This document shows positions 1 through 37,373 of a stretch of 37,373 bases of DNA, one piece after another. The stretch lies in IMG/VR virus record IMGVR_UViG_3300006737_000072, positions 1-37,373 of that record; one strand, 5' to 3'. Made by a program: the position numbers and the translations under genes. Positions within the stretch are counted from its first letter, which is position 1. Each line of letters starts with the position of its first letter. The stretch comes from a virus (taxonomy: Duplodnaviria > Caudoviricetes). Under the pieces are notes generated by a model, which saw nothing but the letters and a program-made list of their open reading frames with translations, made no database searches and was not told the origin of the DNA.

Positions 1-187
1 AGTGCTTGTCCTCGAACCGTTCGGCCATGGCCTTCCGCTTCTTGAACTCATCCCTCAACTTCAAGACGGTGGTGGTACCCGTGCGAGGCTCGGCCCAAGC
101 CTGCTCCATTGCATCCTCGGCTCGGTCAGCAGCCAGCAACAGAAGTTGGTGGTGCTGGTACAGGTATTGGTCAGGGTGCTTACTCAT
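1..187 (-). CDS. Hypothetical protein, runs off the window edge (MSKHPDQYLYQHHQLLLLAADRAEDAMEQ...)
   Basis: ATG at 187 preceded by AAAGGAG; frame open to position 1; same orientation as the early genes. Confidence 0.75.
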   Translation of the reverse strand, partial: MSKHPDQYLYQHHQLLLLAADRAEDAMEQAWAEPRTGTTTVLKLRDEFKKRKAMAERFEDKH

Positions 188-206
188 GATCTGGTCTCCT
201 TTGATC

Positions 207-258
207 TATTCTTCTCTTCTCTTCTCTTGGTCGCATCAGAGCGTGACATCCGTCACGG
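207..258 (-). repeat. Conserved element copy A: CCGTGACGGATGTCACGC-N4-ATGCGACC followed by (AAGAG)n
   Basis: 25/30 identity by eye to 6334-6363, in inverted orientation; both copies are followed by an AAGAG-repeat purine tract. Confidence 0.85.
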
Positions 259-273
259 GCAGGGCTGCCCATC

Positions 274-310
274 CCGCCCCCTCCGCAGAGGGGACAGGTG
301 GGGAGTCGTG
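274..310 (-). terminator. Conserved GC-rich 3' hairpin after the ardC-like gene (terminator or stabiliser, no U-tract)
   Basis: Minus-strand stem CTGTCCCCTC/GAGGGGGCGG with 2 G-U pairs; 32/37 identical to 1757-1793; lies just after the stop codon at 317. Confidence 0.55.
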
Positions 311-316
311 CTGGGA

Positions 317-1246
317 TCAGGCTGTAACAACCTCCTCCTTCTTCTCGGAGGTGGCTGCCTCCTCGGTGGTCCCGAGGATCACGGCTGCCGCCTTCTCGGC
401 ACGGGTGGCCCCGTAGTTCAGGGCGGTGGCATCCTCGCCGCAGCGATCCAGCCAGTTCTTGAGGTAGGCCACGCACTGCTCCTCGTTCAGGTCAGTGCCG
501 GTGTTCGCCATGATCATGGCTGCACCGATCTCGGCCACCAACTCCTCGCGGGCGTAGTCCTTGGACCCGAAGCCGCCGTCGAGTTTGCGACCGAGGCGTG
601 ACTTGGCCCCGGTGGCGTGGCAGCATTCGTGGGCCAGAGTCTGGGCGTAGCCCTTGTTTCCGTCCTTGAACTGCTTGACCTCGGGCATGTGGATGCAGTC
701 CATGGATGGGATGTAGCAGGCTTGATCGCCGCCGTCGTGGACCTGCACACCTTCGGCGTTGCACCAGTCGAGGCAGGTGGTCTCGGCGGCGGTGATGGCA
801 TCCTCGACCGAGAGGCCGGTTACGGGGCCGCAGATGCGGTCAAGGCGTGCTTCAAGTTTGGTCAACTCCTCGGCAGGCACATCGCACTGCTCGATGTTGA
901 ACACGTTGAAGGTCTTGAACAGCGGGATACGCTTCATCTCGCCATCCTCCTCCTTGTGGAGCCACTTCCAGAAGAAGACGGTGGTGGCCTTCTCGCCCTT
1001 GCGGACGGACCCGCCGAGGTTCTTGACCTGCTTGAAGGTGAGATACCACGGGCTGGAGTAGCCGTTGAAGGCCAGCATCAGAGAGTTCATGCCGGTGTAG
1101 GGGCGACCCGTGGACACCGACCGAGGGTAGGATCGACCTTGGGGGCCTTGGAGCCACGGCAAGATCCATGGCTTGATGTTGCCGGACTCAAGGGCGGTGG
1201 TGAGGGTGGTGACGGTGTTGGAACAGTGGTCTTGGAATTTGGTCAT
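317..1246 (-). CDS. ardC: ArdC-like antirestriction/ssDNA-binding protein with C-terminal zincin-like metallopeptidase domain
   Basis: Motifs PWILPW, TGRPYTGMN, YLTFKQVKNLGGSVRKGEKA, FNVFNIEQ, HECCHATG (HExxH), YAREELVAEIGA, YLKNW; RBS GGAGTATCCCA-ATG. Confidence 0.92.
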   Translation of the reverse strand: MTKFQDHCSNTVTTLTTALESGNIKPWILPWLQGPQGRSYPRSVSTGRPYTGMNSLMLAFNGYSSPWYLTFKQVKNLGGSVRKGEKATTVFFWKWLHKEEDGEMKRIPLFKTFNVFNIEQCDVPAEELTKLEARLDRICGPVTGLSVEDAITAAETTCLDWCNAEGVQVHDGGDQACYIPSMDCIHMPEVKQFKDGNKGYAQTLAHECCHATGAKSRLGRKLDGGFGSKDYAREELVAEIGAAMIMANTGTDLNEEQCVAYLKNWLDRCGEDATALNYGATRAEKAAAVILGTTEEAATSEKKEEVVTA

Positions 1247-1268
1247 TGGGATACTCCGGGAAAGGGGT

Positions 1269-1337
1269 TCAGATGAAGAGGCCGTTGCGGTCGCAGTCGG
1301 CGAGGAATTGTTCTTGTTCAGGGGTGAGTGGGGTCAT
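1269..1337 (-). CDS. 22-aa small ORF MTPLTPEQEQFLADCDRNGLFI
   Basis: AGGAGG Shine-Dalgarno; ATG 2 nt after the upstream stop; fills the gap before ardC. Not in the supplied ORF track. Confidence 0.6.
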   Translation of the reverse strand: MTPLTPEQEQFLADCDRNGLFI

Positions 1338-1339
1338 GG

Positions 1340-1684
1340 TCAATCCTCCTGTCCGGGGATGTCATCGAGGCTGTCGAAGCCAGAGAAGAAGTTGGGGTGA
1401 GTCTGGGGGATGAAGGCCAGAGAGCGGTCAGAGACCATGCTGGCGGAGCCGGGACGGTGCAGTTGGCGGATCTTGCGATTGCCGTCAGCATCGGTATTGA
1501 TCTTGGTGAACACGGTGGTCGTGCCAGAGACCGTGTGAAACTCCAAGGTGAAGGACAGGCCGCTTGGTCGGTCGCCCGTCAACTCGATGACGGAGGGAGC
1601 AACCGGGAACCACTTGCCGAGGCCGTGGTCGCGGACCAGCAGAACGAAGTCTGCGAGGGCGGGATGTGAGTCGATGCTGGTCAT
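1340..1684 (-). CDS. Hypothetical early protein (114 aa)
   Basis: AGGAGATCCC-ATG; directly downstream of promoter P1. Confidence 0.8.
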   Translation of the reverse strand: MTSIDSHPALADFVLLVRDHGLGKWFPVAPSVIELTGDRPSGLSFTLEFHTVSGTTTVFTKINTDADGNRKIRQLHRPGSASMVSDRSLAFIPQTHPNFFSGFDSLDDIPGQED

Positions 1685-1705
1685 GGGATCTCCTGTTGAA
1701 TGTGA

Positions 1706-1734
1706 ATCATAGCAAAGTGCCAGAGGTGTGTCAA
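1706..1734 (-). promoter_or_regulatory. Sigma70-type promoter P1
   Basis: TTGACA-17 nt-TATGAT with extended -10 TG. Confidence 0.88.
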
Positions 1735-1756
1735 GTGGCTGTCAGGGCCGCTCAGT

Positions 1757-1793
1757 CCGCCCCCTCCGGGGAGGGGACAGTTGAGGGGTCGTG
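1757..1793 (-). terminator. Conserved GC-rich 3' hairpin, second copy
   Basis: Same stem as 274-310 with a different loop (CCCG vs TGCG); immediately after the stop at 1795. Confidence 0.55.
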
Positions 1794-1794
1794 A

Positions 1795-2304
1795 TCACCG
1801 GCAGAGGTCGCGGTCGCCGTAGGCATCAAATTCGGCACGTTCACGGGCCACCTCGTACTCGGATTCAAGGCGGTCCTCCATGATGCGGTCGAATGGTCCA
1901 ACAACGTGGTCATGCTCCAGATCGCCCACCACATCCTTGAGGCCACCGTGGGTTTGACTGAGGGCGGTGTTCAGGAAGTATTCAAGCGGGGTCTGGCCCA
2001 CGAGATGACTGACCTTCAAGGCCCCGTCGTGGAACACGTTGGCTTCCCAAGACCAGTTGGTGGTCATGACGCGGGCGACGATTCGGCCCTCGATTTGCTG
2101 GTATCGGGCCAGAACGTAGAAGCCTTTCCAGACCCTGACCACAGCGAGAACGTCGCCTTCGGGCCGGGACAGGTCAGCGACCATGGCATCGTCGCAGGTG
2201 AACAAGGCCAGAGATTCGTGGCGGTCCATGCGGGCGTGCTTGGCCTCAAGGAACTCAGAGGCTTTGACGAAGCAGTCGAACGAGATTGGTGCGGATGGGG
2301 TCAT
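1795..2304 (-). CDS. Hypothetical early protein (169 aa)
   Basis: GGAGTATCCC-ATG; downstream of hammerhead HH1. Confidence 0.82.
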   Translation of the reverse strand: MTPSAPISFDCFVKASEFLEAKHARMDRHESLALFTCDDAMVADLSRPEGDVLAVVRVWKGFYVLARYQQIEGRIVARVMTTNWSWEANVFHDGALKVSHLVGQTPLEYFLNTALSQTHGGLKDVVGDLEHDHVVGPFDRIMEDRLESEYEVARERAEFDAYGDRDLCR

Positions 2305-2326
2305 GGGATACTCCAGTTGGGTTGGG

Positions 2327-2385
2327 TGGCAGGCTCATCAGTCCGGGGATGCCAGCCCCGAAGACGGCCCGAAGGCCGTTTCGCC
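2327..2385 (-). ncRNA. Type II hammerhead ribozyme HH1
   Basis: GGC-GAAA-CGGCC(UUCG)GGCCG-UC-UUCGGGG(CUGGCAU)CCCCGGA-CUGAUGA-GCC-UGCCA. Complete catalytic core, GUC cleavage triplet (2365-2363), and loop I/3' tail pseudoknot. Confidence 0.95.
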
Positions 2386-2395
2386 GTGGTCAAGA

Positions 2396-2794
2396 TCAGC
2401 GGTCCATGCTGGTCAGGGCCTCGATGATTTCGTCCAGCACCCCGCATGCCTTGAAGCCGCTGGAGTGGAACAGGGAGTCGGTGTTGATCGCCATCTCGCC
2501 ATCGTCAAACTCCTCGATCATCTTGGACACAGCCTCAGCGATCTCGGCACGGGAGATGGACCAGTCGTGGCCGACCGAATCATTGAAGGCGACCTGATAG
2601 TCGGAGCCGGGAGAGGTCTGGTACAGGTCGCCCCAGATCACTGCACCGTTGTCGATGTCGCCATCCCACTTGAAGCCGTAGTCGAACATCTCGACTCCAC
2701 GGTGGGAATACAGGAACCGAATGTGGACGGCATCCTTGGTGACGGCGAGGACGTTGACTTGAAGTTGGCCGAGATGGTAGATGGTGTTGGACAT
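2396..2794 (-). CDS. Hypothetical early protein (132 aa, start revised to MSNTIY)
   Basis: GGAGTATCCC-ATG at 2794; the longer start at 2821 falls inside the -10 box of P2. Confidence 0.82.
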   Translation of the reverse strand: MSNTIYHLGQLQVNVLAVTKDAVHIRFLYSHRGVEMFDYGFKWDGDIDNGAVIWGDLYQTSPGSDYQVAFNDSVGHDWSISRAEIAEAVSKMIEEFDDGEMAINTDSLFHSSGFKACGVLDEIIEALTSMDR

Positions 2795-2816
2795 GGGATA
2801 CTCCGTTGGGATGTTT

Positions 2817-2845
2817 ATCATAGCAAAGTGTTAAGGGTGTGTCAA
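2817..2845 (-). promoter_or_regulatory. Sigma70-type promoter P2
   Basis: TTGACA-17 nt-TATGAT with extended -10; shares CCTGACAGCCACTTGACACAC and CACTTTGCTATGAT with P1. Confidence 0.88.
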
Positions 2846-2852
2846 GTGGCTG

Positions 2853-3239
2853 TCAGGACCAATCGCCCCGGTCAGAGTTTTGAAGTTGCTTCTCCTCTCG
2901 GTCGCAGAAGTCACCGTAGTCGGCATCGGACGCATCCTGCTGGATCACATCGCAGAGCGTGATTTGGAGAAAGGATTTGCCATTGCCGCCGACAGCCTTG
3001 ACCGTGTACCCGAAGGCGTTCAGGGCATTGGTGAGGCGGTCAAGGATGTAGCGGCTACCACGGGTGTTGGTTAGGTCGCAATCCACGAAGGCGGCAGCAG
3101 TACCACCGCCGGACTCGGACAGCGTGAATTTCCAGTCAAACTTGATCTCTTCGCCGCACTGGGCAACGATCAGGTTGAAGGTGGACTCGATGGCGTTTTG
3201 TATGGCGAAGTTGAATTCGGAAGGGTTGGTCGGGTTCAT
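2853..3239 (-). CDS. Hypothetical early protein (128 aa)
   Basis: GGAGTATCCC-ATG; downstream of hammerhead HH2. Confidence 0.82.
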   Translation of the reverse strand: MNPTNPSEFNFAIQNAIESTFNLIVAQCGEEIKFDWKFTLSESGGGTAAAFVDCDLTNTRGSRYILDRLTNALNAFGYTVKAVGGNGKSFLQITLCDVIQQDASDADYGDFCDREEKQLQNSDRGDWS

Positions 3240-3261
3240 GGGATACTCCAGTTGGATCAGG

Positions 3262-3321
3262 TGGCAGACTCATCAGTCAGGGCATGCCAAGCCCTGAGAC
3301 AGGCCAGTGGCCTGTTTCGTC
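3262..3321 (-). ncRNA. Type II hammerhead ribozyme HH2
   Basis: GAC-GAAA-CAGGCC(ACU)GGCCUG-UC-UCAGGGC(UUGGCAU)GCCCUGA-CUGAUGA-GUC-UGCCA. All three stems show compensatory changes relative to HH1. Confidence 0.95.
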
Positions 3322-3334
3322 GGGGAAGGGGAGG

Positions 3335-3625
3335 TCAGTCGAGAAGGAGGCCCTCCTCGAAGTGATAGACCGCAGCCTCCCACCCTGTGATGTAGTGGGC
3401 ATATCCCCACTGGGCGTAGCCGACGGCATCCATCTCGCGGCGGATTTGGTCATGGCTGACGAATGCGACGGCATACTCGGACCCCTTGCCATCTTTGAAA
3501 ACCCGATGGGCCTCTGGGGTCCACTCGACGATGATGACCCAGCCGCCATTGACGGTCTTGGATTGAAGGATTTCGCAGCCATTGAGATGGGAGGGAAGGG
3601 CAACGATTGAGGTGATCTCGGTCAT
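3335..3625 (-). CDS. Hypothetical early protein (96 aa)
   Basis: GGAGATTCACC-ATG; first gene after promoter P3. Confidence 0.8.
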   Translation of the reverse strand: MTEITSIVALPSHLNGCEILQSKTVNGGWVIIVEWTPEAHRVFKDGKGSEYAVAFVSHDQIRREMDAVGYAQWGYAHYITGWEAAVYHFEEGLLLD

Positions 3626-3659
3626 GGTGAATCTCCGGTGCCAACAGCGGCACAGTCAG

Positions 3660-3688
3660 ATAGTAGCAGAAGGTCAACCCTGTGTCAA
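3660..3688 (-). promoter_or_regulatory. Sigma70-type promoter P3
   Basis: TTGACA-17 nt-TACTAT with extended -10 TG; a small hairpin GTGCCG/TGGCAC (3638-3653) sits near the predicted transcript 5' end. Confidence 0.8.
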
Positions 3689-3880
3689 ATGGTGGGTGAG
3701 CGTTAGGTGTCTGTTAGGGTCAGACATGGCACAGTGACATCATATGTCTGTCATAGATGCTCTGAGAATGTCGATTGCCCTACCCCAAACGGGTGTCACA
3801 ATCCATCCTTCAGCCCACATTCAGGCCCGACAGCCGTACCTATCGCACACGGCGGACCATCCACACGTAGAGTAAGAGCC

Positions 3881-4582
3881 ATGGATGTACCCAGTAACCC
3901 GAGACCAGATCCCAGTCACCGTCAGCAGCCAGCAGGGGGAGAGACAGAGACAGGGCACAGCACCCTACACGCGAGGCAGTCAGGCCAGCAGGATGGGCAG
4001 GCAGGCGAGCAAGAGGGGGGTGGGGGTTCGCAGGTCAGCCGGGTCGATGCCCCTAGTCAGGGTTCCCGGACAGGGGGGGACTCTGAGATCACTGACTTGG
4101 ATCTGTCTGACCTCAAGACCAAGGAATGGCTGGCCTTGCCTCCGGCCAAGAGACCGAGGGAAGTGAACGAGGCTCTGTATCTCGCGAACAGGCGTGAGGG
4201 TTGGAGTGCTACGGAGGCATGTCGCCGCGCAGGGATGTCGTACTACACCATGGCTGCATGGCGGACAAAAGTCGCAGGCTTCCGTGACAGGGAGGCTCAA
4301 GCGGAGGCTCAGGGTGACATGTCGATGTTGGACATGCTGAAGGGGATGGCCTTGTCTGCCGAGGATGAGCGGAACCGGATTCGGGCGGCGGAAGTATGGC
4401 TCCGGGCTAGGCTGCCTCGGGTTGAACGTGTTGAGTTGTCGGGTCCCAACGGGGGTCCACTTATGGGTGTTGGTGTTGAGGCCAAGCAGGTTCAACAGGC
4501 GATATCGGTTTGGTCGGGTAGGCTCGGGATGCAGCGTGACGATGCTGGCCCTCAGAGCCTGCCTGAGAGTGATCAGGAGTAA
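3881..4582 (+). CDS. terS: Terminase small subunit (start uncertain)
   Basis: HTH-like SATEACRRAGMSYYTMAAWR, AAEVWLRAR and a VELSGPNGGPL tail; immediately upstream of the large terminase. Confidence 0.8.
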   Translation: MDVPSNPRPDPSHRQQPAGGETETGHSTLHARQSGQQDGQAGEQEGGGGSQVSRVDAPSQGSRTGGDSEITDLDLSDLKTKEWLALPPAKRPREVNEALYLANRREGWSATEACRRAGMSYYTMAAWRTKVAGFRDREAQAEAQGDMSMLDMLKGMALSAEDERNRIRAAEVWLRARLPRVERVELSGPNGGPLMGVGVEAKQVQQAISVWSGRLGMQRDDAGPQSLPESDQE

Positions 4583-4590
4583 ATCAGGGT

Positions 4591-6333
4591 ATGGACACCA
4601 CTTTGGTTTCAAACATCCGTACGGTCCTTTCAGGGGCCAAGGCTCCCGAGGACTTTGGGTGGGGGCCTAATGACGTAGCGGCGTGGAAAGAGTTGATCGC
4701 TGGGGACCCCGTGGCGTTCATGACTCTTGGTGTTTGGTCTCGGCGGGTCAAGGAGGTTGATCCAGTAACGGGTGAGGACCGGCCTGCGGTTCATCCGCTT
4801 GTGCCGTTCATCCCGTGGAAGGCTCAGGCCGACATGATCTACAGCATGGTGGCGGCGGTTGAGTCTGGTCAGGACATCGCTGTAGCCAAGAGTCGGGAAA
4901 CGGGCGTGTCGGTTATTAGTACCGCCATCTCGGTTTGGGGCTGGTTGTTCAAGAAGTGGGATGTGTTGTTGTGTTCTCGGACTGAGGCTCTGGTTGATCG
5001 GTCTGGTGACCCTGATACCCTGTTTGCCAAGGTTGAGCATGTCCTCAAGTACCTCCCGCCCCAGTGGCTGCCCTGCCCGTTGCAGGACTTGCAGTCAGGT
5101 GGACGGCGGAGGCGGCACTGTATTTTGGAGCATCCTGATGGAAACGCGATTACGGGTGAAGCAACGACGAGCCACATCGGTCGTGGTGCGAGAAAGACGG
5201 TGGTGGTTTTTGATGAGGCCGCTTCACAGGATCGCTTTGAGTCTGGTTGGCGGTCGGCGGCTGACACGGCTGCGAGTCGTTGGGCGGTCTCAACCCACTT
5301 GGTGGGGTCGTATTTCACGAACACTCTGTGGGAGACTGCGAAATCTACTGAGTCGCCCGTCCCGATTCTGCTGACCTACGTCGATGACCCACAAAAGTCG
5401 GCGGGGGGGTCTTGGACAATCGACCCAGACGGATCAATCACTGGGGACCCCGGTCGAAGTTACTACTGGTCACCATGGCTTGAAATGCAACGCAAGCGGC
5501 GGGATGTGCATGACCTTCGTGAGAACGTGTTGGCCCTGCCATCGTCCCAAGGTCGCGGGTTCTTCCCCGTGGTGGACACCGAACGTCAACGCCAGCACAT
5601 CCAAAAGCCCCGTCGATGCAACGTGGTGGACGGCAAACTGGTGGATTCACCTACCGGGCACTGGCGAATCTTCATGGAGCCGGACGAGAACTCCAATCTG
5701 GTCGCGTTTATGGACCCTGCCTACGGCACTGGATCAGCAAACGCCTGCATCGTGATGATGGATACCAACCTGAGAGAGGTGGTTGCCACATACGTTGACC
5801 CCACCTGCCCCCCTTACGACCTGTCGCGAGAGATCGTCATGGCTGCCCGTTCATGGGCTAGGGGTCGCTCAGACATGCTGATCGGCTGGGAAGTCAACGG
5901 GCCGGGTTCGTCCATGCACCATGACTTTGAACGCCTGCGATGGTTCAATATCTTTCACCACAAGCGATTAGGCCAGCGAGTCGAGACCAGAACCAAGCGA
6001 GTGGGCTGGACATCCACGCGGGTGACCAAGCGGGTCCTGTTTGCTGACCTTGCCCGCGCATTGGCCGACGACACAATCGTGTGTCCTGACGAAGAGATCA
6101 TTGACGAACTGGATTCCACGGTGGTTTACAAGGATGGGTCTTTGGGTCCCGCCCGGCTGGAGGTTGATGCTTCGTCCGGTGCAAGGGAAGCCCATGGTGA
6201 CCGGGTTGTTGCTTTCGCCGGGGCTGTGATGTTGCTCGACGATGCCAACCCAGACGCTGAACGCCCAGACCCCAACTACGGAATGCCCGATTTCAGCCTT
6301 GGGAACATGTTAAACATGGATGAACTGCTGTAA
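4591..6333 (+). CDS. terL: Terminase large subunit
   Basis: Walker A-like VAKSRETGVS, Walker B VVVFDEAA, nuclease acidic motifs FMDPAYG and HGDRVVA. Confidence 0.93.
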   Translation: MDTTLVSNIRTVLSGAKAPEDFGWGPNDVAAWKELIAGDPVAFMTLGVWSRRVKEVDPVTGEDRPAVHPLVPFIPWKAQADMIYSMVAAVESGQDIAVAKSRETGVSVISTAISVWGWLFKKWDVLLCSRTEALVDRSGDPDTLFAKVEHVLKYLPPQWLPCPLQDLQSGGRRRRHCILEHPDGNAITGEATTSHIGRGARKTVVVFDEAASQDRFESGWRSAADTAASRWAVSTHLVGSYFTNTLWETAKSTESPVPILLTYVDDPQKSAGGSWTIDPDGSITGDPGRSYYWSPWLEMQRKRRDVHDLRENVLALPSSQGRGFFPVVDTERQRQHIQKPRRCNVVDGKLVDSPTGHWRIFMEPDENSNLVAFMDPAYGTGSANACIVMMDTNLREVVATYVDPTCPPYDLSREIVMAARSWARGRSDMLIGWEVNGPGSSMHHDFERLRWFNIFHHKRLGQRVETRTKRVGWTSTRVTKRVLFADLARALADDTIVCPDEEIIDELDSTVVYKDGSLGPARLEVDASSGAREAHGDRVVAFAGAVMLLDDANPDAERPDPNYGMPDFSLGNMLNMDELL

Positions 6334-6398
6334 CCGTGACAGATGTCACGCATAAATGCGACCTAGATAAGAGAAGAGAACATAAGAGAAGAAAAGAG
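6334..6398 (+). repeat. Conserved element copy B: CCGTGACAGATGTCACGC-N4-ATGCGACC plus AAGAG tract
   Basis: Inverted copy of 207-258; contains the palindrome CGTGAC-N4-GTCACG. Confidence 0.85.
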
Positions 6399-6412
6399 CG
6401 TACAGTCAAACC

Positions 6413-6721
6413 ATGTCAATGATTCGCGTCATGAACTGCTACTTGCCCCTGAATGCGATATCAGCGGTTGAGATCAAGCACACCGGGGCTGTTGTCCACC
6501 TTAGTCCCGATACTGCTGATGTTCTTTCACGCAATCAAATTGAAGTGCCGATAGATGACACGCCAGCCCTATGCGATTGGCTTGACGCGATGATTGAGCC
6601 ACCTTTGGTTTTGCACAGGTCGCTGATTGAAGAGAACACTGAGCCGGTTGAGCCAGTGGATTACAAACCGCCAAAGAAGGCTCCGGCCAGAAAGCCTAGA
6701 GGTAAACGTGCTTCGGATTGA
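6413..6721 (+). CDS. Hypothetical protein (102 aa, basic C-terminal tail)
   Basis: Fills the terL-portal gap; protein-like composition. Confidence 0.75.
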   Translation: MSMIRVMNCYLPLNAISAVEIKHTGAVVHLSPDTADVLSRNQIEVPIDDTPALCDWLDAMIEPPLVLHRSLIEENTEPVEPVDYKPPKKAPARKPRGKRASD

Positions 6722-8483
6722 TGAGACATTCCGCGAAGAGGTGAAGGCCGCTCGCAATTGGCGAGATAAGCACCTCATGCACTGGAAGGCGATGAAGGAA
6801 CGGTTTACCGGACCTGCCTACCGACACGAGAACTACGTCGAGGGGGCTGACATCGAGAACATCGTGGGCCAGTATGTATCACTGGTTCTTCCTCGTGTCG
6901 CATACGACTACCCCCGCATCCACGTTACGGCTGATGACCCCCAACAGGATCGTCGTGCCAGAGCGTTGGAGTTGATGCTGAACCAATGGTCCAAGCGTTC
7001 CGCCCTGCGTCCGACACTGCAAGAACTTGCAACTGATATGTGTTTGCTTTGGGGGGTTGGCTTGGTTACCCCAGAACCAGTGAAGCACCTTCGCCGCATT
7101 GACATGGGCGGAGCGGGCCTAATGCCACGGGTGTACCGGATTGCACCCGAGAACTTCTTTGTCGATCCGTCAGCGGAGTCACATCGTGAAGCCCGCTACT
7201 TCGGTCATGAGTACCCCATCGACATCGAAGACCTTGTTGCTATGGCGGAAGATCCTGAGAATAAGTTGGATCTTGATGTCGTGAAAGAACTCAAGAGTTC
7301 ATACGACACCTACCGCGAGAAGTTTAGAACTTCCGTAAAAGATTTGCCCGAACGCGATCAGACCATCATGATGGAGGTTTGGTGTCCTGAATTAGACATC
7401 GAAGGTGCAAAAGACGGCGTTCACCACGGTGGCCTGCTCAAGTTTGCCATGAGTGCCGAGAATGACATCGTCATGATTGGGGAGCCAATCCCTTACTACG
7501 GCCCCGCTTGCGGCCCGTACACCATGGTCGGGGCATACGAGGTTCCGTCTGACGTTTACCCACTTAGCCCAATGACTATGGCGTTGCCGCTGATCGAAGA
7601 AGCCAACGATCACGCCAAGACCATGTCCTACTCCGCTGGTGCATACCGACGATTGATTGCGGTTGACTCACGCGGAACCAAAATGGCCCAAGACATTGCG
7701 TCTACGCCTGACTTGTTTGTTGTACCTACCGAGAACTTGGACCGCGACCGCGTGGTTCCCATGGAAATCGGTGGGGTTACCCAGCAACAGATGGCCTACC
7801 AGAACATTATGTCCGCTCGCCTTGACCGGCTGACGGGCATGTCCGAAGTGATTCGAGGATCGGTAACTGGGGATGCCACAGCAACGGAAGTATCAGCCGC
7901 ATCGGCCTCTTCCGGTCTTCGGCTCGCATACATTCAGCGTCAGTTTGCTGAAGCCGTGAATTCCATGGCCTACAAGGCTGCTTGGTACGTCATCAACGAC
8001 ACTACCGAGTTGCCCATGGGCCGTGAGGCTGTCGAAGAAGGCATGCCTGCAAAGATGCCCGGCACAGAACTGGGCGTTGACCTGTCTGAGTTGACGCTTG
8101 ATGTTCAGGCGTACTCAATGGAGCGAACCTCCGAAGCATTGCAGCAGCGTCGTGCGGTTGAGTTGATGCAAATCATCGGCAACGTCGGGCAGCAGGCCAC
8201 GCAAATGCCGTTTATTGACTGGCAGCGAATGATGACTGTGGTCGGGGACGCGTTGAACATGCCTGACATGGCGGACATCCTGAACCTCGATGAACTTAAA
8301 CGTATGACCGAGCAGGCGCAACAAATGCAGCAGCAGCAAATGCAAATGCAGCAGGAACAGGCCGAGGCCAACGTCCAGCAGAAGCAAGCGGCTGCTCGTT
8401 CAAGAATGCAGCGTGGTCCAGCCGATGCAGGTACAGAAGCACGGAACCAAGAGCGTGCGGCTGGCGAAGGTGGTGGCTTTTAA
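6708..8483 (+). CDS. Portal protein (P22-like); probable GTG start at 6708
   Basis: Position after terL; about 590 aa; motifs YRIAPENFFVDPSA, RLTGMSEVIRG, DATATEV; Q-rich helical C-terminus; AGAGGT before the GTG. Confidence 0.88.
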   Translation: MLRIDETFREEVKAARNWRDKHLMHWKAMKERFTGPAYRHENYVEGADIENIVGQYVSLVLPRVAYDYPRIHVTADDPQQDRRARALELMLNQWSKRSALRPTLQELATDMCLLWGVGLVTPEPVKHLRRIDMGGAGLMPRVYRIAPENFFVDPSAESHREARYFGHEYPIDIEDLVAMAEDPENKLDLDVVKELKSSYDTYREKFRTSVKDLPERDQTIMMEVWCPELDIEGAKDGVHHGGLLKFAMSAENDIVMIGEPIPYYGPACGPYTMVGAYEVPSDVYPLSPMTMALPLIEEANDHAKTMSYSAGAYRRLIAVDSRGTKMAQDIASTPDLFVVPTENLDRDRVVPMEIGGVTQQQMAYQNIMSARLDRLTGMSEVIRGSVTGDATATEVSAASASSGLRLAYIQRQFAEAVNSMAYKAAWYVINDTTELPMGREAVEEGMPAKMPGTELGVDLSELTLDVQAYSMERTSEALQQRRAVELMQIIGNVGQQATQMPFIDWQRMMTVVGDALNMPDMADILNLDELKRMTEQAQQMQQQQMQMQQEQAEANVQQKQAAARSRMQRGPADAGTEARNQERAAGEGGGF

Positions 8484-8785
8484 TGCCGTCTTATGACTTC
8501 AAACGGGAGTCTGACGGCAAGATCGTGGAGATGTCTTACACGATGAGCAAGGTCCCAAGCATTGGAGAGGTCGTGACTGTCGAAGGTGAGAACTACACCC
8601 GGCTGGTGTCCGACTATCAGGTCTCGGCAGAGGTTGAGACCGTTACCCACGGCTATCCGTATGTGTCTCGCAGCATGCCGAAGAACTTGGCGGGCTGTGA
8701 TACCAACAAAAAGGGGCAACCCATTATCACAAGCCGCCGTCACGAGCGGGAAATCATGGGCCGACATGGCCTGAAGCGGGACTAA
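8483..8785 (+). CDS. Hypothetical protein with FmdB-like MPxYxF N-terminus but no zinc-ribbon cysteines
   Basis: MPSYDFKRESDGKIVE start; position after portal is typical for this family; TAATG coupling. Confidence 0.65.
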   Translation: MPSYDFKRESDGKIVEMSYTMSKVPSIGEVVTVEGENYTRLVSDYQVSAEVETVTHGYPYVSRSMPKNLAGCDTNKKGQPIITSRRHEREIMGRHGLKRD

Positions 8786-9666
8786 TGAGCGAAGAAACAA
8801 CCAACGAAGCCACAGAACCCACCGAAACCCCTGCAACTCCAGAGTTTACGCAGGCTGAAGACGCGGTATTGGACAAAATCTTAGAAGCACGCGAAGAACG
8901 GAGTGAACAAATCCGTGAATCCGTGCGTACAACAACAGAACCCTCGGACGAGGCTGCTAGTAACCCCACCTTGACACCCGAACGCCAGCGTGCGTTACGT
9001 CGAGCAAAGGTTCCTGAAAGCGTCATCGAGAAGTTTGGTGAGGATCAGGGACAACTCGTCTCTTGGGCTGATCAACTTCTTGAAATCCAAGGGAACGTAG
9101 ACGGATACGCCGAGCGTATGCGTGGTTTAGAAGAGAAAGTCGCATCTCAGGGCAACCAAACCCAAAGTGACACGCGGTCTGCGGAACAAAGCAGCGCACC
9201 TCAAGACGACGGAACCACCGAAGTCTCTCAATCCGAAGCGGTAGAAGGCGAAGCAGCCCCGGAAACCAAGCCGGAGCAGGTTCAAACTCAACCTCCAAGG
9301 AATGTTGTGGAGCAACTGATCGGTGAGATCACGACTCTGCGAATCGAACAGGCACTCACACCCTTTGACGGGGTTACTGATCAGGAAAGAGTGCAAGTCG
9401 TGCAGCGGATGACTGACATCAACGAGAAGTCTCCGGGTGAATTCAATGACATCGCTAGTTTGGTAAGCAAAGCGGTTGGTGATGTAATGGGCGACCTTCC
9501 AACTCCGGTGAATCCCGGCCCCTCTGGTCAACCTTCTACTCCACCTAGAGCAGTAACTCGGACAGAGCGTCCGACTACTCCTGACGAAGCCGACGAAGCA
9601 GCGTTAGACATCATCTTAAACGGTGGGACTCTTGACGATGCCAGACGTGCAGCGATGCGAAGATAA
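8785..9666 (+). CDS. Probable capsid scaffolding protein
   Basis: Acidic, helical/disordered, Pro-rich near the C-terminus; directly upstream of the capsid gene. Confidence 0.7.
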   Translation: MSEETTNEATEPTETPATPEFTQAEDAVLDKILEAREERSEQIRESVRTTTEPSDEAASNPTLTPERQRALRRAKVPESVIEKFGEDQGQLVSWADQLLEIQGNVDGYAERMRGLEEKVASQGNQTQSDTRSAEQSSAPQDDGTTEVSQSEAVEGEAAPETKPEQVQTQPPRNVVEQLIGEITTLRIEQALTPFDGVTDQERVQVVQRMTDINEKSPGEFNDIASLVSKAVGDVMGDLPTPVNPGPSGQPSTPPRAVTRTERPTTPDEADEAALDIILNGGTLDDARRAAMRR

Positions 9667-9671
9667 AGTCT

Positions 9672-9694
9672 GCCTCCCTAGTGGGGGCCTTTTG
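9672..9694 (+). promoter_or_regulatory. Short hairpin plus CTTTTG between scaffold and capsid genes
   Basis: Stem GCCTCC/GGGGGC followed by a T-run. Confidence 0.35.
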
Positions 9695-9714
9695 CACGAA
9701 AGCAGGAAACAAAA

Positions 9715-11112
9715 ATGGCTACATCCATTCGCAACTTCCTCGACTTCATGGACGCAACTGGCCCGGTATATCTGACCGGACCCGATGTCCTTATCAATGA
9801 AGCGGTGAAGCGTAATTACCTGTTCGGCGATTTGGTTCGTGAAAAGAATCAAGCCATCCAAGGTGGCAAAGAGATCAAAGATGTTTTGATGCTCGATGAT
9901 TCCTCCACGTTCCAGTATTACCAGCCGAACGAAACCTTTACATACTCAAACCCACAAGTCTTGTCCGACATCACCGCCAACTGGCGTTTCTCGATGGACC
10001 ACATGACTTTCACTGATGCTGAGATTGAACTCAACGTCGGTGGTGGGTTGACCCGTGAAGCCACCAAGACTGTCTACAAGGATCTCAAGCGATCCAAAGA
10101 GCAGCGAATGGTGACCTCCATGGTCAACGGTATGGAAGAAGGTTTGTTCAAGCCTACACAAGGCACTTCCTTCAACGACATGGAATCTTCCACTGGCAAG
10201 ACTCCATACTCCATCCCTGCACTCATCACTGAGAACTGTGTCCAAACCTCCCTCGACGGTGGTGGGGCTAATGGTCTCCGTGGTGGTATGCCTATCTGTT
10301 CAGACACCGCAGAAGGTGGTGCTGTAGGTGGAACCAACACTACCATTTTGGGTATTGCTCCCGGAAGCAATGATCGCTGGACCAACGAAGTTGTGTTCTA
10401 CGATTCCTCTTCCACTTTGGGTATGACTAGCGGCGTTATCGGTGCAACCACTGCATCGTTCAACAAAGCAAAGGTTGTTCAAGATAACACCACCGCTGGA
10501 GATTTCTCCGGTGATGGCATGGCAATCAATGAATTTACCGCCGTCAATATCTACGGCTTCTTGAATTCGTTTGACGAAATGTTCTTGCGTCTTCAGTACC
10601 GCCCACCAGCCTCGTTTGAACAATACTTTGAAAACATCGTGTTCAACCGTCAGAAGATTCTTTGCTCCCGTGAAGGTGTGAACCTTTACAAGCAAGCACT
10701 TCGTTCGGAAAACGACCGTCTGGTCAGCCCAACTGATGCTGCGTACAACAACCCTGCGTACTCCGGCATTCCGTTGACTTACTGTGCTGAACTTGACTCA
10801 GCCAAGATTTTCCCTAAGCAAAACGGTAACGGCGTTCATAATAAAGCCGCGTATGACGGGTTTAACTTGGATGCAACCGTAGGCACAACCGAGTTGGCGA
10901 CTGATGTCATCAACCCCGGCGCACGCTACTACTTCATCAACGGTGACTACCTCACCCCGGTTCTGCACGCCTCTCGATACATGGAGAAGCACCCAACAAT
11001 GCAGCACCCAAATCAACCGTTCACTCACGTTCAGATCACGGACTCGTGGTACAACGTGGTTGCTAACTCTCGTCAACGTCACGGCATTCTCGCGCCGATG
11101 ATTACGGCCTAA
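9715..11112 (+). CDS. Major capsid protein
   Basis: 465 aa after the scaffold; GGKEIK...FQYY...ANWRF pattern; YSGIPL, YYFINGDYL and SRQRHGIL near the C-terminus; codon choice consistent with high expression. Confidence 0.85.
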   Translation: MATSIRNFLDFMDATGPVYLTGPDVLINEAVKRNYLFGDLVREKNQAIQGGKEIKDVLMLDDSSTFQYYQPNETFTYSNPQVLSDITANWRFSMDHMTFTDAEIELNVGGGLTREATKTVYKDLKRSKEQRMVTSMVNGMEEGLFKPTQGTSFNDMESSTGKTPYSIPALITENCVQTSLDGGGANGLRGGMPICSDTAEGGAVGGTNTTILGIAPGSNDRWTNEVVFYDSSSTLGMTSGVIGATTASFNKAKVVQDNTTAGDFSGDGMAINEFTAVNIYGFLNSFDEMFLRLQYRPPASFEQYFENIVFNRQKILCSREGVNLYKQALRSENDRLVSPTDAAYNNPAYSGIPLTYCAELDSAKIFPKQNGNGVHNKAAYDGFNLDATVGTTELATDVINPGARYYFINGDYLTPVLHASRYMEKHPTMQHPNQPFTHVQITDSWYNVVANSRQRHGILAPMITA

Positions 11113-11131
11113 TAGGAAAAGGACAATTACA

Positions 11132-11608
11132 ATGGTAAATGCTTCCCCTACTCAAAGCCCTCTCGGTCTCCAGTTTGCCAAAGAGGACGTAGTTCTCGTA
11201 GCAGATGCAGCGGTAACAAAGGGTCAAGTTTGCAAACTTACTCTTGATACCAGCAATCTTGTCTTCGATGCTGCAACTCCTGCTGCTGCTGCTGACGCAG
11301 AACTTACTGCTGCTGGCAAATTCAACTTCTACGGCGTTGCCTTGGAAGATATTGCTATCACCAAAAAGGGTTCCTTCCGTCTGAAGGGAAAAGTTGAGGC
11401 TCTTGGTGGCGACACCTCGATTGCCCTCACTGCACTCACCTGCGATGCAGCAGGTGCTTTGCATGCTGCTCCCGTGGACCCCGGTGCTGACACCAATTCA
11501 AGTTTCCGCACTTTTGCGGTAGCACTTGAAACTCTTTCTGATGGCGGTTTGCATAACGTCATCTTTGATGGTCTTGGTGGCTTCGGCTTCGTCGAGGCTG
11601 CATCCTGA
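11132..11608 (+). CDS. Capsid decoration/cement protein (DUF2190-like)
   Basis: Ala/Gly-rich 158 aa after the capsid gene; AVTKGQV, YGVALEDIA and FAVALE motifs. Confidence 0.7.
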   Translation: MVNASPTQSPLGLQFAKEDVVLVADAAVTKGQVCKLTLDTSNLVFDAATPAAAADAELTAAGKFNFYGVALEDIAITKKGSFRLKGKVEALGGDTSIALTALTCDAAGALHAAPVDPGADTNSSFRTFAVALETLSDGGLHNVIFDGLGGFGFVEAAS

Positions 11609-11623
11609 TCTTTTGATCACTTG

Positions 11624-11658
11624 GGAGAGGGGGGCTACCGCCCCCTTCTCCTCTTCCC
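11624..11658 (+). terminator. Intrinsic terminator-like hairpin after the head genes
   Basis: 12-bp stem GGAGAGGGGGGC/GCCCCCTTCTCC, loop TACC, weak pyrimidine tail. Confidence 0.65.
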
Positions 11659-12423
11659 ATGGCACTTACCTACGCTGACGCTAAGGCCCACATATTGCTC
11701 GCTTGTGGTGGAGATCCCTCCACTACGAGTGCGTTTACCGTCCCTAAACGGATTGCCCAGATTCTTAACTTCGCGGGCCACCACCTTTACAGCCACGCTT
11801 GGAACTGGCGTGAGCGTACTGCCTCTAACCTTGACTTCACCACCAGCGACTTTGTTGTTCTGCCTGATGATGTCGGCACAATTATCAATGTGTTTCCCAA
11901 CGGCAACACCTTTCGTCGCGTGTTCTTGATTTCACCAGAGGCGTTCTCTCGCTTTGAGTCAGACAACCTGACGATCACCGACGCGGTGTTCTACGTCACG
12001 CTTGCTCGTGCTAAGCCGGGCAACGATGGTTCAGCATCTACCGGGCAGCCCGCACGACGGCTGGACATCTACCCAACACCCAGTACAGCCGAGTCAAACG
12101 CCCTGTCCATCCGTTACCGAGCAGAGTTTGTTGAGGTTGCAAGCACAGACGTTGATAGCACAACTTTGCAAATCCCAGTTGAGTCGCACGTTGAGGCTCT
12201 CTACTTGGAGTACGTCCGAGCCTTTGCTGAAGGTGGCGAAGTGGGTGACACCCTGCAACGGGTGGCAATGGTTGACGCTTCACCCCTGCTGCAAGAAGCC
12301 ATGCGTCGTGACGGCGTTGAGACCCCCAACTACGGGCCTCTTCCCATGGCTGTTCGTGGTCGCACTACCTCATACGGCGGCCTGAACTTCTTCCCTAACG
12401 GCAACATACCGGACCCATCCTGA
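11659..12423 (+). CDS. Head-tail adaptor / tail tubular protein A-like
   Basis: MALTY start, AWNWRER, VLPDD and LDIYPTP motifs typical of podophage adaptors; position. Confidence 0.75.
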   Translation: MALTYADAKAHILLACGGDPSTTSAFTVPKRIAQILNFAGHHLYSHAWNWRERTASNLDFTTSDFVVLPDDVGTIINVFPNGNTFRRVFLISPEAFSRFESDNLTITDAVFYVTLARAKPGNDGSASTGQPARRLDIYPTPSTAESNALSIRYRAEFVEVASTDVDSTTLQIPVESHVEALYLEYVRAFAEGGEVGDTLQRVAMVDASPLLQEAMRRDGVETPNYGPLPMAVRGRTTSYGGLNFFPNGNIPDPS

Positions 12424-12698
12424 TGGCAAAGAAGAAGACACGAAAGAAAGCAGTCTCCCTCTCCGTCAAACGTGGCGAGAAGTTGTCTGCATCACGGGGT
12501 GCTGGTCTGACCGCTAAGGGTCGAGCCAAGTACAACCGTGCTACCGGAAGCAAACTTAAAGCACCGCAACCGGGCGGTGGCAAGCGTAAGAAATCGTACT
12601 GTGCAAGGTCCGCAGGCCAGATGCGGATGCACGGAGTAAGTTGTTCTAAGACTCCAAAGAAGCGTATCTGTGCTGCGCGACGGAGATGGAAGTGTTGA
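12423..12698 (+). CDS. Small highly basic phage protein (DUF6321-like)
   Basis: GAGLTAKGRAKYNRATGSKLKAP, RKKSYCARS and ARRRWKC motifs. Confidence 0.8.
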   Translation: MAKKKTRKKAVSLSVKRGEKLSASRGAGLTAKGRAKYNRATGSKLKAPQPGGGKRKKSYCARSAGQMRMHGVSCSKTPKKRICAARRRWKC

Positions 12699-12699
12699 A

Positions 12700-13473
12700 A
12701 TGGGCCACGAGGTTGCGAAAATTGCTGCTATTTCTTGCACCCATGCCCCACACACGCCAAGCGAGACGCATCAATGGATACTGGACACGATAGCCAACAC
12801 CAAGGGTCTGACTCACTTCGTGCATTGTGGCGATGTCTTCGACGCACAAGCGGCCTCAGTCCATCCCGACGAAGCAGACCATACTCTGATGGACGAGTAT
12901 CGGCACGCGGCTTCATTCTTGAAGAGCATTCGCCAGAACTTGCCGGATGGGTGTCGATTGGTGATATGCGAGGGGAATCACGACGACAACATCAGGAGAG
13001 CGGACCCGAGACGGATACCGAAGGGGCTGAGAGAGAACGCCTTCTGGATGAACACGGAGTTTGCGGAGGAGTTCAGGCGGTGGCATTGGCGGCCCTACAT
13101 CAAATCTGCTGCGGGGTGCTACCGGGTCGGACAGGCGGTGTTCTACCACGGGTTCGATTGCGGGTTGACTTCGGACGAGTTGGAGGGTCTCCAGATGAAC
13201 AATGCGACTGGATGTCATCCCTTCCGCCTGTTTGTGCGTGGGCATACCCATCGGCCTCTTCCCCCGACGCAGATTGTGAGAACGAGGAAGGTTCCGCTCC
13301 CATGGTGGTGCATGAATGTGGGGACGTGCGGCCCTTTGAAGCCGGACTACATGACGAGGAAAGACACTGGGAGTTGGGGATCTGGCTTGGCTCTGATCGA
13401 GGCGAGGATGGAGACAGCCTCCCGGCTGAATGCGAAGGAATGGTCGGCGGAATTGAGGACGATGCCATGCTAA
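12700..13473 (+). CDS. Calcineurin-like metallophosphoesterase
   Basis: SCTH (motif I), GDVFD, GNHDD, YHG and GHTH motifs. Confidence 0.85.
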   Translation: MGHEVAKIAAISCTHAPHTPSETHQWILDTIANTKGLTHFVHCGDVFDAQAASVHPDEADHTLMDEYRHAASFLKSIRQNLPDGCRLVICEGNHDDNIRRADPRRIPKGLRENAFWMNTEFAEEFRRWHWRPYIKSAAGCYRVGQAVFYHGFDCGLTSDELEGLQMNNATGCHPFRLFVRGHTHRPLPPTQIVRTRKVPLPWWCMNVGTCGPLKPDYMTRKDTGSWGSGLALIEARMETASRLNAKEWSAELRTMPC

Positions 13474-13643
13474 CAGCCGCTCAGAAACTAAAGAATGATT
13501 TGCAACGATATGTCGAGAACTTCGCGTTGGAGTTTGACATGAACAAATGGACCGCAGCAGGTGTCTTAGAAGAAGTTAAAACCGACGTTCTGTTTGAGTC
13601 CGACTCTTGGCCCCAACCAGATATTGATGAGGACGACGAATGA
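13467..13643 (+). CDS. Hypothetical 58-aa acidic protein (MLTAAQKLKNDLQRY...)
   Basis: GAGG upstream; overlaps both neighbours; the protein-like tail of the 12735-13643 ORF. Confidence 0.7.
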   Translation: MLTAAQKLKNDLQRYVENFALEFDMNKWTAAGVLEEVKTDVLFESDSWPQPDIDEDDE

Positions 13644-13960
13644 GAACATTTAACCTACTTGAAGCAGTTTCTAGTAACGATCAAACCCCAGCCGCTGTTG
13701 AGTTACAAAAAAGTTACGGGTCCGGAAAAGGTCCGGGCATTACAGGCGTTGTAGCGTTTAAGATTGGAACCAGCAGTGCAACCCTAACGGTGTTTGGTAG
13801 TGCTGACGGAACAAACTTCTACACCATCAAGTCTGTTACTGAAGCCGATATGACCAACGATAACGCAGCGTTTACGATTGCTTTGGCCCCCTTCATGAAA
13901 GCAACAGCCACCGGCGTTGGCACATTTACATCAATGAAGGTTGACATCATTTCGGATTAA
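13640..13960 (+). CDS. Hypothetical beta-rich protein, probably virion-associated
   Basis: TLTVFGSADGTNFY motif; ATGA coupling. Confidence 0.7.
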   Translation: MRTFNLLEAVSSNDQTPAAVELQKSYGSGKGPGITGVVAFKIGTSSATLTVFGSADGTNFYTIKSVTEADMTNDNAAFTIALAPFMKATATGVGTFTSMKVDIISD

Positions 13961-13962
13961 TC

Positions 13963-14793
13963 ATGGGAAAGTGGACTCCATCTAACTTAAGTGCAGCGTT
14001 GTCTGCTTGGTACAAGGCCGACTCAATCTCCGGATCTGACGGTGACCCTGTGACTGCGTGGGCTGACTCCAGCGGTAACGGACACACCGCGTCACAAGCG
14101 GACGGGACGAAGCAACCAACACTCCAAACCAACGAACTAAACGGCTTGGCGGTGGTAAGGTTTGATGGCAGCAACGATATTGTGACCGATGACGGCATTC
14201 CAGCACTTAACGTTGGCACGGGTGATATCTGGCTTGCTTGCGTTTTCAAGTCAACTGACGATTCTGGCGCTCAGAACTTCTTTGAAAAAGGTCCGACTAG
14301 TTTTGGGCTTCGGTGTCTGTCAAAAGGCAATATGGAGATGACACTGGGTTCAACAACAAACACGCCGTTGCAGAATGTAGGCAACTGGAGTCGGACAGCG
14401 TTTGTGATGGCGACAGCCTCGCGTGTTTCAACCAATGCAAATGGGTTTGTGAACGGTTCACCCAGTACAACCACAAACCGAACCAACACCGTCAGCATTG
14501 ATAACTCAGACGCTTTTGACATCGGGGCACGAGCCGCTAATGGTGCTGGGGCTATGACTGGCGACCTTGCCGAAATTCTTGTGGGCGGGGGAACCATAAC
14601 TGGTGAACTTAGAAAGGTTGAGTCTTACCTGAATGACAGGTACGCAGTAGCCACGCTACCAAGCACTCACGAGTATTCAGATTTTGTCGCCGCCTTTGGC
14701 GTGCATGGTGTTCACAATCAAGATTTAATAGGGGAAATGGCACTCGATGTAGAAGGCCCCGTCGTCTCAGATACGTTAGCGGGGGCCGTATGA
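13963..14793 (+). CDS. LamG/concanavalin A-like lectin-domain protein
   Basis: AWYKAD, VTAWADSSGNG, LNGLAVVRFDGSND, GDLAEIL and VESYLNDRY motifs. Confidence 0.8.
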   Translation: MGKWTPSNLSAALSAWYKADSISGSDGDPVTAWADSSGNGHTASQADGTKQPTLQTNELNGLAVVRFDGSNDIVTDDGIPALNVGTGDIWLACVFKSTDDSGAQNFFEKGPTSFGLRCLSKGNMEMTLGSTTNTPLQNVGNWSRTAFVMATASRVSTNANGFVNGSPSTTTNRTNTVSIDNSDAFDIGARAANGAGAMTGDLAEILVGGGTITGELRKVESYLNDRYAVATLPSTHEYSDFVAAFGVHGVHNQDLIGEMALDVEGPVVSDTLAGAV

Positions 14794-15311
14794 CCGCCGT
14801 TGAATTTAACTTAGACAACGTTACCCAAGAGATTGAGAACTGGATCTTGAACTACCTTGACCACCCAAGCGAACACTACAACGGCATGAAGCCCTGCCCG
14901 TTCGCAAGAGAGGCTTGGATTAAAGACAAGTGCCATGTGTTGATCGGCGGCGAACACATTGTTCACCAGATCCTGCACACTTGGGACGACCAGTACGAGA
15001 TTGTGGTGGTTGCGATTGCAGAGGACGAGACCGAGGGTCTTGAGGAATACTGCAAGATGGTGAACCAAGATTTGGTGGAGTACGGCACCGACTTAGTGTT
15101 AATGCCATTCATCGCGGGCGACGAAGAACCCGATGATCCAGCACTCAAACCTGAATCATGGGGGTCAATTATTAACGAGGCGTACTCGTTGGTGTTTGTG
15201 CAGCGGTTATCCGTCGTAAATCGGATATCCGAGGTACTTGAAAAAATGGGCTACTACGACAGGTTGAGTCCTGAGTTTATGCGATACATCAAAGAAAGAC
15301 GAGGTTCATAA
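14790..15311 (+). CDS. DUF1415-like protein
   Basis: NGMKPCPFAREAW and FVQRLS...LEKMGYY motifs. Confidence 0.6.
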   Translation: MTAVEFNLDNVTQEIENWILNYLDHPSEHYNGMKPCPFAREAWIKDKCHVLIGGEHIVHQILHTWDDQYEIVVVAIAEDETEGLEEYCKMVNQDLVEYGTDLVLMPFIAGDEEPDDPALKPESWGSIINEAYSLVFVQRLSVVNRISEVLEKMGYYDRLSPEFMRYIKERRGS

Positions 15312-15427
15312 TGCGTGGACGTAAAAAAGCAATGGGTAAAAAAGTCGGCGGAGCGAAGAAAAAGGTTGGGGCCAAGAAGTTTGGTAACACCGCTTTTGGC
15401 AAGAAAGTGACTAAGCGTAAGAAGTAA
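15311..15427 (+). CDS. 38-aa Lys-rich peptide (MRGRKKAMGKKVGGAKKKVGAKKFGNTAFGKKVTKRKK)
   Basis: TAATG coupling at both ends; below the ORF track size limit. Confidence 0.75.
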   Translation: MRGRKKAMGKKVGGAKKKVGAKKFGNTAFGKKVTKRKK

Positions 15428-15597
15428 TGGCAAAGAAGAAAGCCACAAAAAAGTCTGGCTCTAAACCTTCAAACCCATCGCTGTATAGCCGGGTGAAGTC
15501 AGAAGCCAAACGAAAGTTTGATGTGTATCCATCTGCGTATGCAAATGCGTGGTTGGTTCGCACATACAAAAAGCGTGGTGGCGGGTACAGAAAATGA
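15427..15597 (+). CDS. 56-aa basic protein (DUF5872-like N-terminal part)
   Basis: NPSLYSRVKSEAKRKFDVYPSAYANAWLVRTYKKRGGGY; TAATG and ATGA coupling. Confidence 0.8.
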   Translation: MAKKKATKKSGSKPSNPSLYSRVKSEAKRKFDVYPSAYANAWLVRTYKKRGGGYRK

Positions 15598-16610
15598 TTG
15601 CCCTGCTTTGCCTAGCCTTGTTTGGTGGTGGGAAGCCAGCCAACCCCGACGTTGTCGAGATGTGGGTGGACGACCTTGGCCGGGTTACCCCGTTTGGTCG
15701 TACGTTTGACGTGTACATCCAGACCGGCTTTGACCCTGAATTCTCACAACCGGACGGTAGCCCACGGCCCCCGTACACCATTGGGAGTACGCGGGGCGGT
15801 GAGGTTCCCACTCGTGCGTTCGCATGGACTGTTGAAGGCGACGTGTTCAAGAATCGCAACGATGCGTTCTACCCGTTCCTTGAGAACTGCCCTGAATGTA
15901 TTGAATACTGGGAGCAAGACACCGGGATCAAGTGCCCCGACCCCGGCGAGTATTGGGATTGTATTCAGTCCAACCCATACCAGCGTTGGATGTACCTTGG
16001 TCAGAACTACACCCCAGTCAATTGGGACACGATAAACGGTGTGCCCAACACTTTCGATCTGGTAGGGCTGGACTACTTCTGGGCTGACTCTTGGATCTTG
16101 CACGGTGAACCCGGCAAGAAGTACGGAGCCTTTGGCCGTCTCAAGTACCCGCAAGTTCAAGCCCAACACAAAGGCCTAATCGAACCAAACACACTGATTT
16201 TCTGGCCGCACCGTGACACCATTGTGGGTGAGGTCTGCTGCTCTTCACCAAGCCAGAACGACTATGCCGATCTGATTATGTGGCGTGGCTACGACGTGGA
16301 CTGGGAGAGCGAGAAGCACCCCGGCTCGTTCCACATTGCCCGCTTCACTGGTCCGGACTACTTCGGCAGCGGCGGCGTGATCCGCTTTGCCTGTGGTCAG
16401 GACTACAACTGTGACCGTGCCCCGTACTTCGTGGATTACTACGCGGACAACTCTTGCCCATCTGACCTAAACGAGGACGGCGTGGTGGGGTTTGAAGACC
16501 TGCTGCAAGTCCTGTCTGACGTAGCCGCTGTCAAGTATCACCCGCAAACCAACAGTGGGTTTACTGCTCTGCTCAAAGTCTTGTCGGAATGGGGGGTGTG
16601 CGGTGGCTAA
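15594..16610 (+). CDS. Cys/Trp-rich exported protein with C-terminal dockerin/EF-hand-like domain
   Basis: Hydrophobic start MIALLCLALFGGG; C-terminus CPSDLNEDGVVGFEDLLQVL...LLKVLSEWGVC. Confidence 0.75.
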   Translation: MIALLCLALFGGGKPANPDVVEMWVDDLGRVTPFGRTFDVYIQTGFDPEFSQPDGSPRPPYTIGSTRGGEVPTRAFAWTVEGDVFKNRNDAFYPFLENCPECIEYWEQDTGIKCPDPGEYWDCIQSNPYQRWMYLGQNYTPVNWDTINGVPNTFDLVGLDYFWADSWILHGEPGKKYGAFGRLKYPQVQAQHKGLIEPNTLIFWPHRDTIVGEVCCSSPSQNDYADLIMWRGYDVDWESEKHPGSFHIARFTGPDYFGSGGVIRFACGQDYNCDRAPYFVDYYADNSCPSDLNEDGVVGFEDLLQVLSDVAAVKYHPQTNSGFTALLKVLSEWGVCGG

Positions 16611-16848
16611 ACCAAAGGGCGGACTGACCAAGTGGTTCAAGGAAGACTGGCGGGACATTAAGACCGGCAAGAAGTGCGGTCGTTCGGGGAGCGAAAAGGG
16701 CAAGCGTCCTTACCCGGCATGTCGTCCAGCCAAGGTCGCAGCAAAGATGACCGCTGGTGAGAAGAGAGCAGCCGCTGCTCGTAAGACGGGACCGTCCCGT
16801 GTGACCTATGCCGTAACCGCTAGTGGTCGGCGAAGAAAGAAGAAGTAA
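16603..16848 (+). CDS. Basic protein (DUF5872-like C-terminal part), GTG start
   Basis: GGLTKWFKEDWRDIKTGKKCGR...PYPACRP motif. Confidence 0.78.
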   Translation: MAKPKGGLTKWFKEDWRDIKTGKKCGRSGSEKGKRPYPACRPAKVAAKMTAGEKRAAAARKTGPSRVTYAVTASGRRRKKK

Positions 16849-17045
16849 TGGAATCCTTCGATATATGGGCCACCCCGGCCTCCATCCTAATCGGCATCAT
16901 CTTCGGTGCAGCCCAAGTCAAGGCTGCCATCGAATCGCTTCGACATGCCGTAGATCGTTTGGATCAGGCCGTCCGCCTGCTTGAGACAAGAACTCAAGTG
17001 GTCGAGCAGCGTATTGCAAGGTTAGAAGGAAAGACTGAGAAATGA
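16848..17045 (+). CDS. Small single-TM coiled-coil protein (holin/XhlA-like)
   Basis: N-terminal hydrophobic helix followed by a heptad pattern ending IARLEG. Confidence 0.55.
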   Translation: MESFDIWATPASILIGIIFGAAQVKAAIESLRHAVDRLDQAVRLLETRTQVVEQRIARLEGKTEK

Positions 17046-17512
17046 TCCGGCTCGTGCCACTACTGCTTTTGCTTGGCTGCCAGACCTCTGGGGGAGGCGG
17101 CTTGGGTTTTACTATGCCCCAAATGGGGCTGACTCCACAGCAGGCGGTGGACCCCTCAATAGCGGCACTGGAACCATTTCGATGGGCGGGGGCCTTGTGC
17201 TTGATGAGCGGGGCAGTGCTGCTCTTCATCAGCCGGGGCATCAAGGGGTGGATTCCCTTGTTGACGGGGATTGGGCTTATCGTTCTGAATGTATTGCTTG
17301 CGGAAGCCTTGACCTACCTGTGGACTCTGGTGCTGATTATCGGAACAGTTGGGATAGCGGCTCTCGTATTTGGAACCAACCTGAAGGATTTAAAATTATG
17401 TCGTATTCGTTCTCTGATGTTCTTGCCGCCCTGCTCGTTGTGTCCGGGGCCTTCATCGCCGGAATGTGGGTTGGGCGACCCATCGTCGATTGGCTTAAAG
17501 GAAAAATCCTAA
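17042..17512 (+). CDS. Predicted lipoprotein with several TM helices
   Basis: Lipobox LLLLLG-C followed by about three hydrophobic segments. Confidence 0.65.
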   Translation: MIRLVPLLLLLGCQTSGGGGLGFTMPQMGLTPQQAVDPSIAALEPFRWAGALCLMSGAVLLFISRGIKGWIPLLTGIGLIVLNVLLAEALTYLWTLVLIIGTVGIAALVFGTNLKDLKLCRIRSLMFLPPCSLCPGPSSPECGLGDPSSIGLKEKS

Positions 17513-17526
17513 AGGAACTTGACTGA
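17398..17526 (+). CDS. 42-aa single-TM protein (MSYSFSDVLAALLVVSGAFIAGMWVGRPIVDWLKGKILKELD)
   Basis: AAGGA upstream; TGATG coupling to the tail fibre gene; overlaps the upstream gene's tail. Confidence 0.65.
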   Translation: MSYSFSDVLAALLVVSGAFIAGMWVGRPIVDWLKGKILKELD

Positions 17527-18998
17527 TGTCAGTAAAGATTCAACTGCGTCGAGGAACGCAAAGCGAGTTTTCCACCAACAACCCAACCCTGTTGGAGGGT
17601 GAAGTTGCAGTAGTGACTGATGATAAGAAAATCATCATTGGCCCCGGTGCGTTCAACGCTTTGGATGCTGCTGGCAAGTTCATCAACTACCACACCGATC
17701 AAGGTCTTGGCACAGTTGGTGGGTCTAACGCTACAAGTGAGATTCCGATTAAGTTGGTTGGGGCCAGCGGGCAAGCCGTTGCTGCTTTGCAGGTGCTTAA
17801 GAACGGTGGGTCCAACGGCATCCTTGAGGTGTTTACTGACAACACCACTGAACTGGTCAAGATCAACGCGGCAGACGGTGCGGTTGATGACATCTCGCTG
17901 CTGCTCAAAGCCAAAGCCAGTCAGACTGCTGCTGTCCTTGAGGTACAGGACTCCGGCGACACCACTCCACGCTTCCAAGTCAAAGAAGAAGGCCAAACCC
18001 TTATTGACCCAAACGACACAACAGATCCGTCGCTTCGGATTAAGAAGTCTTCCGGCAGTCAAAGCAATGGTATTTTGCGAGTCAATGAGGGCGGGACTGC
18101 GGAGTTCCAAGTCCTTGACGGGGGGATTTCGGTTGCAGGAACCTCGGCTCTTGAGGGCAATGTGACCGGCAAAGCCATCACTACCATTCAAAACGGTGCG
18201 GATGATACTGACCGGGTTGTGATTAAGGGTCTTGCCAGCGGTAATGTCATCGAGACATTTGAAGACAACGTATCTAAATTTAAGGTCGAGGCTACCGGGG
18301 CAGTTACATCAGAGGCTAAAGGCACGTTCGCCGATGCTGAAATTGATGTTTCTGGACGCACACTTGTCGATACCAGCGTTATGCGGCGAGACGAGATCGT
18401 TGATGAGTATCAGGCATTCAAGATGTACCACATTGATAGCAACATCCCTGCTGGTGCTTCTAGTACCTTGAAAATTAGAAAGTTTACGTCTACCGACGGA
18501 AACCCGTTGACCTTTTTCAATCTTGACAAACTTTCCTCTACTGCGGTTGTAACAAGTAGCGGCAGTGCAGGGGGTACAGAACCTGACATGGCCGATACGC
18601 CGGGCAGTTCGGTCTTCCCGGCTATCAAGTTAGCGGCGGGCGAAACAATGCTCCTCAAGATGGAATTAGAGGCCGAAGACCCCCCCTTCGGGACTACTCA
18701 ATGCCAAGTGCAACTCAACCGATACTCCTCAGACAGCCTTGCCTCTGGCGTAAGAGTACTGATAAGAGAGGAGACCGTTGCGGCCTCTTCGTATATTTTC
18801 ACCCATGCGGTTCTAAACAATGGGACTACCGATTTTTTTATTGCCGTCTCCACGTCGCAAACAGTGGCCTCCAATGGGGCCGGTGTGACGTGTAGCGGGC
18901 AGGCCCTCATCACAAAATCGTTGTCCCCCGCCCTAGTCGGACTGAGTACCGGGGCTACGGCTTTTGAAATTACCACCGTACCCGTAGTTATTCCGTAA
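17526..18998 (+). CDS. Tail fibre / receptor-binding protein with Mtd-N-like N-terminus
   Basis: KIQLRRGT...NPTLLEGEVAVVTD...IIIG; repeated ASQTAAVLEV/FQV fibre-shaft units. Confidence 0.82.
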   Translation: MSVKIQLRRGTQSEFSTNNPTLLEGEVAVVTDDKKIIIGPGAFNALDAAGKFINYHTDQGLGTVGGSNATSEIPIKLVGASGQAVAALQVLKNGGSNGILEVFTDNTTELVKINAADGAVDDISLLLKAKASQTAAVLEVQDSGDTTPRFQVKEEGQTLIDPNDTTDPSLRIKKSSGSQSNGILRVNEGGTAEFQVLDGGISVAGTSALEGNVTGKAITTIQNGADDTDRVVIKGLASGNVIETFEDNVSKFKVEATGAVTSEAKGTFADAEIDVSGRTLVDTSVMRRDEIVDEYQAFKMYHIDSNIPAGASSTLKIRKFTSTDGNPLTFFNLDKLSSTAVVTSSGSAGGTEPDMADTPGSSVFPAIKLAAGETMLLKMELEAEDPPFGTTQCQVQLNRYSSDSLASGVRVLIREETVAASSYIFTHAVLNNGTTDFFIAVSTSQTVASNGAGVTCSGQALITKSLSPALVGLSTGATAFEITTVPVVIP

Positions 18999-19005
18999 AC
19001 AAACA

Positions 19006-21639
19006 ATGCCCTACTCTCGCCTCCCCATTCCGTACCAAGGACTCACTGATTCGGTAGCCTTCCGCCAAGCGGCAGAAGGATTTACGAAGCGGTGTAAAAA
19101 CGTGTATCCGTTTGATGCCTTTGACAACAGGCGGCGAATGGGTACGCGGCAGGGGTTCTTGCAAATTGGCAAAACAAACGGGCAAATCCAAGGCATGGCA
19201 ACCTCAGAGTCCTTGGTTCAAAAGGGCGGCGACCAAGTTCTAAAGCGTCAACTTATTTATGTTTCAGGCGGCAAGGTGTACGTCACTGACTTGTCTGGTG
19301 ACCCAGTTGAAGCAGATGCGGTAAGTGCGACTGGCAACAACGCATTTAACGCAAATTACGACAGCGAGTCAACGGACCCAAGAGACCAGCCAAGAGACGC
19401 TAACAACAGGGACACCGTTGAGGCGGTTCCCAACGCGGTTAACGCAAGCACTCAACAGATATTTCAAAAGAATGCAAAGGTTGAGATCATCGCGTTCCGG
19501 CATGTTGGCCGCCTTGACGAAGATGCTAACGGTGCTTCTGGTGCAATTGGCACTATTGCGTTTACTGACATACCCACGGCTACCAAAACCGTAGTAATTA
19601 CTGACAACACCTCGGGAACCACCGCCGTCACCAAAACCTACACGGCAACTTCTGATAATACTCATATCAACGGGACGGCCAGTCCAAACTTTTTTCGAGG
19701 TGCAAGTGCCGCTGCGGCTGCGGCCAATTTACAGGATGCTATTCAAGCCGCTGGTGGACACAACGCACTTGGTGTAAGCACCGGCGAAACCATTGCCGTA
19801 AGCCTTTCTGGTTCTACGCTAACACTGTTCCAAAAGTTTGCCGGGTCTCGTGGCAACACAGAGATAACTGGGGACATAGACAATTGCAACATCACCGACT
19901 TTGCTGGCGGGACGGACAGTGAGCCACATCAGTACGCTTACATGACTGATGGCGTGCGGTACGTCAAGGTTGATTTGGCTCAAGGCACTCCGGCGGTCTC
20001 CCAATGGGTGGGTCCATACAAGACTGTTACAGCCGACTTCAATGGTACAACCTACCTTGCCCCGCTAATTCAACGGCACGGTGCAAGACTGGTAATGGCT
20101 GGTATTGAGCCTACCGGCAGCAACTGGTTCCTAAGCAAGATTAATGACCCGTATGATTGGACACCGGGCGCAGGTGTAACGGTTGGGGTTGAAGCCGTCG
20201 CGGGTTCGTCCGGCACGACGTTTGGCGAAGTTGGAGACAACATTAAGGCTTTGATCCCAGTTGGCACCAACAGTCTGGTATTCGGCTGCACCAACTCTAT
20301 GACCATGCTGACGGGCGACCCCGCCTTTAGCGATGTCAAGTTCCGTCAAGTGTCCCGCACTGTGGGCGTGTTGGGGCCAAGAGCCTTCACTCCGATTAAT
20401 GAAATGTCCACGCTGGTCGCGTCCTCTGAAGGCGTGTTTGGCATTGACCCTAACACGTTCGATATTGAGCGAGGGGCTAGGGTCAGCAAGGACCGGCTGG
20501 ACAACTTGTTCTCCCGTCTGGACTTTGAGGACACCGACATCGTTATGGGGTATGACGATTCCCGTAGTGCAGCGTTGATGTTTCTCACCAAGACAGATGA
20601 CCCAACCTCCAGCGAAATATTCGTCTTGGACATGTCCAACGGCGGCTGGTGGCAGTGGCAAATTTCCAACCCCGAATTGCGTGCCGTACAAGCCGTTGCC
20701 GCATTCCGCCCTGTAGACGGAGACCGAACGGCTCCATGGATTGGGACAAAGAGCGGGTACTTGTTGGCCCAGCCAGAAAGCCTTGTACTACACCAAGACG
20801 GTGCAGTGGACAGCAGTTCATCGTTTAGTTCTGTTCACCCGCCAAACACAGCGGCAGGATTGGCTACCGACTTTGATTCAGAACTGGTCATCGGACCCAT
20901 TAACGGCGACCCGTCACGTCGCATTTTGCTTAAAGATGTTCGCGTGCTTCTTGGTCAAAAGTCAGAATCAAGCGCAGACACTCTTGAGTCTGGGCCATTC
21001 ATGTCGTTGCTCTTTGGCGATACAGCACAGAGTGCAATTGGCTTTGTTTCTGGTGGTTTGCTGTCTACAACAAACACTGTGATCGACGGTGGTACGTCTG
21101 AGGCAAGTGGGTTTGACGATGTTCTGCTTGGTGTAAACCCATTGGATGGTGGCGACGAGGACAGTGGTTCGGATACATACACGGCTATTCTTTGGGGCGG
21201 TCTGGCTGCCGACCCGGATGGAACATACACCCCGACAACTACGGGCACGCTGCTTAACAACACTGTGTTCTCAGGCCCGAGTGACTGGACTTTATCTAGG
21301 ACAACAGACGGCAAGTGGCAGTTGAAGTATGACGGCGTAGCGTATTACGAGACCGAAAATGTTGTCTCTGGGTTGCCAACTACCATTCGGCTTAACCAAG
21401 ACGCAACCCCTCCATACTTGCCTGCTGAAGGTGAAGAGGCAACTCTGGTTACCTCCGGATTTGCAGGCGCACAATCCACACCAAACGTACAACTGGCCCG
21501 TGGTCGTTCCACAGCCAAACGCTCCAGAACCCGTGCGAGCGACATATTTGTAAAGATCGGCGCGAATTCACGCGCATGGGCATTGGAGGATGTCTCCGTC
21601 GATGTCGAGGACGGCGGCCCCGTCAGGAGTGTTACATAA
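19006..21639 (+). CDS. Tail nozzle / tubular protein B (P22 gp10-like) with inserted domains
   Basis: 877 aa, beta-propeller-like; WFLSKINDPYDW, VGDNIKAL and VSRTVGVLGPRA motifs; precedes the ejection proteins. Confidence 0.75.
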   Translation: MPYSRLPIPYQGLTDSVAFRQAAEGFTKRCKNVYPFDAFDNRRRMGTRQGFLQIGKTNGQIQGMATSESLVQKGGDQVLKRQLIYVSGGKVYVTDLSGDPVEADAVSATGNNAFNANYDSESTDPRDQPRDANNRDTVEAVPNAVNASTQQIFQKNAKVEIIAFRHVGRLDEDANGASGAIGTIAFTDIPTATKTVVITDNTSGTTAVTKTYTATSDNTHINGTASPNFFRGASAAAAAANLQDAIQAAGGHNALGVSTGETIAVSLSGSTLTLFQKFAGSRGNTEITGDIDNCNITDFAGGTDSEPHQYAYMTDGVRYVKVDLAQGTPAVSQWVGPYKTVTADFNGTTYLAPLIQRHGARLVMAGIEPTGSNWFLSKINDPYDWTPGAGVTVGVEAVAGSSGTTFGEVGDNIKALIPVGTNSLVFGCTNSMTMLTGDPAFSDVKFRQVSRTVGVLGPRAFTPINEMSTLVASSEGVFGIDPNTFDIERGARVSKDRLDNLFSRLDFEDTDIVMGYDDSRSAALMFLTKTDDPTSSEIFVLDMSNGGWWQWQISNPELRAVQAVAAFRPVDGDRTAPWIGTKSGYLLAQPESLVLHQDGAVDSSSSFSSVHPPNTAAGLATDFDSELVIGPINGDPSRRILLKDVRVLLGQKSESSADTLESGPFMSLLFGDTAQSAIGFVSGGLLSTTNTVIDGGTSEASGFDDVLLGVNPLDGGDEDSGSDTYTAILWGGLAADPDGTYTPTTTGTLLNNTVFSGPSDWTLSRTTDGKWQLKYDGVAYYETENVVSGLPTTIRLNQDATPPYLPAEGEEATLVTSGFAGAQSTPNVQLARGRSTAKRSRTRASDIFVKIGANSRAWALEDVSVDVEDGGPVRSVT

Positions 21640-22541
21640 TGGGACTTAGCGACTTATTTGGCGATGAAGGCGACCGCGATGCCGCAATGCGTCGTGCCTT
21701 TGAACAATACAAAAACGAGATGAACCAATACATCGGTGGCTTTGAGTCCCGATTTGGTGACCTTATCAACACGGTTATGGCTGACCGCGATACCGATATC
21801 GCTGCGTTTACTGCCATGTACCAACAGGGTATTGACCAGTACGAATCGTCAATGGCACGCTTGGAAGCAGGATTTGGTGAAGCAAGGGGACTTCTTGAAG
21901 AAGGCATCGATCAAACGCTTGAAGACATCGATAGGTCCACAGAAGCGGCGGCAGCCCGCTCGATGGCACAAGGCGCGCTTACGGGCCTCAGTGGGACATC
22001 GTTTGGAGCAGCACAAACCGAGGCGTATCGCCAAGAAGGTGCAAGAGAAGGTCGGCGTGCCCAAGAACAATTCCGTGGGCAGATGGCTGATCTTTCTTTG
22101 AGGGAAGGGGCCTCGATGTTTGAGGCCGGTGCAGGCTTGTCCAGCATGATCACTCAACGAGCATCGGCTGAAAGCGACCTACGTCGATCATATACCTCGG
22201 CTATCTCTGGCTTGCAGTCTTCGCTGGCCCAACAGGTCTTTGGAGCGCAGTCAGGCATTGCCGGTGCTGGGTTTGATACTGGCATGGCTCGTGCTGAGAA
22301 CATTGGCACTGGCTTTAACTTGACGGGGGCACTTATAAACACGGGCCTGTCGATGCTTGCAGGCGGTGCGCAGAATCCGGGTGGTCAAACTCCTTTCCAG
22401 TATTCCTCACAGTCTTACGGCATGGGGCCACAGGGCGGAGGCTATGGAACCATCTCTACTGGTGGCGAACTTCCTTCAGGTCTAGCAACATTCAACCCCG
22501 CTTATGGTCAAGGCGGCGGGTATACCTATCAAACGTATTGA
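21639..22541 (+). CDS. Internal virion / DNA ejection protein
   Basis: MGLSDLFG start; Ala/Gln/Gly-rich helical; GLSGTSFGA motif; position. Confidence 0.65.
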   Translation: MGLSDLFGDEGDRDAAMRRAFEQYKNEMNQYIGGFESRFGDLINTVMADRDTDIAAFTAMYQQGIDQYESSMARLEAGFGEARGLLEEGIDQTLEDIDRSTEAAAARSMAQGALTGLSGTSFGAAQTEAYRQEGAREGRRAQEQFRGQMADLSLREGASMFEAGAGLSSMITQRASAESDLRRSYTSAISGLQSSLAQQVFGAQSGIAGAGFDTGMARAENIGTGFNLTGALINTGLSMLAGGAQNPGGQTPFQYSSQSYGMGPQGGGYGTISTGGELPSGLATFNPAYGQGGGYTYQTY

Positions 22542-22548
22542 GGCAAAC

Positions 22549-23193
22549 ATGGCAAAAAAGAACATAGAAATAAAAGCCCCAACCATACTTGGGAAAGAAG
22601 TGTCGCCAAACATAGCAAACGCTGTGTCTGCCTTTTCTGCGTCGATTACCGCAGAAGGTCGGCGGAGGGAAAGAGCGGGCCTTAGCGGTGCTGGCTTTGC
22701 TGCTGGCTTTGCTGAGGGCATGTCTCCGATTATTGACTACAGCAAGATTATGCGTGGTAAGGCTGACCCCGGCACTGTTCTGGGTCGGGTGGGCATGCGT
22801 GCTATGCAGGACAACCAACGGTTCAAGTCAGACCCGACAGAAACTGAAACCGAGGACGATGTTGTGGTTGACCCGTTGAAATTGCCTGTTGAGGAGTCAA
22901 AGTCTTCCGACCCGCTTGGGCTTATGAAACCACCGACTTCGGGACCTGAAGACAAGCCGGAGGTTTCGGAGGTTGAGGAAGCAGCAACAACCGCAGTCAA
23001 GGCAGCAACTGGACCAAAGAATCCCCTTGACCAACTGGAACCCGGTGACCGGCAGGTGGTATTGACATTGATTTCTCGTGAAGGTCTTTCTGATGAGGAT
23101 TTGACCACTGGGGTAAATTATCTTGTAAACAACTACGGGCTAAACCTTGCCCAAGAGGCACTAAAATATGCTGCTGAAGGTAAAGCAAAATGA
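22549..23193 (+). CDS. Hypothetical protein, probable internal virion protein
   Basis: GAGG before ATG 22549; GAGFAAGFAEG hydrophobic Gly stretch. Confidence 0.65.
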   Translation: MAKKNIEIKAPTILGKEVSPNIANAVSAFSASITAEGRRRERAGLSGAGFAAGFAEGMSPIIDYSKIMRGKADPGTVLGRVGMRAMQDNQRFKSDPTETETEDDVVVDPLKLPVEESKSSDPLGLMKPPTSGPEDKPEVSEVEEAATTAVKAATGPKNPLDQLEPGDRQVVLTLISREGLSDEDLTTGVNYLVNNYGLNLAQEALKYAAEGKAK

Positions 23194-24599
23194 CCCGACA
23201 AACACCTAGACGATATGGGCAAGGCAGCCCAGTTGGAAACCAAATCCGTGACAATATATCCAAGCAAGACCTTGGATCAATCATGCGGCCTGACCCCGAA
23301 ATGGGTACAAAGGACGCAGGTAAGTCTCTTGCGGCACTTCGCAACGGCGACTACCAAGGGCTTGAGGGCATTCAGTTTGGTGTGATGCAGGGCAATCCTG
23401 TAGCCATCTTGCCTGACGGTCATGCCGTGGTCATTTCTGCTGGCGAAGCAATGCAGGGTATCACCCAACGTAACAAGCGGCGGCAGCAAATCGGCGAGCA
23501 GATGGCTTACGACGAGGACGTTAAGCACTTTGCTGAGACCAACCGAAGAACCATGCAGCAACTGGTTGACGGCTTTGAGTTTGCCCCGGCTATCTCTGGC
23601 GGGTATATGTCACTGTACGAGTCCTCCCCCATGGAAACCATGCAGGAGTTGTTGCAGTATGACCGGGGCCAAAGAGAAGAGGCTACCCGCTCGCTGGTTT
23701 CCAAGCAAAGAACTGCCCGCAACAACACCATCAATAATTCCTTGAGCATGATGGCAAGAAATGCCAAGGGTTCGGGTGCAAGTGCAGATGAAGCGGGCCG
23801 CCTCCAAGTAGGCGTGGGACACTTACGCAACTTCGCTACACGCGCAGCACCGCTGGATGACCTGAACGAAGTGCTTGCCGACCCGGCTGCGTTGGCTGAA
23901 CTTCAGATGGCTTTGCAGGGGGTCAGTCCCGGCACTTTGTCAAAAAGCAAAAGGGCGTTGATCGACAACCAGCGTGACGCAGAGTTTGTTGGCGAGCCGT
24001 ATATGATGAACCCGCAACAAGACTACCCCGCGTTGCACTCTGCTTTGAAAACCATGTTTACTTCAGGCGGCATGGCAAATGCTATCAATGTAGACGCAGC
24101 AGTTGCCGCCGTTCTTGAAGCGGAGAATGTGATTGTTGACCCGGCATCCCTTCGTGCCAGCGCACGACTTGAAGTTAGCAGCCGCCTAAGCAAATATGGC
24201 ACGCCTAACAAAAGTGCGGAGCGTAAAGCGTTTGAAAAGGATGACACCAACGTACCAGATCGGTTTACGCCAAAGGGCGATGGGTACGTTGATGCGGGCG
24301 GCAGAGAATACACCCTCGAAGAAGTGAAATCTGATATTAACAAACGAGATTTTATCTCTCGTGCGATGAGTCTCGCTTCCGACTTTGTAAATCTTAACGA
24401 AATGCCTGAAAAGTATCAACGGCTCGCGGAAGCGGGCAGTGACGCACAAAAGCCACTAGTAGAACTTTACTTCTACTACGAGTCCATGCTTGACGGAAAG
24501 CGGGAAGCGGTTCAATCAGTGAAACGCATGGAAGAAAACCCTAGCGATATTCGGTCAAAACTAAAAACGATTCTTCAAGCAGCAGGATTTAACGTTTGA
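23190..24599 (+). CDS. Probable internal virion / ejection protein (469 aa)
   Basis: Helical, Cys-free, coupled to both neighbours. Confidence 0.65.
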   Translation: MTRQTPRRYGQGSPVGNQIRDNISKQDLGSIMRPDPEMGTKDAGKSLAALRNGDYQGLEGIQFGVMQGNPVAILPDGHAVVISAGEAMQGITQRNKRRQQIGEQMAYDEDVKHFAETNRRTMQQLVDGFEFAPAISGGYMSLYESSPMETMQELLQYDRGQREEATRSLVSKQRTARNNTINNSLSMMARNAKGSGASADEAGRLQVGVGHLRNFATRAAPLDDLNEVLADPAALAELQMALQGVSPGTLSKSKRALIDNQRDAEFVGEPYMMNPQQDYPALHSALKTMFTSGGMANAINVDAAVAAVLEAENVIVDPASLRASARLEVSSRLSKYGTPNKSAERKAFEKDDTNVPDRFTPKGDGYVDAGGREYTLEEVKSDINKRDFISRAMSLASDFVNLNEMPEKYQRLAEAGSDAQKPLVELYFYYESMLDGKREAVQSVKRMEENPSDIRSKLKTILQAAGFNV

Positions 24600-27500
24600 G
24601 CGATCCACTATTCGACAACATAAACCTCGACTTTGAGTTCTTAACCAGAGAGCAGGCGGCCCGGCAACGGTCTGCACCAACAGCCGAGGATATCTTCAAG
24701 TTCCTGCCGGGGATTGAGGATGTTGTTGATCGTGAAGCCTTTACAGCGGAGTACGACAAGGGCATTGCTGCGTTAATGAACTCCGACATTGATCGCATGG
24801 ACGGCTTCTTTGAAGCGTTTGGCGAAGAAATGTTTCGTCAAGAGCAGTTGTTGTTGGCGGTGGATGACCTTGACCTTAACCCCTTTACCGATGACAAAAC
24901 TGTTGAGGGAGAGACTGCGGCACGAAGAAGAGTTGTCGAAGCAAGAAGAGCCTTGGAAATGCAGGGCAAAGAGGGGGAGACCGGGGTATTTACAGCGCAG
25001 GGAGGTCGTGGTCTTGGCGAATCCATAAACGAGATGCTTGTCACGCCTGCCATCACTGCTTTTGGTGGCGGCCTTGCTGGTCTTTTTGGTGGTCCGGCAG
25101 CACCAGTAACTGTACCCGCTGGTATGGCTGTGGGGTACAAAGGGGGTCAGGCTCTTGGTGCGGCACGACTTGCTGACCGCGTTTACAACCAGTCCATGAT
25201 GGAGTACCAAAACAACCTGATGGAGGAAAACAGGAGAAGGTACATCAATGGCGAGGACATGATCTCTTACGACCTAGAAGACTCTAGGCTTTATGCTGGG
25301 CGTGCTGTTGCGGTCGAACTGATGATGGAGTTGACCACCTCAAGAATACCGGGTCTTCGCACAGTTCCAAAAGGTGCAAAAAAAACAGGAAAAGGGGTCG
25401 GCGGAAAAGCCGTCACAGACTTTACTGACGCAGAACTCAGTGCCATTCGCGGCGGAGCCAAACAACACGTTAGAAAATTTGCTGCTAACACTCTTAGGCA
25501 GTCGGGCCAAGAGGCGTTTGAAGAAGGGTTTGCAGGACTTGCCAATGATTCCCTTGCTGAATTGCAGGAGTTCGTTTCCGGCGACGAGTTAAATGTTCAA
25601 GGCCGGTTTGACGTAGGCGGGTATTTTCAAGATGCATTGCTTGGGGCAGTGGGCGGGTCTGCGTTTGGCAGTTTGCACTACACCCAACAAGCCGCCGCCA
25701 GTGTTGGGTTGCGTGCAGCCGAACGAGCGGCACTGGGACCGCAGGCAAGACAGGCCCGAGACACAGCAGCCGAAATTGCCGACATTGAATCAGGAGCATT
25801 GGAGGCGGACGCTTCTGAGTTTGGGGCTTTGAGCGAAGAGGCTCAACAAGAACGGGTTGATCAAACCAGAGAAGACGCAGAGGCCGCGAGACAAAGGGCA
25901 GCAGATGCTGGACAGCGTGCGTCTGACTTGCAGGCTGAAGCCGCAAAAGATGACGGACCCTCCATGGAGGAGCAGCAGTCAAAAATTGATGAGGCTGTCG
26001 CAGAGCGTGACGAAGCGTTTGCTGACTACAACAAGTTGGCTCGCCGGGTTCGTCTTTACAACGAAGTCTTTGGCAAGAAGGTGACAGACGCTGGCACGCA
26101 AACCGTCGAAGAACACCTTGGCAACATGAGCAAGCCCAAGACGAAGTCGGATGAAGGCGAAGCAGCATCTACGCCATTTAGCGTGCGTGCCAAGGCAGCA
26201 TACACCATTGCCGAAAAAGCAGCCGTGGCACTTGGTAACCGACTTGGCGTAAATGTAGTGTTTGTGGACGGTGGTCAAAACACCGAGAATGACTCCGCCA
26301 CTGGGTGGTTTGCATATCAAGTAGAGGCTAAAGATAGCAAGCCAACAGTAGTCCTTCGTAGTGCTGATGCCATTGGTCAAATAATCTCTCAAGGCGGGGC
26401 CAAGTCAGAAGTTGGCGCACTGTACCTTCGCGGCTTGGTGGCCCACGAGGCTATCCACGCGGTGCAGTTCTACAACCCAGAGTTGTACCGGCACATTCGT
26501 TCGTTAATGGATGACTCTCGGGTTCTTCAGGCTGCACAAAGTTACTCCAAGGACCTTTACCGAGTTGAGGGGCTGGGCAACACTCGTCCCGTGGCTCCCG
26601 GTACGCAGGCCCTTATGGCTTTGCTGCATACTGCCAACCCGGACTCTTCAGTGTTTGGCGAAGATGCCGCAGCCTTTGTCGAGGCTGAAGGTGCTGCACG
26701 ACTTATTGAAGAAGGTGCGAGAAAGTTTGACGGCAAGGTTGAAAGTTTGCTGGCTCGCATTGGATTATTGGGAGGAAAGGCACAGCATGCCCAACGAGTG
26801 CTGCGTGTTCTTGAGGCCGCCGCTGCCGAAGAAGGCGGCTTGGCCGCTGCCGAGGCCCCGGTAGGTGGGAGCCGTGCAACTTTGCTGGCGGGCATGCGGT
26901 TTGACCAGTTGCTTACGGGCGAGGCTCAGCGTGCCAAAGAAGAGCAAGAGCGTGAGGCTCGTGAGAAGGCGGCGGACGCACTTGAGGAGGAGATGCGTGA
27001 CGGGGTCACCCCTGAAGACGTAGACGCAGCCTTGGAAGAAGAAGGCATTGACCCAGACGAGGCAACCGAAAGTGATGTTGCCAAGGCCCGGATTGCTGTT
27101 GCGGTGGACAACAACATGCGTTCCGACAATCTTGCAGAGTTCTACGGGGCGACAGACGAAGAACTTCGCGTCACCATGTACCACGGAACAAGGTTCCCGT
27201 TTGCCGAGAGTGATGTCTTTGACCCATCGTTGTCAGAGTTGGGCCTGCACCTCACCGCCAACCCAATCGTGGCGAACACCTTTGCAGACTCACAACTCGG
27301 AACTGGTGACCAGCGTGTCTACCCACTGGTTGCTCGGATGGAAAACCCGTTGCGTCTGCTTGACCCAATGTCGTGGAACGAAACCACGGTTGGCGTTGGG
27401 GTCACATACGAACTTGGAATTCCTACCGCAGAAGCAATTGTTGGCATGCGACGTATGGAGGCGGACGCTTTTACAGATGTGGTGACTAGCAAGTTGGACG

Positions 27501-30500
27501 CTATGACTCGCGGCGTTCGCATGCGAAGGCTGGCTGATAAGACGGGCATGGACTTGCTTTTCAAGATTAGCGAGACTTTGCGAAATGATGGGCCGGAAGC
27601 AGCAGCGGAACAGATTCGCAAAATTGCCAACGCTCGCCAGAAAGTCATGACAAAGCAAGGCAGGGAAACACCTGTGTTTGCCAGAGAGGTTTACAACCGC
27701 CGAATGCAAAGGTACATCCAAAGCCTCGGTTATGACAGCGTTGTCTACGTCAACCGGGCCGAGATGGAAAACACCATAGGTGGAGGCACAGCCGGTAATG
27801 ACAACCTGCTTGCCTTCCCCAGCATTGCGGTGTCTGACCGACTTTCGCAAGAGGATTTGCGAGAAGAGATAGTTTCTGACGCGGTGTGGGCAGAGGAAGC
27901 CGAGAAAATGGGACTGCGTCCTGAAGATTCTCACATCGTCTTTGATGCAAATCAGATCAAGAGTGCAACAGGCAACAACGGCTCCTTCTCCTTGAATGCC
28001 AGCATTGCCAAGGCCCGGATTAGCCGACCCGGTCCCGACGTTGACTCAGGATCGCTGACATCTACGATGCTTGGTGACGTACCGCCTGAGCGACATGGCG
28101 AGTTGCTCGCGGCTGCTCAGGTTGCAGCAAACCTTGACCTTGAAGAGATCCGTCACACCGAATGGGTTGGCGAGATGCGGAAGTCGCCGCACGCCAACAC
28201 CCTGACCATTCCAACCGCAGCGGAGTTCACTGAGGTTGACTCCGAAGGCAACCCAAGAATCCGAGCGTTCCGCATTACCGGGACCAACGTGGTGTATGCA
28301 CTGAAGCGTGTTGAACAAGGGCAAGACGAAGACAACCCAACCTTTGACGGTTACGAGTGGACTGGCCTTGCGAACAACGAGACCAACGCACGCGACGTTG
28401 TTCCGATTGTTGCCGGTCATGCTATACTGATGGCGGACGGCAAGCCCGTTCGTGGAGACTACTTTGACGTTCGCAAGCCCGGATCGTTGGTCGGCAAGTT
28501 GCCCGCCTTGTATCGCCGTGTCGGCTTCAAAATCACAGGCCGTGTCGAGTTCGATCCACAGTTCTTAGACCCTGAAACATTCCCAGCACAACTTGAAGCA
28601 TGGAAGGCTGATGGCTGGAACCCGGAGTATAACTATGACGAAAGCAACCCCGAACCAGAAGCCGTTGGCGGAGAACGTGTCCCGAGCAACCTCCCTGCTG
28701 TCGAGTATGCCGTTCTTGACGGACTCTCAGAAGCAGAACTTTCAAGCATCCGTAGCGGCGGGCTTAGAGCATGGGTTGCTGTCGCCGAGCAGCGTTCAGG
28801 ATCTCCAGTCATCCGAAGCCGTGACGCTTCTCAGCAGGCTGAAGACGGCACACGACGAGTGGACGAGGGACGATCTGAGCAGCGAGATGTGGGAGATGTA
28901 TCAGGAAGACCCGCAGACGCTGTTGCAGATGGTGAAGGACGAGGAGAGCCTGATCAAGGAACTGGACGAGCAGCCGATGACACCGTTCGTCCAAGCACTG
29001 ATGGAGAGGCTCGACCTCAGCGAAAACGTCAGGGCCAAGTAAACCTCACCAAACTGGCTGTCCTTGCACAGGCAGAGGCACGCAACAAAGACGTTGCCGA
29101 ACTAGCCCGCATGATGATCGGGATGGACCTTCTGCCAGATGCAGAGTGGTATCGCCTGCACAAGGAGTGGAAAGACAGCGGCACGAAACTGGAGAGCAAG
29201 TCCCCAGAGGCTGTGGCTTTCCGCGAGTACGCTAATGCTCACGCTCGTTCCGTTGGGTTGCCCGGACGGAACACCAAGGGTTCAGGCCCTGTTGCCAAAG
29301 AGCAACGCAACCTTCTCCAGCGTGCGCTCAACTACCGCTCAATCGCCGCTGCGGGCCGCCTGAAGACTTTGCTGGGCATCGACGGGTCTGAGGTCTCGGA
29401 AGACCAAGCAGCCGATCTGAGGGCTTTGTACGTCGAAGCCATCGCTCAGGGTATTGCAGCCGTTAGTTCCAACAGTGAACTAAGTGACGCAGAGATGTGG
29501 TATGGAACCACGATCAGCAACATGGTCCGTGTTCTAAACAACCGTGTGCCGGGCCTTCGACGAACCGACCCGAACTTCCAAGAAAACCGTGTGGTCTTCA
29601 CCATGATTCTTGCCATCATGTCTAATGGTGAGAAGATCGACCGCAACATGGCGAAGGCTATCGAGGCGTTCAACACCTACGTTGAGACAGGTGAACTCAA
29701 GGCTCCTGCGGGTTACCGAGTGGGTGCTGACTTCGTCACCATCCAGCAGTTGCGTGAACACTTCGGCTCATGGACTGAGGTTGCCAACTGGATGAAGCAG
29801 CGTGGCACGGTAGGTGAAGTCAATGCCCGCATTCGCCAACTGAAGAAGGACATGGACGAGGCAGGTCAAGACAACGACCGGCTCAAGGAAATCTCTGGCG
29901 AACTGGTGGACCAAGACGGGTACAACGCTCTGGTCATCGGCCCCAAGATTGGCTCGTTCTACCTGAACATGAACGAGAACTGGAACCCCATCACCATGGA
30001 CATCTGGTTTACCAGAACCATCGCTCGGGTTGGGGGGATTACCACTCGTGTTCAGAAGCGTGCGACCTCGGACTTCAGGTTCTACCGCCGCTTGATCAGA
30101 TTGAGAAACCACTATGGCAACTCGATTGATCAAGACCGTCAATACATTCGTGAACGGGTCAGCCCCAAGCAACGCAAGACTGTTGACAACATCTTCGGTC
30201 GTATTGTCGAAGGCCGTCAGACCAAGCGGGACATGGGCAAGTTGGAGGAGTATCAGAAGGAGCATGCGGTCAAGTCTGGTGCTGAAGCCAACCGTGACGA
30301 GTGGGCCATATCGATTCACAAATACAACCCAGAGTTCCGCGACAACGAGAACCGTGCGTCCGTTCTTGACAAGGTGTCTCCGCAAGGCGAGATCGCCGAG
30401 GACTTCAACGACACGCTTGAAGCAGATCACAAGGCGTATCGCATTGCCAAGTTTAAAGAAGCAGACCCCCTAAAGAAGGTGGTTCTCACAGTGGTCAACG

Positions 30501-33500
30501 GTTACGCCAAGGACCGCGAGGCCGAGATGGATGCCCCCAACACTGGTGGAGAGCGTGCCGCCATGCGTGTCATCACCACCGAAGCGGTGGCTCGGGCTAA
30601 CGAAATCGTTGAAGAGCAAACAGGTAAGCCCGGTCGCATCACCAACGCTGCTGCACAAGCAAACCTTTGGTATCTGGAGAAGGGCATCTACTTTGCCATG
30701 GTCCAGTCCCCTCAGTACGGCGACCCTCGTGCGCAGGACTTTGCCTCAGCAGCAGACAAGGTCACGAAGGACATGGGCTTCTTCCTTGAGGGTGACGTTG
30801 ACCAAGGCGGCAGCGACCCCAAAATTGCCAAGGCTCGTGTCCACCCCGTTCTTGGCGACAGCAAGACTGCCGGTGAACACAAGGACTTCAACGACGCAGA
30901 CGGAGTAGAGGACGAGGACGCTCCCATTGCCGAGGCCGTGGTGGCACACGGTCGTATCTCCCGACCGCAACTGGAAGGCAGGCTCAATCAACTTTCCAAC
31001 AAGTTGTCTACGGATGAAGCCATGCTTGCCGAGATGTATGGCATCGCTCCGTTCATGAACGACACGCTCAAGAACATCGTCGATGAGCAAAAGGATCTGC
31101 TTGGAAGTCGATTGGGCATGTCCCCGGCACTGGCTGCTGACCGTGGCCTGACCGCTGGTCTCGCTGCCGCCAAGGCTGTTGCTCTGGCAGAGCGACGAAT
31201 GGCTCGCCAAGAAAGACAAGATGCCATCCGCAAGAAGCGTGACCAACTCAAGGCATCGGAAGCCAAGCGTATTGCCAAGTTAAAAGAAGGCTTCGCAGAG
31301 CAGAAGCAGAAGTTGCGTGACCAGTTCAAGGAGCGGCTCGCCAAGATGACCAAGGCCGAGCGAACCCGCAAGAAAGCGGCGTTGCAGCGTGCGTTGGAAG
31401 GTCGCATCAAGGCACTGGAGAATCAGGAAAAGAGGTACGAACGCAGAATCAAGAAGATGCAGAACAAGAACGCCGAGGTTGCTCAACTGCGTTCAATGCT
31501 GGTGGATATGGTTACAACCCACCTGCCCTCTGCGTCACGAGGCAAGTTCATCAAACGTCTGACTCGTAAGAACCTGACGGCTGGGCAGATGTCCAAGATA
31601 TCTGACGAGATCCTCCGCGAGTCTGCAATGGTTGACCTGCGTGGTGCGAAGCAGCGGGTCAAGGCTGCACGCAAAAAGTACGGGAAAAGCGGGCGAAAGA
31701 TGGCTAACGAGACCCGTGAGGCAATCGATGCCGACCTTGCCAAAGCGGAGCAACTCCTTACCACCGACCTAACCGAGATGGACTACGAGAGCATCCGTCG
31801 CTTGGCTGGCGAGGTAGAGGCACTGATCGGTGAAGCCAACGGGAAGTACGACGCTGACCGTGAGTCTTTCAAGGATGAGAAGAATCCGAGAAGCCAAGGC
31901 ATCATGACTCGAATCGAGGCGGTGCTTGACTTCTTGGTGGATCGTCCGGGCAAGCCTCGCAAGGGTCGTGCGATTGGCACTCGTAGGGCTGGAGAACTGG
32001 CAGGCGGGCTTGGTCGCAACGGTGGCTTGGACCTTCGGGCCGCCCTGTCCCTGATCGGATTGAAGGGTGAACACAAGTTGTTGACCCGTGCCGAGGACAG
32101 AAAGAAGTTGGATGCCCGCGAGTTGATCGAGGTTACCAACGCCGTCCTGCGTGAGTATGGCTACCGCAACCTGCAAGACTTTGTTGCCCGCACCTCCGGC
32201 AGTAAGGGCCTTGGTCGCCAAGAGTTTGTTGACTTCACCTACCGGGATAAAGAGGGTGACATTCAGGTGGTGACCCTGTCCTTGGGTCAGGCAATGAAGT
32301 TGCTTGCCATGGACGAACACACCATGGAGCAACTGCGAAAGCAGAATCGCAAAGACCCAACCAAGGTGCAGGAGATTGCGTTCACCAACGTGACCCAGCC
32401 TGTTGAGGGCGGCGAGTCAATCTTTGGATTTGACTTGGCGACAGACATCGAGACCTTCCGCGAGCAGATGCTTGACGAACGTCCAGAGTTGCATGAGATC
32501 ATCATGCGTCTGAAGGATGTCCGCAACAAGTTGCTTAAGCCAAAGGCTATGGCTGCCTTGTTCCGTCTGACCGGCAACACTCCCCCGTCCACCGAAGACT
32601 ACGAGCCACGCAAGATTCGCATGGACTCCCCCGCCGTCAAGGATGAGGACCAGATCGCACAGATGGCAAACGCTGGTACGGTTGGCCCTCGGTTTGCCGA
32701 GAACGCAGGCATGACCATTCGCCGTACGGGCGGGGGGGTTACCTTGGTCGGCGACTTCATGGGTGACTACATGGAGCATGCCGAGAACTCTCTCAACCTT
32801 GCACACATGGCGGAGCCAACCCGAATCCTGTGGTCAGTCCTGAGCGACCGGGAGGCAGGGGAAGCAATCGCCCGAGTTTACGGCGACGAGTACCTGTCCA
32901 ACCTTCGTATTCAAATCGGGTACGGCACTGGCCTGCTGCAAGCCAACATGGATGCTGGCCCGCTCGGTGAGATTGTTGCGATGGCTGCTGGGTCCGCCAT
33001 TGCCCTGAACGACATGACCTTCTTCAAGGTTCTGTTCGGGGGGCTGAACAATATGTTTCTGTCCCCGGACATCTCAGTTGCTCAGGCTATCACCGGCATC
33101 ACTCGTGCTTTTGAGTTGGTTGCGACGGGGCGACTGAACAACTTCATGGAGGAGAAGGTCTACCCCAACAGTGGTTATATGTGGGATCGAGACCACGCCT
33201 CCCACGTTGACCGCCGTGTTGTCTTCACCCGTGAGGATGGTCTTGCCAACGAAAAGGATCTTGCATCCTTCACTGATATCATGGAGTCCACGCTCACCTC
33301 CATGGGTGGGTTGATGGAGTCACTGGCCTCCGGCAACTTGTCCGAGACCAAGACGCACCTCAACGATATTCGCAAGGCTGTGTCCGGAATCAGCAAAGCG
33401 ATTCCCGTGTTGCGAGTGCTTGATCGTGTGATTCAGGCAGCCGCCGTTCTTTCCCAAGCAGACGCAGCGTCCATCACCAAAGAAGATGTGTTGGCTGGTG

Positions 33501-34324
33501 CGGAGATTATTCGTGACACGCAGAACACCTCATCACCGCTGGATGATGCTCGGGCTACCGCTCGCCTCCGGGTTAAGGGTGGCCTGCTTTCCTACTTGCT
33601 GACCTTCTCGTCCGACCCGCTAAAGACCCAGTCTCGCATGCTGGAAGCCGAGACTTTTGGTGAGATTACGAAGGCCAACATGATTGCAGTCGTGAACAAC
33701 GCAGCCATTGGAGTCATGGCCCAGATGATGTCGATGGCAGTGATGGCTGCTCTTCTGGATGACGATGATGAGCGTGACCAAGCGTTGAACGAACTCAACA
33801 AGGCACGCATCAAGAACGGCTGGGACCAAGCCTTGGTTGCAGAACTGATCGGTCGAAAGTTTGGCGTGCTTGGCTTCCTGTTCTCCTACCCACTCAGTGC
33901 CATCTATGAGGCGGTGTCCGACAACATCATGCACGGCACGAAAATTGACTCGCGGTATGCAGAAAAGTTGGCGACCGAATCTCTTACCCCGATTGGTGTT
34001 GTCCCGCTCTTGATCGGAACCGTCGGTGACCTGACCAGAGCGTTCAGTGAACCTGACGATGTCAAGCGAGCAGAGGCACGCGAAGATTTGGCGTTCCGCG
34101 TGTTGCAGTACGGTCTGGGCCTGCCCATCAACCGCATTCAGAAGTATGGCGATGCCGCCCTGACCGAGACTAACCGTGCCGAAGTTCGATCCGCTGATTA
34201 CCTGATGAAGAAGATGAACGAGGAGTTCTCACGGGCGGCCCAGCGTGGTGTTGGTTCTGCGAACAAGGAATATGAACGTGCGAAGAAGTTGCGAGACAGA
34301 CGAGAGAAGTTACGCAACAGGTAG
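24596..34324 (+). CDS. Giant (3242 aa) polyvalent/ejection protein with HExxH peptidase-like, ART-like, GNAT-like and HhH/DUF7178-like modules
   Basis: TTG start overlapping the upstream stop. HEAIH (26444); MYHGT...GYDSVVYVN...IVFDANQIKSATGNNGSF (27176-27990); DYFD...LPALYRRVGFKITGRVEFDPQF (about 28457-28563); WY...LAIMSNG...GPKIGSF...TMDIWF...QANLWY (29498-30675); coiled coil about 31180-31500. Confidence 0.88.
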   Translation: MSDPLFDNINLDFEFLTREQAARQRSAPTAEDIFKFLPGIEDVVDREAFTAEYDKGIAALMNSDIDRMDGFFEAFGEEMFRQEQLLLAVDDLDLNPFTDDKTVEGETAARRRVVEARRALEMQGKEGETGVFTAQGGRGLGESINEMLVTPAITAFGGGLAGLFGGPAAPVTVPAGMAVGYKGGQALGAARLADRVYNQSMMEYQNNLMEENRRRYINGEDMISYDLEDSRLYAGRAVAVELMMELTTSRIPGLRTVPKGAKKTGKGVGGKAVTDFTDAELSAIRGGAKQHVRKFAANTLRQSGQEAFEEGFAGLANDSLAELQEFVSGDELNVQGRFDVGGYFQDALLGAVGGSAFGSLHYTQQAAASVGLRAAERAALGPQARQARDTAAEIADIESGALEADASEFGALSEEAQQERVDQTREDAEAARQRAADAGQRASDLQAEAAKDDGPSMEEQQSKIDEAVAERDEAFADYNKLARRVRLYNEVFGKKVTDAGTQTVEEHLGNMSKPKTKSDEGEAASTPFSVRAKAAYTIAEKAAVALGNRLGVNVVFVDGGQNTENDSATGWFAYQVEAKDSKPTVVLRSADAIGQIISQGGAKSEVGALYLRGLVAHEAIHAVQFYNPELYRHIRSLMDDSRVLQAAQSYSKDLYRVEGLGNTRPVAPGTQALMALLHTANPDSSVFGEDAAAFVEAEGAARLIEEGARKFDGKVESLLARIGLLGGKAQHAQRVLRVLEAAAAEEGGLAAAEAPVGGSRATLLAGMRFDQLLTGEAQRAKEEQEREAREKAADALEEEMRDGVTPEDVDAALEEEGIDPDEATESDVAKARIAVAVDNNMRSDNLAEFYGATDEELRVTMYHGTRFPFAESDVFDPSLSELGLHLTANPIVANTFADSQLGTGDQRVYPLVARMENPLRLLDPMSWNETTVGVGVTYELGIPTAEAIVGMRRMEADAFTDVVTSKLDAMTRGVRMRRLADKTGMDLLFKISETLRNDGPEAAAEQIRKIANARQKVMTKQGRETPVFAREVYNRRMQRYIQSLGYDSVVYVNRAEMENTIGGGTAGNDNLLAFPSIAVSDRLSQEDLREEIVSDAVWAEEAEKMGLRPEDSHIVFDANQIKSATGNNGSFSLNASIAKARISRPGPDVDSGSLTSTMLGDVPPERHGELLAAAQVAANLDLEEIRHTEWVGEMRKSPHANTLTIPTAAEFTEVDSEGNPRIRAFRITGTNVVYALKRVEQGQDEDNPTFDGYEWTGLANNETNARDVVPIVAGHAILMADGKPVRGDYFDVRKPGSLVGKLPALYRRVGFKITGRVEFDPQFLDPETFPAQLEAWKADGWNPEYNYDESNPEPEAVGGERVPSNLPAVEYAVLDGLSEAELSSIRSGGLRAWVAVAEQRSGSPVIRSRDASQQAEDGTRRVDEGRSEQRDVGDVSGRPADAVADGEGRGEPDQGTGRAADDTVRPSTDGEARPQRKRQGQVNLTKLAVLAQAEARNKDVAELARMMIGMDLLPDAEWYRLHKEWKDSGTKLESKSPEAVAFREYANAHARSVGLPGRNTKGSGPVAKEQRNLLQRALNYRSIAAAGRLKTLLGIDGSEVSEDQAADLRALYVEAIAQGIAAVSSNSELSDAEMWYGTTISNMVRVLNNRVPGLRRTDPNFQENRVVFTMILAIMSNGEKIDRNMAKAIEAFNTYVETGELKAPAGYRVGADFVTIQQLREHFGSWTEVANWMKQRGTVGEVNARIRQLKKDMDEAGQDNDRLKEISGELVDQDGYNALVIGPKIGSFYLNMNENWNPITMDIWFTRTIARVGGITTRVQKRATSDFRFYRRLIRLRNHYGNSIDQDRQYIRERVSPKQRKTVDNIFGRIVEGRQTKRDMGKLEEYQKEHAVKSGAEANRDEWAISIHKYNPEFRDNENRASVLDKVSPQGEIAEDFNDTLEADHKAYRIAKFKEADPLKKVVLTVVNGYAKDREAEMDAPNTGGERAAMRVITTEAVARANEIVEEQTGKPGRITNAAAQANLWYLEKGIYFAMVQSPQYGDPRAQDFASAADKVTKDMGFFLEGDVDQGGSDPKIAKARVHPVLGDSKTAGEHKDFNDADGVEDEDAPIAEAVVAHGRISRPQLEGRLNQLSNKLSTDEAMLAEMYGIAPFMNDTLKNIVDEQKDLLGSRLGMSPALAADRGLTAGLAAAKAVALAERRMARQERQDAIRKKRDQLKASEAKRIAKLKEGFAEQKQKLRDQFKERLAKMTKAERTRKKAALQRALEGRIKALENQEKRYERRIKKMQNKNAEVAQLRSMLVDMVTTHLPSASRGKFIKRLTRKNLTAGQMSKISDEILRESAMVDLRGAKQRVKAARKKYGKSGRKMANETREAIDADLAKAEQLLTTDLTEMDYESIRRLAGEVEALIGEANGKYDADRESFKDEKNPRSQGIMTRIEAVLDFLVDRPGKPRKGRAIGTRRAGELAGGLGRNGGLDLRAALSLIGLKGEHKLLTRAEDRKKLDARELIEVTNAVLREYGYRNLQDFVARTSGSKGLGRQEFVDFTYRDKEGDIQVVTLSLGQAMKLLAMDEHTMEQLRKQNRKDPTKVQEIAFTNVTQPVEGGESIFGFDLATDIETFREQMLDERPELHEIIMRLKDVRNKLLKPKAMAALFRLTGNTPPSTEDYEPRKIRMDSPAVKDEDQIAQMANAGTVGPRFAENAGMTIRRTGGGVTLVGDFMGDYMEHAENSLNLAHMAEPTRILWSVLSDREAGEAIARVYGDEYLSNLRIQIGYGTGLLQANMDAGPLGEIVAMAAGSAIALNDMTFFKVLFGGLNNMFLSPDISVAQAITGITRAFELVATGRLNNFMEEKVYPNSGYMWDRDHASHVDRRVVFTREDGLANEKDLASFTDIMESTLTSMGGLMESLASGNLSETKTHLNDIRKAVSGISKAIPVLRVLDRVIQAAAVLSQADAASITKEDVLAGAEIIRDTQNTSSPLDDARATARLRVKGGLLSYLLTFSSDPLKTQSRMLEAETFGEITKANMIAVVNNAAIGVMAQMMSMAVMAALLDDDDERDQALNELNKARIKNGWDQALVAELIGRKFGVLGFLFSYPLSAIYEAVSDNIMHGTKIDSRYAEKLATESLTPIGVVPLLIGTVGDLTRAFSEPDDVKRAEAREDLAFRVLQYGLGLPINRIQKYGDAALTETNRAEVRSADYLMKKMNEEFSRAAQRGVGSANKEYERAKKLRDRREKLRNR
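28635..29042 (+). CDS. Candidate nested gene in the +1 frame of the giant protein (135 aa; alternative start 28707, 111 aa)
   Basis: GGAG 7 nt before ATG 28635; acidic, helical, Cys-free product; the host frame switches to GGA/CGA-rich low-complexity sequence over the same interval. Confidence 0.65.
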   Translation: MTKATPNQKPLAENVSRATSLLSSMPFLTDSQKQNFQASVAAGLEHGLLSPSSVQDLQSSEAVTLLSRLKTAHDEWTRDDLSSEMWEMYQEDPQTLLQMVKDEESLIKELDEQPMTPFVQALMERLDLSENVRAK

Positions 34325-34834
34325 TGACGCGAGGTCGATCTCTTGCAGCGTGACATGCACGCCGTCCTCTGCTCCGTATTGCTTGGTCGCCGTCAGGTAA
34401 ATCACCTGAGAGTCATCAACGTACAGCACGTCGTTGATTGCATCCATGATCATCTTGGCAAGGTTGTCGATGTCAGGCCGGGCGGTCATGTAAGCGTGGG
34501 CATACTTCTCCAGCACCAAACCCTTTGAGTTGAAATGCTTCTTGGGTCTCTGGTATACGAACACCAAGGAGAGCCGGAGGGGTCGGTGCGAGGGTGTCCA
34601 TCCACTCGCCGCTGCTGCATGCTCCGCCGCAACCCTGACCGCCCCCTTCCATGCTCTTGCCTTGGGGTTCGCAATCGACACGGCCCTACCCTTGAACACC
34701 CGAGGGCGAGGCAAGGGGACGGGCCTGCCGTGTACCTTGAAGATTACAGGCCGTACGTCTTCTTGAGGATTGCCCTGATGTACGCCTTCGGCGTGTTCGC
34801 CTGCCTGCTTCTTGTGACTATCGAGTTCAGACAA
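34310..34834 (-). CDS. rusA: RusA-family Holliday junction resolvase (start uncertain, TTG)
   Basis: GRPVPLPRPR, RPDIDNLAKMIMDAIN, DDSQV and ATKQY motifs. Confidence 0.9.
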   Translation of the reverse strand: MSELDSHKKQAGEHAEGVHQGNPQEDVRPVIFKVHGRPVPLPRPRVFKGRAVSIANPKARAWKGAVRVAAEHAAAASGWTPSHRPLRLSLVFVYQRPKKHFNSKGLVLEKYAHAYMTARPDIDNLAKMIMDAINDVLYVDDSQVIYLTATKQYGAEDGVHVTLQEIDLASLPVA

Positions 34835-35361
34835 TGTCCAGCCTCTCTCTCATCCCTACTCTGATCGTAGGTCAACCTCACCAACTGGATGGCTTGGTTC
34901 ATATCAAGACCCAGCCCAGTCAGAACAGGATACCAACTGATCTTGGAGTCACCGTCACCATCAGGCTCAGGTTCAGGCTGAGGCTCAGGCTTTGCCGTGG
35001 CGGGACGAGAAGGGGTCTCCACGCCCTTCCGCTTCTTAGCCTGACGCGAGGCATCCATCACCCGCTTCTTGGCTGAGGAGCCATTGTGGTCCTCGAACCT
35101 TTGGATCTGGATTCCGCCTTCAACCACCTGCAACCAGTCAATGTCAACCATGCACTTGGCAAACCCGGCGGTGGTCTCCTCGTCAACTTCTTCGATGGTC
35201 CAGTGGGCAAGCAGTCCGTCCGTGGTCTGCTCGTCCGCAATGCACCAGATGTTGTAGAGGTGGCCTATGACCTCAGCCCTAGAGCATGTCAATGTTCTTG
35301 CCAGAGTTCGCACTCTGCCATCGCTTGATAGGGTTGTTCTCATCTTTATCCATGCGGGCAT
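34744..35361 (-). CDS. Phage replication initiation protein (lambdoid O/DnaT-like class)
   Basis: WIKMRTTL...VIGHLYNIW...ADEQTTDG...GFAKCMVDIDWL...FEDHNGSSAKKR; PEPQPEPEPDGDGD linker; GAGGAGG RBS. Confidence 0.8.
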   Translation of the reverse strand: MPAWIKMRTTLSSDGRVRTLARTLTCSRAEVIGHLYNIWCIADEQTTDGLLAHWTIEEVDEETTAGFAKCMVDIDWLQVVEGGIQIQRFEDHNGSSAKKRVMDASRQAKKRKGVETPSRPATAKPEPQPEPEPDGDGDSKISWYPVLTGLGLDMNQAIQLVRLTYDQSRDEREAGHCLNSIVTRSRQANTPKAYIRAILKKTYGL

Positions 35362-35692
35362 GTATTACCTCCTCACGCACCGTGTCAAACATTTTGGTAA
35401 CGCCTGAGATGCACCCTCTTCCTTGGGTGTTCAGGCACGTCTCAATCATGCAGTCCAAGATGTCCGCCGCCAGTTTGTCGGAGGTGAACTTCAAGGGGGA
35501 GATCCCCTTGTGTGGGTGCAATCCATTGACCGCCGACCTTGCTTGGTAGTACCAATCCAACGCCTCTTCACGGTGGTGCTTGGTCGGGTTCATGTACGAC
35601 GGAGGCTCAATGATGTAGCCCGGAAGGTGTCGCACCAACGCAGCCGCCATGGCCTTGTTCATCCAGAATTCAAAAAGGGATGTCTGAGTCAT
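35279..35692 (-). CDS. Hypothetical protein (137 aa, start MTQTSLF)
   Basis: AGGAGG before ATG 35692. Confidence 0.72.
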   Translation of the reverse strand: MTQTSLFEFWMNKAMAAALVRHLPGYIIEPPSYMNPTKHHREEALDWYYQARSAVNGLHPHKGISPLKFTSDKLAADILDCMIETCLNTQGRGCISGVTKMFDTVREEVIHARMDKDENNPIKRWQSANSGKNIDML

Positions 35693-36422
35693 TGAAGACC
35701 TCCTGCTTTGCTGCCTGCTGCGGTGGCTGCTCTGCTTCCATTGAGTACGCACGGGTCACCTTGAATCGTGCCTTGCCACGGAACTCTCGGTGTTCACCCA
35801 CGGCTGCGATCTGACCGGGGCAGTTGTTGCGGATTGCCTGCGATGCAGCCTCGTCCCAACACTCAACGTCCATGTCCACGCCGTCAACTGAACCCATGGC
35901 CTTGACCCACTTGGTTCCCTTGGCGGTCTCGTTGTCGAAATACTTTCGCAGTTGAACAACCGATGTGCCGTCGGGTGCTGGACCCGCTGCCCCGCCCCCT
36001 CCACTGGCTGGAGGTGCTGCCGGTGGGGGAGACATGGGGGCTGGGGCAGGAGAAGAGGCAGGCAAGGAGCCTTGCTGACCAATTGCCCTCTCGACTTCAT
36101 CAGCCGAAGCGATGGAGTTGCAGACATCATACCCAAGAATTCCCAAGGCACGACCGATTGCTGAAGTCTCACAGTTCTCGGTGGCTGAGGTCTTGTTGAT
36201 CATGCCTGCGTTGCGATATTCCTCGGCGTGACCAACGGCGATGGGCAGGTGGTTCTCGTCACAGATGGTGGCCTTGTAGACCACACGCTCTTCACCATTA
36301 AAGATGCACTCGGTCAGGACGGCCCGCTCGGGGTGGTCGTATCGGAACCGGGCGACCCGGCTGGCGACGACCTCGTAGTCCTTACCCTTGATGTTCTGGA
36401 TGATTGGTTGTGGTGCGTTCAT
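35670..36422 (-). CDS. Rad52/Sak-like ssDNA annealing protein fused to an OB-fold with SSB-type DIPF tail
   Basis: IKGKDY...GHAEE...INKTSATENCETSAIGRAL...SIASADEV; Pro/Ala linker; VECWDE; C-terminus FNDSDIPF. Confidence 0.78.
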   Translation of the reverse strand: MNAPQPIIQNIKGKDYEVVASRVARFRYDHPERAVLTECIFNGEERVVYKATICDENHLPIAVGHAEEYRNAGMINKTSATENCETSAIGRALGILGYDVCNSIASADEVERAIGQQGSLPASSPAPAPMSPPPAAPPASGGGGAAGPAPDGTSVVQLRKYFDNETAKGTKWVKAMGSVDGVDMDVECWDEAASQAIRNNCPGQIAAVGEHREFRGKARFKVTRAYSMEAEQPPQQAAKQEVFNDSDIPF

Positions 36423-36703
36423 TGATTAGACTCCTTCAAGATTTTCTTTTGTGCCAGAACAAAGAGACCAGATTCAATGCGTGCCTTTTGCTCTTGCTCA
36501 GTCCCGCCAATTGACTCGTTGAACTTTACCCACAGGTCAGTAGCGGCTGAGTTGAAATAATCATCGTCATCATTGTCTGGGCTTTGGTCTTTCGTAGCCA
36601 AAGGCACGAGCCACATGGCGAAGTCAGCAAGTAACTTGTGTTCTCCGGTGATGCGAATGAACTCTTTCAACATGTCTTGTTCCCAAATGGTTGGCTTTGT
36701 CAT
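36419..36703 (-). CDS. Hypothetical protein (94 aa)
   Basis: GGAG RBS; ATGA coupling on both sides. Confidence 0.75.
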   Translation of the reverse strand: MTKPTIWEQDMLKEFIRITGEHKLLADFAMWLVPLATKDQSPDNDDDDYFNSAATDLWVKFNESIGGTEQEQKARIESGLFVLAQKKILKESNQ

Positions 36704-37104
36704 TTGATTGCTCCGATGATCTTCTTTGCGTAGGGGATTGATGATTCACGCCATGGTCCACGGGGTCCTCCGACCCAGATTCTGGCACGGTCAAAGTTGG
36801 TTGGCTTCCGACCGAGTCTCCGCTCGGTGCAGTAGCGGGCGAGGTAAGCCCGCATGACCTTGATGCTGTAGTCCAAGTGTTGGCAGTCAAGGTATGTCCC
36901 GCCGATGCTGGGGTCAAATTTCAACGCATCGTGGTGACACGCTTTTGACACCTGTAGGGGACCGAGTGAGCGGAACTCCTCTTTGCGAGGACACCAGTCA
37001 CCCCAGATCATTCCCTCTTTGCGGCTGGACTCGACGAGCCACGTTGCATCTTCGTACTTGGTGAGATCGGTCAGGCCGATAACGGTACAGATCAGGGCAA
37101 TCAT
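36700..37104 (-). CDS. Lysozyme-like protein (i-type/destabilase or SLT-like fold)
   Basis: VESS catalytic Glu, SLGPLQV, YSIKVMRAYLARY and ARIWVGGPRG motifs; hydrophobic N-terminus; ATGA coupling at 37104. Confidence 0.75.
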   Translation of the reverse strand: MIALICTVIGLTDLTKYEDATWLVESSRKEGMIWGDWCPRKEEFRSLGPLQVSKACHHDALKFDPSIGGTYLDCQHLDYSIKVMRAYLARYCTERRLGRKPTNFDRARIWVGGPRGPWRESSIPYAKKIIGAIK

Positions 37105-37373
37105 CCGAGGACGTTCCCGTACCATGCTGGCATCTCAAGGTCATCGCATCCGACGAACGAATCTTGCAGGTGGCTGTGAGTTTGCAAGTGGTTCATGTGC
37201 GAACCCCACTCATTCAACCGGCCCTCGATAACCCCGGTCGCAGCGGTCAACCAGTTAGGGTCGATCTCCACGAAGCGGACGTTGTGCGGTGCGACGTTGC
37301 GAACGAACCCAACCACGACTCGGTTGACCGGCACGCCGCAGGTGGTGGCTGCCAGCAGGTAGAAGGCCAACTG
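37101..37373 (-). CDS. C-terminus of a PD-(D/E)xK exonuclease (RecE/ExoVIII-like), 5' truncated
   Basis: QLAFY (QxxxY) motif and FVRNVAPHNV; upstream of the annealing protein gene. Confidence 0.7.
   Translation of the reverse strand, partial: QLAFYLLAATTCGVPVNRVVVGFVRNVAPHNVRFVEIDPNWLTAATGVIEGRLNEWGSHMNHLQTHSHLQDSFVGCDDLEMPAWYGNVLG

What the first reader, a model, noticed from the sequence alone, without database searches (positions are those of the whole stretch)
274..3690. Early region is built from repeated promoter-gene-ribozyme-gene-hairpin cassettes with conserved spacers and unrelated cargo
Seen: P3 > 96 aa > HH2 > 128 aa; P2 > 132 aa > HH1 > 169 aa > hairpin; P1 > 114 aa > 22-aa sORF > ardC > hairpin. 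The cargo proteins show no similarity to each other that I can see. The spacers repeat: a promoter block (21-nt and 14-nt identities between P1 and P2), the GGAGTATCCC RBS (4 copies plus variants), the ribozymes and the 37-nt hairpin. Known analogue: promoter-stem-loop (PeSL) cassettes of T4-like phages that shuffle early genes by recombination. Inference: a modular array for swapping host-takeover or anti-defence genes, in which ribozymes act both as RNA processors and as homology anchors. I do not know of this combination being described.
Basis: partly seen in the sequence, partly recalled or inferred. Interest (0 to 1): 0.8.

Follow-up and report, generated by a model that had tools for sequence, protein, structure and literature searches.

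The report
Swappable ribozyme-punctuated phage gene array
Related marine phages carry different sets and orders of small, likely early-expressed genes joined at repeated spacers; some spacers hold hammerhead RNAs predicted to cut the message and others an uncatalogued hairpin that fills the same slots in sister phages, so a known ribozyme layout likely doubles as a gene-swapping scaffold.

Summary
Observation confirmed; interpretation partly supported. The window is a partial genome of an uncultured marine podovirus-like phage. Its minus-strand block holds three sigma-70 promoters, two type II hammerheads with intact cores and covarying stems, two copies of a 53-57-nt irregular hairpin (HP), four identical RBS motifs, five orphan genes, a 22-aa ORF and ardC. 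Relatives really shuffle: 8 of 8 arrays that include the first promoter differ in gene content, one fragment inverts gene order, and 95 of 130 homology ends fall in spacers or at gene edges (20% expected). But ribozymes are not special anchors: only 7 of 35 distinct gene junctions hold one, and a sister lineage without detectable hammerheads shuffles the same cargo at HP and RBS repeats (65 of 96 ends). The unit swapped is mostly one gene, not a fixed promoter-gene-ribozyme-gene-hairpin cassette. Clustered phage hammerheads around variable genes, including an antirestriction gene, are known (Perreault 2011), as is repeat-driven shuffling (PeSL); this scan has noted similar arrays in other phages. 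New here: population evidence joining the two, and HP, which lacks a U-tract and an Rfam match and replaces the hammerhead behind the same genes. No RNA data; cutting is predicted.

The parts
3660..3688 (-). P3, sigma-70-type promoter (predicted)
   Evidence: 10 of 12 consensus, TG extension
3335..3625 (-). g96, orphan cargo gene; homologs in both lineages
   Evidence: no Pfam/PHROG/NCBIfam/PADLOC hit
3259..3322 (-). HH2, type II hammerhead with loop I/3' tail pseudoknot; predicted cut between 3298 and 3297, 58 nt before the next ATG
3240..3249 (-). RBS repeat GGAGTATCCC (also 2795-2804, 2305-2314, 1248-1257)
2853..3239 (-). g128, orphan cargo gene; its last codons differ from relatives where P2-g132 is inserted
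2817..2857 (-). P2 promoter with the 22-nt block shared with the HP/P1 junction
2396..2794 (-). g132, orphan cargo gene (13 close metagenomic homologs, no fold match)
2324..2386 (-). HH1, type II hammerhead; predicted cut between 2363 and 2362, 58 nt before the next ATG
1795..2304 (-). g169, orphan cargo gene with a conserved C-terminal tail that also recombines
1742..1794 (-). HP copy 1: conserved irregular hairpin directly after the stop codon
1706..1734 (-). P1 promoter (predicted)
1340..1684 (-). g114, accessory gene, gained or lost at the RBS-ATG
1269..1337 (-). 22-aa ORF, next to ardC in 11 of 11 arrays that show both
317..1246 (-). ardC antirestriction protein (ArdcN + zincin-like domain)
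259..311 (-). HP copy 2
205..256 (-). palindrome plus purine-tract element, a further shared spacer; second, inverted copy at 6334-6397
   Evidence: function inferred only

Best explanation
This is a hypervariable, likely early-expressed gene block in which single small genes are exchanged between related phages at a few repeated spacers, likely by homologous or microhomology recombination, while the hammerheads are predicted to cut the message and the hairpin likely punctuates it. Shown: the spacers (promoter, RBS-ATG, hammerhead, HP) are conserved, genes come and go mostly as whole units between them, and hammerhead alleles are tied to neither neighbour. Inferred: each hammerhead cuts 56-60 nt before the next start codon, leaving the downstream gene on a 5'-OH RNA that begins with stem I and the upstream gene on an RNA that ends in stem III, so every incoming gene gets a standard, insulated leader. 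HP most likely does the parallel job through a host protein (a double-strand-RNA cutter or a 3'-end protector), and is not a U-tract terminator. The repeats were probably selected as expression signals; their use as crossover points follows from being repeated and is not specific to the ribozyme.
For: Ribozymes: 11 distinct copies, 187 of 187 cells paired, 8 of 17 pairs with compensatory change, including the pseudoknot; 0 of 500 shuffles as high; 13 of 13 copies in 8 arrays keep the core and a cut-to-ATG distance of 56-60 nt. Shuffling: 8 of 8 close arrays that include P3 differ, 10 of 10 with any gene before the 22-aa ORF differ; g128>g132 here, g132>g128 in L044; 95 of 130 homology ends in spacers or within 10 nt of a gene edge against 19.9% expected; sister lineage 65 of 96 against 24.2%; L009 and L010 are 99.8-100% identical over 3 kb on each side and differ by one gene plus HP between 17-nt RBS repeats; Logan contigs show joints that skip g114 (1334-1689) and P2-g132 (2383-2884, short side 21 nt). 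Slot swap: g96 and g109 families are followed by a hammerhead in L043, L053, L002, L042, L051 and by HP in L047, L022, L010, L055. HP: 361 of 368 cells paired, 5 of 16 pairs compensatory; 3-11 nt after a stop; 26 of 43 contexts run straight into an RBS with no promoter, 40 of 43 have fewer than 5 T in 8 nt behind the stem. Tandem phage hammerheads cut in vitro and in E. coli (PMC3088659).
Against: 30 of 130 homology ends lie more than 20 nt inside genes, 14 of them in g169, and an X8 joint (1866-2401) fuses g132 to the g169 tail and removes HH1: exchange is not confined to spacers. The ends are not independent, so the binomial p-value is not to be trusted, and alignments also end at gene edges when neighbours are merely unrelated. 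All relatives are metagenome assemblies; gene-HH-gene adjacency could be chimeric where strains share an identical ribozyme. HH2 scores below Rfam's gathering cut-off. HP folds as well or better on the opposite strand and fails the E. coli RNase III box rule (A-U pairs at three proximal-box positions, PMC1540722). 'Early' and cargo function are inferred from position.
Confidence: 0.66

Rival explanations
1. One reading: a dedicated cassette system in which ribozymes are the recombination anchors and whole promoter-gene-ribozyme-gene-hairpin units are swapped.
For: At hammerhead-hammerhead junctions homology runs through the whole 90-nt spacer; ribozyme body alleles occur with several upstream and downstream genes, and one distinctive tail is shared by two different bodies, so crossovers in or around ribozymes do occur.
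Against: 7 of 35 distinct junctions hold a hammerhead; none found in 21 sister-lineage loci that shuffle the same genes; exact identity inside the two window ribozymes is 10 nt against 20-22 nt at RBS and promoter; units are single genes.
Confidence: 0.12
2. The hammerheads are passengers that spread by hitch-hiking on RBS-linked recombination and matter little for expression.
For: Dispensable: absent from the sister lineage loci and from close relative L054; one variant deletes HH1.
Against: Perfect stem maintenance with many compensatory changes and fixed spacing to the start codon imply selection on structure and position.
Confidence: 0.08
3. HP is a PeSL-like terminator or attenuator that ends each transcription unit.
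For: GC-rich stem right after a stop codon; 14 of 43 contexts are followed at once by a promoter, 3 more by one further on; PeSL stems are poly-G/poly-C terminators (PMC2839356).
Against: 26 of 43 contexts lead directly into a promoterless gene; 40 of 43 lack a U-tract; invariant C-C and A-C mismatches in the basal stem (20 of 20 distinct cores, 7 of 7 found by the model alone) are not needed for termination.
Confidence: 0.2
4. HP is a folded single-strand DNA site for a recombinase (attC-like), making this an integron-like array.
For: Imperfect hairpin with invariant mismatches right after each stop codon; folds on both strands.
Against: No integrase among the 33 window proteins scanned (genome partial); breakpoints do not share one position in HP but scatter over RBS, promoter and stop codon; U-G to C-G one-sided changes favour the mRNA strand.
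Confidence: 0.06
5. The variety of arrays is largely assembly chimerism among co-occurring strains.
For: All sources are metagenomic; sample X8 holds several variants at once; some ribozyme copies are identical between strains.
Against: The window order is one contig in X1 and X2 (possibly the source samples) and recurs in L001 and L068; many junctions have no long repeat (g114, P2-g132, the 17-nt RBS deletion); chimerism needs real strains with different neighbours in the first place.
Confidence: 0.06

Closest known systems
Clustered hammerhead ribozymes flanking single genes in prophages (Perreault et al. 2011, PMC3088659; section 6 read whole; Rfam RF02276)
   Same: Type II hammerheads with loop I/3' tail pseudoknot between small genes whose identity is not constant; an antirestriction gene in the block (ardA there, ardC here); proposed cutting of long phage transcripts into gene-length mRNAs.
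   Different: That paper's main text has no occurrence of 'recombination' or 'shuffl' (supplements not read). Here strain-level comparison shows genes and ribozyme alleles being exchanged, and a non-hammerhead hairpin takes the same slot. ardC here is not next to a hammerhead.
PeSL promoter-stem-loop cassettes of T4-like phages RB49/phi1 (Arbiol et al. 2010, PMC2839356; abstract and passages)
   Same: Repeated sigma-70 promoter, GC-rich stem-loop and Shine-Dalgarno between orphan genes in a hyperplastic region; gains, losses and replacements break at these repeats.
   Different: 40-kb podovirus-like phage, not T4-like; ribozymes present; HP often has no promoter and lies upstream of the -35 box; terminator activity and mini-circles are not shown here.
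RNase III sites of the T7 pre-mRNA such as R1.1 (PMC8708148, PMC1540722; passages)
   Same: Long irregular intergenic stems of about two helical turns in a phage polycistronic region, with an internal loop about 10-11 bp below the apical loop.
   Different: HP is G+C-rich and lacks the A-U pairs of the E. coli proximal and distal boxes; host unknown; no cut shown.
Establishment genes of conjugative plasmids with ardC and repeated upstream regions (PMC6294495, PMC7213743; abstracts only)
   Same: ArdC among early-acting genes, each behind similar strong promoter regions.
   Different: Plasmid, repressor-controlled; no ribozymes mentioned in the abstracts seen.

Membership tests
Type II hammerhead ribozyme (RF02276) | Core CUGANGA and GAAA, A15.1-U16.1, NUH triplet | tested here: met
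   13 of 13 copies, GUC triplet
Type II hammerhead ribozyme (RF02276) | Stems I and III closed by loops, stem II open, all paired | tested here: met
   100% cells paired, 8 compensatory pairs
Type II hammerhead ribozyme (RF02276) | Pseudoknot between loop I and the 3' tail | tested here: met
   5 bp, one compensatory change in L042
Type II hammerhead ribozyme (RF02276) | Rfam gathering score | tested here: inconclusive
   HH1 40 bits passes, HH2 31.4 bits does not
Type II hammerhead ribozyme (RF02276) | Self-cleavage | not testable with these tools
   needs in vitro transcription or RNA end mapping
Clustered phage hammerhead arrays (Perreault 2011) | Several hammerheads flank single genes or short blocks of varying identity in a phage | tested here: met
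   1-3 per array in 8 arrays, varying genes
PeSL cassettes | Repeated sigma-70 promoter with Shine-Dalgarno before orphan genes | tested here: met
PeSL cassettes | Stem-loop and promoter in one composite element | tested here: inconclusive
   HP precedes a promoter in 14 of 43 contexts, an RBS only in 26; P2 and P3 have no HP
PeSL cassettes | Stem-loop acts as transcription terminator | not testable with these tools
   no U-tract in 40 of 43; activity needs assay
PeSL cassettes | Gene gains and losses break at the repeats | tested here: met
PeSL cassettes | Excised mini-circles | tested here: inconclusive
   backward joints in X5 and X8 are equally explained by linear strain variants; only contigs were available
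PeSL cassettes | T4-like phage | tested here: not met
   about 40-kb genome, P22/SU10-like portal, no close cultured relative
E. coli-type RNase III site (for HP) | About two helical turns, at least 11 bp between cut and loop | tested here: inconclusive
   upper stem 10-12 bp, about 20 pairs in all with mismatches (rule)
E. coli-type RNase III site (for HP) | A-U/U-A pairs at proximal box positions 2-4 and UA/UG distal box | tested here: not met
   by inspection, 84 stems: no run of three A-U pairs; rule from PMC1540722; host enzyme may differ
Any Rfam family (for HP) | Covariance-model match | tested here: not met
   no hit at E<=1 in the window or at E<=2 in 6 related loci
Integron cassette array (attC) | Integron integrase nearby and one fixed crossover point | tested here: not met
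   no integrase in 33 proteins scanned (genome partial); scattered breakpoints; attC features recalled, not from a call
ArdC | ArdcN ssDNA-binding domain plus zincin-like domain | tested here: met
   PF08401 E 6.6e-29, PF18818 E 3.5e-34

The most novel reading that the evidence does not exclude
HP is a new class of self-cleaving (or self-processing) RNA: a 53-57-nt element with invariant C-C and A-C mismatches, kept almost unchanged across phages whose terminases are only 35-37% alike, and interchangeable with a hammerhead behind the same genes. The array would then be a natural kit of plug-in RNA cutters that both insulate incoming anti-defence genes and serve as their swap points.
Probability: 0.1. 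Interest if true: 0.85.

Novelty: new variant of a known kind. Interest (0 to 1): 0.46.

Why it matters
The purpose of bacterial and phage self-cleaving ribozymes is still described as largely elusive (PMC6765202, passages). This family offers natural controls: the same cargo gene behind a hammerhead, behind HP, or behind a bare RBS, in near-identical strains. That makes 'ribozyme as insulator of freshly acquired genes' directly testable with reporters, and HP is a ready candidate for a cleavage assay, by the same context logic that led to twister ribozymes. The variable cargo beside ardC is also a pool of candidate counter-defence proteins with no family match.

Tried and rejected
No RNA holder listed for the region: expression and cutting could not be examined. 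pattern had a one-base spacing error and found nothing; repeated correctly. HP not found in GTDB genomes (exact pattern), cultured phages (4 weak hits, E 6), or 55 other viral loci from a relaxed pattern (best 17.5 bits): no host or wider family identified. No close cultured relative (terL at most 34% over under half its length). Cargo function: no hit in Pfam, PHROGs, PADLOC, NCBIfam, ESM Atlas for g169 and g132; g132 model pLDDT 61.6 with no fold match at E<=0.001; g169 model pLDDT 48.6, not searched. No tRNA genes in 12 loci. Circles: the X5 joint 2847-257 matches the linear HP-promoter junction of L048/L058/L061; X8 joints 2810-2325 and 2764-2299 fit either a strain with a hammerhead before g132 (as L043, L053) or a circle, so not counted. 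Initiator homolog search gave 8 close relatives only, so the origin idea for the purine-tract element stays untested. Rejected: fixed five-part cassette; HP as U-tract terminator; HP as attC. Paper searches returned no paper that ties ribozyme repeats to DNA-level shuffling; searches gave nothing useful on RNase III.
Full report
Setting. The window is the whole record and a partial phage genome: terS, terL (4591-6333), portal, capsid, tail genes and a 3242-aa protein with an ART-PolyVal domain on the plus strand; RusA, a replication initiator and the block in question on the minus strand. A 40,351-bp contig (L068) carries the same phage. Holders are mostly marine DNA runs. The best cultured terL match is 34% over a third of the protein. 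'Early region' is my inference from strong sigma-70 promoters, small genes and ardC.

Observation. Rfam gave 2 hits at E<=1 in 37 kb, both Hammerhead_II, at 2324-2386 (40 bits) and 3259-3322 (31.4 bits, below the cut-off of 37). The four GGAGTATCCC copies are the only ones in the window; P1 and P2 share 22 and 14 nt; the two ribozymes share only 10 nt exactly, their RBS-ATG ends 20 nt; cargo proteins are unrelated.

Relatives. A terL scan gave 13 loci; pattern scans for the hammerhead tail and the hairpin gave more. By terL/terS/ardC identity they fall into lineage A (terL 97-100%, ardC present), lineage B (terL about 78%, no ardC hit) and lineage C (terL 35-37%). Short fragments without terL were placed by ardC or by shared genes and promoter type. 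I dropped duplicate loci of one contig and L001/L068, which repeat the window.

Shuffling is real. Among 13 lineage-A arrays, the 8 that include P3 all differ between P3 and the 22-aa ORF, and so do all 10 that show any gene there; 2 start too late and L050 lacks the ORF. g96 is followed by g128, g132 or g109; g128 by g132, g169 or g67; L044 has g132 before g128, the reverse of the window. Of 130 distinct ends of BLAST segments of 150 nt or more (ends within 30 nt of a region border dropped, ends within 12 nt merged), 95 lie in spacers or within 10 nt of a gene edge, against 19.9% expected; 30 lie more than 20 nt inside genes, 14 in g169. These ends are not independent. Logan contigs show a joint skipping g114, one skipping P2-g132 with a short 21-nt side, and one fusing g132 to the g169 tail, which deletes HH1.

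The ribozymes. Eleven distinct copies pair in 187 of 187 cells, with 8 of 17 pairs compensatory, including the pseudoknot; 0 of 500 shuffles reach this and slid controls pair at 27-38%. All 13 copies in 8 arrays keep the core and lie 56-60 nt before the next ATG. Body alleles recur with different neighbours on both sides, so crossovers occur around and probably within them. Yet they are not privileged: of 35 distinct adjacent gene pairs, 7 are joined by a hammerhead, 10 by HP plus promoter, 5 by promoter, 3 by HP, 10 by RBS alone. A model built from these copies found none at E<=0.1 in 21 lineage-B and 7 lineage-C loci (up to 6-10 kb around the match, not whole genomes), nor in close relative L054. 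Lineage B shuffles alike: 65 of 96 ends at spacers or edges against 24.2%, and L009/L010, 99.8-100% identical over 3 kb each side, differ by one gene plus HP between 17-nt RBS repeats.

The hairpin. HP is a 53-57-nt irregular stem: 361 of 368 cells paired, 5 of 16 pairs compensatory in 23 copies (the count of compensatory pairs was reached by 48 of 500 shuffles, the other main measures by 0). The search pattern fixed many columns, so I checked the 7 of 20 distinct cores found only by the covariance model: C-C, G-C, A-C in the basal stem and one U-G stay invariant there too, and U-G/C-G exchanges favour the mRNA strand (67 of 69 strong hits used, 2 truncated dropped). It folds about as well on the other strand. 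It lies 3-11 nt after a stop; 26 of 43 contexts run into an RBS without promoter, 14 into a promoter, 3 other; 3 have 5 T in 8 nt. No Rfam match; not seen outside this phage group. The g96 and g109 families are followed by a hammerhead in lineage A and by HP in lineage B. It fails the E. coli RNase III box rule read in PMC1540722, though its size fits; the host is unknown.

Mechanism. Shown: conserved spacers, variable single genes, breakpoints enriched at spacers. Inferred: recombination at 7-22-nt identities or across the 90-nt ribozyme-RBS block swaps genes; hammerhead cutting yields gene-length RNAs with hairpin-protected ends; HP does a parallel job through a host protein. I put the whole at 0.66, shuffling alone at about 0.85.

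Prior knowledge. PMC3088659 (passages, section 6 whole): several hammerheads flank single genes of varying identity in prophages, cut in vitro and in E. coli, and flank ardA; its main text does not mention recombination; supplements not read. PMC2839356 (abstract and passages): PeSL shuffling and mini-circles. PMC4122927 seen in a listing only. PMC6765202, PMC1540722, PMC8708148: passages. PMC6294495, PMC7213743: abstracts. Searches found no paper linking ribozyme repeats to gene shuffling; the library lacks most subscription journals. Earlier notes of this scan describe similar arrays in other phages, including hairpins in ribozyme slots; none overlaps this DNA. My own scans also found unrelated phages with arrays, up to 9 hammerheads in L084.

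Verdict. A real, well-supported instance of a known layout, with unusually clear strain-level evidence of gene swapping and one uncatalogued RNA motif. New variant of a known kind; interest 0.46.

Noticed in passing
window 205-256 (-) and 6334-6397 (+): Two inverted copies of a palindrome followed by a purine tract. From recall, such tracts lie inside phage initiator genes as origins; the initiator here (34747-35361) has none, so these may be detached origin-like sites. In some relatives the element is read as the tail of a cargo gene.
   Followed up: partly
L047 2712-2930: HP is cut short by an insert with two T-loop-like pieces resembling tRNA fragments; ARAGORN finds no tRNA. Possibly a third kind of punctuation.
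   Followed up: partly
L002 9050-8925 (-): A structured-looking 5' leader between P3 and a third hammerhead, with no gene; no Rfam match.
   Followed up: no
L084 5950-10509; L081; L076-L079: Unrelated phages with hammerhead arrays, 9 copies in L084, each just after a stop and before an RBS.
   Followed up: partly
L019, L017, L045 (lineage C): Phages with terL only 35-37% alike carry a nearly identical HP, other long hairpins after stop codons, and in L045 a cargo family shared with lineages A and B, suggesting a shared host and gene pool.
   Followed up: partly
window 1269-1337 (-): The 22-24-aa ORF is conserved and precedes ardC in 11 of 11 arrays that show both: the one fixed junction in the block.
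   Followed up: partly
window 1795-1885 (-): The last 25-30 codons of g169 are near-invariant and appear fused to other genes (L054, X8 joint), acting as part of the HP repeat.
   Followed up: partly
window 24596-34324 (+): 3242-aa virion-region protein with an ART-PolyVal ADP-ribosyltransferase domain, likely an ejected polyvalent protein.
   Followed up: no
L002 7356-7385, L061 92-122: A promoter reduced to its -35 half fused straight to an RBS, a likely scar of promoter-to-RBS recombination.
   Followed up: no
L078 8556-8621 (-): Rfam DUF3800-VIII RNA near a hammerhead cluster.
   Followed up: no

What the first reader, a model, noticed from the sequence alone, without database searches (positions are those of the whole stretch)
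2304..3335. Two intact type II hammerhead ribozymes cut the early mRNA between genes, each exactly 58 nt upstream of a start codon
Seen: both elements (2327-2385 and 3262-3321, minus strand) have the full CUGAUGA/GAAA/GUC core and a loop I UGGCA : 3' UGCCA pseudoknot. Their stems differ but stay paired (stem II GGC/GCC vs GAC/GUC; stem III CGGCC vs CAGGCC; stem I UUCGGGG vs UCAGGGC). Each begins 10-13 nt after an upstream stop, and the predicted cuts (2363/2362 and 3298/3297) both leave a 58-nt leader ending CCAACUGGAGUAUCCC-AUG. Known: pseudoknotted type II hammerheads occur in bacterial and phage DNA, cleavage leaves a 5'-OH, and their function is mostly unknown. Inference: the phage self-processes bicistronic early mRNAs so the second gene gets a standardised 5'-OH, hairpin-capped leader, uncoupling its stability and translation from the first gene without host RNases.
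Basis: partly seen in the sequence, partly recalled or inferred. Interest (0 to 1): 0.9.

Follow-up and report, generated by a model that had tools for sequence, protein, structure and literature searches.

The report
Hammerhead spacers between phage early genes
Two intact hammerhead ribozyme sequences sit between small genes of an uncultured marine phage and likely cut its early message into pieces with protected ends; this layout has been known since 2011, and sister phages fill the same slot with a different, uncatalogued RNA hairpin.

Summary
Both elements match Rfam Hammerhead_II (40.0 and 31.4 bits; cut-off 37), core and stems are intact, and predicted cuts at 3298/3297 and 2363/2362 each lie 58 nt before an ATG. 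The equal 58 is inherited: the copies are duplicates (51 of 61 bases identical), relatives give 57-59, and 57 phage hammerheads of this subtype have median 58 (IQR 53-60). 'Bicistronic' is unsupported: no terminator was found. Tandem type II hammerheads around prophage genes, and their proposed role in processing long messages, were published in 2011; this scan has noted the layout on other DNA. Added here: relatives shuffle genes between these spacers; one gene is promoter-led here but hammerhead-led in a relative; and four complete sister genomes lack hammerheads but carry a covarying ~51-nt hairpin (two copies in this window, no Rfam match) in the same stop-to-RBS slot, sometimes behind the same gene. 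Best reading: cleavage likely gives each cassette a hairpin-capped 5'-OH leader and a hairpin-capped upstream 3' end. Cleavage and any effect on expression are untested; no RNA run was listed. New member of a known kind; the hairpin is the better lead.

The parts
3660..3688 (-). Promoter-like site P1 (TTGACA-17-TACTAT)
   Evidence: also present in L121 and L145
3335..3625 (-). ORF96, unknown function; homologues are followed by a hammerhead (window, L145) or the hairpin element (L143, L155)
3262..3321 (-). Hammerhead HH1, type II, loop-I/3'-tail pseudoknot; predicted cut 3298/3297
3237..3249 (-). Shared RBS-start motif GGAGTATCCCATG (also 2792-2804 and 2302-2314; 2-mismatch copy 1245-1257)
2853..3239 (-). 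ORF128, unknown function, downstream of HH1
   Evidence: no family, no Atlas hit
2817..2845 (-). Promoter-like site P2 (TTGACA-17-TATGAT), starting 7 nt after the ORF128 stop; P2 and ORF132 are absent from L121
2396..2794 (-). ORF132, unknown function; promoter-led here, hammerhead-led in L145
2327..2385 (-). Hammerhead HH2, type II, loop-I/3'-tail pseudoknot; predicted cut 2363/2362
1795..2304 (-). ORF169, unknown function, downstream of HH2
1743..1793 (-). Uncatalogued irregular hairpin element ('D5'), copy a, 1 nt after the ORF169 stop and just before P3
1706..1734 (-). Promoter-like site P3 (TTGACA-17-TATGAT)
317..1246 (-). ArdC-like anti-restriction protein (ArdcN plus MPTase-PolyVal)
260..310 (-). 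Hairpin element D5, copy b, just after the ardC stop

Best explanation
Two type II hammerhead sequences form swappable spacers between small genes of a marine phage, and they likely self-cleave to cut the predicted early message into gene-sized pieces whose new ends would both be hairpin-capped. Shown: sequence, fold, position between a stop codon and an RBS, compensatory changes, and exchange of flanking genes among relatives. Inferred: (1) P1-P3 drive read-through early transcripts; (2) each ribozyme cuts after GUC; (3) with only a 3-bp stem II joining them the halves part; (4) the downstream piece starts with a 5'-OH at the base of the 7-bp stem I hairpin, with about 22 nt to the start codon, and the upstream piece ends in the stem III hairpin with a 2',3'-cyclic phosphate; (5) this makes each gene's mRNA ends independent of its neighbours, which suits an array whose genes are often swapped, and probably slows 5'-end-dependent decay as RiboJ does in E. 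coli. The repeats probably double as recombination points.
For: RF02276 match and intact core. Among 6 copies from this phage group, 98.3% of cells pair and 5 of 20 pairs change on both sides, 4 of them in stem I; slid controls give 29-45%. Of 106 unique viral matches to the pseudoknot pattern, 58 have a full type II fold and 55 of these 58 have an open start within 40 nt of the pseudoknot, against 13 of 48 core-less matches. ORF132 is promoter-led in the window and hammerhead-led in L145, so a ribozyme can stand where a transcription start stands. Population contigs join across spacers in the L121-like and L145-like orders and pile up on spacers. Published: three ~2-kb tandem-hammerhead prophage RNAs cleaved in vitro, one in E. 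coli; HF2 transcript 5' end maps within 3 nt of its hammerhead site (PMC3088659 sections 6, 11). RiboJ raised mRNA about twofold and protein two- to tenfold (PMC6206723 passages). 5' structure stabilises mRNA (PMC3997798 passages).
Against: No cleavage or expression data for this phage. Four of 4 complete sister genomes (79% terminase identity) have no hammerhead above cut-off, so the ribozyme is dispensable in the group. Nested folding does not give the active fold as the minimum (-20.8 vs -25.3 and -21.4 vs -26.6 kcal/mol, pseudoknot energy not counted), and the z-scores are unremarkable. The pseudoknot pairs never vary in the 6 copies, so they have no covariation support here. A 5'-OH is not protective everywhere (glmS/RNase J1, PMC3997798). 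HH1 is below Rfam's cut-off. The host is unknown (best terminase matches 28-34%).
Confidence: 0.58

Rival explanations
1. The ribozymes cut, but to lower or time-limit expression: the 5'-OH piece is degraded quickly, as with glmS, keeping toxic early proteins short-lived.
For: RNase J1 degrades the 5'-OH glmS product (PMC3997798 passage). Downstream genes are of unknown function and could be host-takeover proteins.
Against: The 5'-OH sits at the first pair of a 7-bp stem; the same gene is led by a near-consensus promoter in the window and a hammerhead in L145, which fits a supply role better.
Confidence: 0.12
2. The spacers matter mainly as DNA repeats for cassette shuffling, or spread as hitch-hikers on a good RBS module; cleavage is tolerated and has little effect.
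For: Gene order differs between close relatives at these spacers; population joints fall at the repeats; sister genomes lack hammerheads.
Against: Compensatory changes keep stems paired while lowering DNA identity; unrelated phages keep the same fold and position.
Confidence: 0.15
3. Cleavage is a translation switch: an upstream CCUCC hides the RBS until the cut removes it.
For: The HH1 precursor pairs upstream CUCC with GGAG in the predicted fold; predicted SD accessibility rises from 0.18-0.28 to 0.36-0.44.
Against: Only 4 bp; HH2 shows no clear change (0.23-0.36 to 0.34-0.35); a CTCC/TCCT motif lies within 25 nt upstream in only 10 of 58 phage hammerheads.
Confidence: 0.08
4. The 935-nt piece between the two cuts (5'-OH and cyclic-phosphate ends) is ligated into a circular mRNA.
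For: The ends are chemically compatible and the chimeric stem II (GGC with GUC) can pair (sequence); spacing 935.
Against: Perreault et al. looked for circular or spliced products in tandem arrangements and found none (PMC3088659 section 6); L145 holds only one hammerhead in its fetched early region.
Confidence: 0.05

Closest known systems
Type II hammerhead ribozyme with loop-I/3'-tail pseudoknot (Rfam RF02276; Perreault et al. 2011, PMC3088659, sections 6 and 11 part 1 and passages read)
   Same: Topology, core, pseudoknot, short stem II, clustered between phage genes of changing identity, near an anti-restriction gene, proposed cutting of long phage RNAs into gene-length mRNAs.
   Different: Nothing in the fold. 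The anti-restriction gene is ArdC, two genes away, rather than an adjacent ardA. Here the population shows gene swapping and replacement by promoters or another hairpin.
Streptomyces phage R4 (NC_019414.1) hammerhead cluster
   Same: Seven RF02276 hits above cut-off in 5.1 kb of small genes that include an annotated OCR-like antirestriction gene; one is 75.5% identical to HH2 and precedes an RBS.
   Different: Cultured soil phage with a known host, so testable; unrelated genes.
RiboJ insulator (PMC6206723, passages read)
   Same: Ribozyme cut gives a standard hairpin-led 5' end ahead of the RBS and raises expression: a working analogue.
   Different: Engineered, sTRSV-derived, placed after a promoter rather than between genes, with an added hairpin.
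Phage T7 RNase III processing signals such as R1.1 (PMC6121014, passages read)
   Same: A ~60-nt structured spacer between early genes that is cut; an analogue for the hammerheads' role and a candidate model for the D5 hairpin.
   Different: Cut by a host enzyme; R1.1 has a 4x5 internal loop, D5 a 1x2 loop and single mismatches.

Membership tests
Hammerhead ribozyme type II (RF02276) | Core CUGANGA, GAAA and NUH cleavage triplet | tested here: met
   CUGAUGA, GAAA, GUC in both copies
Hammerhead ribozyme type II (RF02276) | Stems I and III closed by loops, stem II open | tested here: met
   compensatory changes in stems I and II
Hammerhead ribozyme type II (RF02276) | Pseudoknot between loop I and the tail 3' of stem II | tested here: met
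   5 complementary pairs in 6 of 6 group copies, but invariant, so no covariation
Hammerhead ribozyme type II (RF02276) | Score above Rfam gathering threshold (37 bits) | tested here: inconclusive
   HH2 40.0 passes; HH1 31.4 does not, though its core and stems are intact
Hammerhead ribozyme type II (RF02276) | Self-cleavage at the NUH site | not testable with these tools
   needs in vitro assay or RNA end mapping; no RNA holder listed
Clustered phage/prophage hammerheads flanking genes | Two or more ribozymes in the sense strand flanking single genes or short gene blocks of varying identity | tested here: met
RNase III processing signal (for D5) | About two turns of irregular duplex between genes (recalled) | tested here: inconclusive
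   17 pairs over a rod with a 10-11 bp top stem, one 1x2 loop and three mismatches; fits in size only
RNase III processing signal (for D5) | Cleavage by RNase III | not testable with these tools
   needs enzyme assay
Known Rfam families (for D5) | Covariance-model match | tested here: not met
   no hit at E<=1 in the window or E<=2 in five relatives
Intrinsic terminator (for D5) | GC hairpin followed by a U tract | tested here: not met
   not called; 3' flanks lack U runs

The most novel reading that the evidence does not exclude
The stop-to-RBS slot is a general RNA-cutting slot, and the ~51-nt D5 hairpin that replaces the hammerhead in sister phages (invariant U-G pairs and C-C and A-C mismatches, compensatory stems, no Rfam match) is a new class of self-cleaving ribozyme, giving a natural side-by-side swap of two ribozyme classes behind the same genes. 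The tamer version, a host RNase III site interchangeable with a ribozyme, is about three times likelier.
Probability: 0.1. Interest if true: 0.85.

Novelty: new member of a known kind. Interest (0 to 1): 0.3.

Why it matters
The purpose of the many self-cleaving ribozymes beside phage genes is still open (PMC6765202 passages). This phage group offers natural controls: the same gene led by a promoter or a hammerhead, and the same gene followed by a hammerhead or by an unrelated hairpin. These allow a direct test of whether the ribozyme's job is to make a new protected mRNA end. The hammerheads themselves are ordinary; the D5 hairpin is a cheap candidate for a new processing element.

Tried and rejected
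RNA evidence: no RNA holder listed among 24 runs; the 8 runs laid were DNA-type contigs, and X13 and X14 give near-identical tables, probably one data set. '58 nt is a tuned length': rejected. RBS-unmasking switch: weak. Function of the downstream genes: no PHROG or Pfam family for any of the five small ORFs at 1340-3625 and no Atlas hit for ORF169 or ORF128. Host: not found. D5 outside this phage group: two viral pattern scans gave 16 and 15 loci on the same 11 contigs; a loose pattern in bacterial genomes gave 120 loci from 25 of 64 parts of the collection, and of the 100 rescored with model R1 only two reached 20-23 bits, read as chance; no R1 hit in the 52 hammerhead-pattern loci searched; no blastn match in cultured phages. 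These searches are narrow and do not prove absence. Type I/III hammerheads in sister genomes: a CTGANGA..GAAA pattern gave only scattered matches that I did not fold, so this is not excluded. By eye D5 showed no pistol, twister, twister-sister, hairpin or HDV consensus (recalled motifs; not a test). Paper searches found no functional test of intergenic phage hammerheads in an infection; the library lacks most subscription papers, and I did not open supplements (Dataset S1 of PMC3088659 could hold related sequences).

Full report
Setting. The window is one 37,373-base virus record with terminase, portal, capsid and tail genes on the + strand and replication genes and small ORFs on the - strand. 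The best-matching public runs are marine metagenomes, two of which may be the source. The region 1-3700 carries three near-consensus sigma-70 promoter-like sites on the - strand (3688, 2845, 1734), five small ORFs of no known family and an ArdC-like anti-restriction gene. 'Early region' is my inference from these features. The host is unknown: cultured phages match the terminase at only 28-34%.

Observation. Rfam finds two matches in the window, both Hammerhead_II: 2386-2324 (40.0 bits) and 3322-3259 (31.4 bits; cut-off 37). My structural scan finds the same two, with the first base after the cut at 2362 and 3297, and none in 200 shuffles.

The 58 nt. The two elements are a duplicated module: 80% identical over 81 nt without gaps, 51 of 61 from cut to ATG. 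Close relatives have 59, 57 and 57 (L107, the same contig as L121) and 58 (L145), and population contigs have 1-nt deletions in the spacer. A viral scan for the pseudoknot pattern gave 117 loci with 106 unique matches; 58 have a full type II fold. In 55 of 58 an open start lies within 40 nt of the pseudoknot, against 13 of 48 core-less matches; leader median 58, IQR 53-60, exactly 58 in 4 of 57. Limits: the pattern itself nearly fixes 36 of those bases, the set includes this phage's two copies and other near-duplicates, the start caller is crude (about five short leaders look miscalled), and only 29 of the 55 had a recognisable SD. So about 36 nt of ribozyme plus about 22 nt of RBS spacer is the geometry of the subtype, not a special feature here.

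Conservation. Six copies from this phage group pair in 98.3% of cells; 5 of 20 pairs change on both sides (4 in stem I, 1 in stem II); shuffles reach the covariation score in 0 of 500 and slid controls pair at 29-45%. The copies are related, so these are not probabilities. The five pseudoknot pairs never vary. Nested folding does not place the active fold at the minimum, as may be expected when the pseudoknot is not counted, but it is a result against easy folding.

Modularity. Terminase relatives (13 viral and 14 metagenome loci; 10 with upstream DNA mapped) show that spacers stay and genes change. L121 has three hammerheads behind P1 and lacks P2 with ORF132; L145 has one hammerhead, directly before the ORF132 homologue that is promoter-led in the window. 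Contigs of public runs join 2383 to 2884 and 2810 to 2325, matching those two orders, and summed depth peaks on the spacers (depth is not copy number, and the informative runs may be one or two data sets). No terminator-like site lies on the - strand in 1-3700, so read-through polycistronic RNA is likelier than two bicistronic units.

A second spacer. The window holds another repeat at 1793-1743 and 310-260 (family D5), each just behind a stop codon. Fifteen distinct copies form an irregular rod: 17 pairs, 99.2% of cells paired, 4 pairs with changes on both sides, two invariant U-G pairs, and C-C and A-C mismatches. It has no Rfam match and no U tract. Four of 4 complete sister genomes (79% terminase identity) have no RF02276 hit above cut-off but 1-3 D5 copies each; a fifth, partial record with 38% terminase identity has one strong and one weak copy. 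Most copies lie between a stop and an RBS, some before a promoter. Two gene families are followed by a hammerhead in one phage and by D5 in another; I found no gene preceded by a hammerhead in one phage and by D5 in another. D5 resembles in size and position the T7 RNase III signal R1.1 (PMC6121014 passages); it could also be a protective hairpin or, less likely, a new ribozyme, against which stands its simple unbranched fold. Sister phages also place short hairpins right after their promoter-like sites, which fits a general need for structured 5' ends.

Mechanism. By established hammerhead chemistry the cut after GUC leaves a 5'-OH and a 2',3'-cyclic phosphate (PMC6765202 passage). In type II topology stem III stays with the upstream piece and stem I with the downstream piece, joined only by the 3-bp stem II; so I infer that the halves part and both new ends are hairpin-capped. 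5' structure slows RNase E/RppH-dependent decay (PMC3997798 passages), and RiboJ raises mRNA about twofold and protein two- to tenfold (PMC6206723 passages). Against: RNase J1 degrades the 5'-OH glmS product. Predicted RBS release is small for HH1 and absent for HH2. I put processing into insulated, end-protected pieces at 0.58, neutral or recombination repeat 0.15, decay 0.12, RBS switch 0.08, circles 0.05; that the elements cleave at all, about 0.9.

Prior knowledge. Perreault et al. 2011 (PMC3088659; sections 6 and 11 part 1 and passages read) described type II hammerheads, the pseudoknot, clusters flanking prophage genes of varying identity including ardA, cleavage of three ~2-kb tandem constructs, and the processing hypothesis, and detected no circles. 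Weinberg et al. 2019 (PMC6765202, passages) state that the purpose remains undefined. PMC5737381 was seen in passages only; other papers only as search listings. Streptomyces phage R4 has seven RF02276 hits above cut-off in 5.1 kb and is a tractable test system. Notes from this scan report the same layout, and uncatalogued RNAs in the same slot, on other genomes; a look-up with the D5 sequence found no look-alike, so I cannot say whether D5 is one of those. I noted D5 before reading them.

Verdict. Real, correctly described, and a new member of a known kind. Interest 0.3, carried mostly by the natural swaps and the D5 hairpin.

Noticed in passing
window 1743-1793 and 260-310 (-): Uncatalogued ~51-nt irregular hairpin with compensatory changes that fills the stop-to-RBS slot in hammerhead-free sister phages.
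   Followed up: partly
L119 ~4880-5030 (+), same contig as L121 and L107: About 130 nt of GC-rich leader between promoter P1 and the first hammerhead, with no RBS-led ORF called; cleavage would release it as a free RNA.
   Followed up: no
L143 ~1830-2061 (-): A D5 copy broken by an insert of about 190 nt that holds two tRNA T-arm-like stretches by eye; no Rfam hit there.
   Followed up: no
L127, L129, L130, L138, L143 early regions: Short GC hairpins start right after TATAAT-type promoter-like sites and just before the RBS.
   Followed up: no
window 205-274 and 6318-6397: AAGAG-repeat tracts upstream of genes, forming a 70-nt, 76% inverted pair 6 kb apart; repeat number varies in the population.
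   Followed up: no
window 24596-34324 (+): 3242-aa protein with a weak ART-PolyVal ADP-ribosyltransferase domain, otherwise unannotated.
   Followed up: no
L119 ~6560-6600 (+): After D5 the promoter is cut down to its -35 box and runs straight into the RBS, so this D5 copy leads a gene that P3-like promoters do not.
   Followed up: no
L007, L065, L099: Matches with the same UGGCA/UGCCA arms but GAAAC 3' of the core, probably type I permutations before an RBS.
   Followed up: no
L149 769-824 (-): Weak (26 bits) D5-like hairpin in the same stop-to-RBS slot of a distant phage.
   Followed up: no
L289 (Streptomyces phage R4): Three of seven hammerhead hits overlap annotated CDS starts or tiny CDSs, suggesting mis-annotated starts.
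   Followed up: no

Follow-up and report, generated by a model that had tools for sequence, protein, structure and literature searches.

A very likely small gene nested out of frame behind the GNAT-fold module of a giant phage protein

Does the arginine-, glycine- and aspartate-rich linker of a giant phage protein hide a second gene, and, if so, with which of the neighbouring modules would its product act? The question is raised by a phage record of 37,373 nucleotides (the window, by which we mean the whole stretch analysed), in which a first-pass annotation had proposed a small acidic protein that is encoded in the linker and that neutralizes or regulates an adjacent effector module. The record is of marine metagenomic origin: 10 of the 24 runs listed contain at least half of its sampled words, and three RNA runs contain a fraction of 0.06–0.09 of them.

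The giant protein and the open frame in its linker

The giant gene (24596–34324, plus strand, as are all features described here) encodes a polyvalent-type protein of 3,242 amino acids and, in the list of open reading frames, closes a plus-strand run with terminase, portal and head genes; matches to terminase, portal and major head proteins lie upstream of it on the same strand. An ART-PolyVal module (PF18760; residues 860–1131, 27173–27988) scores above the Pfam gathering threshold (E = 6e-8), and a GNAT-fold module with approximate boundaries (about residues 1170–1376, 28103–28723) is predicted by AlphaFold2 and Foldseek. The protein thus combines ART-PolyVal and a predicted GNAT fold within one chain encoded among virion genes, like the polyvalent proteins of Iyer et al. 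2017, which, in the available portions of that source (PMC5512222), are giant multidomain proteins among virion genes with ART-PolyVal beside GNAT. One GNAT family is described there as typically adjoining an ART domain, and solo members exist. Position and this description suggest that the giant protein is packaged into the virion. A difference concerns the linker: the main text of PMC5512222 contains none of the words ‘overlap’, ‘linker’ and ‘low-complexity’, and no nested partner gene appears in it.

The identification of the upstream module as a GNAT is borne out by its predicted fold. The AlphaFold2 model (pLDDT 72) gave a best Foldseek E value of 1.3e-3, with a probability of 1.0 and TM scores of 0.45–0.5, and the matches listed are acetyltransferases or their complexes. 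Pfam GNAT models matched none of four members of the module at E values up to 1, and a PHROG search returned nothing for it; a homologue at a related phage locus (L073) resembles Streptomyces phage genes annotated as ‘acetyltransferase’ (E about 1e-3). The downstream module (29300–30805) had been described as HhH-like, a label that found no confirmation: a search of PDB sequences gave no match and the one lead is to DUF7178. This lead consists of an ESM Atlas feature (score 0.95), of low recognition value, whose cluster carries PF23802 on 33% of its members, and of tblastn matches to three phage giant proteins at 22–25%.

Between these modules lies the nested +1-frame gene candidate (28635–29042; 135 amino acids, pI 4.5), the product of which is a likely partner of the GNAT. 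As the first-pass annotation stated, the frame is complete, with its own start and stop. A Shine–Dalgarno-like GGAG (28624–28627) stands 7 bases (TATAACT) ahead of the first ATG, a second in-frame ATG (28707–28709) is a possible alternative start for a 111-residue form, and the TAA (29040–29042) falls within main-frame GTA-AAC codons (Val-Asn), where the next module starts. The pairing energy of the GGAG (−6.1) ranks fifth among 72 +1-frame ATGs, which makes the site one of several that are compatible with a start. No usable Shine–Dalgarno site precedes the second ATG, the methionine of which is kept in P0002/P0003 and in the P0005 clade and is missing from that place in the L015 clade. The openness of the mRNA is ordinary at both ATGs, and scans for sigma-70 promoters and terminators found nothing above chance. 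We consider a start at 28635 more likely than one at 28707, because a stand-alone relative (L197, below) keeps GGAG-N7-ATG in the register of the window after losing the residues of the GNAT tail. GGAG and ATG are present in the window, in phage locus L072 (with a spacing of 10) and in L197. In the phages, the GGAG doubles as main-frame Pro-Glu codons, which makes L197 the informative case for a ribosomal binding site.

Codon choice, conservation and a stand-alone relative

The length of the open frame is no evidence for a gene. The +1 frame opens at 28569, within the GNAT tail, and no other +1 run of the giant gene is as long as its 157 codons from stop to stop; the runner-up, which holds a shadow open reading frame (27048–27485), reaches 153. 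We drew synonymous codons 20,000 times with the main-frame protein fixed and the codon usage of the giant gene, and the nested frame stayed open with a probability of 0.19–0.22. Length and openness were consequently set aside.

Composition is more telling. A recount confirmed 21 aspartates and glutamates and no cysteine in the last 111 residues, as well as the 4 acidic residues of the shadow frame. For the nested frame, 21–22 acidic residues were observed against 5.9–6.5 expected, a count that none of the 20,000 resamplings reached, whereas 58% of them reached that of the shadow frame. The homologous frame of L015 shows the same excess. In a scan of the giant gene for acidic +1 frames, the nested frame stands at z = 6.0, with one other at z = 2.7, and the +1-frame codon log-odds rise above zero in just one 120-base window (at 28916). 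The footprint on the main frame that had been described, an abundance of GGA and CGA codons, is also present in our codon counts: between the second ATG and the stop codon, 10 of 15 glycine codons are GGA (elsewhere in the gene, 32 of 250) and 11 of 16 arginine codons are CGA or AGA (elsewhere, 62 of 248). The main-frame linker (28724–29040) has an R + G fraction of 0.25–0.28, compared with 0.16 gene-wide, and its R/G/D-rich composition is probably a by-product of the codons of the nested gene.

Homology searches yielded three proteins, then one more, and 19 in all, which are 28–96% identical; the final search compared a six-sequence profile with 2,155 candidates. The homologues form three or four clades, with W, F, Q, L and L invariant across 21 rows. 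Among 25 members examined, all 19 with a long N terminus fit the main-frame PSNLP one base back and are therefore situated behind the same GNAT end. DNA-level comparison was possible for few homologues. A pattern search gave 66 loci with one true relative (L015), and a metagenome scan gave two copies identical to the window, three chance matches and nothing else. Searches of viral contigs and annotated phages with a single protein or with loci in two to four rows were empty, as was a search of GTDB genomes with the GNAT alignment as the query.

At L015, the GNAT is 45% identical to that of the window, and a homologous +1 frame stops within the same Val-Asn codons. Identities at main-frame codon positions 1, 2 and 3 are 0.66, 0.64 and 0.39 in the GNAT and 0.51, 0.61 and 0.40 downstream; in the linker, they are 0.45, 0.49 and 0.57 when aligned on the +1 frame and 0.44, 0.45 and 0.45 when aligned on the main frame. 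The third-position freedom of the main frame is thus lost in the linker, and shuffling gives z = 3.5 for the +1 frame and 1.4 for the main frame. At the more distant L073 (GNAT 35% identical), a +1 frame of 92 residues reaches the same end point through a different codon pair; its probability of being open is 0.0026, a longer +1 run exists in the same gene, its sequence is unlike that of the window (z = −0.7) and its acidity is not significant (P = 0.10). P0004, for which we have the main frame only, has no forced +1 stop and an R + G-rich linker, which is compatible with a nested gene; it was left out of the counts.

Divergence from a close strain is suppressed over the nested frame, with differences at 7 of 441 bases compared with 90 of 1,329 in the flanks (Fisher P = 6e-6; P = 0.03 against the upstream flank alone). 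The five differences past 28707 are divided between the frames, two being silent in +1, two silent in the main frame and one changing both, so that both frames appear constrained. Contigs of close strains depart from the window sequence at 27906, and loose ends occur before this position in three of four runs.

The stand-alone relative came from a genome scan with 45 pattern matches, one locus of which (L197) lies past housekeeping genes and a tRNA-Arg gene in a metagenome-assembled genome (MAG) of the Phycisphaerales. Its match to phage locus L072 is limited to 341 bases at 93%, and identity changes abruptly at the start codon, from 14 of 30 bases directly ahead of the ATG to 86 of 91 past it. 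The main-frame P-E-Y-x-Y has become R-E-I-x-H, and the nested frame stops one codon later than that of the window. Substitutions that are synonymous in +1 and change the main frame occur at a rate of 0.184, compared with 0.056 for the reverse class; the main frame is still open over 230 codons. Nine relatives of this genome were examined, of which seven could be oriented; the piece is in none of them, and six of the seven have one long opposite-strand gene immediately past the tRNA, so we read the piece as an insertion. The evidence comes from one MAG contig, about 1 kb from the contig end, and 400 other genomes of the order yielded no stand-alone copy. Within this incomplete MAG, a search for the GNAT core found the GNAT tail only, and the proteins of the window found no portal or DUF7178-like gene, a weak test in an incomplete genome. 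The locus points to Phycisphaerales as hosts of the L072 clade, and not necessarily of the phage of the window.

Taken on codon choice, homologues, divergence and substitutions, the nested frame is very likely a real gene, and the earlier proposal that +1 encodes a small acidic protein of its own, on which selection acts, holds up. That there is no gene, and that a disordered linker merely has a composition that leaves a shadow frame open and acidic, seems to us scarcely credible. The probability of openness taken alone would allow it, and database entries are no proof of a gene, as frames of this kind are also called as genes on short contigs; however, codon choice goes beyond what the amino acid sequence dictates, divergence is suppressed, substitutions are biased towards preserving +1 and a stand-alone copy exists. 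We also think it very improbable that a programmed frameshift into +1 yields a truncated giant protein with an acidic C terminus or has a role in translational control. The frame does open within the GNAT tail, and frameshifted structural proteins are known in phages, but inspection of the DNA alignment by eye revealed no shared slippery site, an ATG stands at or next to the first start in all three clades, amino acid motifs are conserved and L197 keeps the frame from GGAG-N7-ATG without the upstream gene.

The partner of the nested protein

The GNAT, rather than the downstream domain, is the likely partner of the nested protein, as judged from a survey of the GNAT family. The family pattern gave 120 loci out of about 450, of which 80 had full flanks and 76 were distinct; a GNAT was counted as fused if at least 200 residues lay upstream in the same open reading frame (51 distinct loci). 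A look behind the GNAT alone found an acidic +1 frame in about 7 of 72 loci, which was read as counting against a link to the GNAT until frames in front of it overturned that reading. A frame-wide scan of 48 GNAT-bearing giant genes (62,564 codons) detected 22 further acidic +1 frames, all of them at a single place, 190–270 codons ahead of the end motif of the GNAT. These front-type frames belong mostly to one family with an HPGLT motif, independent of the preceding module, which varies (a DUF7178-like end motif occurs in 7 of 22).

With both sides considered, an acidic +1 frame abuts 47 of the 51 fused GNATs (43 in front only, 3 behind only and 1 both), and 4 have neither by the criteria used; the +2-frame control gave 2 and 2. 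All 39 matches of a front-type profile are in +1 and end 87–159 codons ahead of a DxFD motif. The profile drew on 22 of the loci surveyed, where it is circular, and matched 37 of the 51 loci overall. Among 19 stand-alone GNAT genes of the family, none has a profile match or a nested frame. Of 15 DUF7178-like domains without a preceding GNAT, only 2 have an acidic +1 frame in the 260 codons ahead of them. Taken together, these counts favour the GNAT as the partner. The claim that the nested frame and the GNAT travel as a cassette agrees with the L015 locus, the strain contigs and this survey.

The side of the GNAT on which the gene lies differs between lineages. The window, L072 and L073 have a rear-type frame and no front-type frame, a complementarity (Fisher P = 0.006) that rests on three loci of one clade and amounts to about one event. 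In a quick tree in which long branches meet, rear-type GNATs cluster (5 changes compared with 9.6; 0 of 500 shuffles), and we take nothing more from it. Comparison of the family of the window with the front-type family by hhalign (probability 1.3%, E = 0.04) and by a profile search (E = 1.6 for the L015 member) gave values too weak to establish homology. Acidic +1 frames also occur beside modules other than GNAT (L194–L196).

The nested product (pI 4.3–4.5) is predicted to consist of six helices and no other elements (pLDDT 73, pTM 0.59), with a helical core from about residue 30. Pfam gave one match, a sub-threshold one to GA, and PHROGs, PADLOC and ESM Atlas gave no family. The best PDB sequence match was a geminin coiled coil (E = 0.5), BFVD contained nothing at E below 0.001 and the best VIA-align hit (Z = 5.2) was no clear fold match. 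This lack of matches does not show a new fold. DUF1778, a ribbon-helix-helix family, had no Pfam match in the protein of the window, P0002, P0005 or P0019.

A possible antidote and what it would mean

We see an even chance that the nested protein inhibits the GNAT module by binding it in the virion-producing cell. Ribosomal initiation at the GGAG-N7-ATG (28635) would take place on the late mRNA of the giant protein, so that both products would arise at the same time, and the small one would bind to the GNAT as virions assemble. Because the two chains are separate, unfolding and ejection of the giant protein would shed the small one or leave it in the producer cell, and GNAT activity would then be confined to the newly infected cell. 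A position inside the linker would keep the antidote with the GNAT through module shuffling and leave the giant open reading frame unbroken, and the copy in the Phycisphaerales tRNA-Arg insertion could be an orphan antidote that guards its carrier in trans. GNAT toxins held by adjacent antitoxins are described in the available portions of PMC9177977 and PMC7470980. We prefer an inhibitor because an antidote is expected to lie next to its effector, to be inherited with it and to occur as an orphan copy, and a helper on its own would serve no purpose.

Several observations temper this preference. Co-occurrence indicates partnership, not inhibition, and linkage alone makes neighbours travel together. 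The stand-alone GNATs that carry no nested gene imply that the enzyme can exist without it, and the frames beside other modules (L194–L196) suggest that linkers may be free coding space. The GNAT module is itself acidic (predicted pI 4.6), which leaves no simple charge fit.

The nested protein could instead help the GNAT, as a folding or packaging chaperone, an activator, a substrate or an acyl-carrier adaptor. We regard this as unlikely, although the association with the GNAT fits it equally well and the split between fused (47 of 51) and stand-alone (0 of 19) genes fits a need that arises only in a giant packaged chain; a helper deprived of its client would seem to serve no purpose, and L197 is nevertheless under +1-biased selection in an incomplete MAG in which the GNAT core was not found, and the fold search, a weak test here, gave no notable match to a carrier protein or chaperone. 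Somewhat more doubtful is a protein that merely uses the linker space and acts on targets in the host or in rival phages, as an anti-defence protein, a DNA mimic or a blocker of superinfection. It is small, acidic and predicted to be helical, like many anti-defence proteins, it is kept alone in a tRNA-adjacent insertion and unrelated nested frames lie behind other modules. However, all 22 further acidic +1 frames lie at one place by the GNAT and are not scattered, the acidity is partly permitted by the disordered R/G main frame and PADLOC gave no match. In the main lineage, the nested gene lies ahead of its module, and the same order would here point to the downstream DUF7178-like module as the partner; we judge this improbable. 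The nested frame ends exactly at the start of that module in the window, L015 and L073, the GNAT, the frame and the module travel together, and an acidic protein might cover a domain that binds nucleic acids (predicted pI 7.3, compared with the 4.6 of the GNAT). Against it, only 2 of 15 DUF7178-like domains without a preceding GNAT have such a frame in front, and the GNAT in these phages lacks a front-type frame.

An inhibitor of the GNAT has parallels in several known systems. Phage lambda Rz1 lies inside Rz as a same-strand +1 nested gene with its own start, and the two products act together. The gene described here is likewise a complete +1 gene with its own start, and the joint action that is established for Rz/Rz1 is what we infer. 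Unlike Rz1, it has no lysis role and lies in an inter-domain linker of a 3,242-residue protein, where it follows one module on a side that differs between lineages; it also has a stand-alone copy on a chromosome. In polymorphic toxin–immunity cassettes, a small immunity gene lies behind the effector, modules are swapped and orphan immunity genes occur. Here, too, the gene is directly behind the effector, modules are recombined, homologous effectors have unlike partners and an orphan copy sits in a tRNA-adjacent insertion (L197); in contrast to polymorphic toxins, the effector is internal rather than C-terminal, the partner is overprinted and delivery would be by the virion. The GNAT toxin–antitoxin pairs (AtaRT, with DUF1778 antitoxins), as far as the available portions of PMC9177977 and PMC7470980 describe them, resemble our loci in having an abutting small gene (in front in 43 of our 51) and differ in that our partner lacks DUF1778 and lies out of frame inside the effector open reading frame, and in that our GNAT is in a likely virion protein.

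Nested genes in polyvalent-protein linkers are not described in the literature covered, which takes in the available portions of PMC5512222 and PMC7017920 and extends little to subscription journals. Nested phage genes such as Rz1, GNAT toxin–antitoxin pairs and polyvalent proteins are known; the nested gene in a GNAT linker appears to be new. We suggest, tentatively and with some doubt, that every GNAT module is paired with an out-of-frame antidote in the linker to one side or the other, that the two are shuffled together and that bacteria, or elements integrated in them, can take up the antidote gene and keep it as orphan immunity.

It is an open problem how a phage can produce enzymatic effectors and load them into virions while sparing the producer cell. 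A partner gene at almost every fused GNAT would offer a possible means to clone and assay uncharacterized enzymes, and the ‘low-complexity linkers’ in these proteins, rich in R, G and D, would be coding footprints that annotation has missed. Captured phage antidotes may also account for some of the orphan small genes in the tRNA islands of bacteria. If this is true, orphan immunity against an injected GNAT would be an undescribed kind of anti-phage defence.

Front-type nested ORFs at GNAT modules

A widespread family of nested ORFs in the +1 frame, marked by an HPGLT-type motif, lies immediately ahead of GNAT modules at loci of the wider GNAT-family survey (L074–L153) and at positions 4998–5213 of the phage locus L194. 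The family profile yielded 39 matches, all of which (39/39) are in the +1 frame, with the ORFs ending 87–159 codons ahead of the DxFD motif. Examples from the survey include L139, L114 and L134. This front-type family has no match in a search of Pfam and carries no annotation at its loci.

Acidic ORFs in other settings

Rear-type nested ORFs, which follow the GNAT module, occur in a separate GNAT clade (L102, L110, L111, L148, L180 and L113). These ORFs have in common a C-terminal L-x-Q...G-x-L-like motif, and the modules that come after them differ among members; the candidate in L113 is open and of lower acidity. A 43-amino-acid acidic ORF follows stand-alone GNAT genes in L079, L084, L095 and L149, which resemble those of Streptomyces phages, and does not match the nested-family profiles. 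Separately, L114 has an extra acidic +1 ORF approximately 196–276 codons ahead of its DUF7178-like domain, with no GNAT module adjoining.

In a Phycisphaerales MAG (L197), an insertion at the 3′ end of a tRNA-Arg gene (5732–7349) contains a short direct repeat, a stand-alone copy of the nested gene and two further tiny ORFs, one at 6360–6440 and the other with its end at 6613. It also includes part of an ORF on the minus strand (6617–7348), within which lies a possible +1 ORF (6703–6957; acidity excess z = 1.7). The insertion may represent a series of captured pieces, or else the edge of a decayed prophage.

Possible exchange around the cassette

Contigs from close strains depart from the window sequence at 27906, near the end of the ART-PolyVal module, in three of four runs, suggesting that the upstream module was exchanged while the GNAT module, nested gene and downstream module were retained. 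Within the downstream module, divergence from close strains is approximately 10% at 29061–29800, compared with an upstream value of 3.8%, a pattern suggestive of recombination in this tract. Elsewhere in the window, domain matches to ArdC-N and MPTase-PolyVal identify a minus-strand gene (317–1246) as the phage's second polyvalent-type gene, with a predicted anti-restriction role, and a plus-strand gene (17526–18998) whose product carries the N-terminal domain of the major tropism determinant (Mtd_N) is likely to encode a tail fibre.

Nested ORFs in three phage records

Three phage records, PQ492659 (L194), MW202722 (L195) and MW202640 (L196), have two acidic +1 nested ORFs per giant gene (z = 3.2–6.7); these adjoin modules different from those of the window, and none is annotated. 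Because PQ492659 is a cultured Limnohabitans phage that carries a front-type GNAT locus, it may provide a test system.
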